From NCBI GenBank assembly GCA_011109175.1, contig RDEW01000054.1, forward strand, positions 123,382-187,381: a stretch of DNA of 64,000 nucleotides, given 5' to 3'. This DNA is from Dicyema japonicum. Lineage: Eukaryota; Animalia; Dicyemida. Shown in pieces: positions 1 through 64,000 of this stretch. The translations under genes and the position numbers were made by a program. The notes below the pieces were generated by a model. It was given only the letters and a program-made list of their open reading frames with translations. It did not search any database and was not told where the DNA came from. Numbering within the stretch: the stretch's first letter is position 1; every line of letters begins with the position of its first letter.

Positions 1-2100
1 ACCGACTATTGGAGACCAAGCAAGTCGTCTTTCATACTCACTCACTTCTCTTATGAACAGGATATTATCTGAACATTTGCCTGATTTGATACGTCATATC
101 TTGTTTTCGGCTAGTCTGATTGCCGTCGACAAGAAGGGAGGTGGAATCCGCCCGATCGCGGTCGGATTCACTTTCAGAAGACTAGCAGCCAAGATTGCTT
201 CCAGATTTTCTACGTCAATCTTGTCAAAATCCTTACTTCCCAGTCAAGTTGGAGTCGAAGTTCGTCTTGGATGTGAGGCAGCCGTTCACTCCGTCAGAAG
301 ATTCAGGAACAGCTGCATTCAAGACTTTAAAAGGCACATTATGGTAAAACTGGACATCAAGAACGCTTTTAACAGCTTAAGAAGAGACTGCATTCTGGAG
401 GCCTGCAAGGAAAGATGTCCGTACATATTTGAACTGGTCAATTGTTCATACGGAAAACCTTCACTATTGCACGGGGATTTCATAGTTCCATCGTCCTCAG
501 GTGTTCAACAGGGCGACCCCCTCGGACCACTGCTGTTCTCCCTCGGCATTGAGAGGATCACGAAGCTCTCTAGATGCCCACTCAACATCTGGTACCTCGA
601 TGACGCTGTCTTAGGAGGTCCCCCGGAAACGGTCTTCCAGGAATTAGAAGTACTCACCCCGCGCTGTTCGAGGTGGGTCTTCAGTTGAATATAACGAAAT
701 GTGAAATAACAAACTGTGGTCTTGCTGACGATGACTTCTCTTCAATTGTTCAAAAATTTTACTCCTTGTTTCCCGGTGGGATTTCGACCCCTGAAAATGA
801 ATTGATTTTTCTTGGATCCCCGATCACTAGTAATGCGATGAAGCATGTCCTCCTTGACAAAAAACGACTCCTATGCGATTCGCTGGAAAGATTACAGCTG
901 CTGGACTTGCACACAGCACTATTCCTATTGAAAAGAAGTCTCAACATCCAGAGAATCTCCTATCTACTAAGGACAGCTCCATATTATTCTCAACTGGAGC
1001 TGCTCGAGAATTTTGATTTGTCTCTCCTCAGCTCGACGGAGCAAATATTTAATGTCCGATTCGACGATGATACATGGATGCAGGCTACACTCCCAGTTAG
1101 ATTCGGGGGTCTTGGAATCCGTCGAACTTTGGACGTCTCACTTCCCGCTCATTTATCATCACTCACGGCCTGCGAACCTTTGGTCAGGAGGATTCTACAC
1201 TCCCCACCCGAATTCTCAACTGACCAAGAGATAATCCACGCACGAGAAGCCTGGAATGCCACCAACCTCCCCCTGCCTCCTTCCCAAGATCGCCAGCGAA
1301 ACCTGGACAACTTATTATGCTGGAAATCATTTGGACTCCTACTGGAATCTGCCAATCAGCACCGACGCGCTTGTTTGCTTTCGGGGGCTTCCCCTGAGAG
1401 CGGAGCTTGGCTAAACGCCATCCCCAATGGAGCTTTGGGCACTTTTCTGGATGATGAATGCGTTAGAACTGGTATCTCTCTGCGGCTGGGACTAAAAGTA
1501 TGTGTACCTCACCCGTGCCGATGTGGCATCCTGATAGACTGCTATGGCCTGCACCCTCTCGCCTGCAGGAGGAGCGCTGGCAGATCCCCAAGGCACAAGG
1601 CTCTGAATGAAATTGTCAGACGAGCTATGGATGCTGCTGGATACTCGGCCATTCTTGAACCGGTCGGGTTATGCAGAAGTGACGGGAAACGACCGGACGG
1701 GATGACCATATTTCCATTTGAGGCCGGGAAACCACTGGTTTGGGATGTGACATGTACAGACACGTTCGTCCAGAAAAATCTTCACGAGAGTGCTACAAGG
1801 GCTTGTTCAGCATCCGTAAAGGCGGAGAAGGCCAAACTCGTTAAATACGTCGACCTTCCCGATGATGTCAAATTTGTTCCCCTTGCTATGGAGACTTCCG
1901 GATCCTACTCCCCCTCTACACTCGAGTTTTTCGGACGTCTTGGAAACCGGATCACCTCATGCACTGGAGATCTCCGTGAACGCCGCTGGCTATTTGAGCG
2001 AATTTCGCTCGCAATTTTGTGAGGGAACAGCCACGCAGTGAGGGCGGCAACTACCTGACTTCTATTGTTTAAAAAAAATAAAAAAAAATAATAATAATAA
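1..2100 (+). mobile_element. CRE-clade non-LTR retrotransposon (RT + restriction-like endonuclease), 3' part with A/TAA-rich tail
   Basis: ORFs 53-688 and 673-2022 join across one frameshift. RT motifs GIRPIAVG, KLDIKNAFNS, QQGDPLGPLLF, WYLDD, then GGLG, a CRCG...HPLAC...RH zinc knuckle and the RPDG...WDVTC REL motif. The true stop is about 2058 (the copy at 27.9 kb reads through the TGA at 2020). Tail AAAAAAAATAAAAAAAAATAATAATAATAA at about 2071-2100. Confidence 0.88.
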
Positions 2101-2575
2101 TTGCAAAAGAAATGATTGTAAAAATTGCATTATAGAACGATGATCGAAATCATTTATTGTAATAAGAAATAAAAATATTCCTGAACATTTTCATGTTTAA
2201 AGTTTCGATTTTAAGTAAGAATTTTCGTCAAAAGAGATATCATCGCATTTTCAACTGAGGCTGAGCTTTTGCAACAATTTCGAAGGTGTGATTAAATTTC
2301 TGGTGAAATATTTTTATTTGAGAAATCAAGAATACTTAGTATCCAGATTTTTAAAGATTTTTTGATATATATTTTTTATATTGCACCGATCAGATGAAAA
2401 TTCTATGGTGTTCAGATCTGCATAAGATTTTTAAATTGAATAATCAAGTAGTTAGGTATTTGAAATCATTTCAATTAAAATCAAATAGTTTTGCTGATTT
2501 CTGTTAAACATGTAAACAAAGCGGGAATATTAACTGATTTTTTGTCCTAAAATAATTAAAAATCGAAACATTTTT
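2101..2575 (-). pseudogene. hAT transposase C-terminal (dimerisation domain) relic
   Basis: Minus strand reads CKSSASVENAMISLLTKILT*NRNFKHENVQEYF, resembling the hAT S-x-VER-x-FS..IL...R....EN motif. The same segment recurs at 27420-27900 (inverted) and 40125-40610. Confidence 0.6.
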
Positions 2576-3615
2576 GATTATTATTCTAGGCACGTACGCG
2601 ATGCCAAGATCATGACAAAGCATGTGCAACACGAAAAGTTAACAATCTAATTAACGTCCCCCATCTTTTTCGATCCGTTGCCATGTTCCGTAGCATATCC
2701 TGAGATCTTCATCTAGAATAACCGGCAGTGTTGTCCTCGGCCGGCCGCGGAAACGAGAAGCTTCTAAGACAAATACTCCTCCATTGCTATGTTGGAAGGG
2801 GTCCCCATATCGTGGCAGAGTATGTGTCCAAAGAGCCATCATCTTGAATCAGTAATCTCACATGATATTGGCTCAGTTCCTGTTCTCTTGTATAAGATTT
2901 CAAACTCCTTCGATATTTTTGTCTTTTGGAGACATCCGATTAATATCTTGTATTTTGAAAGGTCTTCACAAAGTTCTTTTCTTTTCCATGCACTAGAGAG
3001 TTCTTTGACATTGAACGTTAAAAGAGAGAAGTCATTTAGGTTGCAATTTTCGTGTTTTTCAGACATACTTTTCAAGAGGGACGTCACCATTTCAACCTAA
3101 CATTTTTGATTAAAACTCCATTTCCTTCAAATTCAGAGACAAATTTATTAATTTCTGGAAGATTCTGGGAATAATATTTGGCTGCTTTTAGCCAGCTTCT
3201 CCATCTTGTGACAACAATTTAGGGTGGATTTCCTATTTGTGAGAACATTTAACAGCGTCTTTTGTTCTTCACCTTGGCAGCCGTTAGGAAGAAATCAGGT
3301 TGTCTCTGTGAAGTAAGATTTTATTTTTAGAGCACAATTGTGTAACAGATGTGAAACGAAATTATTATGACACTTTCACGAAAGCCATAATGTTTATAGC
3401 CCCGCATGTGCAACACTCAAAGAAACAATATTTATAGTTAGTCTTTTCCATTTTCCTCTGTCGAATGCGAGTGATCTCAATTCGTCCAGGTCGTCCCCCG
3501 TCTTTAGATTTTTTCTCACACGGACGACCTAGATCGACACTTCCGACTGCCTTAAACAAAGACCTAAATCGTGTAAAACACAAGTGACGTGAAAAAAATT
3601 TAGATATAAAAATTT
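2575..3615 (-). mobile_element. Internally deleted RTE-like non-LTR element
   Basis: APE start (ELCEDLSKYKILIGCLQKTK) is fused directly to an RTE-type C-terminus (WWLFGHILCHDMGTPANIA), followed by a short TAATAAT tail at about 2577-2587. Confidence 0.65.
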
Positions 3616-4290
3616 CATTAATGTCCCAGCTAAAATTAGATTTATTCCTACACTTGTCATATATCTTGTTCGGAGCGGAGATTTACCCAATCAGAGTACA
3701 GTCAAACCCCTCTAAACCGATTCCTCTCGAAACCGACAGAATTGTCCGGTATAGAGGGGAGGTCGGTATATTGAACAAGTCATTAAATTTATTTATAACG
3801 AAAAAGTGAAACAGTAAAATTAATAGAAATCTGTCAATAATGATTGCCTCGTATTTAGCTTCAATTCAGCAATCGCTTTATTGTTCAGATAGATCAGTCT
3901 GTTGACTGGATCGAGTAATGAAGGGTCTTGAGTGCAAGCAAAGTGGCAGATTTGGTCTAGCATTTGTTGAACATTTGTGCATGTTAATTTCTCTATATGT
4001 TTTGGCTCTGTTTGCTTATCAGAATCTGAGTCATTGTCATTATCTTCAAAAGCTGAGACTGTTTGGTATTGCTAAACTAGGAATGATTCCAAATCTTTGG
4101 GATTTTCAGTGGGTACTTCCAAGTCTAAATTGACAAATTCTTCTTCTGTCATTGGATTATCGACTAGTCTATTCATGAGGGGTCTGAACAGTAAATTGTT
4201 TTCAGGATTGTCGTTTATATGTCACGAGCCTAGGGTGTTAACGAGCCTAAATTCGCTTATTGAAAATTAATTTATCGCTTGAGATAAATA

Positions 4291-4511
4291 AAGGAAATTA
4301 ATTTTTTTATTAAATAATAACAGCATAGGGAATTAGTGTCTATCAGGGATGTAGTTTCATGCGAGATTTATAATGATGTTCTATCTATGTTTAGTTGTTT
4401 CTCGTGATATACTTATTATTTCTCTATTTAAGTTATTTTGTAACTTCTATTAGTAGAAAATATAATAATTTAATTATGCTGTAATTATTTAATAAAAAAA
4501 TTAATTTCCTT
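4291..4511. mobile_element. AT-rich MITE (about 221 bp), TA-flanked
   Basis: About 37-bp imperfect TIRs AAGGAAATTAATTTTTTTATTAAATAATAACAGCATA / TATGCTGTAATTATTTAATAAAAAAATTAATTTCCTT with TA on both sides. Duplicated at about 25730-25950. Confidence 0.65.
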
Positions 4512-4514
4512 TAA

Positions 4515-5641
4515 TAAGTCGTGTGTGAATTGTGGTTCATCCAGCCACTTTGCAAATTATGGAAGATGCCCAAGGCTGTTGAAGCTAACATAGCGAAGAA
4601 AAACAAAATTGACCAAAAAAGGAAAAATCGAATGGAAAATTATTCTAAAACGAGAAAATGCCCATAATGGAGAAAGTGAAGTTTCCAAAATTGGAACGAA
4701 TAAGAAATTAAAGTCAGAGTTTAGAATGTATGGCAGACTGGATGGAATACCAATAAATAAGAAACCTTCTAAAAAAACAGTAGAAGCTTCAACACAGAGA
4801 AGAGAGTGGCGCTCTTAAGAAGAGAGGGCAGCCACCGAAAAAAACAGAAGTAGTCAGGATAACCCTGATTAATGCCCGTTCTCTTCGGAAACGGGCCTCA
4901 TTGCTGGTTGCTATAGCCATCACGATCCAGATGGAAGTTCTAATTATAAACGAAACTAAATTGAAGAAAAGACCATTTAAAATTGATGGATACGACTCAT
5001 TAGATTTTTTTATTTGTTTTTTTGAAAGACTGGTTCTTGTGCTGGAACAGGAACTTCAATTTACTACAAAACTTCTTTAAATACAAGACTACCCACGATC
5101 AATGAAGAAAATCTTTGTGAACTAGCAAGCATTCAACTACAAATAACCATGTGATGGATAACTATCGGAGGAATCTATTCTTAAAAACTACGAGAGTATC
5201 CATGGATTGTTGACAAATTTATGGAAACAGTGAATATCCAATCCTTGTTGGGGACATTAACGCTAAACATATTGGCTATGGTTGTGTAACAACCAATCAA
5301 GATAGAAAATGCCTTGTAAAATGGATGAAGTCTGGAGAGTTAAAGATTTTAATTCAGTCGAAATTATGGAATTAAACTCGCACATGGATTGGATTTAGCA
5401 TCTGAAATTGATGACGAATACGAAAGAAAAACGAGAAGAATTGGTGATTTATTACATTGATTGTGGAAACTCGCATTGTAATTGGGGCTTTTTACGGAGA
5501 AGAGACATACGGTGTCTCATGAGAGTGCCCCAATATAGACGACCCCAAATCTTGGCTTTCCTCTTTAGTTAATGGCTCTTACCTTGTTTAGTTAGTTGGG
5601 GTTTTGCGAATAAATCATGTTATCTGTTAATTGTTGTTCTT
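4515..5641 (+). mobile_element. LINE copy A (Jockey/R1/I-group-like): gag knuckle end, APE relic and 3' end; RT deleted
   Basis: CVNCGSSSHFANYGRCPK knuckle, APE start ITLINARSLRK...IINETKL, ILVGDINAKH, and the 3' end GGGGTTT...AATAAA...TTAATTGTTGTTCTT shared with LINE copy B. Confidence 0.7.
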
Positions 5642-6450
5642 AGTCGTCTTCTTACTAATTCAGTAATGCCGTACTATCCCATCCGGGAAGGTTATAGTGC
5701 AAGACCCTATATGGGTCGTTCGGATCTGAAAACAGTGTCATTTGGGGAGTTTGGCTGGGGCGGTACATCTGCTAAACGATAACGCAGATGTCCAAAGGTG
5801 AGCTCAGGCGGAACAGAAATCTGCCATGGCGCGAAAGGGTAAAAGCTCGCCTTATTTGCATGTTCAGTACGTATGCAAAACGCGAAAGCGTGGCCTATCG
5901 ATCCTTTTGCTTTTAAAAGCTTTAAGCTAAAGGTGACAGAAAAGTTACCACAGGGATAATTGCTTGTGGCGCCCAAGCGTACATAGCGACGGCGCTTTTT
6001 GATCCTTCGATGTTGGCTCTTCCTATCATTGCGAAGCATAAATCGCAAAGTGTAGGATTGTTCACACTAACAGGGAACGTGAGCTGAGTTTAGACCATCG
6101 TGAGATAGGTTAGTTTTACCCTACTGATTCGGTGTCGTTGCAACAGTAATTCTGCAAATTACGTGAGGAACTGCAGAGTCAGACATTTGGTTCATGCACT
6201 TGACTGAAAAGTCAGTGGTGCGAAGCTATCGTCTGAAAATAATAACTGAACGCCTCTAAGTTAGAATCTTGACTGGAAGCAACGATATTGTGCAGTACTC
6301 TAATATAGCAAGAATATGCTTTTATGACTGCTGTTACCTTGGTGTCGAAAGGTGTCCTAAAAGTAGGCATTATCACCCAGGTGAATTGCATTGAGACTGA
6401 GTACTGTGCTAAATCACATGTAGACGACATTCTAATCACATGTAGACGAC
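5638..6450 (+). rRNA. 28S (LSU) rRNA 3' fragment including the peptidyl-transferase centre; probable pseudogene
   Basis: Conserved LSU blocks GGGGAGTTTGGCTGGGGCGGTACATCTG, CAGAAAAGTTACCACAGGGATAA, GATCCTTCGATGTTGGCTCTTCC, GGATTGTTCAC...GGGAACGTGAGCTG, GAACGCCTCTAAG and CTAAATCACATGTAGACGAC. There is no 5' two-thirds, 18S or 5.8S nearby. A 22-bp tandem duplication lies at the 3' end. Confidence 0.93.
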
Positions 6451-6514
6451 AATCGAAGATTAATTGTTAATTCTAGATATAAATGTTCTCTGTCAGATTA
6501 ATTGTTAATTCTAA

Positions 6515-8900
6515 ACATGGAATTTAACTATTGTTAACATCTTTGATGGGATGGAATCAGCCAGAAGAGCTAGGATTTCTCGTCGACATACTGGCGATTT
6601 TATCCTGGAGTTTAAGAACTTGGAAGACCTTGAAAATTTTAAAAAATCAATGAATAATAGTAATCCTTTTGGATTTGGTAAACATGAGATGGAAGAAGTA
6701 AAATTGCTTCCTTCGACTATAATTCTAAAAAATGTTCCGACATGGATAGAGATGGATGAATTAAAGGATTTTCTTCGCTCAAAGTTGGCAGGAGAGTTCC
6801 TAGCTGAAAGATTTGTACGTTGTGGTGTTAGCTTGCCTATTGTTAAGCTTGTCTTAACAAGCAGGGGAGAAGCAGAATCCATTGTCAGATTGGGATTGAT
6901 TATTGGATTTTTGAAGATAAAAGCGGAATGGTATATAAAACGAGAAATTCAGTGTTTTCGTTGTCAACAGTTTAGACATATTGCTCGGTTTTGCAAGAAC
7001 TTAGAAAAGTGTCTACATTGTTCGGGATCACATAGAAGATCTGAATGTAAAGCATCGCATGATACAAAAAAATGCGTTAATTGTGGGTCGACTACTCATC
7101 TGGCAAATTATTGAGGTTGTCCGAAAGCTTTGGAAAATCGTGAGAAAATGAAGAAAGTTGCTGAAAAGTCAAAAGTCTACAAAAAAGAAGATAAGGAACT
7201 TGCCAAATTCGGAAATAGTCATACTATATCAAAAAAAGCTAAGTCAGCGTTTCTTGATGGTCGAACTTGTTGGAATATTCCAACGGTCAGAAGGCAACAG
7301 TAGAAGCTTCTACTCAGACAGAAGAACCTGTGAAGGGAATGAAAGAAGAAATCTCAACACAGGTCAATGATAATGAATGTCAACTTGATTATTCACAAAC
7401 TTTGGAAAAATTAGAAAAAAGCATTATAGAAGTAACGAAAACAATAAAGGATACGAAGCATTTATTGGATTTGGTGGCGATCCTAAGAGGAGGGATCAGC
7501 CACCAAAAAAATCAGAAGTAATCAGGATAACCCTGATTAATGCCCGCTCTCTTCGGAAGCGGGCTTCAGAGCTGACTGCATTGGTCATATTATATAATTC
7601 TTCTTGGAGTTTTGGTCATGTTCTAGCTTATTGGAAACGAACAATTGTACGCATGGTTGTGAAAAAAGGAAAGCCAAGGTCAAAAGCAGATAGTTATAGG
7701 CCAATTAGCCTAGTCTGCTCAATATCGAAAGTTATGGAAAAAATTGTTTTCAATCGTCTATCAAGGCATGTTGAGGATAATAATTTTCTCTCTGATAATC
7801 AACTGGGATTTCGGCATAAAAAAGGGACTGGAGATTGCTTTAAAGAGCTAAGATCTGCAATCGAAATTTCACGAAATAACAAGGAATTTCTTACAATAGC
7901 ATGTTTGGATATAACAAAAGCGTTTGACAGTGTTTGGCACTTTGGACTTCTTGATACGTTGTCAAAAGCAGAAATTGGGAAAACTGCGTTATTTTGGATA
8001 GAAAACTTTCTTTCAAAAAGAAAGTCATATATACGTGTTGGAAATTTAATTTCAAAGAAAATTGAATTGCGAATAGGAGTTCCACAGAGTTCAATTCTCA
8101 GCCCGCTACTCTTCAATTGCGTAATGAGAGATTTGCCGAAAATAGAGAGCGTAAATAGTCAAATGATTATTTATGCTGATGACATTCTTGTGCTTGATTC
8201 AAGCATGAATAAACAAATTTCATGAAAAGGGTGGAATCCCATATTACTAAGATTGGAAAGTGGTGCCAAAACAATGGGTTGACTCTATCGAGGGAAAAAA
8301 CAACAGTCACTTGGATTGCAAGTAAAAGAAAAAATATTAATCAATGTGTGAATACTGGGGATATAAAAATCTCTGAAACATTGAAGTATCTCGGATTGTT
8401 GATAGATCGAAGAGGATCTTTCAAGGAACATATTAAAACACTAAGAAAGAAAGCTACAGGAATGTTGAAATCTTCAATTCGATTTCATATGGAGCCTGAA
8501 ACTTTTCTTTTTGTGTATTCAGCGTGTGTTGAACCATTCTTGATATATGGTTATCAAGGATGGTTTAGAACAAAAGAAAGTGATGTCTTTGTCAAAAAAT
8601 TGGAAAAGTCCAGAAGATTTGCGATTAAATTGGCATATGGACTGGACTTAAAATCCAATATCGAAGAGGATTATGACCTGAATGTCAGAAAGATAGAAAA
8701 ATTATTACATTACTTATGGAAATGAGATGTAATTTTTGGGGTCCAAACGAAGTAGAGACATGTGGTTTCTCATAAAATGACCCTACACGATGAATACAAA
8801 CCCACTTAATTAGTTTTGGTTCAGGTTTTGGTTTCTTAACAGTAATTAGATTTGGGGTTTGTTAGAAAATAAAATTTGTCTTGTCTTAATTGTTGTTCTT
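6515..8900 (+). mobile_element. LINE copy B (same family as A): ORF1 gag with three CCHC knuckles, APE mostly deleted, RT, 3' UTR
   Basis: ORF 6551-7114 contains CFRCQQFRHIARFC, CLHCSGSHRRSEC and CVNCGSTTH. RT ORFs 7581-8225 and 8222-8725 contain YRPISL, QLGFR, LDITKAFDSVWH, PQ(S/G)SILSPLLF and YADD. The gag-APE junction at about 7490-7560 closely matches 4815-4900. Confidence 0.85.
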
Positions 8901-9589
8901 GGGTCCTGTAAAATTGGTCGTTTAGTAATGGGTTATTCTAAGTCCATAAGTGTAACCACCTAGGCTCGGTAACACCCTAGGCTCGTGACATTTATATCAT
9001 ATATTTTGACTGGAATGCCACACTTATTAAAGCAGAGGGAGATTGTGTTTGATTTCACGTCCATCCAAGATGTGATAATCCACCGAATAGCATCCAAGAG
9101 AGAAATTTTTTGCAAGTGGTGTCGCATTGGTTTCTGTGTCCATTTTGGCAAGAAGTTGAGTCATTCCATACTTCTTTCTGAGAAATTTTTGTGTCGACTT
9201 AGGTGTTTGGTTCGATTCATTTATTATTTGAATTATCTTCTTTAAAGACAATTCACAACGTAATCGTTTTCTTTGCGGAGCTATTATCTTTTAGTTTTTG
9301 ATTTTCTGTCGAGTTGTTCGCAATATATCTCTATCGTTGTTCGCAATTCAAGGTTAAAGACGATTAATAGGATTAGATCAAAGATTGATGTCAGAAGGCC
9401 GGTTTATGATAAAAGAAAATTCAAGTTGGGACCACAAAATACGGACGGTATTCGGAATAGAGGTGATCCGGTATATCGAAGATGAAATATCAGTGATGGC
9501 CTATGAGGTGAATCGAGACCAGAAGTTTAGTCCGGTTTTAAGGGAATTCCGGTATACTGAGGAGTCGGTTTAGAGGGGTTTGACTGTAA

Positions 9590-10120
9590 TTAAAAAATCG
9601 AGTTCCGTTGACTTGAGCTTCAGCACAAACCAGAAAAACATATTCCCCACTATTAAATAACTTCAAAAAATAACATTCATTGATTCTAAATAGTATCTAC
9701 TTTACATTTTGAGATTTCTTTTATATTTGACCTAAATGTTGATTCAGATGCTAATGATGTGTTTCATCTTCAAAAAGGGGTATGAGAGAAGGGTGTCTCA
9801 TTTTGTAAATTGGGATGTTTTTTTCCAAAAATGCTTCTATTACTTTCATAGCCCAAGTTTTCCGAGTATCGGTTATCTCGGAAATGAATTTTTGTGAACT
9901 CTGAGATGGGATGGATTCTACTATAATTTTAAACTCAGAAAAATACTGTACCTTTTCAAATGACTTTTTGTAGAACGATGTGCTCAACAAAAAATTTTGC
10001 ACATCGCACAACAGTCGAGCAATTGGAACAAAATAAATTCCCCTTCCGTTGATAACAAACTCTGAGAATTTTTTTGCATAAAAAGAAATTTTCTGTGAAA
10101 TAGTCCTTTTACCCATACCA
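9590..10120 (-). pseudogene. hAT transposase N-terminal relic, CGGBP1-related type
   Basis: ORF 9751-10116 ends with KVIEAFLEKNIPIYKMRHPSLIPLFE, resembling the A-x-IP-x-x-K-x-x-x-P motif of CGGBP1-like hAT proteins. Confidence 0.5.
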
Positions 10121-10159
10121 GAAAAAAATTATTATTAATAATTATTATTTATTTAACCC

Positions 10160-10690
10160 AAGACCATGGTAAATTGCTGCTGTAGAAAATCCGGAATTTG
10201 TCAAATTCGTCCAAATGTTTCTTCCTGGGTATCGTTTACCCTCTCATCATCAAATTGGTGGTCCATTGCTCGATCGTGTGTACGACCAAATACATAATGA
10301 CTGTCGGCAAAAACTCCAGAACAAGACAGTGTCTATGAGACATTCATGATGAACCTGTTATTTGTGTGTCAGTTGTAACATCGGATGGAGAAAGCTATCT
10401 AATTGACACTGTGGACACCTCTGGATATAGCCACACTGGGGAGTATCTTCAATCTGTTGCTTTAGCTCTGCAAAGTCCGCCGAGCAACAGTTTGGATGTA
10501 AAATCGGGAGTCTTGTAACGACAATGCTGCCAACATGACTAAAATGAAGCAGATAATAATGCAAGATGACGATGAAATTATTACATATGGTTGCTCGGCA
10601 TATTATCTCAACCTTCTCTCAAAGTATGTCGAAGTAGCTGACGTTAAAGAAATTATCGTAAGAATAAATAAATACTTGCCCAAACAGTCT
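10160..10690 (+). pseudogene. Second hAT-type transposase fragment
   Basis: Frameshifted translation VENPEFVKFVQMFLPGYRLPS...LLDRVY...TDNAANM...YGCSAYYLNLL. Confidence 0.7.
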
Positions 10691-10714
10691 CCATCTTGAT
10701 TCAATAATGTCGAT

Positions 10715-13700
10715 GCTTATTGGCCTCGATTGTGCCCAGAGTATAATTTCTTAATTGAAATCTTCTTGGGCCAACCTAGACCTATTAAATTGCATAATTG
10801 TTTTCGATGAAATATATCCATTTTCTTGATCTCTAGCTCTGTGACCCCCCATGTACCCGAGTGGTACATAAGCACCGTCTTTAAATATGAGTTGTATAGT
10901 ATTATTTTTAGTTTGTTTTTATTAGTTTTTGTAGACTCCATATCTTCTGCATATTTTATACATGGCAGTGGCTAAAACTCTTATATACATCATGTCCTTA
11001 CTATCACCAAGTAAGGATCCCAATTTCCTTTTTTCCTCCAACTTTCATCAATATATTTTAATTCACTTGTAATTCTTATGACAAAATCTATGTCATCTGC
11101 ATATATAATCTCCATCTGCATGCATCCTTCACATTTTGTTCTAAGAGCTCTCAATGCCGCTTCCAGGTATACGACGAATAGAACCGGAGATTTAGAGTCC
11201 TCCTGAGGTATTCCAACTGTTGTCCCGAAAGGCATTGATGTCGTGTTCCCAACCCTTACAGTTAATTCAGTGATAGATAATAGGAAACGGACAAGTATTG
11301 TGTTATCTTCATCAAGGAAATTCCCAGCAACGTATAACAATGTTTTTCTATTGACAGTGTCAAACGCATTGGACATGTCCACTTCCATAATCTTAAAATC
11401 ATTCGTATATTGTTGACAAATGTCCATGGCACATATTCACCTGTGGGACCAAACAGCATCTGCGGTCGAGCGTCCCCTTCTAAACCCACTCTGTCCCGGC
11501 GACAAAAATTTATAAACATGAGAAGATATCTGACTAAAGGTTATCAGAGATAGTATCTTTTTCAATGTTCGCAGCAATATCACTGATCTTAGATTTTTTA
11601 TCGGTCCCTTGCACATTCCTGGTTTATTCAAAGGAATCAAAATTCCATCACCAAGTTTCAAGGACAAATGCGTCTCAAATACCTTATTTAAATTCTTTGT
11701 AATGAGGGTTCAGTTCACCAGATGCATACTTGATCATTTCTCCAGGTATGTTGTCTGGTTCCGCTGCCCTGTTGTCGTTTAATTTAATGATTCCCAGGTT
11801 AGTTTCTTTTGTAGAGATAGGTAGGTTCAGACTTCTTGGTGATTTTTCAAATGGCTCCACATATAAGGTTTCATTTTCATTCAAAAGTCCTGAAGAATAT
11901 TAGACAATAATCTCAGTTTTTTCTATATTATCCAATATATTTCTTCCTTGACTGTCGTGAATACAAATATGTCACATGGGCGCGTAACGCATGGGCAGCC
12001 TGTTACATTTTTTCGACTTTGAAATGGTCTTTTGATTATCCGACATTTAATTTTGTATATAAAGCATTAACAATTTATTGAAGAATAAAACCAAATAGTT
12101 TAAAGGCTACTGGCTGCTCTCAGGATTGAGAGCGCATTTCCCCTTACGATCTGTAAGGAGATGCGCTCAATGAGCCAGCCCTTCTCTCTGACATCCCTCC
12201 TCCTTTTATTTTGTATATCCGATTTATATCGTGATTTAATCCTGTTAAATTAGTTTTTTATTCATAAATGTTATGATTATAAAGATTTTATTTTTTTATA
12301 GCGGTAAACCTAGATTTCTAGCATGGAAGATTATTTTGTTACAATGGCTTCTTACAAGGGTTTTGTGAAAGATTGTGTTGAATATCAAACTTTAAAAGAT
12401 GCTTTGCATGATAAATTTCACGAAAATCTTCCGAGGTATCAAAAATATAGGCTTGTAAAGAAGATAGAGAATTTTTCCATTATCAATGATAGGTATTGTA
12501 AATTTGCAATAATTTTAGACTGTATCTTAAATCAACTGATCCAAGTTAGTCATATCCCTGGATGATGAAACCGAAATGGAGCATGTTGCGAAATCTTTGT
12601 ACGAGTTTTCACACGGAGGAGTCAATAAAATTGAGTATGAATGTCGACAAAGATACTTCACTGTAAAGAATGAGATTATCAGAAAAGTCATTCGAAATTG
12701 TGAAGTCTGCAAATTTTCGCGTCCTTTAAAAGTTCGTGATTTTTTATAATTGTAGATTGGAGATATAAATCATTATGTGGTTGCTTCTTCTCCAAATGAA
12801 CTTTTTCAGTAGATCTAATAGACCTGAAAAAATTTTCAACATTAAATGAAAATTTCAAATAAATTTAAACGGTCATTGACATATATAGTAGGTTGGTTTT
12901 TTTTAATTTATAGATTCGCTTTTGTACGACCACTCTATAATAAGTCTGGTAAAGAAGTATGTGAAAACTTAAGATCTTTGTTCCGCCTGAATGGGCCATG
13001 TAAATTTCCTCAGTCCGACAATGGTTCTGAATTTAAAAATCAAGAAATAACAAAACTTTGCGAAGATTTTAACATTAAGCAAATTCACGGAAGGCCTAAC
13101 AATCCACGAGCACAAGGAATTGTCGAAAGATTTAATCAGACGATCACGAGGAAGTTGTCAAAAATGTTGGATAACAGTGAAAAAAAGTGGCTTGATAAAT
13201 TAGAAAGTGCTGTCTACAGTTATAACATATCGGTCCATTCATTTTCCAACGAAAGTCCTTTCGAAAGATATCGAGGAATTAAGGGAATAAATTCAATAAT
13301 TAATGGTTATACTTATATCACATTATGACTTAGATAATTTAAGTGATGAGTGTGCGATTCCAGAACAAATTGACGATTTGGTTAATTGTTCGACTCCAGA
13401 ATCTATTGAAAATTCACGTAGTTTGATTTAAAAAATTTATATCTAGATAATTCCCAGTCAGATAATCTGTGTCCGAATACGAAGAGATTCAATCTCGAAA
13501 TTAAATCAATTGAAGAAAATTCGAATTATTACAAAGCTATGAAAAGGAAAATGAATGTTCATAATAGTAAATATATTTTTAACATGGAAGATAAAGTATG
13601 AATTAAAAACATTAATAGATAGGTTCGGCTAAAAAGGACTTTGGAACAAATCCCTCATTGCGACTGGATAAGTTTGGGTCTCAGTATTATCCAGTTGCAG

Positions 13701-14040
13701 AAATAATTAATATTTTATCGAATAATCGCGTGAGGTAGTTTTAAATAGTTTAATTTGATAGATAAAAAATTCGAAAGGAGAAATATCGACTGTATTAATG
13801 AGTAGACTAAAAAAAGTTACTTAAATTTAATTTTTTGTGGTAAATAAATCATTTATAAAATTAATTGAAGTTAATCTTGGTTCAAGGTTAATGTAACAGG
13901 CAGCCCATAGGTATCGCTTGGCCCATGTGACAAAATATTCGTAGATTGAACTCCCTTCTGCAAAAGGCGAACAGCTCGAAACATTTGCGTTCCGTATCCC
14001 AACTTCTCAATTTCTTGACGGAAGGAATCCGGGATGTCGT
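10715..14040 (-). mobile_element. RTE-like non-LTR RT fragment, interrupted by the Ginger element
   Basis: ORFs 10717-11884 contain LRSVILL, QSGFRRGRSTAD, VDMSNAFDTV, PQEDSKSPVLF and YADD. Removing 11970-13932 and one AAATA restores the frame GVQSTN-ICIHDSQG. Confidence 0.8.
11970..13932 (+). mobile_element. Ginger-type (retroviral-like integrase) DNA transposon with three micro-introns; ORF disrupted
   Basis: About 42-bp imperfect TIRs TGTCACATGGGC...TGTTACATT, with 5-bp TSD AAATA at 11965-11969 and 13933-13937. The integrase has an HHCC-like region (SHGGVNK...CEVC), VIDIYSRF, QSDNGSEF and PRAQGIVERFN. GT-AG introns at 12493-12518, 12732-12756 and 12892-12913. Confidence 0.85.
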
Positions 14041-14345
14041 CCGAAATATTTCTGGCCATTATATGCTTTCTGATTAGCGTAGTAAGACCTCTTCCCTTTC
14101 CATGACCTCTGTCTCGTCTGAAAACGTAATATCCCGGAAGGTTGGTAGTTGGTCGTTGTGGGTTAAGTTTCATCTCTTAGAAAAGAGCTACATCCACTGA
14201 GGTTTTATGAGAAAGCGTTGTAGTTCGGCAATTTTTGTTCGGATACCATTGATGTTAATTTGTAATATGACTAGATCTGGTCAAGGATTTTCCTCGACAT
14301 TTCCACAGGAAAGGCATTTCAAGTGAGCGATGCCACCACGTAAAT
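14040..14345 (-). mobile_element. LINE APE-endonuclease 5' fragment preceded by a degenerate 2A-like motif
   Basis: LSCGNVEENP*P then DLVILQININGIRTK...PGYYVFRRDRGHGKGRGL. Confidence 0.7.
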
Positions 14346-14872
14346 CATAAGGAATAGCTTGGGTTAATTCTAAAACACCACTTAACATTATATAAATGTA
14401 TAGAAAAGTCTTCAGATTTGAATGAAAGTGATGAAAAAATTTCAATACCGCTGTTACTTTATTCTTTCTACTTATGATGTAATTTTTAACGGTTCCCTTC
14501 TGATATGCGCATACTAAGCGGTGTTTTAAATCTTCTTAATGACTTAACATTGTCAGGATTCACAAAATCATTAGTTTTTACTCTTTCATGATGATTCATG
14601 TAGCATGGAGATAAATAATGGTTTTTGTCGTGACACTATTATTTTTTCTTTTAGGATAATTCTTACAAAAGTAAAGATGTATATTGAGAGATACGCACAT
14701 CATTTATTTTATTAGTGGAAGGTTTAGTCCACGCAATCTACACTGACATCGTACATTGAAATATTTATATATATAAAATCAATACTACGGACAGACACAA
14801 ATTAACTATTTTATAATATTTATATGAATAGGTATTTAATATAAATTAAAATTTAAAAAAAACTTAATTTGT

Positions 14873-17800
14873 ATGGAATCACGTGAAAAGAATAAGCTCA
14901 AAGATATTATAAGTAAGACATATTGTTATTTTAGCTGAATTTGCTAAACACAATTTTAAAAGAGTATTAAGTGAAACTCAAAAATTTATTAATGAGTTTC
15001 GGAACAACTATAAAGCTATGGTAATCGTTATAATTTTGATGTAGGCAATACGTGGATTTACACTTTATAAGGTTGGAAGAAAGGATGATGGAATGAAATT
15101 AATTGATCAGATTCATAGACTATATTCAGACGATGAGCAACTAGTTACTATTATGATTGAAAATTATAAATCTATCCAAAGATGTGACAGATTTTTCTTA
15201 ATTTCTAGACGATTTAATATTTGATTACGCGAAAAATATTATTGAAAAATATGAATTTGAACAAAGAACCTTAATTGATTTATTCCTTTCTTGCATAACT
15301 CATTCTATTTTGTCTGGTGAAGTTAGTCAAGTCACCAAAATTTGTATAAATATACAAAAAAGGTTTATGGAAAGTTCCATTTTCGCTTCTTTTAGGATTT
15401 TTATGGTTTATTTGGAGGTATTAAAGCAGCTATATTCTGAAATTTTAGGCTATTGAAAGTAATGATGAATCTAAAAGGTCTAAACTTTTTACTATTGCGC
15501 TTAAATTGGCTGAGAATGATAAAAATGAAAATTTTGCAACATTTATCTTCTGGATTATTTTTAAATATCAACAAAACTACAACAGTTTATTACAAATAAT
15601 AGGTTTAATATTTTGAATTTTTATCTCTAAAGATATGAATCGTGAAAATATTTTAAATAACGACGTTTCTAAAATAGAAATATACAAAAAACTTGAAAGA
15701 TGGGAAAATTTAAAACAACTTTGTGAAAAAAGTCTTCAGATAAGGTTTTTATTAATTCTAAATTATCAGATTTGACACATTTATTTTAAAAAATTATGTT
15801 GAATCTCTTGTAAAACTTGGAACAAATGAATTGTATTTATGATTTTATCTTTAATTTAAAAGAGGGGAAATTGATCATCAGATGATTTTTGATAAATCAA
15901 CTAATTTCTTGACTTCAATCACTGAATATGATAATCCTAAAAGTTGGGAATGGATGATTTGGAATTTTGAATTAATTATTTCATGTTCATGCATTTCTAC
16001 TGATTTTGATATTGTCAATTTAATTTATGACTATTTGACACTTTTTTGTCATAAGACTTGCTGCTGGCGAGATGTAAATTATTATCTTAACAAATTACCT
16101 GAAAATAGAAAAAATCAGTTATTAAAACTCGTATCTATGCTTTATTTTAGTTTTTGGTAGATGTATGAAAAATTCGATGCCAATGGGTTGGATATTAACA
16201 ATTTAAATAAAAATAATTTGGTATTGTTTTGATTATAATTTATCTCAGTCGATCAATTGTATAATACTGCAATATGTGAATGGACGTTTTAACGAAAATG
16301 ATGTTTTTGAACTTGGGTTAAAAGTTTTTAAGAGAAGATGGGATGAAGGTTGGTAATAATAATATATTACTATTTTACTATATTTTAAATTTAGAAAGAT
16401 ATGCCGAAATTTCACTGTCATTGATGTTTGATTCATTGGATTCGAAAAAAATTGGTCTATTTTTTATAATTTATTTTAGATTCTAATAATCATTCTTATA
16501 TCAATTTTATTTTATCTTTAAGAGTATTTTCATTTTTTGCTATGAAGCAATATCCCGATAATATTAAATTTCCTTTTTTGGTCTTACGTGCTTATAACTT
16601 ATTGGGTCATAATAGTAAATTTACTTGTTAGGACTTCCGCTTTATCATCTGGAGATTTTTCAGCAAATGGAAATTAAACATATACAATTAGATTCTATTG
16701 GGTATATTTGTATTTAAATTTACATCATAGATATTATTTCATCAATATATTAATGCGAGAGGGATGCTTAGAATACATTTTGCCGAAATTTGTAAAATTC
16801 TACAATCAAGTGACTACTTATGTTATTATTATTTTAAATTCTTTAGCTAACAGACACTATAATTTTTTCTCTAAGAGAATTGGCAATTCATAAGGTATTT
16901 TTTAGTTTATTTTTATTTATTATTTTTAATATTCCATGTTTTTTATTCATCTTAAATTATTGAAAATTTGTATTTTAGTTACCAGACATAATATGTTTTT
17001 ACAAAGCACTTAGCAACTCTCAGCAAGGAATTTTGGTTTTAACTGAGTCGTATTTTATTCAAATTTACGAATCACTAACAATGTATGAAAGATAAAATAA
17101 TTATACTAGCTTTATCAAATTTAGAGAATCTTTAAGTAATTTAAAGTATTTAGGACTTATGATAAAACGTTTTGAGAATGTACAATTTTCAATAAACTAT
17201 GATTATACCTCTTGTCAATTCACTTCAAACATAACAAAGTATTTTAATTATTAATTTTTAGGGGAAATAACGAAAAATCATTTAATAAATCTATTAAGGA
17301 ACAAGTTTTCTATTTGATTATCCTTGTAGAAAATTTATGTCAGATTTCGAGTTCTGTTAAGTTCTTTAATAAGTGAAATTATTTGCATTTCATCTCCAGA
17401 CTGCTCGAAAAAATATACTGATGAACATTTTGAAATATGTTCTCAGTTAGTAAACAAAATATCTATCTATTTTGTTGAAAATCCGTTACCCATATTCGAA
17501 AATATGAATTTTGTATTTTGTGTTACTCATTTAATTAGAATAGTTATTTTGTTGACTCACCATATACTTACTTTTATAGTTTTAAGTGTGGAGAGATTGT
17601 ATCGTCGTTATGGGGAATATTCTCATTTGTTTATCTAGAATTGTTTGATGAAGGTTTTTATGCTATATATTTAGGTTTAGATAAATTTAACAGCATGTTG
17701 AATGAGTTTAAGTGTTTACTAGGTAATTTTTTTTATTTTTTCGTTTATTGTTAATCTAGATACTTATTTTAGACAATATGTTGGAGATTACCTATGGAAT

Positions 17801-18345
17801 TTTGGACGCTTCTTTTATTTCGCAAGCATTATTTACTTCAAATATCGAAGTTTGTATTGTTTAATAATATTATAGATTTTTAAACTTATTTCATTGTTTT
17901 TAGGTTTTATAAAACAAATTTTTGACATCAGGTATTCCTTAAAGAAAAAATGTAGCAATGTTAAATATTCTATTTTACTTCTTAGATACATAAATTCCTG
18001 ATCGAAATTTTTTCTAAAACTAGAGAATCTATTTTTAAAGTACGCAATTATTGTAATCAACCCAATTTGGCTAAAATCAGTGAACTTTTATCGAAACGTG
18101 ATTTCATTAGTAATGTATTTTTTACCATTTTATTATTTAGTTTTCAAACAATAGTGAAATTAAAGATATTCTTGAAGACACACATAATAATTTACAAAAT
18201 GCTGAATTAAATTTTCCTCGAAGTTGTACGAGCAAAAATCGACTATCTTGTATAATCTTATAAAATTTATTGACTCAATTAAATTTTAGTATTGTCAAAA
18301 GATATCGTTTCATTCTTTAATTTGAGTGTTAGTAAATTACCTTAG
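14873..18345 (+). CDS. NAA25: N-terminal acetyltransferase B auxiliary subunit (NAA25/MDM20), multi-exon with micro-introns
   Basis: Manual splicing gives MESREKNKLKDII...KAMAIRGFTLYKVGRKDDG..., IYKKLERWENLKQLCEKSL, LIYDYLTLFCHKTCCWRDVNYYLNKLP and MEIKHIQLDSIGY. These parallel the NAA25 motifs MYKKLSRW, FGDKPCCFTDL and LDAKHIQHDTIGY as I recall them. Introns at 14913-14934 and 15021-15044. The 3' end is approximate. Confidence 0.85.
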
Positions 18346-18499
18346 TCTTTAAAATTCTGATTTGAGTTCTATAATTTTGGACCGCATTATTATTCACTCT
18401 TAACAGCTCATGACGTATAATAAATTTTTTAAATGTCTCTACAAATTGAAATAATGTTAAATTAATTTTGAGTAGTAATTGTATCATCATTGAGCGTCG

Positions 18500-19385
18500 T
18501 TCACATAATGAAGCAACATATATTATACCCAAGAGACTGGACACGACATGCTCTTCCTCCGTTTATGCCAATGCATGAAAATATGGACTTTTCTGCTCGT
18601 CTTGCGGTGACTTTTCACCTCGGATGCATAAAGATATCTCAGCGAGTTGCATGCTCGCTCTGCCTGTGGAACTGAAGTGTCTGCATGGGCACTGGTCGGA
18701 AAACCCAGAAGATCACTCCAATCGAGCCCGTCGAACCGAATGAGCCATTGACCACAATGATATGGACAACCTCTTGTTCTTCTTGTCGGATCTAAAAAAA
18801 GCCAGGAAGATTCCAATCAGGATCCCAAGACCCACTCGCATCCTCACGGCTACATGCCTGGCCTCTGCAATTGACGATGCTTTCACGTCCGACGACCAGA
18901 AAACTCCTCAGTTTCGCCCCGATGACACTTGGAATTCCATTTATCGACTCAAAAGGAGATCAACGAAACACAGGAGAAAGTACAATACTTGGGAACTCCC
19001 TTTCCTCAAAAATGAAGAAGAACATCCAGGTTTTCCATATAATTCTCTCACCAAGACGGAAGTCCTGAAGCCAAAACACCCTGATGTCAATCCTCCGGTT
19101 TCTTTGAATGGCCCTGACAAACTTGGAGAGAGAGTAAATCGTAAACTACTTGAAGGCAACGTCCGAGCGGCGTTGCCAGCGACGATACTGTCATGGCCAC
19201 GACGCCTGAGGTGCTTGAACTACTCAGACGAAAACATTATGTCCTCCGGCAGATTACCGCCCATTCGTGCTTCCGAGAAATTTGTCAAGGACGACCGTCA
19301 CTGAAGGCAAAGTGCGGCGCGGCATTTCGTCGTTTGCGGCGAGTAGAACTGGAGGTCTTGCGGCCAGGTCACATCAAGAATCTTA
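18500..19385 (+). mobile_element. 5' (pre-RT) fragment of a CRE-type element
   Basis: KIPIRIPRPTRILTA, RKLLEGNVRAA, TPEVLELLRRKH and LRPGHIK, the region expected just upstream of the RT domain seen at 1-688. Confidence 0.6.
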
Positions 19386-20290
19386 GGCTGGGGCTACTGC
19401 AGAAGCTGGCTGCAGTAGCACTGGAGTTTGACGCCGAACGGTACAAACATGGTGCAAGAATGTTTGCTGCTGTTAAACAACTATCCTGCAATACCAGACC
19501 GGAAAGAATCACAATTACAGGAAAAGTAATAATCAACAGCCAGGAATCAGCAAATAAAATTGCCACTTTTTACAAAAAACGAATAAATCTCAATGAAAAC
19601 TTGGAACCGTTTGAAGGAATTCACAGAAACTTGAATCAAAGCATCACGCATTACGAAGTCGTTTCAGCCTTTAGTAAGCTCAAGAATGTTCAGCCCTGGA
19701 CCAGACAACGTGAATGCAGAATTATTTAATTACGCCCCAGAGAGGGTGGATGAGTTACTCTGCACAGTCCTAAACAGAACCTTCAAATGTCACAGTCCAT
19801 TTGATGTGGGGAATGGCACCTTGATCCCAATTCAGAAACCTGGAAAGAAAAGAGGAAATCTAAACAACCTACGCCCGATTACACTAATGAATACGATAAG
19901 GAAAATACTCTCCCTTGTTGTGGTGGATCGTATTTCAGGCCCTGTAAATGACTTCCTGAACCCAAGTCAAAGTGGATTCAGACCTGGAAGGTCGACGGCA
20001 GACGTTGTATGGAGCCATTGGTGGATGTGTGCAATGTGCCAGAAACACAAAGAAGAAATCTCAATCCTTGGAATTGACTTATCCCGTGTTTCGACACTAT
20101 CAATCACAAGAAGCTAATGCACGTAATGGAGAGTATTCTAGACGAGGATGCATCACGTATGATCAGATTTTTACTCTCCAACACATCGCTATCAGTGCGC
20201 GTGGGAAATTACAACTCAACAAGATTTAAAACCGACACCGGCGCACCACAGGGAGACTCGTTATCCCAGGTCCTATTCATGATATGTCAC
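19386..20290 (+). mobile_element. RTE-like RT fragment fused to the CRE fragment
   Basis: SPGPDNVNAE, LRPITLMNTIRK, QSGFRPGRSTAD, PQGDSLSQVLF; truncated before YADD. Confidence 0.8.
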
Positions 20291-20519
20291 AGTCTGATAA
20301 ATCGTCAGTTTGATGAATCGTCACGTAACAAAAATATATATTTAAATTAATAAATAAGACTTAAATTTACTCTAATGATGCTAAAGTAAATTCTAATTAA
20401 CAAAAAATCCCCTAACACTGAATAATATTATTATGTTGTTAGCGTGGTGTCATGTGGCTCACCAGAAATGGTGTCACCCATTCCAAAAAGGAACGAAAAG
20501 AGGCAACAGCTTCTCCCCA

Positions 20520-21640
20520 CCGTCCGGTGGTCCAAATGTGTTAATTCCAAACTCTCATATTTTGTGGATTCGTTTGGTCTATTATCTGACAATCAGCTGG
20601 GAACGAGGAAACATTGTCAGGGCGCTAAGGAACAGGCCCTTATTAATCAATGCTTAAATAAGGAGTATGGAAACGCCCTTTATTCTGCTTGGGTGGATGT
20701 GAAGAAGGCCTTTGATTCTGTTGACCATGAATTTTTATTTTATGTATTGGACTGTTCAGGAATACCCCGTTGGATTATTAACTTTGTAAAGACCATAGTA
20801 AGAAGTGGACTGTAAATCTCCACTTAGATGGAAGAAGAATTGGTTCTGTAAAACTGGGACGTGGAATTCTGCAAGGAGATTCATTATCCCCTCAACTATT
20901 TGTTATGGTAATGGAACCCTTTAGCAGGATTCTTAACTTTATGTTCCCAAGACTCCAAATTAATCAGGAGGATCCTAATACACTGACTTATACTACAAAT
21001 CATTTGTTATTCATTGGTGACCTAAAGATATTTGGGCTAAAAGAAATACTGTTATTAAAATGATGAAAGTTGTTCACGATTTCTTTCATGCTGCCGGCTT
21101 AAGTCATTTTCTAATGTAAAATCGTTATCATGTTGTGAAACTCTGGAAGGAGTCAGTGGATATTGATATTTGGGTGTTTTTGAAGATGAGGAAAGTAATG
21201 TTCTTAAAAGCAAAGTTATGGAGTCCATACTTGAAAATGTTAAGAAGAGAATAACCATGCTTTCAAAAACAAAGTTAAATTCTGTGAACTTATTTCACGC
21301 AATAAATGAATACGCAATGTCCCTATATAACTATTATATAGGATTAATTAATATTGAACCATACGAATTTGATGATATTGACCAACAAATGACCAACAAT
21401 AACTGCTTACGTCACTCAAGTTGCACCTCAAACCTGCAAATAAAGAGAGGCTGTAAATCGAGGTAAGAGTACTTACCTTGGAAAAACAGTCGACTGTGTG
21501 TTTGCGAAGGTCGGGAATTCTGCGAGTATTAAAAACAAAAAAATGGCACTTGGCTACAATCGCAGGATTTCTTGCCTCTAAATATGCAATTGCCGACAGG
21601 GAAAGCATGGATATTAAGTCCCTCAAGGACACTCAGAAAA
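20520..21640 (+). mobile_element. R4/Dong-like non-LTR RT relic
   Basis: NQLG...GAKEQALIN, WVDVKKAFDSVDH, GILQGDSLSPQLF, TKLNSVNLFHAINEYA. Confidence 0.72.
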
Positions 21641-22459
21641 AATATTTATTGTGACCGGTTCAGAATGAGATACGGTTGAATAAGAGCCGTTAAATATCGA
21701 TATTCAATGTACCGATTTAAAAGCCAATCAAACAAAATGGGCAATCGTCCCTAGACAAGGCAAAGAAAAAAAAAAAAAAAAAAACTAATTACTGTTAAGA
21801 AACCAAAGCCTGAAACCAAAACTAATTAAGTGGGTTTGTATTCATCGTGTAGAATCATTTTATGAGAAACCACATGTCTCTACTTCGTTTGGACCCCAAA
21901 AATTACATCATATTTTCCATAAGTAATGTAATAATTTTTCTATCTTTCTGACTTTCAGGTCGTAATCCTCTTCGATATTGGAATTTAAGTCAAGATAATT
22001 CAAATAATAAATGAATCGAACCAAACACCTAAGTCGACACAAAAATTTCTCAGAAAGAAGTATGGAATGACTCAACTTCTTGCCAAAATGGACACAGAAA
22101 CCAATGCGACACCACTTGCAAAAAAATTTCTCTCTTGGATGCTATTCGGTGGATTATCACATCTTGGATGGACGTGAAATCAAACACAATCTCCCTCTGC
22201 TTTAATAAGTGTGGCATTCCAGTCAAAATATATGATATAAATGTCACGAGCCTAGGGTGTTACCGAGCCTAGGTGGTTGTTACACTTATGGACTTAGAAT
22301 AACCGATAACTAAACGACCAATTTTACAGGACCCAAGAACAACAATTAAGACAAGACAAAATTTATTTTCTAACAAACCCCAAATCTAATTACTGTTAAG
22401 AAACCAAAACCTGAACCAAAACTAATTAAGTGGGTTTGTATTCATCGTGTAGGGTCATT

Positions 22460-23584
22460 TTATGAGAAACCACATGTCTCTACTTCGTTTGGACCCCAAA
22501 AATTACATCTCATTTTCCATAAGTAATGTAATAAATTTTCTATCTTTCTGACATTCAGGTCGTAATCCTCTTCGATATTGGATTTTAAGTCCAGTCCATA
22601 TGCCAATTTAATCGCAAATCTTCTGGACTTTTCCAATTTTTTGACAAAGACATCACTTTCTTTTGTTCTAAACCATCCTTGATAACCATATATCAAGAAT
22701 GGTTCAACACACGCTGAATACACAAAAAGAAAAGTTTCAGGCTCCATATGAAATCGAATTAAAGATTTCAACATTCCTGTAGCTTTCTTTCTTCGTGTTT
22801 TAATATGTTCCTTGAAAGATCCTCTTCGATCTATCAACAATCCGAGATACTTCAATGTTTCAGAGATTTTTATATCCCCAGTATTCACACATTGATTAAT
22901 ATTTTTTCTTTTACTTGCAATCCAAGTGACTGTTGTTTTTTCCCTCGATAGAGTCAATCCATTGTTTTGGCACCACTTTCCAATCTTAGTAATATGAGAT
23001 TCCACCCTTTTCCATGAAATTTGTTTATTCATGCTTGAATCAAGCACAAGAATGTCATCAGCATAAATAATCATTTGACTATTTACGCTCTCTGTTTTCG
23101 TCAAATCTCTCATTACGCAATTGAAGAGTAGCGGGCTGAGAATTGAACCCTGTGGAACTTCTATTCTCAATTCAATTTTCTTTGAAATTAAATTTCCAAC
23201 ACGTATATATGACTTTCTTTTTGAAAGAAAGTTTTCTATCCAAACTAACGCAGTTTTCCCAATTTCTGCTTTTGACAACGTATCAAGAATTCCAAAGTGC
23301 CAAACACTGTCAAACGCTTTTGTTATATCCAAACATGCTATTGTAAGAAATTCCTTTTTATTTCGTGAAATTTCGATTGCAGATCTTAGCTCTTTAAAGC
23401 AATCTCCAGTCCCTTTTTTATGCCGAAATCCCAGTTGATTATCAGAGAGAAAATTATTATCCTCAACATGCCTTGATAGACGATTGAAAACAATTTTTTC
23501 CATAACTTTCGATATTGAGCAGACTAGGCTAATTGGCCTATAACTATCTGCTTTTGACCTTGGCTTTCCTTTTTTCACAACCAT
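22460..23584 (-). CDS. LINE reverse transcriptase ORF (374 aa) in the duplicated arm
   Basis: Uninterrupted version of the frameshifted 7581-8775 RT; retains PQG and YADD. Confidence 0.75.
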   Translation of the reverse strand: MVVKKGKPRSKADSYRPISLVCSISKVMEKIVFNRLSRHVEDNNFLSDNQLGFRHKKGTGDCFKELRSAIEISRNKKEFLTIACLDITKAFDSVWHFGILDTLSKAEIGKTALVWIENFLSKRKSYIRVGNLISKKIELRIEVPQGSILSPLLFNCVMRDLTKTESVNSQMIIYADDILVLDSSMNKQISWKRVESHITKIGKWCQNNGLTLSREKTTVTWIASKRKNINQCVNTGDIKISETLKYLGLLIDRRGSFKEHIKTRRKKATGMLKSLIRFHMEPETFLFVYSACVEPFLIYGYQGWFRTKESDVFVKKLEKSRRFAIKLAYGLDLKSNIEEDYDLNVRKIENLLHYLWKMRCNFWGPNEVETCGFS

Positions 23585-23810
23585 GCGTACAATTGTTCGT
23601 TTCCAATAAGCTAGAACATGACCAAAACTCCAAGAAGAATTATTATGACCAATGCAGTCAGCTCTGAAGCTCGCTTCCGAAGAGAGCGGGCATTAATCAG
23701 GGTTATCCTGATTACTTCTGATTTTTTTGGTGGCTGATCCCTCCTCTTAGAATTAACAATTAATCTGACAGAGAACATTTATATCTAGAATTAACAATTA
23801 ATCTTCGATT

Positions 23811-24594
23811 GTCGTCTACATGTGATTTAGCACAGTACTCAGTCTCAATGCAATTCACCTGGGTGATAATGCCTACTTTTAGGACACCTTTCGACACCAA
23901 TCAGCATAAAAGTATATTCTTGCTATATTAGAGCACTGCACAATATCGTTGCAGCCAGTCAAGATTCTAACTTAGAGGCGTTCAGTTATTATCTTTCAGA
24001 CGATAGCTTCGCACCACTGACTTTTCAGTCAAGTGCATGAACCAAATGTCTGACTCTGCAGTTCCTTACGTAATTTGCAGAATTACTGTGGCAACGACAC
24101 CCAATCAGGGTAAAACTAACCTATCTCACGATGGTCTAAACTCAGCTCACGTTCCCTGTTAGTGGGTGAACAATCCTACACTTTGCGATTTATGCTTCGC
24201 AATGATAGGAAGAGCCAACATCGAAGGATCAAAAAGCACCGTCGCTATGTACGCTTGGGTGCCACAAGCCAATTATCCCTGTGGTAACTTTTCTGTCACC
24301 TTTAACTTAAAGCTTTTAAAAGTAAAAGGATCGATAGGCCACGCTTTCGCGCCTTGCATGCGTACTGAACATGCAAATAAGGCGAGCTTTTACCCTTTCG
24401 CGCTATGGTAGATTTCTGTTCCGCCTGAGCTCACCTTTGGACATCTGCGTTATCGTTTAGCAGATGTACCGCCCCAGCCAAACTCCCCAAATGACACTGT
24501 TTTCAGATCCGATCGACCCATATAGGGTCTTGGACTATATCCTTCCCGGATGGGATAGTACGGCATTACTGAATTAGTAAGAAGACGACTAAGA
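23811..24594 (-). rRNA. Second copy of the 28S rRNA 3' fragment (pseudogene)
   Basis: Reverse complement of 5638-6430 with several substitutions and small indels. Confidence 0.92.
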
Positions 24595-27500
24595 ACAACA
24601 ATTAACAGATAACATGATTTATTCGCAAAACCCCAACTAACTAAACAAGGTAAGAGCCATTAACTAAAGAGGAAAGCCAAGATTTGGGGTCGTCTATATC
24701 GGGGCACTCTCATGAGACACCGTATGTCTCTTCTCCGTAAAAAGCCCCAATTACAATGCAAGTTTCCACAAGCAATGTAATAAATCACCAATTCTGCTCG
24801 TTTTTCTTTCGTATTCGTCATCAATTTCAGATGATAAATCCAATCCATGTGCGAGTTTAACTCCATAATTTCGACTGAAGTTACAATCTTAAACTCTCCA
24901 GACTTCATCCATTTTACAAGGCATTTTCTATCTTGATTGGTTGTTACACAACCATAGCCAATATGTTTAGCGTTAATGTCCCCAACAAGGATTGGATATT
25001 CACTGTTTTCCATAAATTTGTCGACAATCCATGGATACTCTCGTAGTTTTTTAGAATAGATTTTTCCGATAGTTATCCATCACATGGTTATTTGTAGTTG
25101 AATACTTGCTAGTTCACAAAGATTTTCTTCATTGATCGTGGGTAGTCTTGTATTAAAGAAGTTTTGTAGTAAATTGAAGTTCCTGTTCCAGCACAAAAAC
25201 CAGTCTTTCAAAAAAACAAATAAAAAAATCTAATGAGTCGTATCCATCAATTTTAAATGGTCTTTTCTTCAATTTAGTTTCGTTTATAATTAGAACTTCC
25301 ATCTGGATCGTGCTGGCTATAGCAACCAGCAATGAGGCCCGTTTCCGAAGAGAACGGGCATTAATTAGGGTTATCCTGACTACTTCTGGTTTTTTCGGTG
25401 GCTGCCCTCTCTTCTTAAGAGCGCCACTCTCTTCTCTGTGTTGAAACTTCTACTGTTTCTTTTTTAGAAGGTTTCTTATTATATGTGGTATTCCATCCAG
25501 TCTGCTCATACATTCTAAACTCTGACTTTAATTTCTTATTCGTTCCAATTTTGGAAACTTCACTTTCTCCATTATGGGCATTTTCTCGTTTTAGAAATAA
25601 TTTTCCATTCGATTCTTTCCTTTTTTGGTCAATTTTGTTTTTCTTCGCTATGTTAGCTTCAACAGCCTTGGGGCATCTTCCATAATTTGCAAAGTGGCTG
25701 GATGAACCACAATTCACACACGACTTATTAAAGGAAATTAATTTTTTTATTAAATAATTACAGCATAAATTAAATTATTATATTTTCTACTAATAGAAGT
25801 TACAAAATAACTTAAATAGAGAAATAATAAGTATATCACGAGAAACAACTAAACATAGATAGAACATCATTATAAATCTCGCATGAAACTACATCCCTGA
25901 TAGACACTAATTCCCTATGCTGTTATTATTTAATAAAAAAATTAATTTCCTTTATTTATCTCAAGCGATAAATTAATTTTCAATAAGCGAATTTAGGCTC
26001 GTTAACACCCTAGGCTCGTGACATATAAACGACAATCCTGAAAACAATTTACTGTTCAGACCCCTCATGAATAGACTAGTCGATAATCCAATGACAGAAG
26101 AAGAATTTGTCAATTTTAGACTTGGAAGTACCCACTGAAAATCCCAAAGATTTGGAATCATTCCTAGTTTAGCAATACCAAACAGTCTCAGCTTTTGAAG
26201 ATAATGACAATGACTCAGATTCTGATAAGCAAAAAGGGCCAAAACATATAGAGAAATTAACATGCACAAATGTTCAACAAATGCTAGACCAAATCTGCCA
26301 CTTTGCTTGCACTCAAGACCCTTCATTACTCGATCCAGTCAACAGACTGATCTATCTGAACAATAAAGCGATTGCTGAATTGAAGCTAAATACGAGGCAA
26401 TCCTTATTGACAGATTTCTATTAATTTTACTGTTTCACTTTTTCGTTATAAATAAATTTAATGACTTGTTCAATATACCGACCTCCCCTCTATACCGGAC
26501 AATTCTGTCGGTTTCGAGAGGAATCGGTTTAGAGGGGTTTGACTGTACTCTGATTGGGTAAATCTCCGCTCCGAACAAGATATATGACAAGTGTAGGAAT
26601 AAATATCATTTTAGCTGGACATTAATGAAATTTTTATATCTAAATTTTTTCCACGTCACTTGTGTTTTACACGATTTAGGTCTTGTTTAAGGCAGTCGAA
26701 GTGTCGATCTAGGTCGTCCGACCACGTGAAGAACAAAATACGCTGTGAAATGTTCTCACAAATAGGAAAATCCACCCTAAATTGTTGTCACAAATGGAGA
26801 AGCTGCTAAAAGCAGCCAAATATTATTCCCAGAATCTTCCAGAAATTAATAAATTTGTCTCTGAATTTGAAGGAAATGGAGTTTAATCAAAAATGTTAGA
26901 TGAGGTGGTGACGTCCCCCTCTTGAAAAGTATGTCTGAAAAACACGAAAATTGCAACCTAAATGACTTCTCTCTTTTAACGGTTCAATGTCAAAGGACTC
27001 TCTAGTGCATGGAAAAGAAAAGAACTTTGTGAAAGACCTTTCAAAATACAAGATATTAATCGGATGTCTCCAAAAGACAAAAATATCGAAGGAGTTTGAA
27101 ATCTTATACAAGAGAACAGGAACTGAGCCAATATCATGTGAGATTACTGATTCAAGATGGTGGCTCTTTGGACACATACTCTGCCACGATATGGGGACCC
27201 CTGCCAACATAGCAACGGAGGAGTATTTGTCTTAGAAGCTTCTCGTTTCCGCGGCCGGCCGAGGACAACACTGCCGGTTATTCTAGATTGAAGATCTCAG
27301 GATACGCTACGGAACATGGCAACGGATCGAAAAAGATGGGGACATTAATTAGATTGTTAACTTTTCGTGTTGCACATGCTTTGTCATGATCTTGGCATCG
27401 CGTACGTGCCTAGAATAATAATCAAAAATGTTTCGATTTTAATTATTTTAGGACAAAAAATCAGTTAATATTCCGCTTTGTTTACATGTTTAACAGAAAT

Positions 27501-27904
27501 CAGCAAAATTATTTGATTTTAATTGAAATGATTTCAAATACCTAACTACTTGATTATTCAATTTAAAAATCTTATGCAGATCTGAACACCATAGAATTTT
27601 CATCTGATCGGTGCAATATAAAAAATATAATCAAAAAATCTTTAAATTCTGGATACTAAGTATTCTTGATTCTCAAATAAAAATATTTCACCAGAAATTT
27701 AATCACACCTTCGAAATTGTTGCAAAAGCTCAGCCTCAGTTGAAAATGCGATGATATCACTTTTGACGAAAATTCTTACTTAAAATCGAAACTTTAAATA
27801 TGAAATGTTCAGGATATATTTTTATTTCTTATTACAATAAATGATTTCGATTCATCGTTCTATAATGCAATTTTTACAATCATTTCTTTTGCAATTATTA
27901 TTAT

Positions 27905-29420
27905 TTTATTTTTTTTAACAATAGAAGTCAGCTAGTTTCCTCCCTCACTGCGTGGCTGTTCCCTCTCAAAATTGCGAGCGAAATTCGCTCAAATAGCCAG
28001 CGGCGTTCACGGAGATCTCCAGTGCATGAGGTGATCCGGTTTCCAAGACGTCCGAAAAACTCGAGTGTAGAGGGGGAGTAGGATCCGGAAGTCTCCATAG
28101 CAAGGGGAACAAATTTGACATCATCGGGAAGGTCGACGTATTTAACGAGTTTGGCCTTCTCCGCCTTTACGGATGCTGAACAAGCCCTTGTAGCACTCTC
28201 GTGAAGATTTTTCTGGACGAACGTGTCTGTACATGTCACATCCCAAACCAGTGGTTTCCCGGCCTCAAATGGAAATATGGTCATCCCGTCCGGTCGTTTC
28301 CCGTCACTTCTGCATAACCCGACCGGTTCAAGAATGGCCGAGTATCCAGCAGCATCCATAGCTCGTCTGACAATTTCATTCAGAGCCTTGTGCCTTGGGG
28401 ATCTGCCAGCGCTCCTCCTGCAGGCGAGAGGGTGCAGGCCATAGCAGTCTATCAGGATGCCACATCGGCACGGGTGAGGTACACATACTTTAGTCCCAGC
28501 CGCAGATAGATACCAGTTCTAACGCATTCATCATCCAGAAAAGTACCCAAAGCTCCATTGGGGATGGCGTTTAGCCAAGCTCCGCTCTCAGGGGAAGCCC
28601 CCGAAAGCAAACAAGCGCGTCGGTGCTGATTGGCAGATTCCAGTAGGAGTCCAAATGATTTCCAGCATAATAAGTTGTCCAGGTTTCGCTGGTGATCTTG
28701 GGAAGGAGGCAGGGGGAGGTTGGTGGCATTCCAGGCTTCTCGTGCGTGGATTATCTCTGGTCAGTTGAGAATTCGGGTGGGAGTGTAGAATCCTCCTGAC
28801 CAAAGGTTCGCAGCCGTGAGTGATGATAAATGAGCGGGAAGTGAGACGTCCAAAGTTCGACGGATTCCAAGACCCCCGAATCTAACTGGGAGTGTAGCCT
28901 GCATCCATGTATCATCGTCGAATCGGACATTAAATATTTGCTCCGTCGAGCTGAGGAGAGACAAATCAAAATTCTCGAGCAGCTCCAGTTGAGAATAATA
29001 TGGAGCTGTCCTTAGTAGATAGGAGATTCTCTGGATGTTGAGACTTCTTTTCAATAGGAATAGTGCTGTGTGCAAGTCCAGCAGCTGTAATCTTTCCAGC
29101 GAATCGCATAGGAGTCGTTTTTTGTCAAGGAGGACATGCTTCATCGCATTACTAGTGATCGGGGATCCAAGAAAAATCAATTCTTTTCAGGGGTCGAAAT
29201 CCCACCGGAAACAAGGAGTAAAATTTTTGAACAATTGAAGAGAAGTCATCGTCAGCAAGACCACAGTTTGTTATTTCACATTTCGTTATATTCAACTGAA
29301 GACCCACCTCGGACAGCGCGGGGGTGAGTACTTCTAAGTCCCGGAAGACCGTTTCCGGGGGACCTCCTAAGACAGCGTCATCGAGGTACAGATGTTAAGT
29401 GGGCATCTGGAGAGCTCGCG
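27905..29420 (-). mobile_element. CRE copy (5'-truncated at the position equivalent to about 566)
   Basis: ORFs 27928-28359 and 28761-29180 match the 673-2058 protein. Confidence 0.9.
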
Positions 29421-29790
29421 TCAATGAAAGGTACCATTCTTTATAATTCTGAGTAGTCCTCCACCTGGTCTTCCCTGAAGGTCCTTACTGATTAATGTGT
29501 TTCCCGGGAAAGAGGGTGTTGGCGTAGAGGATGAGAGCAAGGTCAGCTCGAAGTTCCAGGATCTTCCTTTTAATTTCATTTTTATTTAGTTGTAGAATTA
29601 TTAATTCTCCGCGTGGACCAGGGTTTGTTTCAATGTGGCAACATAGCAGGATCAAAAGTCTACAACAATGATGACACAAGACGGAGTCGGAAGCACATAA
29701 TTTACGGGAACCCTCAAGAGGTGGGGAGAAGTTGATGGCTCTTTTTGTTTTTTTCCGGAATGGGTGACACCTTATCTGGTGAGCCACAAA
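29414..29790 (-). repeat. About 375-bp inverted copy of 38875-39248 (includes the 2A-like motif and APE start)
   Basis: ORF 29485-29787 is nearly identical to ORF 38845-39177. Confidence 0.9.
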
Positions 29791-29879
29791 ACAACAGGTT
29801 AGATTAAAAGCATGATAAATGTATTAATCTTTAATTAAACGTTTTAATAAAATTTAAATTGAAGTTAAATTTTTTGTTG

Positions 29880-32800
29880 ATGTCTGTCAGTGATGATCTT
29901 AATTTATATATTTGTAAACTTGATCAATTGATCAGGGAATCTTACGGGTACTTATTACTTTATATTTTTAAGCTCAAATAATCCTAGTAAAAACAAACTC
30001 AAAATATTGTATTGCGGACAAATCACTGATATTTTGTGCAATATGAAGTAATATAAATCTATAAACATTCTAGCTATGAAAAAATCAATAATTCAATGTC
30101 TCTTAGAACTTTTTTGAATGTTATCATGGACTTATGCTGTGATTTTAATGCTGATGTAAGACTTACCGCATCTGAATGCCTTTCGATAGTAGTAAAAGTA
30201 ACCTAACAAATTAAATTTTAGCATTATTTATCCAAGCTCTGCCGACTAATTTTCGATGAAATTATTATAATTATTCCGAAATATTCAAATTCAGATAAAG
30301 CGTTACGTATTCTTTATCGTTCTTTGGCATATATATGTCATTATATGTATCCTCATAATATTGGGTACCAATAAAATTTAATTTTTAGTACATTATTTGA
30401 AGTTTTGTCCGAAACAGTGCAAATTATTTTGCAGAGTAATGACCAAATGTTTTATGAAACTATGGATTATATTTTAACCGATTTAAATCACCACGTTCTT
30501 TGTAATTTTCATGATTCGCAACTTTATGTTAGTATTTATTTTATTGTTTTAGTATCTTTCTAACATTATTATTCCTTCCCTATCTTCAGATTCTGCAGTA
30601 ATCAGAAGAATTTCTGCTAATTCAATTGTTCAGCTATGTTCTGCTAGTCAATTTAATAAGAAACAATTAATTATTGAAATAATTTCTCAACTTAATAGTA
30701 ATATTTTATTGCATTATTTAGACTCGAATACAAAATTCCATGGATATCATCTATGCATGAAGAAATGTATTTTAATTTTGAATAATCTTCAACATACATG
30801 CAATACTTACAACAAATTGTTATTTGAGGTTTTGCATAGATTTATTTTTAGATTGTTAATAGCTGCCTTGACCAAATTTGTTCTGTTAATGAATGGACAC
30901 TTTATTGTTTATCTATTGAAACTATTAATGCGCTTTTAACAAACCCTTCATATGAGATGATAGAGTTGTTTAAAGAAAAATCGGACAAAGATAAAGCTAG
31001 CATATTTTACAAACTGGCTAACCGGATCTTGATTGGATCTGATAATCAAGAACCATTTCTAGACATTACTCTATCACCAAACGTTAATTATCTTCTTCAA
31101 TCTCAGGCTATGAACTTACTTTCAAATATTATAAAATATGATATATCCTCCATTTTTCATGTTTCAAAAAAAGGTTTGAACTTAAATATTTACAACTTTA
31201 GAGGTAAATATTGTTATTAATGAAATATTGAAAAATTATATAATTGATAGGCCTTTTATGAGACCTCTAACACCGGATTTATGTTGTAATTATATTTATG
31301 TTCAATTGGTTGATATCGATTTACATAATGACAAAAGTTTTTATTTACGTTTGATTTTAGACCTTGAAAGATTTGATAATTTTTTAATTATATTTTAGAA
31401 TTAATTACCAATAGTTCATCGATTGTTACTAAATCGGCGATTAATTCTTTGAAAAATATTATAAATATTATGTTGGATACTTGTCATTTAAGAGTAATTT
31501 CATATGCTTTTGACTTGATTAAAATTTTTCTGAAGTATCAAAATCATAGTTACTGGCTTGTAAAGGTTGTTACTATATATACATTCAACAGTCTGGACTA
31601 ATGGACTTATTTTATAATATAGATTATGATTTACTTTTTAACGCCGAGAATTTATATTCATTTCATGAAAATTCAGGAACAATTCAAGTATGTTAAGTTT
31701 GCTAGATTTAGAGTGGTGGCCTTCAAAACAAAATTATAAATTTTTTTATCCAAATAATTGAAAGTAAGGATTATAGATTACAAATTGAAGCTAGTAAATA
31801 TTTTGTAAAATTGATTTCAAAACTAAATATTTTGTCTATATATAATTTTAAAAATTCTTCTAGGTTGAATTTTTTATCTAAATATTTTACTTCTTTTGAA
31901 TTCTCTCCATTCCAAAATTATTTTTCTCAAAGTATAACTGATTTTGTTTTCGATCATTTTTCAGAGAATACATGTATTGACATAGAATTGAATCTGAAAC
32001 TTGGCTTTTACATTAGATTGTTCTATTTTCTACTCATAGACAATTTATCATCGTGCAACATGCAAACAATCGTATTTATCTATTTTTTATTTTTAGAGAG
32101 GAATTCTGTGTTTTTTTAAAGAATGCTCAATTTTGTTTCCTGCTATAACATATCCTTATGCTTGGATATTTTTCAATTCGTGTGCCTTGTCAGAATTGTG
32201 CTGCGAAAAAAATACTGAATTGTTGTATGTCTTTTTAGTATTTTAGTATATTTACCGATATATTTGATTTAATAGTTTCTAATTTTTTAATTGATAACAT
32301 TGACATACAGATTTCACTCATTCATTTGATTTCTAATATTTTAACCAGTTAGAAATTAAACTATAATTTTGTTAGGCTTAATCTACATGAAAATTCCAAG
32401 ACTTCAAAAATTTACAACGGATAAATTATCAAGAACATTTGAATTTTACTTTATTCATCTAGTTAGGTATTATTGATAATTTAAATTTAGAGTTCTTAAG
32501 ATTATTTGCTGTTTGTCAAATCATAATAAGACTTTTCCACAGATAAACAATGTTACTGTTAACTGTATATTAAAACCTCTTAATGATTATTGCCGTGGTG
32601 ATGATGTTCTTAATGATGAATCATTACAAACTAATCATTCTTTTTTAGTTATTTCAGGTAATTTATTGCTATTATAGTCACTCATGTAGTATCTTTATGT
32701 AAAACCCCAAAAGATAAACCTAGAGATTTCACTGATTTTTGGTATGAACAATTCTCGATCATACTAGAAAATCTTTATAGCTCTACAAAGGTTTGTATAA

Positions 32801-35800
32801 ATTATGGTTTTATTATTGAAATATTTTAACAATTTATATTATTAATTATTATTTTAGAGTGTTTTGTCTTTCAAACCTAACAAAATTAATTTATTATCTG
32901 ATTGTTTACTTGAAACACTTTCTGTATTTTTACAATTTGTTCATTCTATTGATACTCGGTTAATACAAATTATATCATCGTATATTGGCGCTATTTCATT
33001 TCTTTCAACGAGAAGAGCTGTTCAATGCCTAAATAAAGTATTATTTTAATTGTTCCTTTCTAGTTAATTAGTCTTCATCTTAGAAGCAATCTTAGATCAA
33101 ATTTTTGTCCAATGAATTATTTGATAGATAAAGTCGATTTTTTTGAGAGTTGTAAAATTAATACTTATTTTTCAAATTGTTTTTGCAAAGAAAAAAATAT
33201 GTTGTGTACAAATTTGTCTTCACATTTTATTTTTATTTTAATAGTGCTTTTGAAGATAATTTGTTAGCTGATAATTTCTACAAAGAATATTTGTATTTTT
33301 ATCTAAAAAAAGTTAGATTTGAATTTAACGAACACAAGCAGCATAACAATATAACTATCCCTCGTAAAGTTTATTTTTTATTAATCTGTATTATTAGATT
33401 GCTTTAAATACAGTTATTAAATTATTCTCACGCGATATTTCGAATTTAATTATTCTATTCGAATTTGTCTATGATTCATATTTTTTAGTAGAAATAATAA
33501 AATTATTTTGTATGATGTTAAAATGTGGTGTTTTTTATTCAGAGATAGACCCAAACAATGTATTCCTTAAAGTTATTTTTTTAGGTAATTTTTAACACTA
33601 TTATCGATCGTTTAAATATACAAAAATGTGGTGCTATTTGGTATTTAACTTTTTTGAGATTTAGTAACCCAGATTTAATTGAGGCGTTTGGAAATCTGAT
33701 GATTTTTAACGCTTGTCAAATAAAACCTATAATGGACAGGACTGATATACTATATATCTGCCATGAAATGCTTGCAGATAATTTATTTAAAACTTGTTTA
33801 AAGTTAATTAATTTTAGCACTTGTACTTTTAAAGGCATTAACAATTGAGTTGTTTGTGATTCGCAATACTAAAAATAAACACAACGATATTGATATCGCT
33901 ACAAAAAGAGAAACGTTATTTTTTTTGTTAATTAGAAATATTAATTCAATAGAGGTATTTTAATTATTTTAATTTTAGTTTGTGGATTTACTGTTGATTG
34001 CCTTAGTTCATTATAAAAGTAACAATAATGAATATTATATCCGGTATTCACAAATCTTATTTGATGAAATATTTCCATTGATCACTTCAGATAAAGTTTA
34101 AAATTATATAATTATTGTTAAAAGATTAAAATTCAAAATTTAAAAGATTTTGAAAGACTCGAAATATTTTTTGATTCACTTTCTCAGAGTGCCTTCAGAC
34201 CTATTGATACTGTTTTAATGAAAATTACTTTTGAATCTCCTGATATGGTAATGTTATGTTATTAATTTTAAAGCAAAATAATTATAACTCATTTCCATGG
34301 ATTGTCGGCCTCACTATTATTTTTCGTATTATTTTGCGTCATGTGAAAGAACCGATTCTTCTTAATAGAACATCATATCTTTGTAATAATGTCTTTTCAG
34401 ATAACTTCAAGTCATTCCGTTATTCTTTAGTTCATCATAAAATTATCAGTGATAATTTTGATATTAAAAATCCAGAGGATGTAATATCATGGTTATTTTT
34501 GATTTATTTTAATAGTCTAATAGTTAATTCTTTAGTATATTCAATTTTAAACATTTACAACTACATTAAAACAGTGAATAAAGTTCCGAAAATACTAATT
34601 TGTGTTTTGAACCGATATTTAATTACTATTCATAATTTTTTACTTCCTGGTAGTTTTTATTTTATAAAATTCTAGAATTTGGATTTTTCATTGTACATAA
34701 ATCTTTTTCTTCATATATAGTGAAAATTTTCAATTTTATAAAGCCTATTTCATGTCTCGCTAAATTTTGTCCTTATTTTTTATTTTCTTTAAAATTGTTA
34801 ATACCCATTTCTTCTAATTTTTTATCATTTATAATTGAAATTATGAAGTCTCATTCATATAATAATTCTATTCTATGTATAAATAGAATTTTATTTATTT
34901 CACTTTGCCTATTTAACGATAAAATAATTTTTGTATTTCTTTTTAAAAGTATTCTAGAGTAAGTTTAAAGATGAATTGGAATTTTTTTTGAAAGATATGA
35001 ATAAATTACTTCAATCATTAATAATTGAAATTTCTTTTTATAAAATTATTGAAAAGTATATTTGTTGTTAACTTAGATTTATTTATATTGATTTAATTGA
35101 GCTTGCTTCTATTATATGTAGCGATGTTGTTAATTTCACTGACATTAATACTCAAATCCGATTTATAAAATCATTAATTTTAACTCTTAGTGAATTCTGC
35201 TGTTTTAATTTACCTATTTTCGAAATTATGGCAAAGTTATATAAGATTTTTGACATCACATCATGTTTAGTTGGAGAATTATGTCTTTCAATTTTCTTCG
35301 TTATTTTATTAAAAGTATATATAGTTAATGATTATTTTAGAAGAACAATATTTGCAAGACTTGCTGTTTAGATTCTAATTTTTCTAACTTATTTAAAGCA
35401 TCATTTAGACATATAAATTTAATTCAGTATAAATTAATTGAATATTTAGACTTTCTGAATGCTTAGATTCTTCTATTAATATGTTTAACAATTATAATTT
35501 GTCTCCATTTGTATTAAATTTCAAATCATATGATTTTTGGAGTTTATCACAGTTTAATGACATTGAAGATACTTTTAAATATAATTCGCCATTACAATGC
35601 TATAATTTATTAACTGATCCTTTATTCGTAATTTTAACATGGGACAATGTTATTTCGAAATCACAATTTGAAAACAATTTTTTTTATTACTTATCCTCTT
35701 TTATGGCTTCAGGTAATCAACATCTTGGGAAGAATGCCAAAATTTTTACTCTTTTTGATTATTTTTTTCAATTAAAAATTAAAGAATTTTGCATAAATAA

Positions 35801-38720
35801 AAATGCACGATATCTAAATTCTCAAATTTACGACATATCGACTTTTATATTGAGTAATAAATATGCAGGTTTGTCCATGGAACATTATGTTGACTTTTTT
35901 ATTATTGAGATGTTTGATTCAGATATATTGTCAATCTCTGTAGATCAAAAATGTTTATTTTTCAAAACATTTATTAACTTTATCAGTTATGTTATGAAAT
36001 TTGAGGAATTATCCATATCACAAGAATTTATGATTCGTTATGACGTGCAGATTATTTATACTCTATCATTGGTATAATTTTTTGTATATTATTTTAGATA
36101 ATGTATCAATACTTATCGAAATCAGTTTTCAGTGTTTTTAATGAAGGCGTTCATGATTTTATACATTTTGTCTTGATGCTTATTTTCTATGTTCCAGGAT
36201 TTAAGGATAAATTGTCAAATGATTTAAATTTTTTTTCTTTTGTAATTTTTACGACATATAAGATTATATTTAAAATTGTTGAACCTTCTATAATCGAATT
36301 ATATGACAAATATAATAAAATGATAATTAATTCTAAAGGTTGAAGATTTTCAATAATAACTAGATTCTCTCCAAGTTAAGTTATCACTTATGATTTCCTG
36401 TATGTTAAAAATTTTAAACCATTTCAATGTCGACTATTTAACATCCCTAGGAAGCAGTCTACTGTATTTAATTTCAGGTTTTTATCATTAACATACCAGA
36501 ATTTGGAAAAATTCTTTTTTTGAATGAACAAATTAATTTTCTAGATGATTTTTGTAAAAATCTTCAAGAATCTGATACTTTTATTTCTTTTGATTCTTTC
36601 AAAAATTTAGACCTATATAAAGAATTTTGTATTAATGCATCAATGATAGGTAAGTTATTTGATTATTATCAATTATTTAGTAAATAGTTCACCTTCGATA
36701 TTCAAGAATATGTGGACTATTATTACTTCACCTTTTGCCCATAAAATCGTATTTTTATTTCATTTTAAATAGAATAATACTGCATTACATACTGAACTAA
36801 AAATAATTTCTTGTGAAAACATGACAACAATTATTATCAGATTGGGTTGGTATATACTTTTAAAAAAAGTAACTGAGCGGTTATTTTTAATATTTATATC
36901 TAAAGAAATAAGTTTATATTCTATTATTTGACAAAATTTAAGCTATCAACTATTTATCAACGTAATGAATACTTATTTGTATTATGTATGTATTATTTTA
37001 GTTACCTGGCAATAAATTCATGAATTTTCGTGGAATGATGAACCGTTGTAATGTACAAAATATATCAATTTTGTCTGATAAAATTGACATTGAAAATTGT
37101 GTTCACTTTATTAATCATATATATAATCAAATTATATATTCTATTGACGATCTTTCTCCTTCACTAATAAAAGTTTTAATGAAATCGGTTATTTTTTTAA
37201 TTTCAAAGTTTAGTTATTGTTTTTATCAACATTTTGTCATGGATCAATTGATTTTTCAAATAATTTAAAATTAATATTTTTAGTATATAACAAATGTTTT
37301 CACGTCAACTCGTTTATTCTTCAATATGTATATTCTTCTCTGATTCATTTCTATTTTTGCATTTCGTTTGACGAGGTATATAAAAGACATTATTTTTAGG
37401 CAGTGTTTATAGAAAGTACATTTTATTTAATGCACCAGTTTTTTATTTTTGCGAAAATAAATTCATCACGATTATTATTTCTTAATACTATCAGTGATAT
37501 TTTCATATCAAAATTTTACAAATTCTTGACGAAGCCAATAAAGAACTTGATTTTTGCATTTTTTGATGATCAACTTGCTAATTATTTATATATGAGGCAA
37601 ATATTAATTAATTATTATTTTTAGACGCTGTTCTTATGTATATAATCGAACTTTTTGGCTTACATTAGCTGAATTTGTTGCTACAGGAGATCAAGAATTT
37701 CTTTTTGAGAAAGCTTTTATTGTAAGTATAATTTGAAAAAAGTAGGTAATTGAGAAAATAATTTTTGACAATAAAAAAACTCAAATGTCTATATAGTTGA
37801 ATTTTTTACACTTTTAATTGTTAAAAATATTCCAACTGCAGAACAAATTGTTATTTTTTTACAAATATTATTAATTGGTATAGTTATGATCATTCATCAT
37901 TTAGTTCTAGGCTATATCTTCATAATATTAGAGACATTTTAGAATATTCTACAAAGATTTTTTCAACATGTTTTTAAATGTTATATATGTATTTAGTGAA
38001 TGAAATTAGGGAAAACTATTATATCTGGATGACCGAATCATTTAATCAAGCTAATCAACTTGATGAATTGTATACTACTATTTTGAATTTGTATTTATGG
38101 ATGTTATAATTTAGATGTATTTATCTAAGAAGTACAGATATTTTGATTTATAAAATAATAAATTCATTAATACCATTTATGAATTATTCACTTTTATTAA
38201 ATTGTATTTTCATTAAATTTGTCACTCACGAAAATTGGATATGTACGAAAGATGCGATTGTTAATGCTCGGTTAATTTTTGAAGTTTGGCAATGTTTAAA
38301 TATCTTTAGTCTTGTCAGGCGATAATAATGGATAATTCTTTTAATCATGGAGAAACGGGTATTCAATTAGTTACTCGTTGGGTTTGTCTTTCATTACCAG
38401 GAATAACTTACCAAAATGATTTTGATCGTATCGTTTGGATATTTGCTTGTTTTCTATTATCTACTTCAACGTCATCGCTTGCACGAATTCAGTAATATTT
38501 TTTACTAATTTAAAGTTTTGAATCACTTGTATATATTGATGCTTATAATAAATTTCCTAATATAACTTTATGCGATAAAATAATCAAAAATTATTCCACA
38601 GTATTTAAACGAAATTTTAATGGACTTATTAACATGAAAAATTTTTTTTATAATTTTATTGAAGAAATGTCCATGCAATATGGGAGTTGTTTTAGTGAAA
38701 TACTTGATTTGATAAATTGA
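29880..38720 (+). CDS. HTT: Huntingtin orthologue, compact, with many micro-introns
   Basis: The spliced N-terminus LCCDFNADVRLTASECLSIVVK parallels HTT [23 protein letters not shown]. Further matches: SSDSAVIRRISANSIVQLC vs SSSPTIRRTAAGSAVSIC, NHSYWLVK vs NSSYWLVR, DYRLQIEASKYFVKLISKL, and C-terminal FACFLLSTST and GSCFSEILDLIN*. Introns at 29948-29972, 30048-30073 and 30198-30221. Confidence 0.85.
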
Positions 38721-38874
38721 TAAAATTTGATTGAAATATTTATTTAAAAATGGAAATGTTATTTAATTAGTATATAATAATAGCTCTGTACATTTTAACT
38801 TCCACTTAGCGCTTAACAAACTTTAGAAAAATTGTTATTTAATTATGAAAAAAATGTTCTTGACGTGTTATCTT

Positions 38875-39975
38875 GTGTCTCACCAGATAAGGTGTCACCC
38901 ATTCCGGAAAAAAACAAAAAGAGCCATCAACTTCTCCTCACCTCTTGAGGGTTCCCGTAAATTATGTGCTTCCGAATCCGTCTTGTGTCATCATTGTTGT
39001 AGACTTTTGATCCTGCTATGTTGCCACATTGAAACAAACCCTGGTCCACGCAGAGAATTAATAATTCTACAACTAAATAAAAATGAAATTAAAAGGAAGA
39101 TCCTGGAACTTCGAGCTGACCTTGCTCTCATCCTCTACGCCAACACCCTCTTTCCCGGGAAACACATTAATCAGTAAGGACCTTCAGGGAAGACCAGGTG
39201 GAGGACTACTCACAATAATAAAGAATGGTACCTTTCATTGACGCGAGTCGACGGTACTCAGTTCTTTTGGACTCAGACGATACCATGGAGCATATCACCA
39301 TCAAAATGGAGCTGTACTCGTCTTTTTTGATTAACTTGATTAACAAAATAAAAGTATCAACCAGAGAATAAAAGACCATCAGGATCAGAGGTAAAGTTAG
39401 CTAATGAATCGCATTAACGGGAAAAGTTCACCTTATCAATTTTGGAAAACATTAAAACAAATTAAATCAGAGTTGGAAAATGCGAATGGAACCTGTAACT
39501 TTTCTCCAGACCATATTTGTCATATACGCCCTAATCTACTAATGAAACATTACGCTGCGATCAGCTTCAAGAAATTCTCTAAACAACTGGATACCAACTA
39601 CGTGGCCGCAAACCGAAAAATGAACCTTACCAGAACTATTCTCAGACAAGCAGGGTCTCAGAGGTAATCGCCGGATTAAAGAACTCACGGGCCTGCGCCC
39701 AGACAAAGTATCTTTAATCACCTAAAACACATAAGCAAATACGCAATTAGCTACCTAAGGAAATTTTTAACCTGTCCGTTAACTGACCAAATATGGAAAA
39801 TATCACTCCAATTCATAAAGCCGGAGAACCAAAAGGAGATCCCAGTTCATAAAAACCAATCTCATTGGCCTTCACTATATCAAATGTGTTGGAAAAGTTG
39901 ATCCTATCTGAAATTACTCTTCCTTAACTCAACCCAATTTCCAACACGGATTCCGTTCTGGAAGATCAACCAAGA
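38875..39975 (+). mobile_element. L2/Jockey-like LINE relic with a 2A-like motif before the APE and an RT start
   Basis: LLILLCCHIETNPGP (39004-39048), LIILQLN, a later PD-KVSLIHLKH and FQHGFRSGRST. Confidence 0.7.
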
Positions 39976-40053
39976 CTTTCTTATCAAGAAAAGGGGAGAT
40001 TAACATTAGTACAAGCTTCTCCAACACTTTAGAAAATGCTCAAGTTATGGAGA

Positions 40054-40610
40054 CAGGCTTAAGGGCTTTTTTTCCTTACATTAATTAGTTATGACTAGGA
40101 CAACCAGAATATTTGCAATTTTTATAATAATAATTGCAAAAGAAATGATTGTAAAAATTGCATTATATAACGAAAATCAAAATCATTTATTGTAATAAGA
40201 AATTAAATATTCCTGAACATTTTCATGTTTAAAGCTTCGATTTTAAGTAAGAATTTTCGTCAAAAGAGATATCATCCCATTTTCAACTGAGGCTGAGCTT
40301 TTGCAACAATTTCGAAGGTGTGATTAAATTTCTGGTGAAATATTTTTATTTGAGAAATCAAGAATACTTAGTATCCCAGATTTTTAAATATTTTTTGATA
40401 TATATTTATATATTGCACCGATCAGAAGAAAATTCTATGGTGTTCAGATCTGCATAACATTTTAAATTGAATAATCAAGTAGTTAGGTATTTGAAAATCA
40501 TGTCAATTAAAATCAAACAGTTTTGCTGATTTCTGTTAAACATGAAAACAAAGCGGGAATACTAACTGATTTTTGTCAAAAATAATTTAAAAATCGAAAC
40601 ATTTTTGAAT
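40054..40610 (-). mobile_element. hAT 3' end with a probable TIR; CRE-free version of the 2101-2575 locus
   Basis: High identity to 2090-2575, and extends through TTGCAATTTTT to CAGGCTTAAGGG (a CAGG start, as in many hAT TIRs). Confidence 0.6.
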
Positions 40611-40626
40611 AATAAATCACAATGTA

Positions 40627-43600
40627 ATATAGAAATCAGCTATAATTTATACTAATTCGTGAGTTGTGTCCAACAACGTTGATACCTCTGATGATTCGAA
40701 ATCATAATGTATTCCAATAAAGAATTAATGAATCATTATAAAAATACTCAGTTAAAAGGGTAGCAGCTTTAATGGAAACCGATTGGCAAGACGTATCCAA
40801 TAACGATTATATTTAAGAGTTTATCACGACTCACTAATGGATTCTACTAATATTGAAAGCAATTCTAGTCCATTTTCCGACATTGCTCGAATTATCACTC
40901 ACAAATCCAGGAAAACATCATCTGGGGTGCTCAGAGTATCGCATCATCAGATTACATAACGAACGGAGAGCTTGGTGATTTCTCTATTGCAAGACAAAAC
41001 AATATGAGTCTAAGTAAATCTCCATGTCGGTGTATGTCTAATTTTTCTGTCTGAAAGTAAATATTGGGCCTTTGTCTCGCCTTCTTGATGTTTTCAATGT
41101 ATTTTTCCCAGTCAGTGCTTTTTAAACAAATATTGAAATGAAGATCATGTGGTCGTTGTCAGTTGTTCTCCTTTGGTAGGACGTGCATCATTTTGCAGGT
41201 GTTAATCAGACTTTCGGTAGATAATGTAGTCGACTTGATTATAAATATTCACGCTCTACCCGACAGAGCTTATTCTTGTCAGCTCCAAGTCGTGTTGTGG
41301 CAAGCTGAGTGCGTGAAAGCCGTGTTGCATTTAAATCTCCCCAACAAAGACAAGGGACAAGGATCATTATTAGAGTATGTTTTTAATAGTTCTGATTAGA
41401 ATTCCTCGAGTCATCGAGATTCTTGATTCCTCGTCCACATTGTGGATGATGACATTTACACAGTAAAGAGATTTTGGACGAATATAGTGTATTTAGTTTG
41501 ACATGTAGGACACATATCGGTCGTTGACTCTCCAATAGCGATGTACTTTATTGAGGTAATCCACGTCCATGCGTAGTGCTTGCATTCAGTTGGGAGAGAA
41601 TCAGTCGTGTAACAGCTTCTAATGGAGACCGATTTGCTTGAAATAATCATATCACAATTATCTTCTCGAGTCTACAAGAATTATAAAAGTAGTAATATTT
41701 AAAGGTGCTTAAATGAATACTTATTCGCAGTATACATAATAATAAAGTTGGTACATATAGTCGATCGTAATAAAAAAATGTTTGTATAATTAGTATTTAT
41801 GGTAAAATGATTTGAATGTAGTTCGTCATTTTTCAGTCAATCAATCATTAATGGTTTCAAATTATATAGAAAAAAAGCTCAACGGACAAGAAAACAAGGA
41901 TCAAACCCTAATTGATAAAAAAATAAGCAATTATTAACAAAAAGTTTGTAGAAATTTAGTCGAACCCATTCACAGATATATATAAAAAAAGAGAATAACT
42001 CGAGTAATATGGATAGCTGATCTAATTGGTTGCAATATGCAAATCATCTCCTTCAACGATTGTACTTTCAGTCTATAATGAATAAAAATTAACTCTTCTA
42101 GTATAGAAATCAGCTATAATTTGATAATAATTTGCAAGTTAGTGTCCAACAACGTTGATACCTCTAATAAATTCGAAATCAAATGGAAGCCGATAATAAA
42201 AAATCATTATAAAAATACTCAGTTAAAAGGGTAGCAGCTTTAATGGAAACCGATTGGCAAGACGTATCCAATAACGATTATATTTTAAGAGTTTATCACG
42301 ACTCACTAATGGATTCTACTAATATTGAAAGCAATTCTAGTCCATTTTCCGACATTGCTCGAATTATCACTCACAAATCCAGGAAAACATCATCTGGGGT
42401 GCTCAGTGTATCGCATCATCAGATTACATAACGAACGGAGAGGCTTGGTGATTTCTCTATTGCAAGATAAAACAATATGAGTCTAAGTAAATCTCCATGT
42501 CGGTGTATGTCTAATTTTTCTGTCTGAAAGTAAATATTGGGCATTTGTCTCGCCTTCTTGATGTTTTCAATGTATTTTTCCCAGTCAGGTGCTTTTTTAA
42601 ACAAATATTGAAATGAAGATCATGTGGTCGTTGTCAGTTGTTCTCCTTTGGTAGGAACGTGCATCATTTTGCAGGTGTTAATCAGACTTTCGGCAGATAA
42701 TGTAGTCGACTTAATTATAAATATTCACTCTCTACCCGACAGAGCTTATTCTTGTCAGCTCCAAGTCGTGTTGTGGCAAGCTGAGAGCGTGAAAGCCGTG
42801 TTGCATTCAAATCTCCCCCAACAAAGACAAGGGACAAGGATCATTATTAGAGTATGTTTTTAATAGTTCTGATTAGAATTCCTCGAGTTCATCGAGATTC
42901 TTGATTCCTCGTCCACATTGTGGATGATGACATTTATGACAGTAAAGAGACTTTTGGACGAATATAGTGTATTTAGTTTGACATGTAGGACACATATTCG
43001 GTCGTTGACTCTCCAATAGCGATGTACTTTATTGAGGTAATCCACGTCCATGCGTAGTGCTTGCATTCAGTTGGGAAGAGAATCAGTCGTGTAACAGCTC
43101 TAATGGAGACCGATTTGCTTGAAATAATCATATAACAATTATCTTCTCGAGTCTACAAGAATTATAAAAGTAGTAATATTTAAAGGTGCTTAAATGAATA
43201 CTTATTCGCAGTATACATAATAATAAAGTTGGTACTATATAAGTCGATCGTAATAAAAAATGGTTTGTATAATTAGTATTATGGTAAAATGATTGAATGT
43301 AGTTCGTCATTTTTCAGTCAATCCAATCATTAATGGTTTTAAATTATATAGAAAAAAAGCTCACGGACAAGAAAAAAGGATCAAACCCTAATTGATAAAA
43401 AAATAAGCAATTATTAACAAAAAAGTTTGTAGAAATATAGTCGAACCCATTCACAGATATATATAAAAAAAGAGAATAAACTCGAGTAATATGGATAGCT
43501 GATCTAATTGGTTGCAATATGCAAATCATCTCCTTCAACGATTGTACTTTCAGTCTATAATGAATAAAAATTAACTCTTCTAGTATAGAAATCAGCTATA

Positions 43601-46600
43601 ATTGATAATAATTTGCAAGTAGTGTCCAACAACGTTGATACCTCTAATAAATTCGAAATCAAAATGGAAGCCGATAATAAAAAATCATCATAAAAAGACT
43701 CAGTTAAAAGGGTAGCAGCTCTAATGGAAACCGATTGGCAAGACGTATCCAATAACGATTATACTTTAAAGTTTATCACGACTCACTAATGGATTCTCGT
43801 AATATTTATAGCAGCTCAATAAACTCAAGTTATAAGGATGCTATATAAGGATCACAACTCTAATAGATTCTCACTAGCATCGTGTCTTTCTTCCATGAGT
43901 AATTTTTGCAGATCGAACCATCAATGAAGAAACGCTCCGCTGTCGACGAATGATCCCGTTAATCTTTTGCGATTTGGTCACACTGGGCAAAAGACATTTG
44001 CAAGCTGCTATAGTTTGAGACTGTTATTCAGAAGATATAATGACGTATGCATGTAAAGTATACACAAGCGGTCCAGAGTATTTATGAATAACAGTCGTTT
44101 TTCACGTAAAGCGTTTCAAATTGCATTTATGATGATAATGGATCCGAGGAATATAAGGTTTTGATAATGTGTAAATTTATGAAAGACGAAAAAGCTTTCG
44201 AACACTTCTTTTCTGAAAGTCCGCAATTATAGATTTCGCACGTAGAGTAAGTAAATTCTAGTCCATTTTCCGACATTGCTCGAATTATCACTCACAAATC
44301 CAGGAAAACATCATTTGGGGTGCTCAGAGTATCGCATCATCAGATTACATAACGAACGGAGAGGCTTGGTGATTTCTCTATTGCAAGACAAAATAATATG
44401 AGTCTAAGTAAATCTTCATGTCGGTGTATGTCTAATTTTTCTATCTGTAAGTAAATGTTGGGCCTTTGTCTCGCCTTCTTGATGTTTTCAATGTATTATT
44501 CCCAGTCAGATGCTTTTTTATACAAATATTGAAATGAAGATCATGTGGTCGTTGTCAGTTGTTGTCCTTTGGTAGGAACGTGCATCATTTTGCAGGTGTT
44601 AATCAGACTTTCGGTTGATAATGTAGTCGACTTGTTTATAAATATTCACGCTCTACCCGACAGAGCTTATTCTTGTGAGCTCCACGTCGTGTTGTGGCAA
44701 GCTGAGTGCGTGAAAGCACTGTTGCATTCAAATCTCATCCAACAAAGACAAGGGACAAGGATCATTATTAGAGTATGTTTTTAATAGTTCTGATTAGAAT
44801 TCCTCGAGTTCATCGGGATTCTTGATTCCTCGTCCACATTGTGGATGATGACATTTATGACAGTAAAGAGACTTTTGGACGAATATAGTGTATTTAGTTT
44901 GACATGTAGGACACATATTCGGTCGTTGACTCTCCAATAGCGAGGTACTTTATTGAGGTAATCCACGTCCATGCGTAGTGCTTGCATTCAGTTGGGAAGA
45001 GAATCAGTCGGGTAACAGCTCTAATGGAGACCGATTTGCTTGAAATAATCATATAACGATTATCTTCTCGAGTCTACAAGAATTATAAAAGTAGTAATAT
45101 TTAAAGGTGCTTAAATGAATACTTATTCGCAGTATACATAATAATAAAGTTGGTACTATATAAGTCGATCGTAATAAAAAATGGTTTGTATAATTAGTAT
45201 TATGGTAAAATGATTGAATGTAGTTCGTCATTTTTCAGTCAATCCAATCATTAATGGTTTCAAATTATATAGAAAAAAAGCTCACGGACAAGAAAAAAGG
45301 ATCAAACCCTAATTGATAAAAAAATAAGCAATTATTAACAAAAAAGTTTGTAGAAATATAGTCGAACCCATTCACAGATATATATAAAAAAAGAGAATAA
45401 ACTCGAGTAATATGGATAGCTGATCTAATTGGTTGCAATATGCAAATCATCTCCTTCAACGATTGTACTTTCAGTCTATAATGAATAAAAATTAACTCTT
45501 CTAGTATAGAAATCAGCTATAATTGATAATAATTTGCAAGTAGTGTCCAACAACGTTGAGACCTCTAATAAATTCGAAATCAAAATGGAAGCCGATAATA
45601 AAAAATCATCATAAAAAGACTCAGTTAAAAGGGTAGCAGCTCTAATGGAAACCGATTGGCAAGACGTATCCAATAACGATTATACTTTAAAGTTTATCAC
45701 GACTCACTAATGGATTCTCGTAATATTTATAGCAGCTCAATAAACTCACTCAAGTATATAAGGATCACAACTCTAATAGATTCTCACTAGCATCGTGTAT
45801 TTCTTCCATGAGTAATTTTTGCAGATCGAACCATCAATGAAGATACGCTCCGATGTCGACGAATGATCCCGTTAATCTTTTGCGATTTGGTCACACTGGG
45901 CAAAAGACATTTGCAAGCTGCTATAGTTTGAGACTGTTATTCAGAAGATATAATGACGTATGCATGTAAAGTATACACAAGCGGTCCAGGGTATTTATGA
46001 ATAACAGTCGTTTTTCACGTATAGCGTTTCAAATTGCATTTATGATGATAATGGATCCGAGGAATATAAGGTTTTGATAATGTGTAAATTTATGAAAGAC
46101 GAAAAAGCTTTCGAACACTTCTTTTCTGAAAGTCCGCAATTATAGATTTCGCACGTAGAGTAAGTAAATTCTAGTCCATTTTCCGACATTGCTCGAATTA
46201 TCACTCACAAATCCAGGAAAACATCATTTGGGGTGCTCAGAGGATCGCATCATCAGATTACATAACGAACGGAGAGGCTTGGTGATTTCTCTATTGCAAG
46301 ACAAAACAATATGAGTCTAAGTAAATCTTCATGTCATTGTATGTCTAATTTTTCTGTCTGTAAGTAAATATTGGGCCTTTGTCTCGCCTTCTTGATGTTT
46401 TCAATGTATTTTTCCCAGTCAGGTGCTTTTTTAAACAAATATTGAAATGAAGATCATGTGGTCGTTGTCAGTTGTTCTCCTTTGGTAGGAACGTGCATCA
46501 TTTTGCAGGTGTTAATCTGACTTTCGGCAGATAATGTAGTCGACTTGATTATAAATATTCACGCTCTACCGGACAGAGCTTATTCTTGTCAGCTCCAAGT

Positions 46601-49600
46601 CGTGTTGTGGCAAGCTGAGTGCGTGAAAGCCGTGTTGCATTCAAATCTCCCCCAACAAAGACAAGGGACAAGGATCATTATTAGAGTATGTTTTTAATAG
46701 TTTGATTAGAATTCCTCGAGTTCATCGAGATTCTTGATTCCTCGTCCACATTGTGGATGATGACATTTATGACAGTAAAGAGACTTTTGGACGAATATAG
46801 TGTATTTAGTTTGACATGTAGGACACATATTCGGTCGTTGACTCTCCAATAGCGATGTACTTTATTGAGGTAATCGACGTCCATGCGTAGTGCTAGCATT
46901 CAGTTGGGAAGAGAATCAGTCGGGTAACAGCTCTAATGGAGACCGATTTGCTTGAAATAATCATATAACTATTATCTTCTCGAGTCTACAAGAATTATAA
47001 AAGTAGTAATATTTAAAGGTGCTTAAATGAATACTTATTCGCAGTATACATAATAATAAAGTTGGTACTATATAAGTCGTTCGTAATAAAAAATGGTTTG
47101 TATAATTAGTATTATGGTAAAATGATTGAATGTAGTTCGTCACTTTTTCAGTCAATCCAATCATTAATAGTTTCAAATTATATAGAAAAAAAGCTCAACG
47201 GACAAGAAAAAAGGATCAAACCCTAATAGATAAAAAAATAAGCAATTATTAACAAAAAAGTATGTACAAATATAGTCGAACCCATTCACAGATATATATA
47301 AAAAAAGAGAATAAACTCGATTAATATGGATAGCTGATCTAATTGGTTGCAATATGCAAATAATCTCCTTCAACGATTGTACTTTCAGTCTATAATGAAT
47401 AAAAATTAACTCTTCTAGTATAGAAATCAGCTATAATTGATAATAATTTGCAAGTAGTGTCCAACAACGTTGATACCTCTAATAAATTCGAAATCAAAAT
47501 GGAAGCCGATAATAAAAAATCATCATAAAAAGACTCAGTTAAAAGGGTAGCAGCTCTAATTGAAACCGATTGGCAAGACGTATCCAATAACGATTATACT
47601 TTAAAGTTTATCACGACTCACTAATGGATTCTCGTAATATTTATAGCAGCTCAATAAACTCAAGTTATAAGGATCACAACTCTAATAGATTCTCACTAGC
47701 ATCGTGTATTTCTTCCATGAGTAATTTTTGCAGATCGAACCATCAATGAAGATACGCTCCGATGTCGACGAATGATCCCGTTAATCTTTTGCGATTTGGT
47801 CACACTGGGCAAAAGACATTTGCAAGCTGCTATAGTTTGAGACTGTTATTCAGAAGATATAATGACGTATGCATGTAAAGTATACACAAGCGGTCCAGGG
47901 TATTTATGAATAACAGTCGTTTTTCACGTAAAGCGTTTCAAATTGCATTTATGATGATAATGGATCCGAGGAATATAAGGTTTTCATCATGTGTAAATTT
48001 ACGAAAGACGAAAAAGCTTTCGAACACTTCTTTTCTGAAAGTTTGCAATTATAGATTTCGCATGTAGAGAATGTAAATTCTAGTCCATTTTCCGACATTG
48101 CTCGAATTATCACTCACAAATCCAGGAAAACATCATCTGGGGTGCTCAGAGGATCGCATCATCAGATTACATAACGAACGGAGAGGCTTGGTGATTTCTC
48201 TATTGCAAGACAAAACAATATGAGTCTAAGTAAATCTCCATCTCGTTGTATGTCTAATTTTTCAGTCTGAAAGTAAATATTGGGCCTTTCTCTCGCCTAC
48301 TTGATGTTTTCAATGTATTTTTCCCAGTCAGGTGTTTTTTAAACAAATATTGAAATGAAGATCATGTGGTCGTTGTCAGTTGTTCTCCTTTGGTAGGAAC
48401 GTGCATCATTTTGCAGGTGTTAATCTGACTTTCGGCAGATAATGTAGTCGACTTGATTATAAATATTCACTCTCTACCCGACAGAGCTTATTCTTGTCAG
48501 CTCCAAGTCGTGTTGTGGCAAGCTGAGAGCGTGAAAGCCGTGTTGCATTCAAATCTCCCCCAACAAAGACAAGGGACAAGGATCATTATTAGAGTATGTT
48601 TTTAATAGTTTGATTAGAATTCCTCGAGTTCATCGAGATTCTTGATTCCTCGTCCACATTGTGGATGATGACATTTATGACAGTAAAGAGACTTTTGGAC
48701 GAATATAGTGTATTTAGTTTGACATGTAGGACACATATTCGGTCGTTGACTCTCCAATAGCGATGTACTTTATTGAGGTAATCCACGTCCATGCGTAGTG
48801 CTTGCATTCAGTTGGGAAGAGAATCAGTCGTGTAACAGCTCTAATGGTCCATTTTCCGACATTGCTCGAATTATCACTCACAAATCCAGGAAAACATCAT
48901 CTGGGGTGCTCAGTGTATCGCATCATCAGATTACATAACGAACGGAGAGGCTTGGTGATTTCTCTATTGCAAGATAAAACAATATGAGTCTAAGTAAATC
49001 TCCATGTCGGTGTATGTCTAATTTTTCTGTCTGAAAGTAAATATTGGGCATTTGTCTCGCCTTCTTGATGTTTTCAATGTATTTTTCCCAGTCAGGTGCT
49101 TTTTTAAACAAATATTGAAATGAAGATCATGTGGTCGTTGTCAGTTGTTCTCCTTTGGTAGGAACGTGCATCATTTTGCAGGTGTTAATCAGACTTTCGG
49201 CAGATAATGTAGTCGACTTGATTATAAATATTCACGCTCTCTACCCGACAGAGCTTATTCTTGTCAGCTCCAAGTCGTGTTGTGGCAAGCTGAGAGCGTG
49301 AAAGCCGTGTTGCATTCAAATCTCCCCAACAAAGACAAGGGACAAGGATCATTATTAGAGTATGTTTTTAATAGTTTGATTAGAATTCCTCGAGTTCATC
49401 GAGATTCTTGATTCCTCGTCCACATTGTGGATGATGACATTTATGACAGTAAAGAGACTTTTGGACGAATATAGTGTATTTAGTTTGACATGTAGGACAC
49501 ATATTCGGTCGTTGACTCTCCAATAGCGATGTACTTTATTGAGGTAATCCACGTCCATGCGTAGTGCTTGCATTCAGTTGGGAAGAGAATCAGTCGTGTA

Positions 49601-52600
49601 ACAGCTCTAATGGAGACCGATTTGCTTGAAATAATCATATAACAATTATCTTCTCGAGTCTACAAGAATTATAAAAGTAGTAATATTTAAAGGTGCTTAA
49701 ATGAATACTTATTCGCAGTATACATAATAATAAAGTTGGTACTATATAAGTAGATCGTAATAAAAAATGGTTTGTATAATTAGTATTATGGTAAAATGAT
49801 TGAATGTAGTTCGTCATTTTTCAGTCTATCCAATCATTAATGGTTTCAAATAATATAGAAAAAAAGCTCACGGACAAGAAAAAAGGATCAAACCCTAATA
49901 GTTAAAAAAATAAGCAATTATTAACAAAAATTTTGAACAAATATAGTCGAACCCATTCACAGATATATATAAAAAAAGAGAATAAACTCGATTAATAATG
50001 ATAGCTGATCTAATTGGTTGCAATATGCAAATAATCTCCTTCAACGATTGTACTTTCAGTCTATAATGAATAAAAATTAACTATTCTAGTATAGAAATCA
50101 GCTATAATTTATACTAATTCGTGAGTTGTGTCCAACAACGTTGATACCTCTAATAAATTCGTAATCAAAATGGAAGCCGATAATAAAAAATCATTATAAA
50201 AAGACTCAGTTAAAAGGGTAGCAGCTCTTATGGAAACCGATTGGCAAGACGTATCCAATAACGATTATACTTTAAAGTTTATCACGACTCACTAATGGAT
50301 TCTCGTAATATTTATAGCAGCTCAATAAACTCAAGTTATAAGGATCACAACTCTAATAGATTCTCACTAGCATCGTGTATTTCTTCCATGAGTAATTTTT
50401 GCAGATCGAACCATCAATGAAGATACGCTCCGATGTCGACGAATGATCCCGTTAATCTTTTGCGATTTGGTCACACTGGGCAAAAGACATTTGCAAGCTG
50501 CTATAGTTTGAGACTGTTATTCAGAAGATATAATGACGTATGCATGTAAAGTATACACAAGCGGTCCAGGGTATTTATGAATAACAGTCGTTTTTCACGT
50601 AAAGCGTTTCAAATTGCATTTATGATGATAATGGATCCGAGGAATATAAGGTTTTCATCATGTGTAAATTTACGAAAGACGAAAAAGCTTTCGAACACTT
50701 CTTTTCTGAAAGTTTGCAATTATAGATTTCGCATGTAGAGAATGTAAATTCTAGTCCATTTTCCGACATTGCTCGAATTATCACTCACAAATCCAGGAAA
50801 ACATCATCTGGGGTGCTCAGAGGATCGCATCATCAGATTACATAACGAACGGAGAGGCTTGGTGATTTCTCTATTGCAAGACAAAACAATATGAGTCTAA
50901 GTAAATCTCCATGTCGTTGTATGTCTAATTTTTCTGTCTGAAAGTAAATATTGGGCCTTTTGTCTCGCCTTCTTGATGTTTTCAATGTATTTTTCCCAGT
51001 CAGGTGCTTTTTTAAACAAATATTGAAATGAAGATCATGTGGTCGTTGTCAGTTGTTCTCCTTTGGTAGGAACGTGCATCATTTTGCAGGTGTTAATCTG
51101 ACTTTCGGCAGATAATGTAGTCGACTTGATTATAAATATTCACGCTCTACCCGACAGAGCTTATTCTTGTCAGCTCCAAGTCGTGTTGTGGCAAGCTGAG
51201 TGCGTGAAAGCCGTGTTGCATTCAAATCTCCCCCAACAAAGACAAGGGACAAGGATCATTATTAGAGTATGTTTTTAATAGTTTGATTAGAATTCCTCGA
51301 GTTCATCGAGATTCTTGATTCCTCGTCCACATTGTGGATGATGACATTTATGACAGTAAAGAGACTTTTGGACGAATATAGTGTATTTAGTTTGACATGT
51401 AGGACACATATTCGGTCGTTGACTCTCCAATAGCGATGTACTTTATTGAGGTAATCCACGTCCATGCGTAGTGCTTGCATTCAGTTGGGAAGAGAATCAG
51501 TCGTGTAACAGCTCTAATGGAGACCGATTTGCTTGAAATAATCATATAACAATTATCTTCTCGAGTCTACAAGAATTATAAAAGTAGTAATATTTAAAGG
51601 TGCTTAAATGAATACTTATTCGCAGTATACATAATAATAAAGTTGGTACTATATAAGTCGATCGTAATAAAAATGGTTTGTATAATTAGTATTATGGTAA
51701 AATGATTGAATGTAGTTCGTCATTTTTCAGTCAATCCAATCATTAATGGTTTCAAATTATATAGAAAAAAAGCTCAGCGGACAAGAAAAAAAGATCAAAC
51801 CCTAATTGATAAAAAAATAAGCAATTATTAACAAAAAAGTTTGTAGAAATATAGTCGAACCCATTCACAGATATATATAAAAAAAGAGAATAAACTCGAG
51901 TAATATGGATAGCTGATCTAATTGGTTGCAATATGCAAATCATCTGCTTCAACGATTGTACTTTCAGTCTATAATGAATAAAAATTAACTCTTCTAGTAT
52001 AGAAATCAGCTATAATTGATAATAATTTGCAAGTAGTGTCCAACAACGTTGAGACCTCTAATAAATTCGAAATCAAAATGGAAGCCGATAATAAAAAATC
52101 ATCATAAAAAGACTCAGTTAAAAGGGTAGCAGCTCTAATGGAAACCGATTAGCAAGACGTATCCAATAACGATTATACTTTAAAGTTTATCACGACTCAC
52201 TAATGGATGCTCGTAATATTTATAGCAGCTCAATAAACTCAAGTTATAAGGATCACAACTCTAATAGATTCTCACTAGCATCGTGTATTTCTTCCATGAG
52301 TAATTTTTGCAGATCGAACCATCAATGAAGATACGCTCCGATGTCGACGAATGATCCCGTTAATCTTTTGCGATTTGGTCACACTGGGCAAAAGACATTT
52401 GCAAGCTGCTATAGTTTGAGACTGTTATTCAGAAGATATAATGACGTATGCATGTAAAGTATACACAAGCGGTCCAGGGTATTTATGAATAACAGTCGTT
52501 TTTCACGTAAAGCGTTTCAAATTGCATTTATGATGATAATGGATCCGAGGAATATAAGGTTTTCATCATGTGTAAATTTACGAAAGACGAAAAAGCTTTC

Positions 52601-55600
52601 GAACACTTCTTTTCTGAAAGTTTGCAATTATAGATTTCGCATGTAGAGAATGTAAATTCTAGTCCATTTTCCGACATTGCTCGAATTATCACTCACATAT
52701 CCAGGAAAACATCATCTGGGGTGCTCAGAGTATCGCATCATCAGATTACATAACGAACGGAGAGGCTTGGTGATTTCTCTATTGCAAGACAAAACAATAT
52801 GAGTCTAAGTAAATCTCCATGTCGTTGTATGTCTAATTTTTCTGTCTGAAAGTAAATATTGGGCCTTTCTCTCGCCTACTTGATGTTTTAAATGTATTTT
52901 TCCCAGTCAGGTGCTTTTTTAAACAAATATTGAAATGAAGATCATGTGGTCGTTGTCAGTTGTTCTTCTTTGGTAGGAACGTGCATCATTTTGCAGGTGT
53001 TAATCAGACTTTCGGCAGATAATGTAGTCGACTTGATTATAAATATTCACGCTTCACCCGACAGAGCTTATTCTTGTCAGCTCCAAGTCGTGTTGTGGCA
53101 AGCTGAGTGCGTGAAAGCCGTGTTGCATTCAAATCTCCCCCAACAAAGACAAGGGACAAGGATCATTATTAGAGTATGTTTTTAATAGTTTTATTAGAAT
53201 TCCTCGAGTTCATCGAGATTCTTGATTCCTCGTCCACATTGTGGATGATGACATTTATGACAGTAAAGAGACTTTTGGACGAATATAGTGTATTTAGTTT
53301 GACATGTAGGACACATATTCGGTCGTTGACTCTCCAATAGCGATGTACTTTATTGAGGTAATCCACGTCCATGCGTATTGCTTGCATTCAGTTGGGAAGA
53401 GAATCAGTCGTGTAACAGCTCTAATGGAGACCGATTTGCTTGAAATAATCATATAACAATTATCTTCTCGAGTCTACAAGAATTATAAAAGTAGTAATAT
53501 TTAAAGGTGCTTAAATGAATACTTATTCGCAGTATACATAATAATAAAGTTGGTACTATATAAGTCGATCGTAATAAAAAATGGTTTGTATAATTAGTAT
53601 TATGGTAAAATGATTGAATGTAGTTCGTCATTTTTCAGTCAATCAATCATTAATGGTTTCAAATTATATAGAAAAAAAGCTCACGGACAAGAAAAAAGGA
53701 TCAAACCCTAATTGATAAAAAAATAAGCAATTATTAACAAAAAAGTTTGTAGAAATATAGTCGAACCCATTCACAGATATATATAAAAAAAGAGAATAAA
53801 CTCGAGTAATATGGATAGCTGATCTAATTGGTTGCAATATGCAAATCATCTCCTTCAACGATTGTACTTTCAGTCTATAATGATAAAAATTAACTCTTCT
53901 AGTATAGAAATCAGCTATAATTGATAATAATTTGCAAGTAGTGTCCAACAACGTTGAGACCTCTAATAAATTCGAAATCAAAATGGAAGCCGATAATAAA
54001 AAATCATCATAAAAAGACTCAGTTAAAAGGGTAGCAGCTCTAATGGAAACCGATTGGCAAGACGTATCCAATAACGATTATACTTTAAAGTTTATCACGA
54101 CTCACTAATGGATTCTCGTAATATTTATAGCAGCTCAATAAACTCAAGTTATAAGGATCACAACTCTAATAGATTCTCACTAGCATCGTGTATTTCTTCC
54201 ATGAGTAATTTTTGCAGATCGAACCATCAATGAAGATACGCTCCGATGTCGACGAATGATCCCGTTAATCTTTTGCGATTTGGTCACACTGGGCAAAAGA
54301 CATTTGCAAGCTGCTATAGTTTGAGACTGTTATTCAGAAGATATAATGACGTATGCATGTAAAGTATACACAAGCGGTCCAGGGTATTTATGAATAACAG
54401 TCGTTTTTCACGTAAAGCGTTTCAAATTGCATTTATGATGATAATGGATCCGAGGAATATAAGGTTTTCATCATGTGTAAATTTACGAAAGACGAAAAAG
54501 CTTTCGAACACTTCTTTTCTGAAAGTTTGCAATTATAGATTTCGCATGTAGAGAATGTAAATTCTAGTCCATTTTCCGACATTGCTCGAATTATCACTCA
54601 CAAATCCAGGAAAACATCATCTGGGGTGCTCAGAGGATCGCATCATCAGATTACATAACGAACGGAGAGGCTTGGTGATTTCTCTATTGCAAGACAAAAC
54701 AATATGAGTCTAAGTAAATCTCCATGTCGTTGTATGTCTAATTTTTCTGTCTGAAAGTAAATATTGGGCCTTTCTCTCGGCTACTTGATGTTTTCAATGT
54801 ATTTTTCCCAGTCAGGTGCTTTTTTAAACAAATATTGAAATGAAGATCATGTGGTTGTTGTCAGTTGTTCTCCTTTGGTAGGAACGTGCATCATTTTGCA
54901 GGTGTTAATCTGACTTTCGGCAGATAATGTAGTCGACTTGATTATAAATATTCACGCTCTACCCGACAGAGCTTATTCTTGTCAGCTCCAAGTCGTGTTG
55001 TGGCAAGCTGAGTGCGCGAAAGCCGTGTTGCATTCAAATCTCCCCCAACAAAGACAAGGGACAAGGATCATTATTAGAGTATGTTTTTAATAGTTTGATT
55101 AGAATTCCTCGATTTCATCGAGATTCTTGATTCCTCGTCCACATTGTGGATGATGACATTTATGACAGTAAAGAGACTTTTGACGAATTATAGTGTATTT
55201 AGTTTGACATGTAGGACACATATTCGGTCGTTGACTCTCCAATAGCGATGTACTTTATTGAGGTAATCCACGTCCATGCGTAGTGCTTGCATTCAGTGGG
55301 AAGAGAATCAGTCGTGTAACAGCTCTAATGGTCCATTTTCCGACATTGCTCGAATTATCACTCACAAATCCAGGAAAACATCATCTGGGGTGCTCAGAGT
55401 ATCGCATCATCAGATTACATAACGAACGGAGAGGCTTGGTGATTTCTCTATTGCAAGACAAAACAATATGAGTCTAAGTAAATCTCCATGTCGTGTATGT
55501 CTAATTTTTCTGTCTGAAAGTAAATATTTGGCCTTTGTCTCGCCTACTTGATGTTTTCAATGTATTTTTCCCAGTCAGGTGCTTTTTTAAAAAAATATTG

Positions 55601-58600
55601 AAATGAAGATCATGTGGTCGTTGTCAGTTGTTCTCCTTTGGTAGGAACGTGCATCATTTTGCAGGTGTTAATCAGACTTTCGGCAGATAATGTAGTCGAC
55701 TTAATTATAAATATTCACGCTCTACCCGACAGAGCTTATTCTTGTCAGCTCCAAGTCGTGTTGTGGCAAGCTGAGTGCGTGAAAGCCGTGTTGTATTCAA
55801 ATCTCCCCCAACAAAGACAAGAACAAAGGATCATTATTAGAGTATGTTTTTAATAGTTCTGATTAGAATCCCTCGAGTTCATCGAGATTCTTGATTCCTC
55901 GTCCACATTGTGGATGATGACATTTATGACAGTAAAGAGACTTTTGGACGAATATAGTGTATTTAGTTTGACATGTAGGACACATATTCGGTCGTTGACT
56001 CTCCAATAGCAATGTACTTTATTGAGGTAATCCACGTCCATGCGTAGTGCTTGCATTCAGTTGGGAAGAGAATCAGTCGGGTAACAGCTCTAATGGAGAC
56101 CGATTTGCTTGAAATAATCATATAACGATTATCTTCTCGAGTCTACAAGAATTATAAAAGTAGTAATATTTAAAGGTGCTTAAATGAATACTTATTCGCA
56201 GTATACATAATAATAAAGTTGGTACTATATAAGTCGATCGTAATAAAAAATGGTTTGTATAATTAGTATTATGGTAAAATGATTGAATGTAGTTCGTCAT
56301 TTTTCAGTCTATCCAATCATTAATGGTTTCAAATAATATAGAAAAAAGCTCAACGGACAAGAAAAAAGGATCAAACCCTAATAGTTAAAAAAATAAGCAA
56401 TTATTAACAAAAAAGTTTGTACAAATATAGTCGAACCCATTCACAGATATATATAAAAAAAGAGAATAAACTCGATTAATAATGATAGCTGATCTAATTG
56501 GTTGCAATATGCAAATAATCTCCTTCAACGATTGTACTTTCAGTCTATAATGAATAAAAATTAACTCTTCTAGTATAGAAATCAGCTATAATTGATAATA
56601 ATTTGCAAGTAGTGTCCAACAACGTTGAGACCTCTAATAAATTCGAAATCAAAATGGAAGCCGATAATAAAAAATCATCATAAAAAGACTCAGTTAAAAG
56701 GGTAGCAGCTCTAATGGAAACCGATTGGCAAGACGTATCCAATAACGATTATACTTTAAAGTTTATCACGACTCACTAATGGATTCTCGTAATATTTATA
56801 GCAGCTCAATAAACTCAAGTTATAAGGATCACAACTCTAATAGATTCTCACTAGCATCGTGTATTTCTTCCATGAGTAATTTTTGCAGATCGAACCATCA
56901 ATGAAGATACGCTCCGATGTCGACGAATGATCCCGTTAATCTTTTGCGATTTGGTCACACTGAGCAAAAGACATTTGCAAGCTGCTATAGTTTGAGACTG
57001 TTATTCAGAAGATATAATGACGTATGCATGTAAAGTATACACAAGCGGTCCAGGGTATTTATGAATAACAGTTGTTTTTCACGTAAAGCGTTTCAAATTG
57101 CATTTATGATGATAATGGATCCGAGGAATATAAGGTTTTCATCATGTGTAAATTTACGAAAGACGAAAAAGCTTTCGAACACTTCTTTTCTGAAAGTTTG
57201 CAATTATAGATTTCGCATGTAGAGTATGTAAATTCTATTCCATTTTCCGACATTGCTCGAATTATCAGTCACAAATCCAGGAAAACATCATCTGGGGTGC
57301 TCAGAGTATCGCATCATCAGATTACATAACGAACGGAGAGGCTTGGTGATTTCTCTATTGCAAGACAAAATAATATGAGTCTAAGTAAATCTCCATGTCG
57401 GTGTATGTCTAATTTTTCTGTCTGAAAGTAAATATTGGGCCTTTGTCTCGCCTTCTTGATGTTTTCAATGTATTTTTCCCAGTCAGGTGCTTTTTTAAAC
57501 AAATATTGAAATGAAGATCATGTGGTCGTTGTCAGTTGTTCTCCTTTGGTAGGAACGTGCATCATTTTGCAGGTGTTAATCAGACTTTCGGCTGATAATG
57601 TAGTCGACTTAATTATAAATATTCACGCTCTACCCGACAGAGCTTATTCTTGTCAGCTCCAAGTCGTGTTGTGGCAAGCTGAGTGCGTGAAAGCCGTGTT
57701 GCATTCAAATCTCCCCCAACAAAGACAAGGGACAAGGATCATTATTAGAGTATGTTTTTAATAGTTCTGATTAGAATTCCTCGAGTTCATCGAGATTCTT
57801 GATTCCTCGTCCACATTGTGGATGATGACATTTATGACAGTAAAGAGATTTTTGGACGAATATAGTGTATTTAGTTTGACATGTAGGACACATATTCGGT
57901 CGTTGACTCTCCAATAGCGATGTACTTTATTGAGGTAATCCACGTCCATGCGTAGTGCTTGCATTCAGTTGGGAAGAGAATCAGTCGTGTAACAGCTCTA
58001 ATGGAGACCGATTTGCTTGAAATAATCATATAACAATTATCTTCTCGAGTCTACAAGAATTATAAAAGTAGTAATATTTAAAGGTGCTTAAATGAATACT
58101 TATTCGCAGTATACATAATAATAAAGTTGGTACTATATAAGTCGATCGTAATAAAAAATGGTTTGTATAATTAGTATTATGGTAAAATGATTGAATGTAG
58201 TTCGTCATTTTTCAGTCAATCCAATCATTAATGGTTTCAAATTATATAGAAAAAAAGCTCACGGACAAAAAAAAGGATCAAACCCTAATTGATAAAAAAA
58301 TAAGCAATTATTAACAAAAAAGTTTGTAGAAATATAGTCGAACCCATTCACAGATATATATAAAAAAAGAGAATAAACTCGAGTAATATGGATAGCTGAT
58401 CTAATTGGTTGCAATATGCAAATCATCTCCTTCAACGATTGTACTTTCAGTCTATAATGAATAAAAATTAACTCTTCTAGTATAGAAATCAGCTATAATT
58501 GATAATAATTTGCAAGTAGTGTCCAACAACGTTGAGACCTCTAATAAATTCGAAATCAAAATGGAAGCCGATAATAAAAAATCATCATAAAAAGACTCAG

Positions 58601-61600
58601 TTAAAAGGGTAGCAGCTCTAATGGAAACCGATTGGCAAGACGTATCCAATAACGATTATACTTTAAAGTTTATCACGACTCACTAATGGATTCTCGTAAT
58701 ATTTATAGCAGCTCAATAAACTCAAGTTATAAGGATCACAACTCTAATAGATTCTCACTAGCATCGTGTATTTCTTCCATGAGTAATTTTTGCAGATCGA
58801 ACCATCAATGAAGATACGCTCCGATGTCGACGAATGATCCCGTTAATCTTTTGCGATTTGGTCACACTGGGCAAAAGACATTTGCAAGCTGCTATAGTTT
58901 GAGACTGTTATTCAGAAGATATAATGACGTATGCATGTAAAGTATACACAAGCGGTCCAGGGTATTTATGAATAACAGTCGTTTTTCACGTAAAGCGTTT
59001 CAAATTGCATTTATGATGATAATGGATCCGAGGAATATAAGGTTTTCATCATGTGTAAATTTACGAAAGACGAAAAAGCTTTCGAACACTTCTTTTCTGA
59101 AAGTTTGCAATTATAGATTTCGCATGTAGAGAATGTAAATTCTAGTCCATTTTCCGACATTGCTCGAATTATCACTCACAAATCCAGGAAAACATCATCT
59201 GGGGTGCTCAGAGGATCGCATCATCAGATTACATAACGAACGGAGAGGCTTGGTGATTTCTCTATTGCAAGACAAAACAATATGAGTCTAAGTAAATCTC
59301 CATGTCGTTGTATGTCTAATTTTTCTGTCTGAAAGTAAATATTGGGCCTTTCTCTCGCCTACTTGATGTTTTCAATGTATTTTTCCCAGTCAGGTGCTTT
59401 TTTAAACAAATATTGAAATGAAGATCATGTGGTTGTTGTCAGTTGTTCTCCTTTGGTAGGAACGTGCATCATTTTGCAGGTGTTAATCTGACTTTCGGCA
59501 GATAATGTAGTCGACTTGATTATAAATATTCACGCTCTACCCGACAGAGCTTATTCTTGTCAGCTCCAAGTCGTGTTGTGGCAAGCTGAGTGCGTGAAAG
59601 CCGTGTTGCATTCAAATCTCCCCCAACAAAGACAAGGGACAAGGATCATTATTAGAGTATGTTTTTAATAGTTTGATTAGAATTCCTCGAGTTCATCGAG
59701 ATTCTTGATTCCTCGTCCACATTGTGGATGATGACATTTATGACAGTAAAGAGACTTTTGGACGAATATAGTGTATTTAGTTTGACATGTAGGACACATA
59801 TTCGGTCGTTGACTCTCCAATAGCGATGTACTTTATTGAGGTAATCCACGTCCATGCGTATTGCTTGCATTCAGTTGGGAAGAGAATCAGTCGTGTAACA
59901 GCTCTAATGGAGACCGATTTGCTTGAAATAATCATATAACAATTATCTTCTCGAGTCTACAAGAATTATAAAAGTAGTAATATTTAAAGGTGCTTAAATG
60001 AATACTTATTCGCAGTATACATAATAATAAAGTTGGTACTATATAAGTCGATCGTAATAAAAAATGGTTTGTATAATTAGTATTATGGTAAAATGATTGA
60101 ATGTAGTTCGTCATTTTTCAGTCAATCCAATCATTAATGGTTTCAAATTATATAGAAAAAAAGCTCAGCGGACAAGAAAAAAGGATCAAACCCTAATTGA
60201 TAAAAAAATAAGCAATTATTAACAAAAAAGTTTGTAGAAATATAGTCGAACCCATTCACAGATATATATAAAAAAAGAGAATAAACTCGAGTAATATGGA
60301 TAGCTGATCTAATTGGTTGCAATATGCAAATCATCTCCTTCAACGATTGTACTTTCAGTCTATAATGAATAAAAATTAACTCTTCTAGTATAGAAATCAG
60401 CTATAATTGATAATAATTTGCAAGTAGTGTCCAACAACGTTGAGACCTCTAATAAATTCGAAATCAAAATGGAAGCCGATAATAAAAAATCATCATAAAA
60501 AGACTCAGTTAAAAGGGTAGCAGCTCTAATGGAAACCGATTGGCAAGACGTATCCAATAACGATTATACTTTAAAGTTTATCACGACTCACTAATGGATT
60601 CTCGTAATATTTATAGCAGCTCAATAAACTCAAGTTATAAGGATCACAACTCTAATAGATTCTCACTAGCATCGTGTATTTCTTCCATGAGTAATTTTTG
60701 CAGATCGAACCATCAATGAAGATACGCTCCGATGTCGACGAATGATCCCGTTAATCTTTTGCGATTTGGTCACACTGGGCAAAAGACATTTGCAAGCTGC
60801 TATAGTTTGAGACTGTTATTCAGAAGATATAATGACGTATGCATGTAAAGTATACACAAGCGGTCCAGGGTATTTATGAATAACAGTCGTTTTTCACGTA
60901 AAGCGTTTCAAATTGCATTTATGATGATAATGGATCCGAGGAATATAAGGTTTTCATCATGTGTAAATTTACGAAAGACGAAAAAGCTTTCGAACACTTC
61001 TTTTCTGAAAGTTTGCAATTATAGATTTCGCATGTAGAGAATGTAAATTCTAGTCCATTTTCCGACATTGCTCGAATTATCACTCACAAATCCAGGAAAA
61101 CATCATCTGGGGTGCTCAGAGGATCGCATCATCAGATTACATAACGAACGGAGAGGCTTGGTGATTTCTCTATTGCAAGACAAAACAATATGAGTCTAAG
61201 TAAATCTCCATCTCGGTGTATGTCTAATTTTTCTGTCTGAAAGTAAATATTGGGCCTTTCTCACGCCTACTTGATGTTTTCAATGTATTTTTCCCAGTCA
61301 GGTGCTTTTTTAAACAAATATTGAAATGAAAATCATGTGGTCGTTGTCAGTTGTTCTCCTTTGGTAGGAACGTGCATATTTTTGCAGGTGTTAATCTGAC
61401 TTTCGGCAGATAATGTAGTCGACTTGATTATAAATATTCACGCTCTACCCGACATAGCTTATTCTTGTCAGCTCCAAGTCGTGTTGTGGCAAGCTGAGTG
61501 CGTGAAAGCCGTGTTGCATTCAAATCTCCCCCAACAAAGACAAGGGACAAGGATCATTATTAGAGTATGTTTTTAATAGTTTGATTAGAATTCCTCGAGT

Positions 61601-62696
61601 TCATCGAGATTCTTGATTCCTCGTCCACATTGTGGATGATGAAATTTATGACAGTAAAGAGACTTTTGGACGAATATAGTGTATTTAGTTTGACATGTAG
61701 GACACATATTCGGTCGTTGACTCTCCAATAGCGATGTACTTTATTGAGGTAATCCACGTCCATGCGTAGTGCTTGCATTCAGTTGGGAAGAGAATCAGTC
61801 GTGTAACAGCTCTAATGGAGACCGATTTGCTTGAAATAATCATATAACAATTATCTTCTCGAGTCTACAAGAATTATAAAAGTAGTAATATTTAAAGGTG
61901 CTTAAATGAATACTTATTCGCAGTATACATAATAATAAAGTTGGTACTATATAAGTAGATCGTAATAAAAAATGGTTTGTATAATTAGTATTATGGTAAA
62001 ATGATTGAATGTAGTTCGTCATTTTTCAGTCAATATAATCATTAATGGTTTCAAATTATATAGAAAAAAAGCTCAACGGACAAGAAAAAGGATCAAACCC
62101 TAATTGATAAAAAAATAAGCAATTATTAACAAAAAAGTTTGTAGAAATATAGTCGAACCCATTCACAGATATATATAAAAAAAGAGAATAAACTCGAGTA
62201 ATATGGATAGCTGATCTAATTGGTTGCAATATGCAAATCATCTCCTTCAACGATTGTTCTTTCAGTCTATAATGAATAAAAATTAACTCTTCTAGTATAG
62301 AAATCAGCTATAATTGATCATAATTTGCAAATATTGTCCAACAACGTTGATACCTCTAATAAATTCGAAATCAAAATGGAAGCCGATAATAAAAAATCAT
62401 CATAAAAAGACTCAGTTAAAAGGGTAGCAGCTCTAATGAAACCGATTGGCAAGACGTATCCAATAACGATAATACTTTAAAGTTTATCACGACTCACTAA
62501 TGGATTCTCGTAATATTTATAGCAGCTCAATAAACTCAAGTTATAAGGATCACAACTCTAATAGATTCTCACTAGCATCGTGTATTTCTTCCATGAGTAA
62601 TTTTTGCAGATCGAACCATCAATGAAGATTCGCTCCGCTGTCGACGATTGATCCCGTTATTCTTTGCGATTTGGTCACACTGGGCAAAAGACATAT
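40627..62696. repeat. Tandem macrosatellite: about 1.91-kb units plus 1.47-kb and 0.76-kb variants
   Basis: The marker GTCCATTTTCCGAC recurs at about 40868, 42340, 44261, 46174, 48083, 48847, 50754, 52662, 54567, 55331, 57238, 59145 and 61053 (spacings 1472, 1921, 1913, 1909, 764, 1907, 1908, 1905, 764, 1907, 1907, 1908). Confidence 0.97.
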
Positions 62697-62789
62697 AAAA
62701 AAAAAATTGAAAAAGAATAGTTAAAAGAAATTTTATATTTTTAATAATGTTGCCAATTTGAGAATTCGGGCCACATTCGCATTCCAGCC

Positions 62790-63090
62790 TTTACATTCAT
62801 ATCTCCCGCAACAAAGACAAGGGACGAGGAAGCATTATTAGAGTATGTTTTTGATAGTTCTGATTAGAATTCCTCGAGCTCATTGGGGTTCTTGATGCCT
62901 CGTCCACATTGTGGTGCATGACATTTATGACAGTTAAGAGACTATTGGACGAATATAGTGTATTTAGTTTGACTTGTAGAACACATATTCGGTCGTTAAC
63001 TCTCCAATAGCGATGTAGTTTTTTGAGGTAATCCACGTGTAGGACAAATCCCATGGCGTAGTGCTAGCATTCAGTTGGGAAGAGAATCAG
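62790..63090 (-). pseudogene. Diverged single copy of the RTE APE fragment found in the array unit
   Basis: GFVLHVDYLKKLHRYWRVNDRICVL retains GFVL residues deleted in the array copies. Confidence 0.7.
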
Positions 63091-64000
63091 TTCCATGTCT
63101 TATCGTGTCCATTTTTTTTCGTCTCTTGTAGGCACTCAATATATATTTTTAGTATTTTTCGAGATCGTCACAAATTACTGTCCATGTCTACTCTTTCGAT
63201 ATTTCGCGTACGTGAACGTCGTTAGCCTTTGTTCTCGATTGTATATTGAGTGTTTTTCAGACATTTTTCTTAACCGATTTACAGTCACCACCTCACCAAT
63301 TTGACTAATGACTAATAGATAAAAATTCACAAGTGTAATTCAATATTGTACTTTTGAAGTCTATTAAGATTCACAAATAGAATCTTGAAATATAGAAAGC
63401 AGCTGTAATTGATACTAATTCGCATGTAGTGTCCAACAACGTTTGTACTTCTTTGATTGATCTCAATTTAAAATGGATTACAAAAACGAATGATTCAGAA
63501 CCACAAATAGATTCCATTTATAAGGTAGCAGCTCTAATGGAGACCGATTTGCATGAAGTAACTATATAACGATTATACTCAAGAACGGAACCGGTTCATA
63601 ATGATGTAATTGAATTCGAATAACGATTTCATAGTCTCCAACGGTCAAAGACGTTAGATCTTTCAAATAGCCTGTTCTTACTCGCGTTGATAGCACTTTC
63701 AATTAACTTCTACCTCGTTCGGAACACTTGTATACCTCGTACGGTTGAAGACATAAGGCAACGGGGATGAGGAATTATCCCAAAAAAGAACGAATGTAGG
63801 TCCTCTGGTGGTAGCGAGAGACTTTTTTCCGGGACCATCTCGATCAAGTCCTAGTGCGGTAGGCGCAAAATTGAATTATCCACCTAATCTTTTGCTGCGT
63901 TAGTTTGCAGGGGATCTTCGATTGTTTTGAAAAGTTCCAGTCTTTAGGATTTTCAGAAGAAAGGGTAGATCCGATGATATAATTTTTGCCACAATGACCC

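What the first reader, a model, noticed from the sequence alone, without database searches (positions are those of the whole stretch)
4214..8996. TG...CA inverted-repeat element with a 6-bp TSD carrying a ribosomal peptidyl-transferase-centre fragment and LINE cargo (possible Pack-type Ginger system)
Seen: 30-bp TIRs starting TGTCAC, an exact TTTATA duplication, and restoration of the pogo ORF when the element is removed, so an insertion occurred here. The interior has no transposase, only a MITE, two LINE relics and about 810 bp of 28S rRNA. An integrase-coding element 3 kb away (11970-13932) has the same TGTCAC...GTGACA termini and a similar TIR design (an inner TGTTA(A)C echo of the terminus plus an internal repeat). 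Established: TG...CA ends with 4-6 bp TSDs are typical of retroviral-type integrases, including Ginger DNA transposons, and cargo capture is well known for Pack-MULEs and Helitrons. Inference: a Ginger-type non-autonomous element may move non-self cargo including rRNA, which I do not know to be described. The alternative is a roughly 170-bp MITE that received the cargo after inserting.
Basis: partly seen in the sequence, partly recalled or inferred. Interest (0 to 1): 0.8.

Follow-up and report, generated by a model that had tools for sequence, protein, structure and literature searches.

The report
Ginger-like transposon stuffed with LINE-28S debris
A multi-copy, Ginger-like DNA transposon end-pair sits inside a dead pogo transposon and encloses a piece of 28S rRNA between two LINE relics that were likely pasted in by a LINE reverse transcriptase; nothing seen shows the loaded element moving, so it is most likely ordinary nested repeat debris.

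Summary
In detail: 29/30 TIRs, a TTTATA duplication, an in-frame pogo relic once the insert is removed, and an empty site in a public contig. The TIR family is multi-copy: 16 contigs leave the TIR end into dissimilar flanks. Other right arms, however, run into AT-rich interiors, not LINE. The only cargo-bearing copies seen are this one and an inverted segmental duplicate with the same flanks and TSD. The cargo is one same-strand chain, LINE-A 3' end, then 28S 3' part, then LINE-B. It has short back-and-forth repeats at the 28S/LINE-B join, the anatomy of a LINE template-switch chimera, but no TSD of its own. The nearby integrase element shares TIR architecture, not sequence (12/30, 14/30), and has a 5-bp TSD, so it is probably not the mobiliser. 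Gene-fragment carriage by integrase-type DNA transposons (GingerRoot), animal Pack-TIRs (1.4% multicopy) and 28S/LINE chimeras are published. No genome was available and no reads were laid on the left half, so further cargo copies are not excluded. Verdict: nested insertion, new member of known kinds, low interest.

The parts
3699..4219 (-). pogo/Tigger-like relic, left part with its TIR (CAGTC start, TA outside); 3' part of the interrupted DDE_1-like frame
   Evidence: (I2); relic is 1111 bp without the insert
4214..4219 (.). left copy of the duplicated TTTATA
4220..4288 (+). left arm of the TG..CA element; TIR 4220-4249
4289..4513 (.). AT-rich inner inverted-repeat element (39-bp arms, 97%), likely a TA-targeting MITE; independence not tested
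   Evidence: I1; 21% GC
4514..5641 (+). LINE-A relic: last ORF1 zinc knuckle, endonuclease start, internal deletion near 5350, ORF2 C-terminus and 3' UTR ending in the shared 13-base tail
   Evidence: (Exo_endo_phos_2 on the duplicate)
5642..6450 (+). decayed 3' part of 28S rRNA (clear alignment from about model position 2520 to about 3315), covering the peptidyl-transferase region
   Evidence: the exact 5' edge and the PTC label rest on recalled rRNA knowledge
6412..6513 (+). 28S/LINE-B junction: 18-bp repeat (6412, 6434) and 19-bp repeat (6457, 6495) around a spacer that may be the 28S 3' terminus
6495..8900 (+). LINE-B relic: 5'-truncated ORF1 with three CCHC-like knuckles, endonuclease start, deletion at about 7587, RT, 3' UTR
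8901..8990 (+). right arm of the TG..CA element; TIR 8961-8990; about 10 bp shorter than one other subfamily
8991..9586 (-). right TTTATA (8991-8996) and the 5' part of the pogo-like relic with its TIR
21992..26720 (-). inverted segmental duplicate holding the same element (26023..22242) with the same flanks and TSD; lacks about 965 bp of LINE-B (6514-7479)
11970..13932 (+). neighbouring Ginger2-like element: TGTCAC ends, 5-bp AAATA TSD, broken or intron-split H2C2 + rve integrase; a different family

Best explanation
A non-autonomous Ginger-like TIR element inserted into a pogo relic and likely received its cargo in place, as a LINE-A/28S/LINE-B chimera likely made by a LINE reverse transcriptase switching templates, with no transposition of the loaded form shown. 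Shown: the insertion into pogo, the multi-copy TIR family, the same-strand order of the three cargo pieces, the later segmental duplication, and the loss of about 965 bp in one copy. Inferred: reverse transcription began at the LINE-B 3' end (8900) inside the element, jumped onto 28S rRNA at or near its 3' end with several short back-and-forth hops, then jumped onto the 3' end of a LINE-A transcript. The inner MITE and the internal deletions are inferred to be separate events. The mobiliser of the TIRs is inferred to be an unseen Ginger2-like integrase, not the neighbour at 11970.
For: Both cargo copies in the window share flanks and TSD. Other right arms continue into AT-rich sequence at 8928 (X1 3, X2 2, X3 2 contigs) and 8936 (X1 4, X2 2, X3 4 contigs), not into LINE; 16-nt motifs from these have 0 matches in the window. 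LINE-A, 28S and LINE-B are all on +. LINE-A meets 28S exactly at its own 3' end, the 13-mer it shares with LINE-B's 3' end (3' regions align at score 238 against a shuffled mean of 109, maximum 133 in 200 shuffles). The 28S/LINE-B join holds 18- and 19-bp repeats, and 6475-6499 matches the Rfam 3'-terminal consensus at 15 of 25 ungapped. Published parallels: 18 28S/LINE-1 chimeras, 83% sense (10.1101/2025.02.02.635956); tripartite double-switch chimeras (PMC2104539). Only 4 (1.4%) animal Pack-TIRs were multicopy, and single-copy ones mostly formed without transposition (PMC8277862).
Against: No TSD flanks the cargo; the longest shared word between the left side and the right arm is 6 bp and not at the joins, whereas the published tripartite chimeras have 14-16 bp repeats. 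The 3'-terminus match is weak and post hoc (p about 0.015-0.03), and TRF reads the same spacer as a degenerate third copy of the 19-mer. Three pieces on one strand has a 1 in 4 chance. The 810-bp 28S piece exceeds the 50-482 nt range reported for human chimeras. One X1 contig aligned up to 8920 continues like the undeleted arm subfamily and may be a sister LINE/arm junction elsewhere. Only 24 of 486 loose ends were displayed. A single cut-and-paste move after loading would leave this same picture.
Confidence: 0.5

Rival explanations
1. Pack-type Ginger: the element was loaded elsewhere and then transposed here, once or repeatedly, with its LINE/28S cargo, using a Ginger-like integrase in trans.
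For: TIRs are 29/30 and the TSD is intact. The family has many insertion sites (16 X1 contigs, flank agreement 0.48, like the pogo end at 12 contigs and 0.49). 4.8 kb is within the Ginger range of 2.6-7 kb (PMC2836005). The cargo has no TSD. One contig at 8920 may be a sister junction. Cargo differs more between the two copies than arms and pogo flanks do (60/3317 against 5/1149, Fisher p 3e-4, post hoc), which conversion from further cargo copies could cause.
Against: No second insertion site of the loaded form is seen in the window. The displayed right arms have other interiors. The upstream part of the duplicate diverges as much as the cargo (38/2683, p 0.26). Multicopy Pack-TIRs are 1.4% in animals and 3 of 23 in a frog. 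The neighbouring integrase has different TIRs (12/30, 14/30) and a 5-bp TSD.
Confidence: 0.25
2. In-place loading at the DNA level: a break inside the element was filled from an rDNA-derived or LINE-rich template (gap filling), or the pieces arrived as separate nested insertions, with no RNA template switch.
For: There is no TSD around the cargo. Short templated repeats at joins also arise in microhomology-mediated repair (established knowledge). Gap filling explains most single-copy animal Pack-TIRs. The locus takes DNA-level deletions: copy 2 lost about 965 bp at a 4-bp CTAA overlap.
Against: One join falls exactly on a LINE 3' end and another possibly on the 28S 3' end, as expected of RNA templates. 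No parental rDNA is in the window, though gap filling favours nearby templates.
Confidence: 0.2
3. The composite is an assembly artefact joining high-copy repeats.
For: No listed contig spans the stretch, and the best run holds 0.63 of the sampled words. Several single-base gaps in copy 1 are absent from copy 2 and from the contigs.
Against: Two copies, 1-3% diverged in the cargo and each with private changes, share the LINE-A/28S, 28S/LINE-B and LINE-B/arm joins. TSD and pogo frame restore exactly.
Confidence: 0.05

Closest known systems
Ginger2/TDD DNA transposons, including the non-autonomous Ginger2-1N1_NV (252 bp; PMC2836005)
   Same: TGTNR ends, AT-rich target, non-autonomous derivatives; the neighbour has H2C2 + DDE and a 5-bp TSD like TDD-4/5.
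   Different: TIR 30 bp against 45-297 bp; TSD 6 bp on the TG..CA reading against 4-5 bp; no transposase inside; foreign interior.
GingerRoot / IS3EU (PMC6839031, PMC10045372)
   Same: Integrase-type DNA transposon with a 6-bp TSD; 5 of 77 have TG..CA ends; 22 of 77 carry gene fragments, mostly with loss of the DDE.
   Different: GingerRoot has 100-150 bp TIRs, mostly TA..TA ends and GC-rich TSDs, and lacks HHCC; its cargo is protein-gene fragments, not rRNA and LINEs.
Animal Pack-TIRs (PMC8277862)
   Same: TIR element enclosing non-self sequence; single locus; templated joins.
   Different: The cargo here is repeat-derived and looks RNA-templated; Ginger and rRNA have 0 mentions in that paper's main text.
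LINE template-switch chimeras: 28S/LINE-1 (10.1101/2025.02.02.635956) and tripartite WEIRD/Mg-SINE/MGL (PMC2104539)
   Same: 5' RNA piece joined in sense to a 3' LINE; three-part chain.
   Different: No TSD found here; longer 28S piece; it lies inside a DNA transposon; the LINE is not L1 (CCHC ORF1, clade not determined).
rDNA-derived sequence inside DNA transposons, e.g. Pokey/mPok with IGS (review PMC10946416)
   Same: rDNA sequence within a TIR element.
   Different: There it is spacer or 5S sequence in an established family; here it is 28S coding sequence at one locus.

Membership tests
Ginger2/TDD | Termini TGTNR | tested here: met
   TGTCA at both ends; definition from PMC2836005
Ginger2/TDD | TSD 4 bp (5 bp in TDD) | tested here: inconclusive
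   6 bp with TG..CA ends, or 4 bp with ATG..CAT ends; 16 contigs break after the T at 8991
Ginger2/TDD | TIR about 45-300 bp | tested here: not met
   29/30, then 31/41
Ginger2/TDD | AT-rich target | tested here: met
   TTTATA; one site only
Ginger2/TDD | H2C2 + DDE integrase without GPY/F or YPYY, in the element or in a partner with the same TIRs | tested here: inconclusive
   None inside. The neighbour has H2C2 and rve and no such motif in its integrase frames, but different TIRs
Ginger2/TDD | Integrase falls in the Ginger2 clade | not tested
   No reference Ginger sequences came back; best hits were unnamed integrases at 30-42%
GingerRoot/IS3EU | 6-bp TSD | tested here: inconclusive
   Met on the TG..CA reading only
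GingerRoot/IS3EU | TIR 100-150 bp, mostly TA..TA ends, GC-rich TSD | tested here: not met
   30 bp, TG..CA, TTTATA (definition)
Transposed (multicopy) Pack-TIR | TIRs and TSD enclose non-self host sequence | tested here: met
   28S piece inside
Transposed (multicopy) Pack-TIR | Loaded copies at independent loci with distinct TSDs | tested here: inconclusive
   2 of 2 window copies share one TSD; no genome to search
LINE template-switch chimera | All parts in sense, ending in a LINE 3' end | tested here: met
LINE template-switch chimera | Acceptor RNAs joined at their 3' ends | tested here: inconclusive
   Met for LINE-A; weak for 28S
LINE template-switch chimera | One TSD around the whole chimera | tested here: not met
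   the left join is covered by the inner MITE
28S-specific LINE (R1/R2/R4 type) | 3' end always followed by the same 28S site | tested here: not met

The most novel reading that the evidence does not exclude
A Ginger2-like non-autonomous family with a 6-bp TSD has spread a LINE/28S/LINE retro-chimera, peptidyl-transferase region included, to several independent loci: a Pack-Ginger2 that moves rRNA sequence around the genome.
Probability: 0.12. Interest if true: 0.55.

Novelty: new member of a known kind. Interest (0 to 1): 0.24.

Why it matters
As it stands it is a tidy record of nested events: pogo, then a Ginger-like element, a LINE-made rRNA chimera, a MITE, a duplication and a deletion. 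It also shows at least two TGTCAC-ended families sharing a three-module TIR design with apparently different TSD lengths. If loaded copies were found at several loci, it would add Ginger2 to the superfamilies that make multicopy Pack elements, which are rare in animals, and give a DNA-level route for dispersing rRNA sequence. I found no paper reporting 28S inside a Ginger element (searches; open-access library only).

Tried and rejected
No whole genome is held, so the TIR census could not be run. The exact 21-nt TIR had 0 hits in metagenome contigs and 0 in viral contigs. A 20-nt motif near the 28S 3' end had 0 hits in metagenome contigs, so no relative's rDNA was obtained. No RNA holder listed. 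No reads were laid on 4220-6499 or on the neighbouring Ginger, which leaves open the copy status of the left arm, inner MITE, LINE-A and the LINE-A/28S join. Letters shared by both window copies of LINE-B are absent (8074, 8489) or at 0.1-1.5% of X1 depth (7624, 7994, 8850) in the contigs (40 of 210 rows shown). Contigs drop rare variants and depth is no copy number, so this was not used as evidence. Earlier findings: 4 look-ups, nothing. Integrase and RT homolog searches gave only distant, mostly unnamed proteins, so neither superfamily clade nor organism was fixed. Rejected: IS3EU-type TA..TA ends (the terminal bases at that register are not complementary); a composite of two full MITEs (no inner TIR); CpG decay as the cause of higher cargo divergence (7 of 60 substitutions at CpG); the neighbour at 11970 as the mobiliser. 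Supplements of the papers were not opened; the GingerRoot and Pack-TIR tables could list rRNA or Ginger cases.
Full report
1. Observation. The element runs 4220-8990. Its TIRs match at 29 of 30. A TIR 20-mer occurs 4 times in the window against 0.01 expected. TTTATA flanks both ends. Removing the element and one TTTATA opens a minus-strand frame across the join, whose upstream half hits DDE_1 just under the curated cut-off. The host is a 1111-bp pogo-like relic with its own TIRs and TA ends. One public contig (X3) shows the empty site. The register is ambiguous: a 6-bp TSD with TG..CA ends, or a 4-bp TSD with ATG..CAT ends. Sixteen X1 contigs break after the T at 8991, which fits either a T-initial target or a terminal A..T.

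2. The TIR family. No genome was held. I laid contigs of 4 of 10 listed runs (at most 2 samples; X1-X3 may be the assembly's own sample) on 6500-9700. Behind the TIR end, 16 X1 contigs continue into dissimilar sequence (agreement 0.48); the pogo end behaves the same way (12 contigs, 0.49). So the family has many insertion sites. Inside the right arm, other copies leave the window's sequence at 8928 and 8936 into AT-rich sequence that is not LINE and is not in the window. At least two other interiors exist. Only 24 of 486 loose ends were displayed. One X1 contig aligned up to 8920 continues like the undeleted subfamily; whether it includes the LINE tail cannot be seen.

3. The second copy. 26023..22242 is part of an inverted segmental duplicate reaching from 564 to 9239, with the same flanks and TSD. 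It lacks about 965 bp of LINE-B at a 4-bp overlap. It is not an independent transposition. Divergence is patchy: 5/1149 in arms, MITE and pogo, 60/3317 in the cargo, 38/2683 upstream. I cannot explain the patchiness; conversion or polishing from high-copy repeats are candidates (inference).

4. The cargo. After a 69-bp left arm and a 225-bp AT-rich inverted-repeat element come three same-strand pieces. LINE-A (4514-5641) and LINE-B (6495-8900) are related subfamilies: 86% over the endonuclease start, 66% over the ORF2 end, and an identical last 13 bases. Both are 5'-truncated and internally deleted; contigs show the family's missing sequence at 7574 and 7587. LINE-B is about 2% from X5 contigs (16 differences over 7587-8377, 13 over 8348-8887). 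The 28S piece starts right after LINE-A's 3' end (the exact edge rests on recalled consensus) and aligns clearly to about 6450. The join to LINE-B has an 18-bp and a 19-bp repeat. The 19-mer belongs to the LINE: a family contig covers 6500-6633 with 2 differences and 1 gap. The spacer 6475-6499 matches the Rfam 3'-terminal consensus at 15 of 25 (p about 0.015-0.03, post hoc), and its GATT could pair with the upstream helix strand in the model. Against this, TRF reads it as a degenerate third 19-mer, and other Rfam runs place the model end at 6480. No TSD flanks the cargo. One X5 contig leaves LINE-B at 8887, before the shared 13-mer, so the family's true 3' end may vary.

5. The neighbour. 11970-13932 has TGTCAC ends, a 5-bp TSD, H2C2 and rve domains, and is broken or split by short introns. 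Its TIRs repeat a GTYAC-like module at positions 2, 15-18 and 33-36, as the element's right end does at 2, 18, 35. Identity is only 12/30 and 14/30. Same design, different family. A third end of this design lies at 20285.

6. Mechanism. Best reading (0.50): a Ginger-like non-autonomous element inserted in pogo and was loaded in place by a LINE reverse transcriptase that switched from LINE-B to 28S to LINE-A. Shown: insertion, family copy status, order and strand, duplication, deletion. Inferred: RNA templates, order of loading, the mobiliser. Rivals: transposition of the loaded form (0.25), DNA-level gap filling or serial nesting (0.20), assembly artefact (0.05). One locus cannot exclude a single cut-and-paste move after loading.

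7. What is known. PMC2836005 (passages and section 6): Ginger2 has TGTNR ends, 4-5 bp TSDs, AT-rich targets and short non-autonomous copies. PMC6839031 (passages and section 15): GingerRoot has 6-bp TSDs, 5 of 77 TG..CA, and 22 of 77 with gene fragments. PMC10045372 (passages): TSD lengths by superfamily. PMC8277862 (passages): 370 animal Pack-TIRs, four (1.4%) multicopy, mostly transposition-independent. 10.1101/2025.02.02.635956 (passages): 18 28S/LINE-1 chimeras, 83% sense. PMC2104539 (passages): tripartite chimeras with 14-16 bp TSDs. PMC10946416 (passages): rDNA-derived sequence in DNA transposons such as Pokey/mPok. The element works like a Ginger2 non-autonomous derivative but fails or leaves open the TIR-length and TSD tests, so I do not file it as a member. 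I saw no report of 28S in a Ginger element in search listings; supplements were not read.

8. Verdict. Real feature, ordinary ingredients. New member of known kinds; interest 0.24. The novel reading, a multicopy Pack-Ginger2 carrying 28S, has probability about 0.12 and would deserve about 0.55. The organism was not identified; short introns, low GC and a diverged rRNA suggest a reduced parasitic eukaryote (recalled impression, untested).

Noticed in passing
window 20285-20335 (+): A third TGTCAC-type end with repeated modules (positions 2, 20, 36, 41), directly after a LINE RT relic that stops at 20284; no partner end in the window.
   Followed up: partly
window 40600-63600: Tandem array of about 12 units of about 1.9 kb at 96-98% identity, with some shorter units; no Rfam hit, and the one ORF scanned had no Pfam hit.
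   Followed up: partly
window 14860-18500 (+): Host gene with a NatB_MDM20 (NAA25) hit, E 3e-7 at 15855-16157, apparently split by very short introns.
   Followed up: partly
window 30553-36077 (+): Probable long intron-rich host gene; weak Huntingtin N-terminal HEAT hit, E 0.004, under the cut-off.
   Followed up: no
window 21781-21994 (-): A separate 214-bp piece of the LINE-B 3' region (94%) joined to the end of the segmental duplicate and abutting a long A/T run.
   Followed up: partly
window 604-2022, 10990-11800, 18744-21760, 39805-39981: Several other LINE relics of different families.
   Followed up: no
window 5500-5530 and 8750-8775: Both LINE subfamilies keep a similar motif at the start of the 3' UTR; it folds as a short hairpin in LINE-A but not in the same way in LINE-B's predicted fold.
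   Followed up: partly
window 3840-4739 and 8940-9239 against the duplicate: Stretches with almost no substitutions between the copies (3/900, 0/300), while cargo and upstream parts differ by 1-3%; unexplained.
   Followed up: partly
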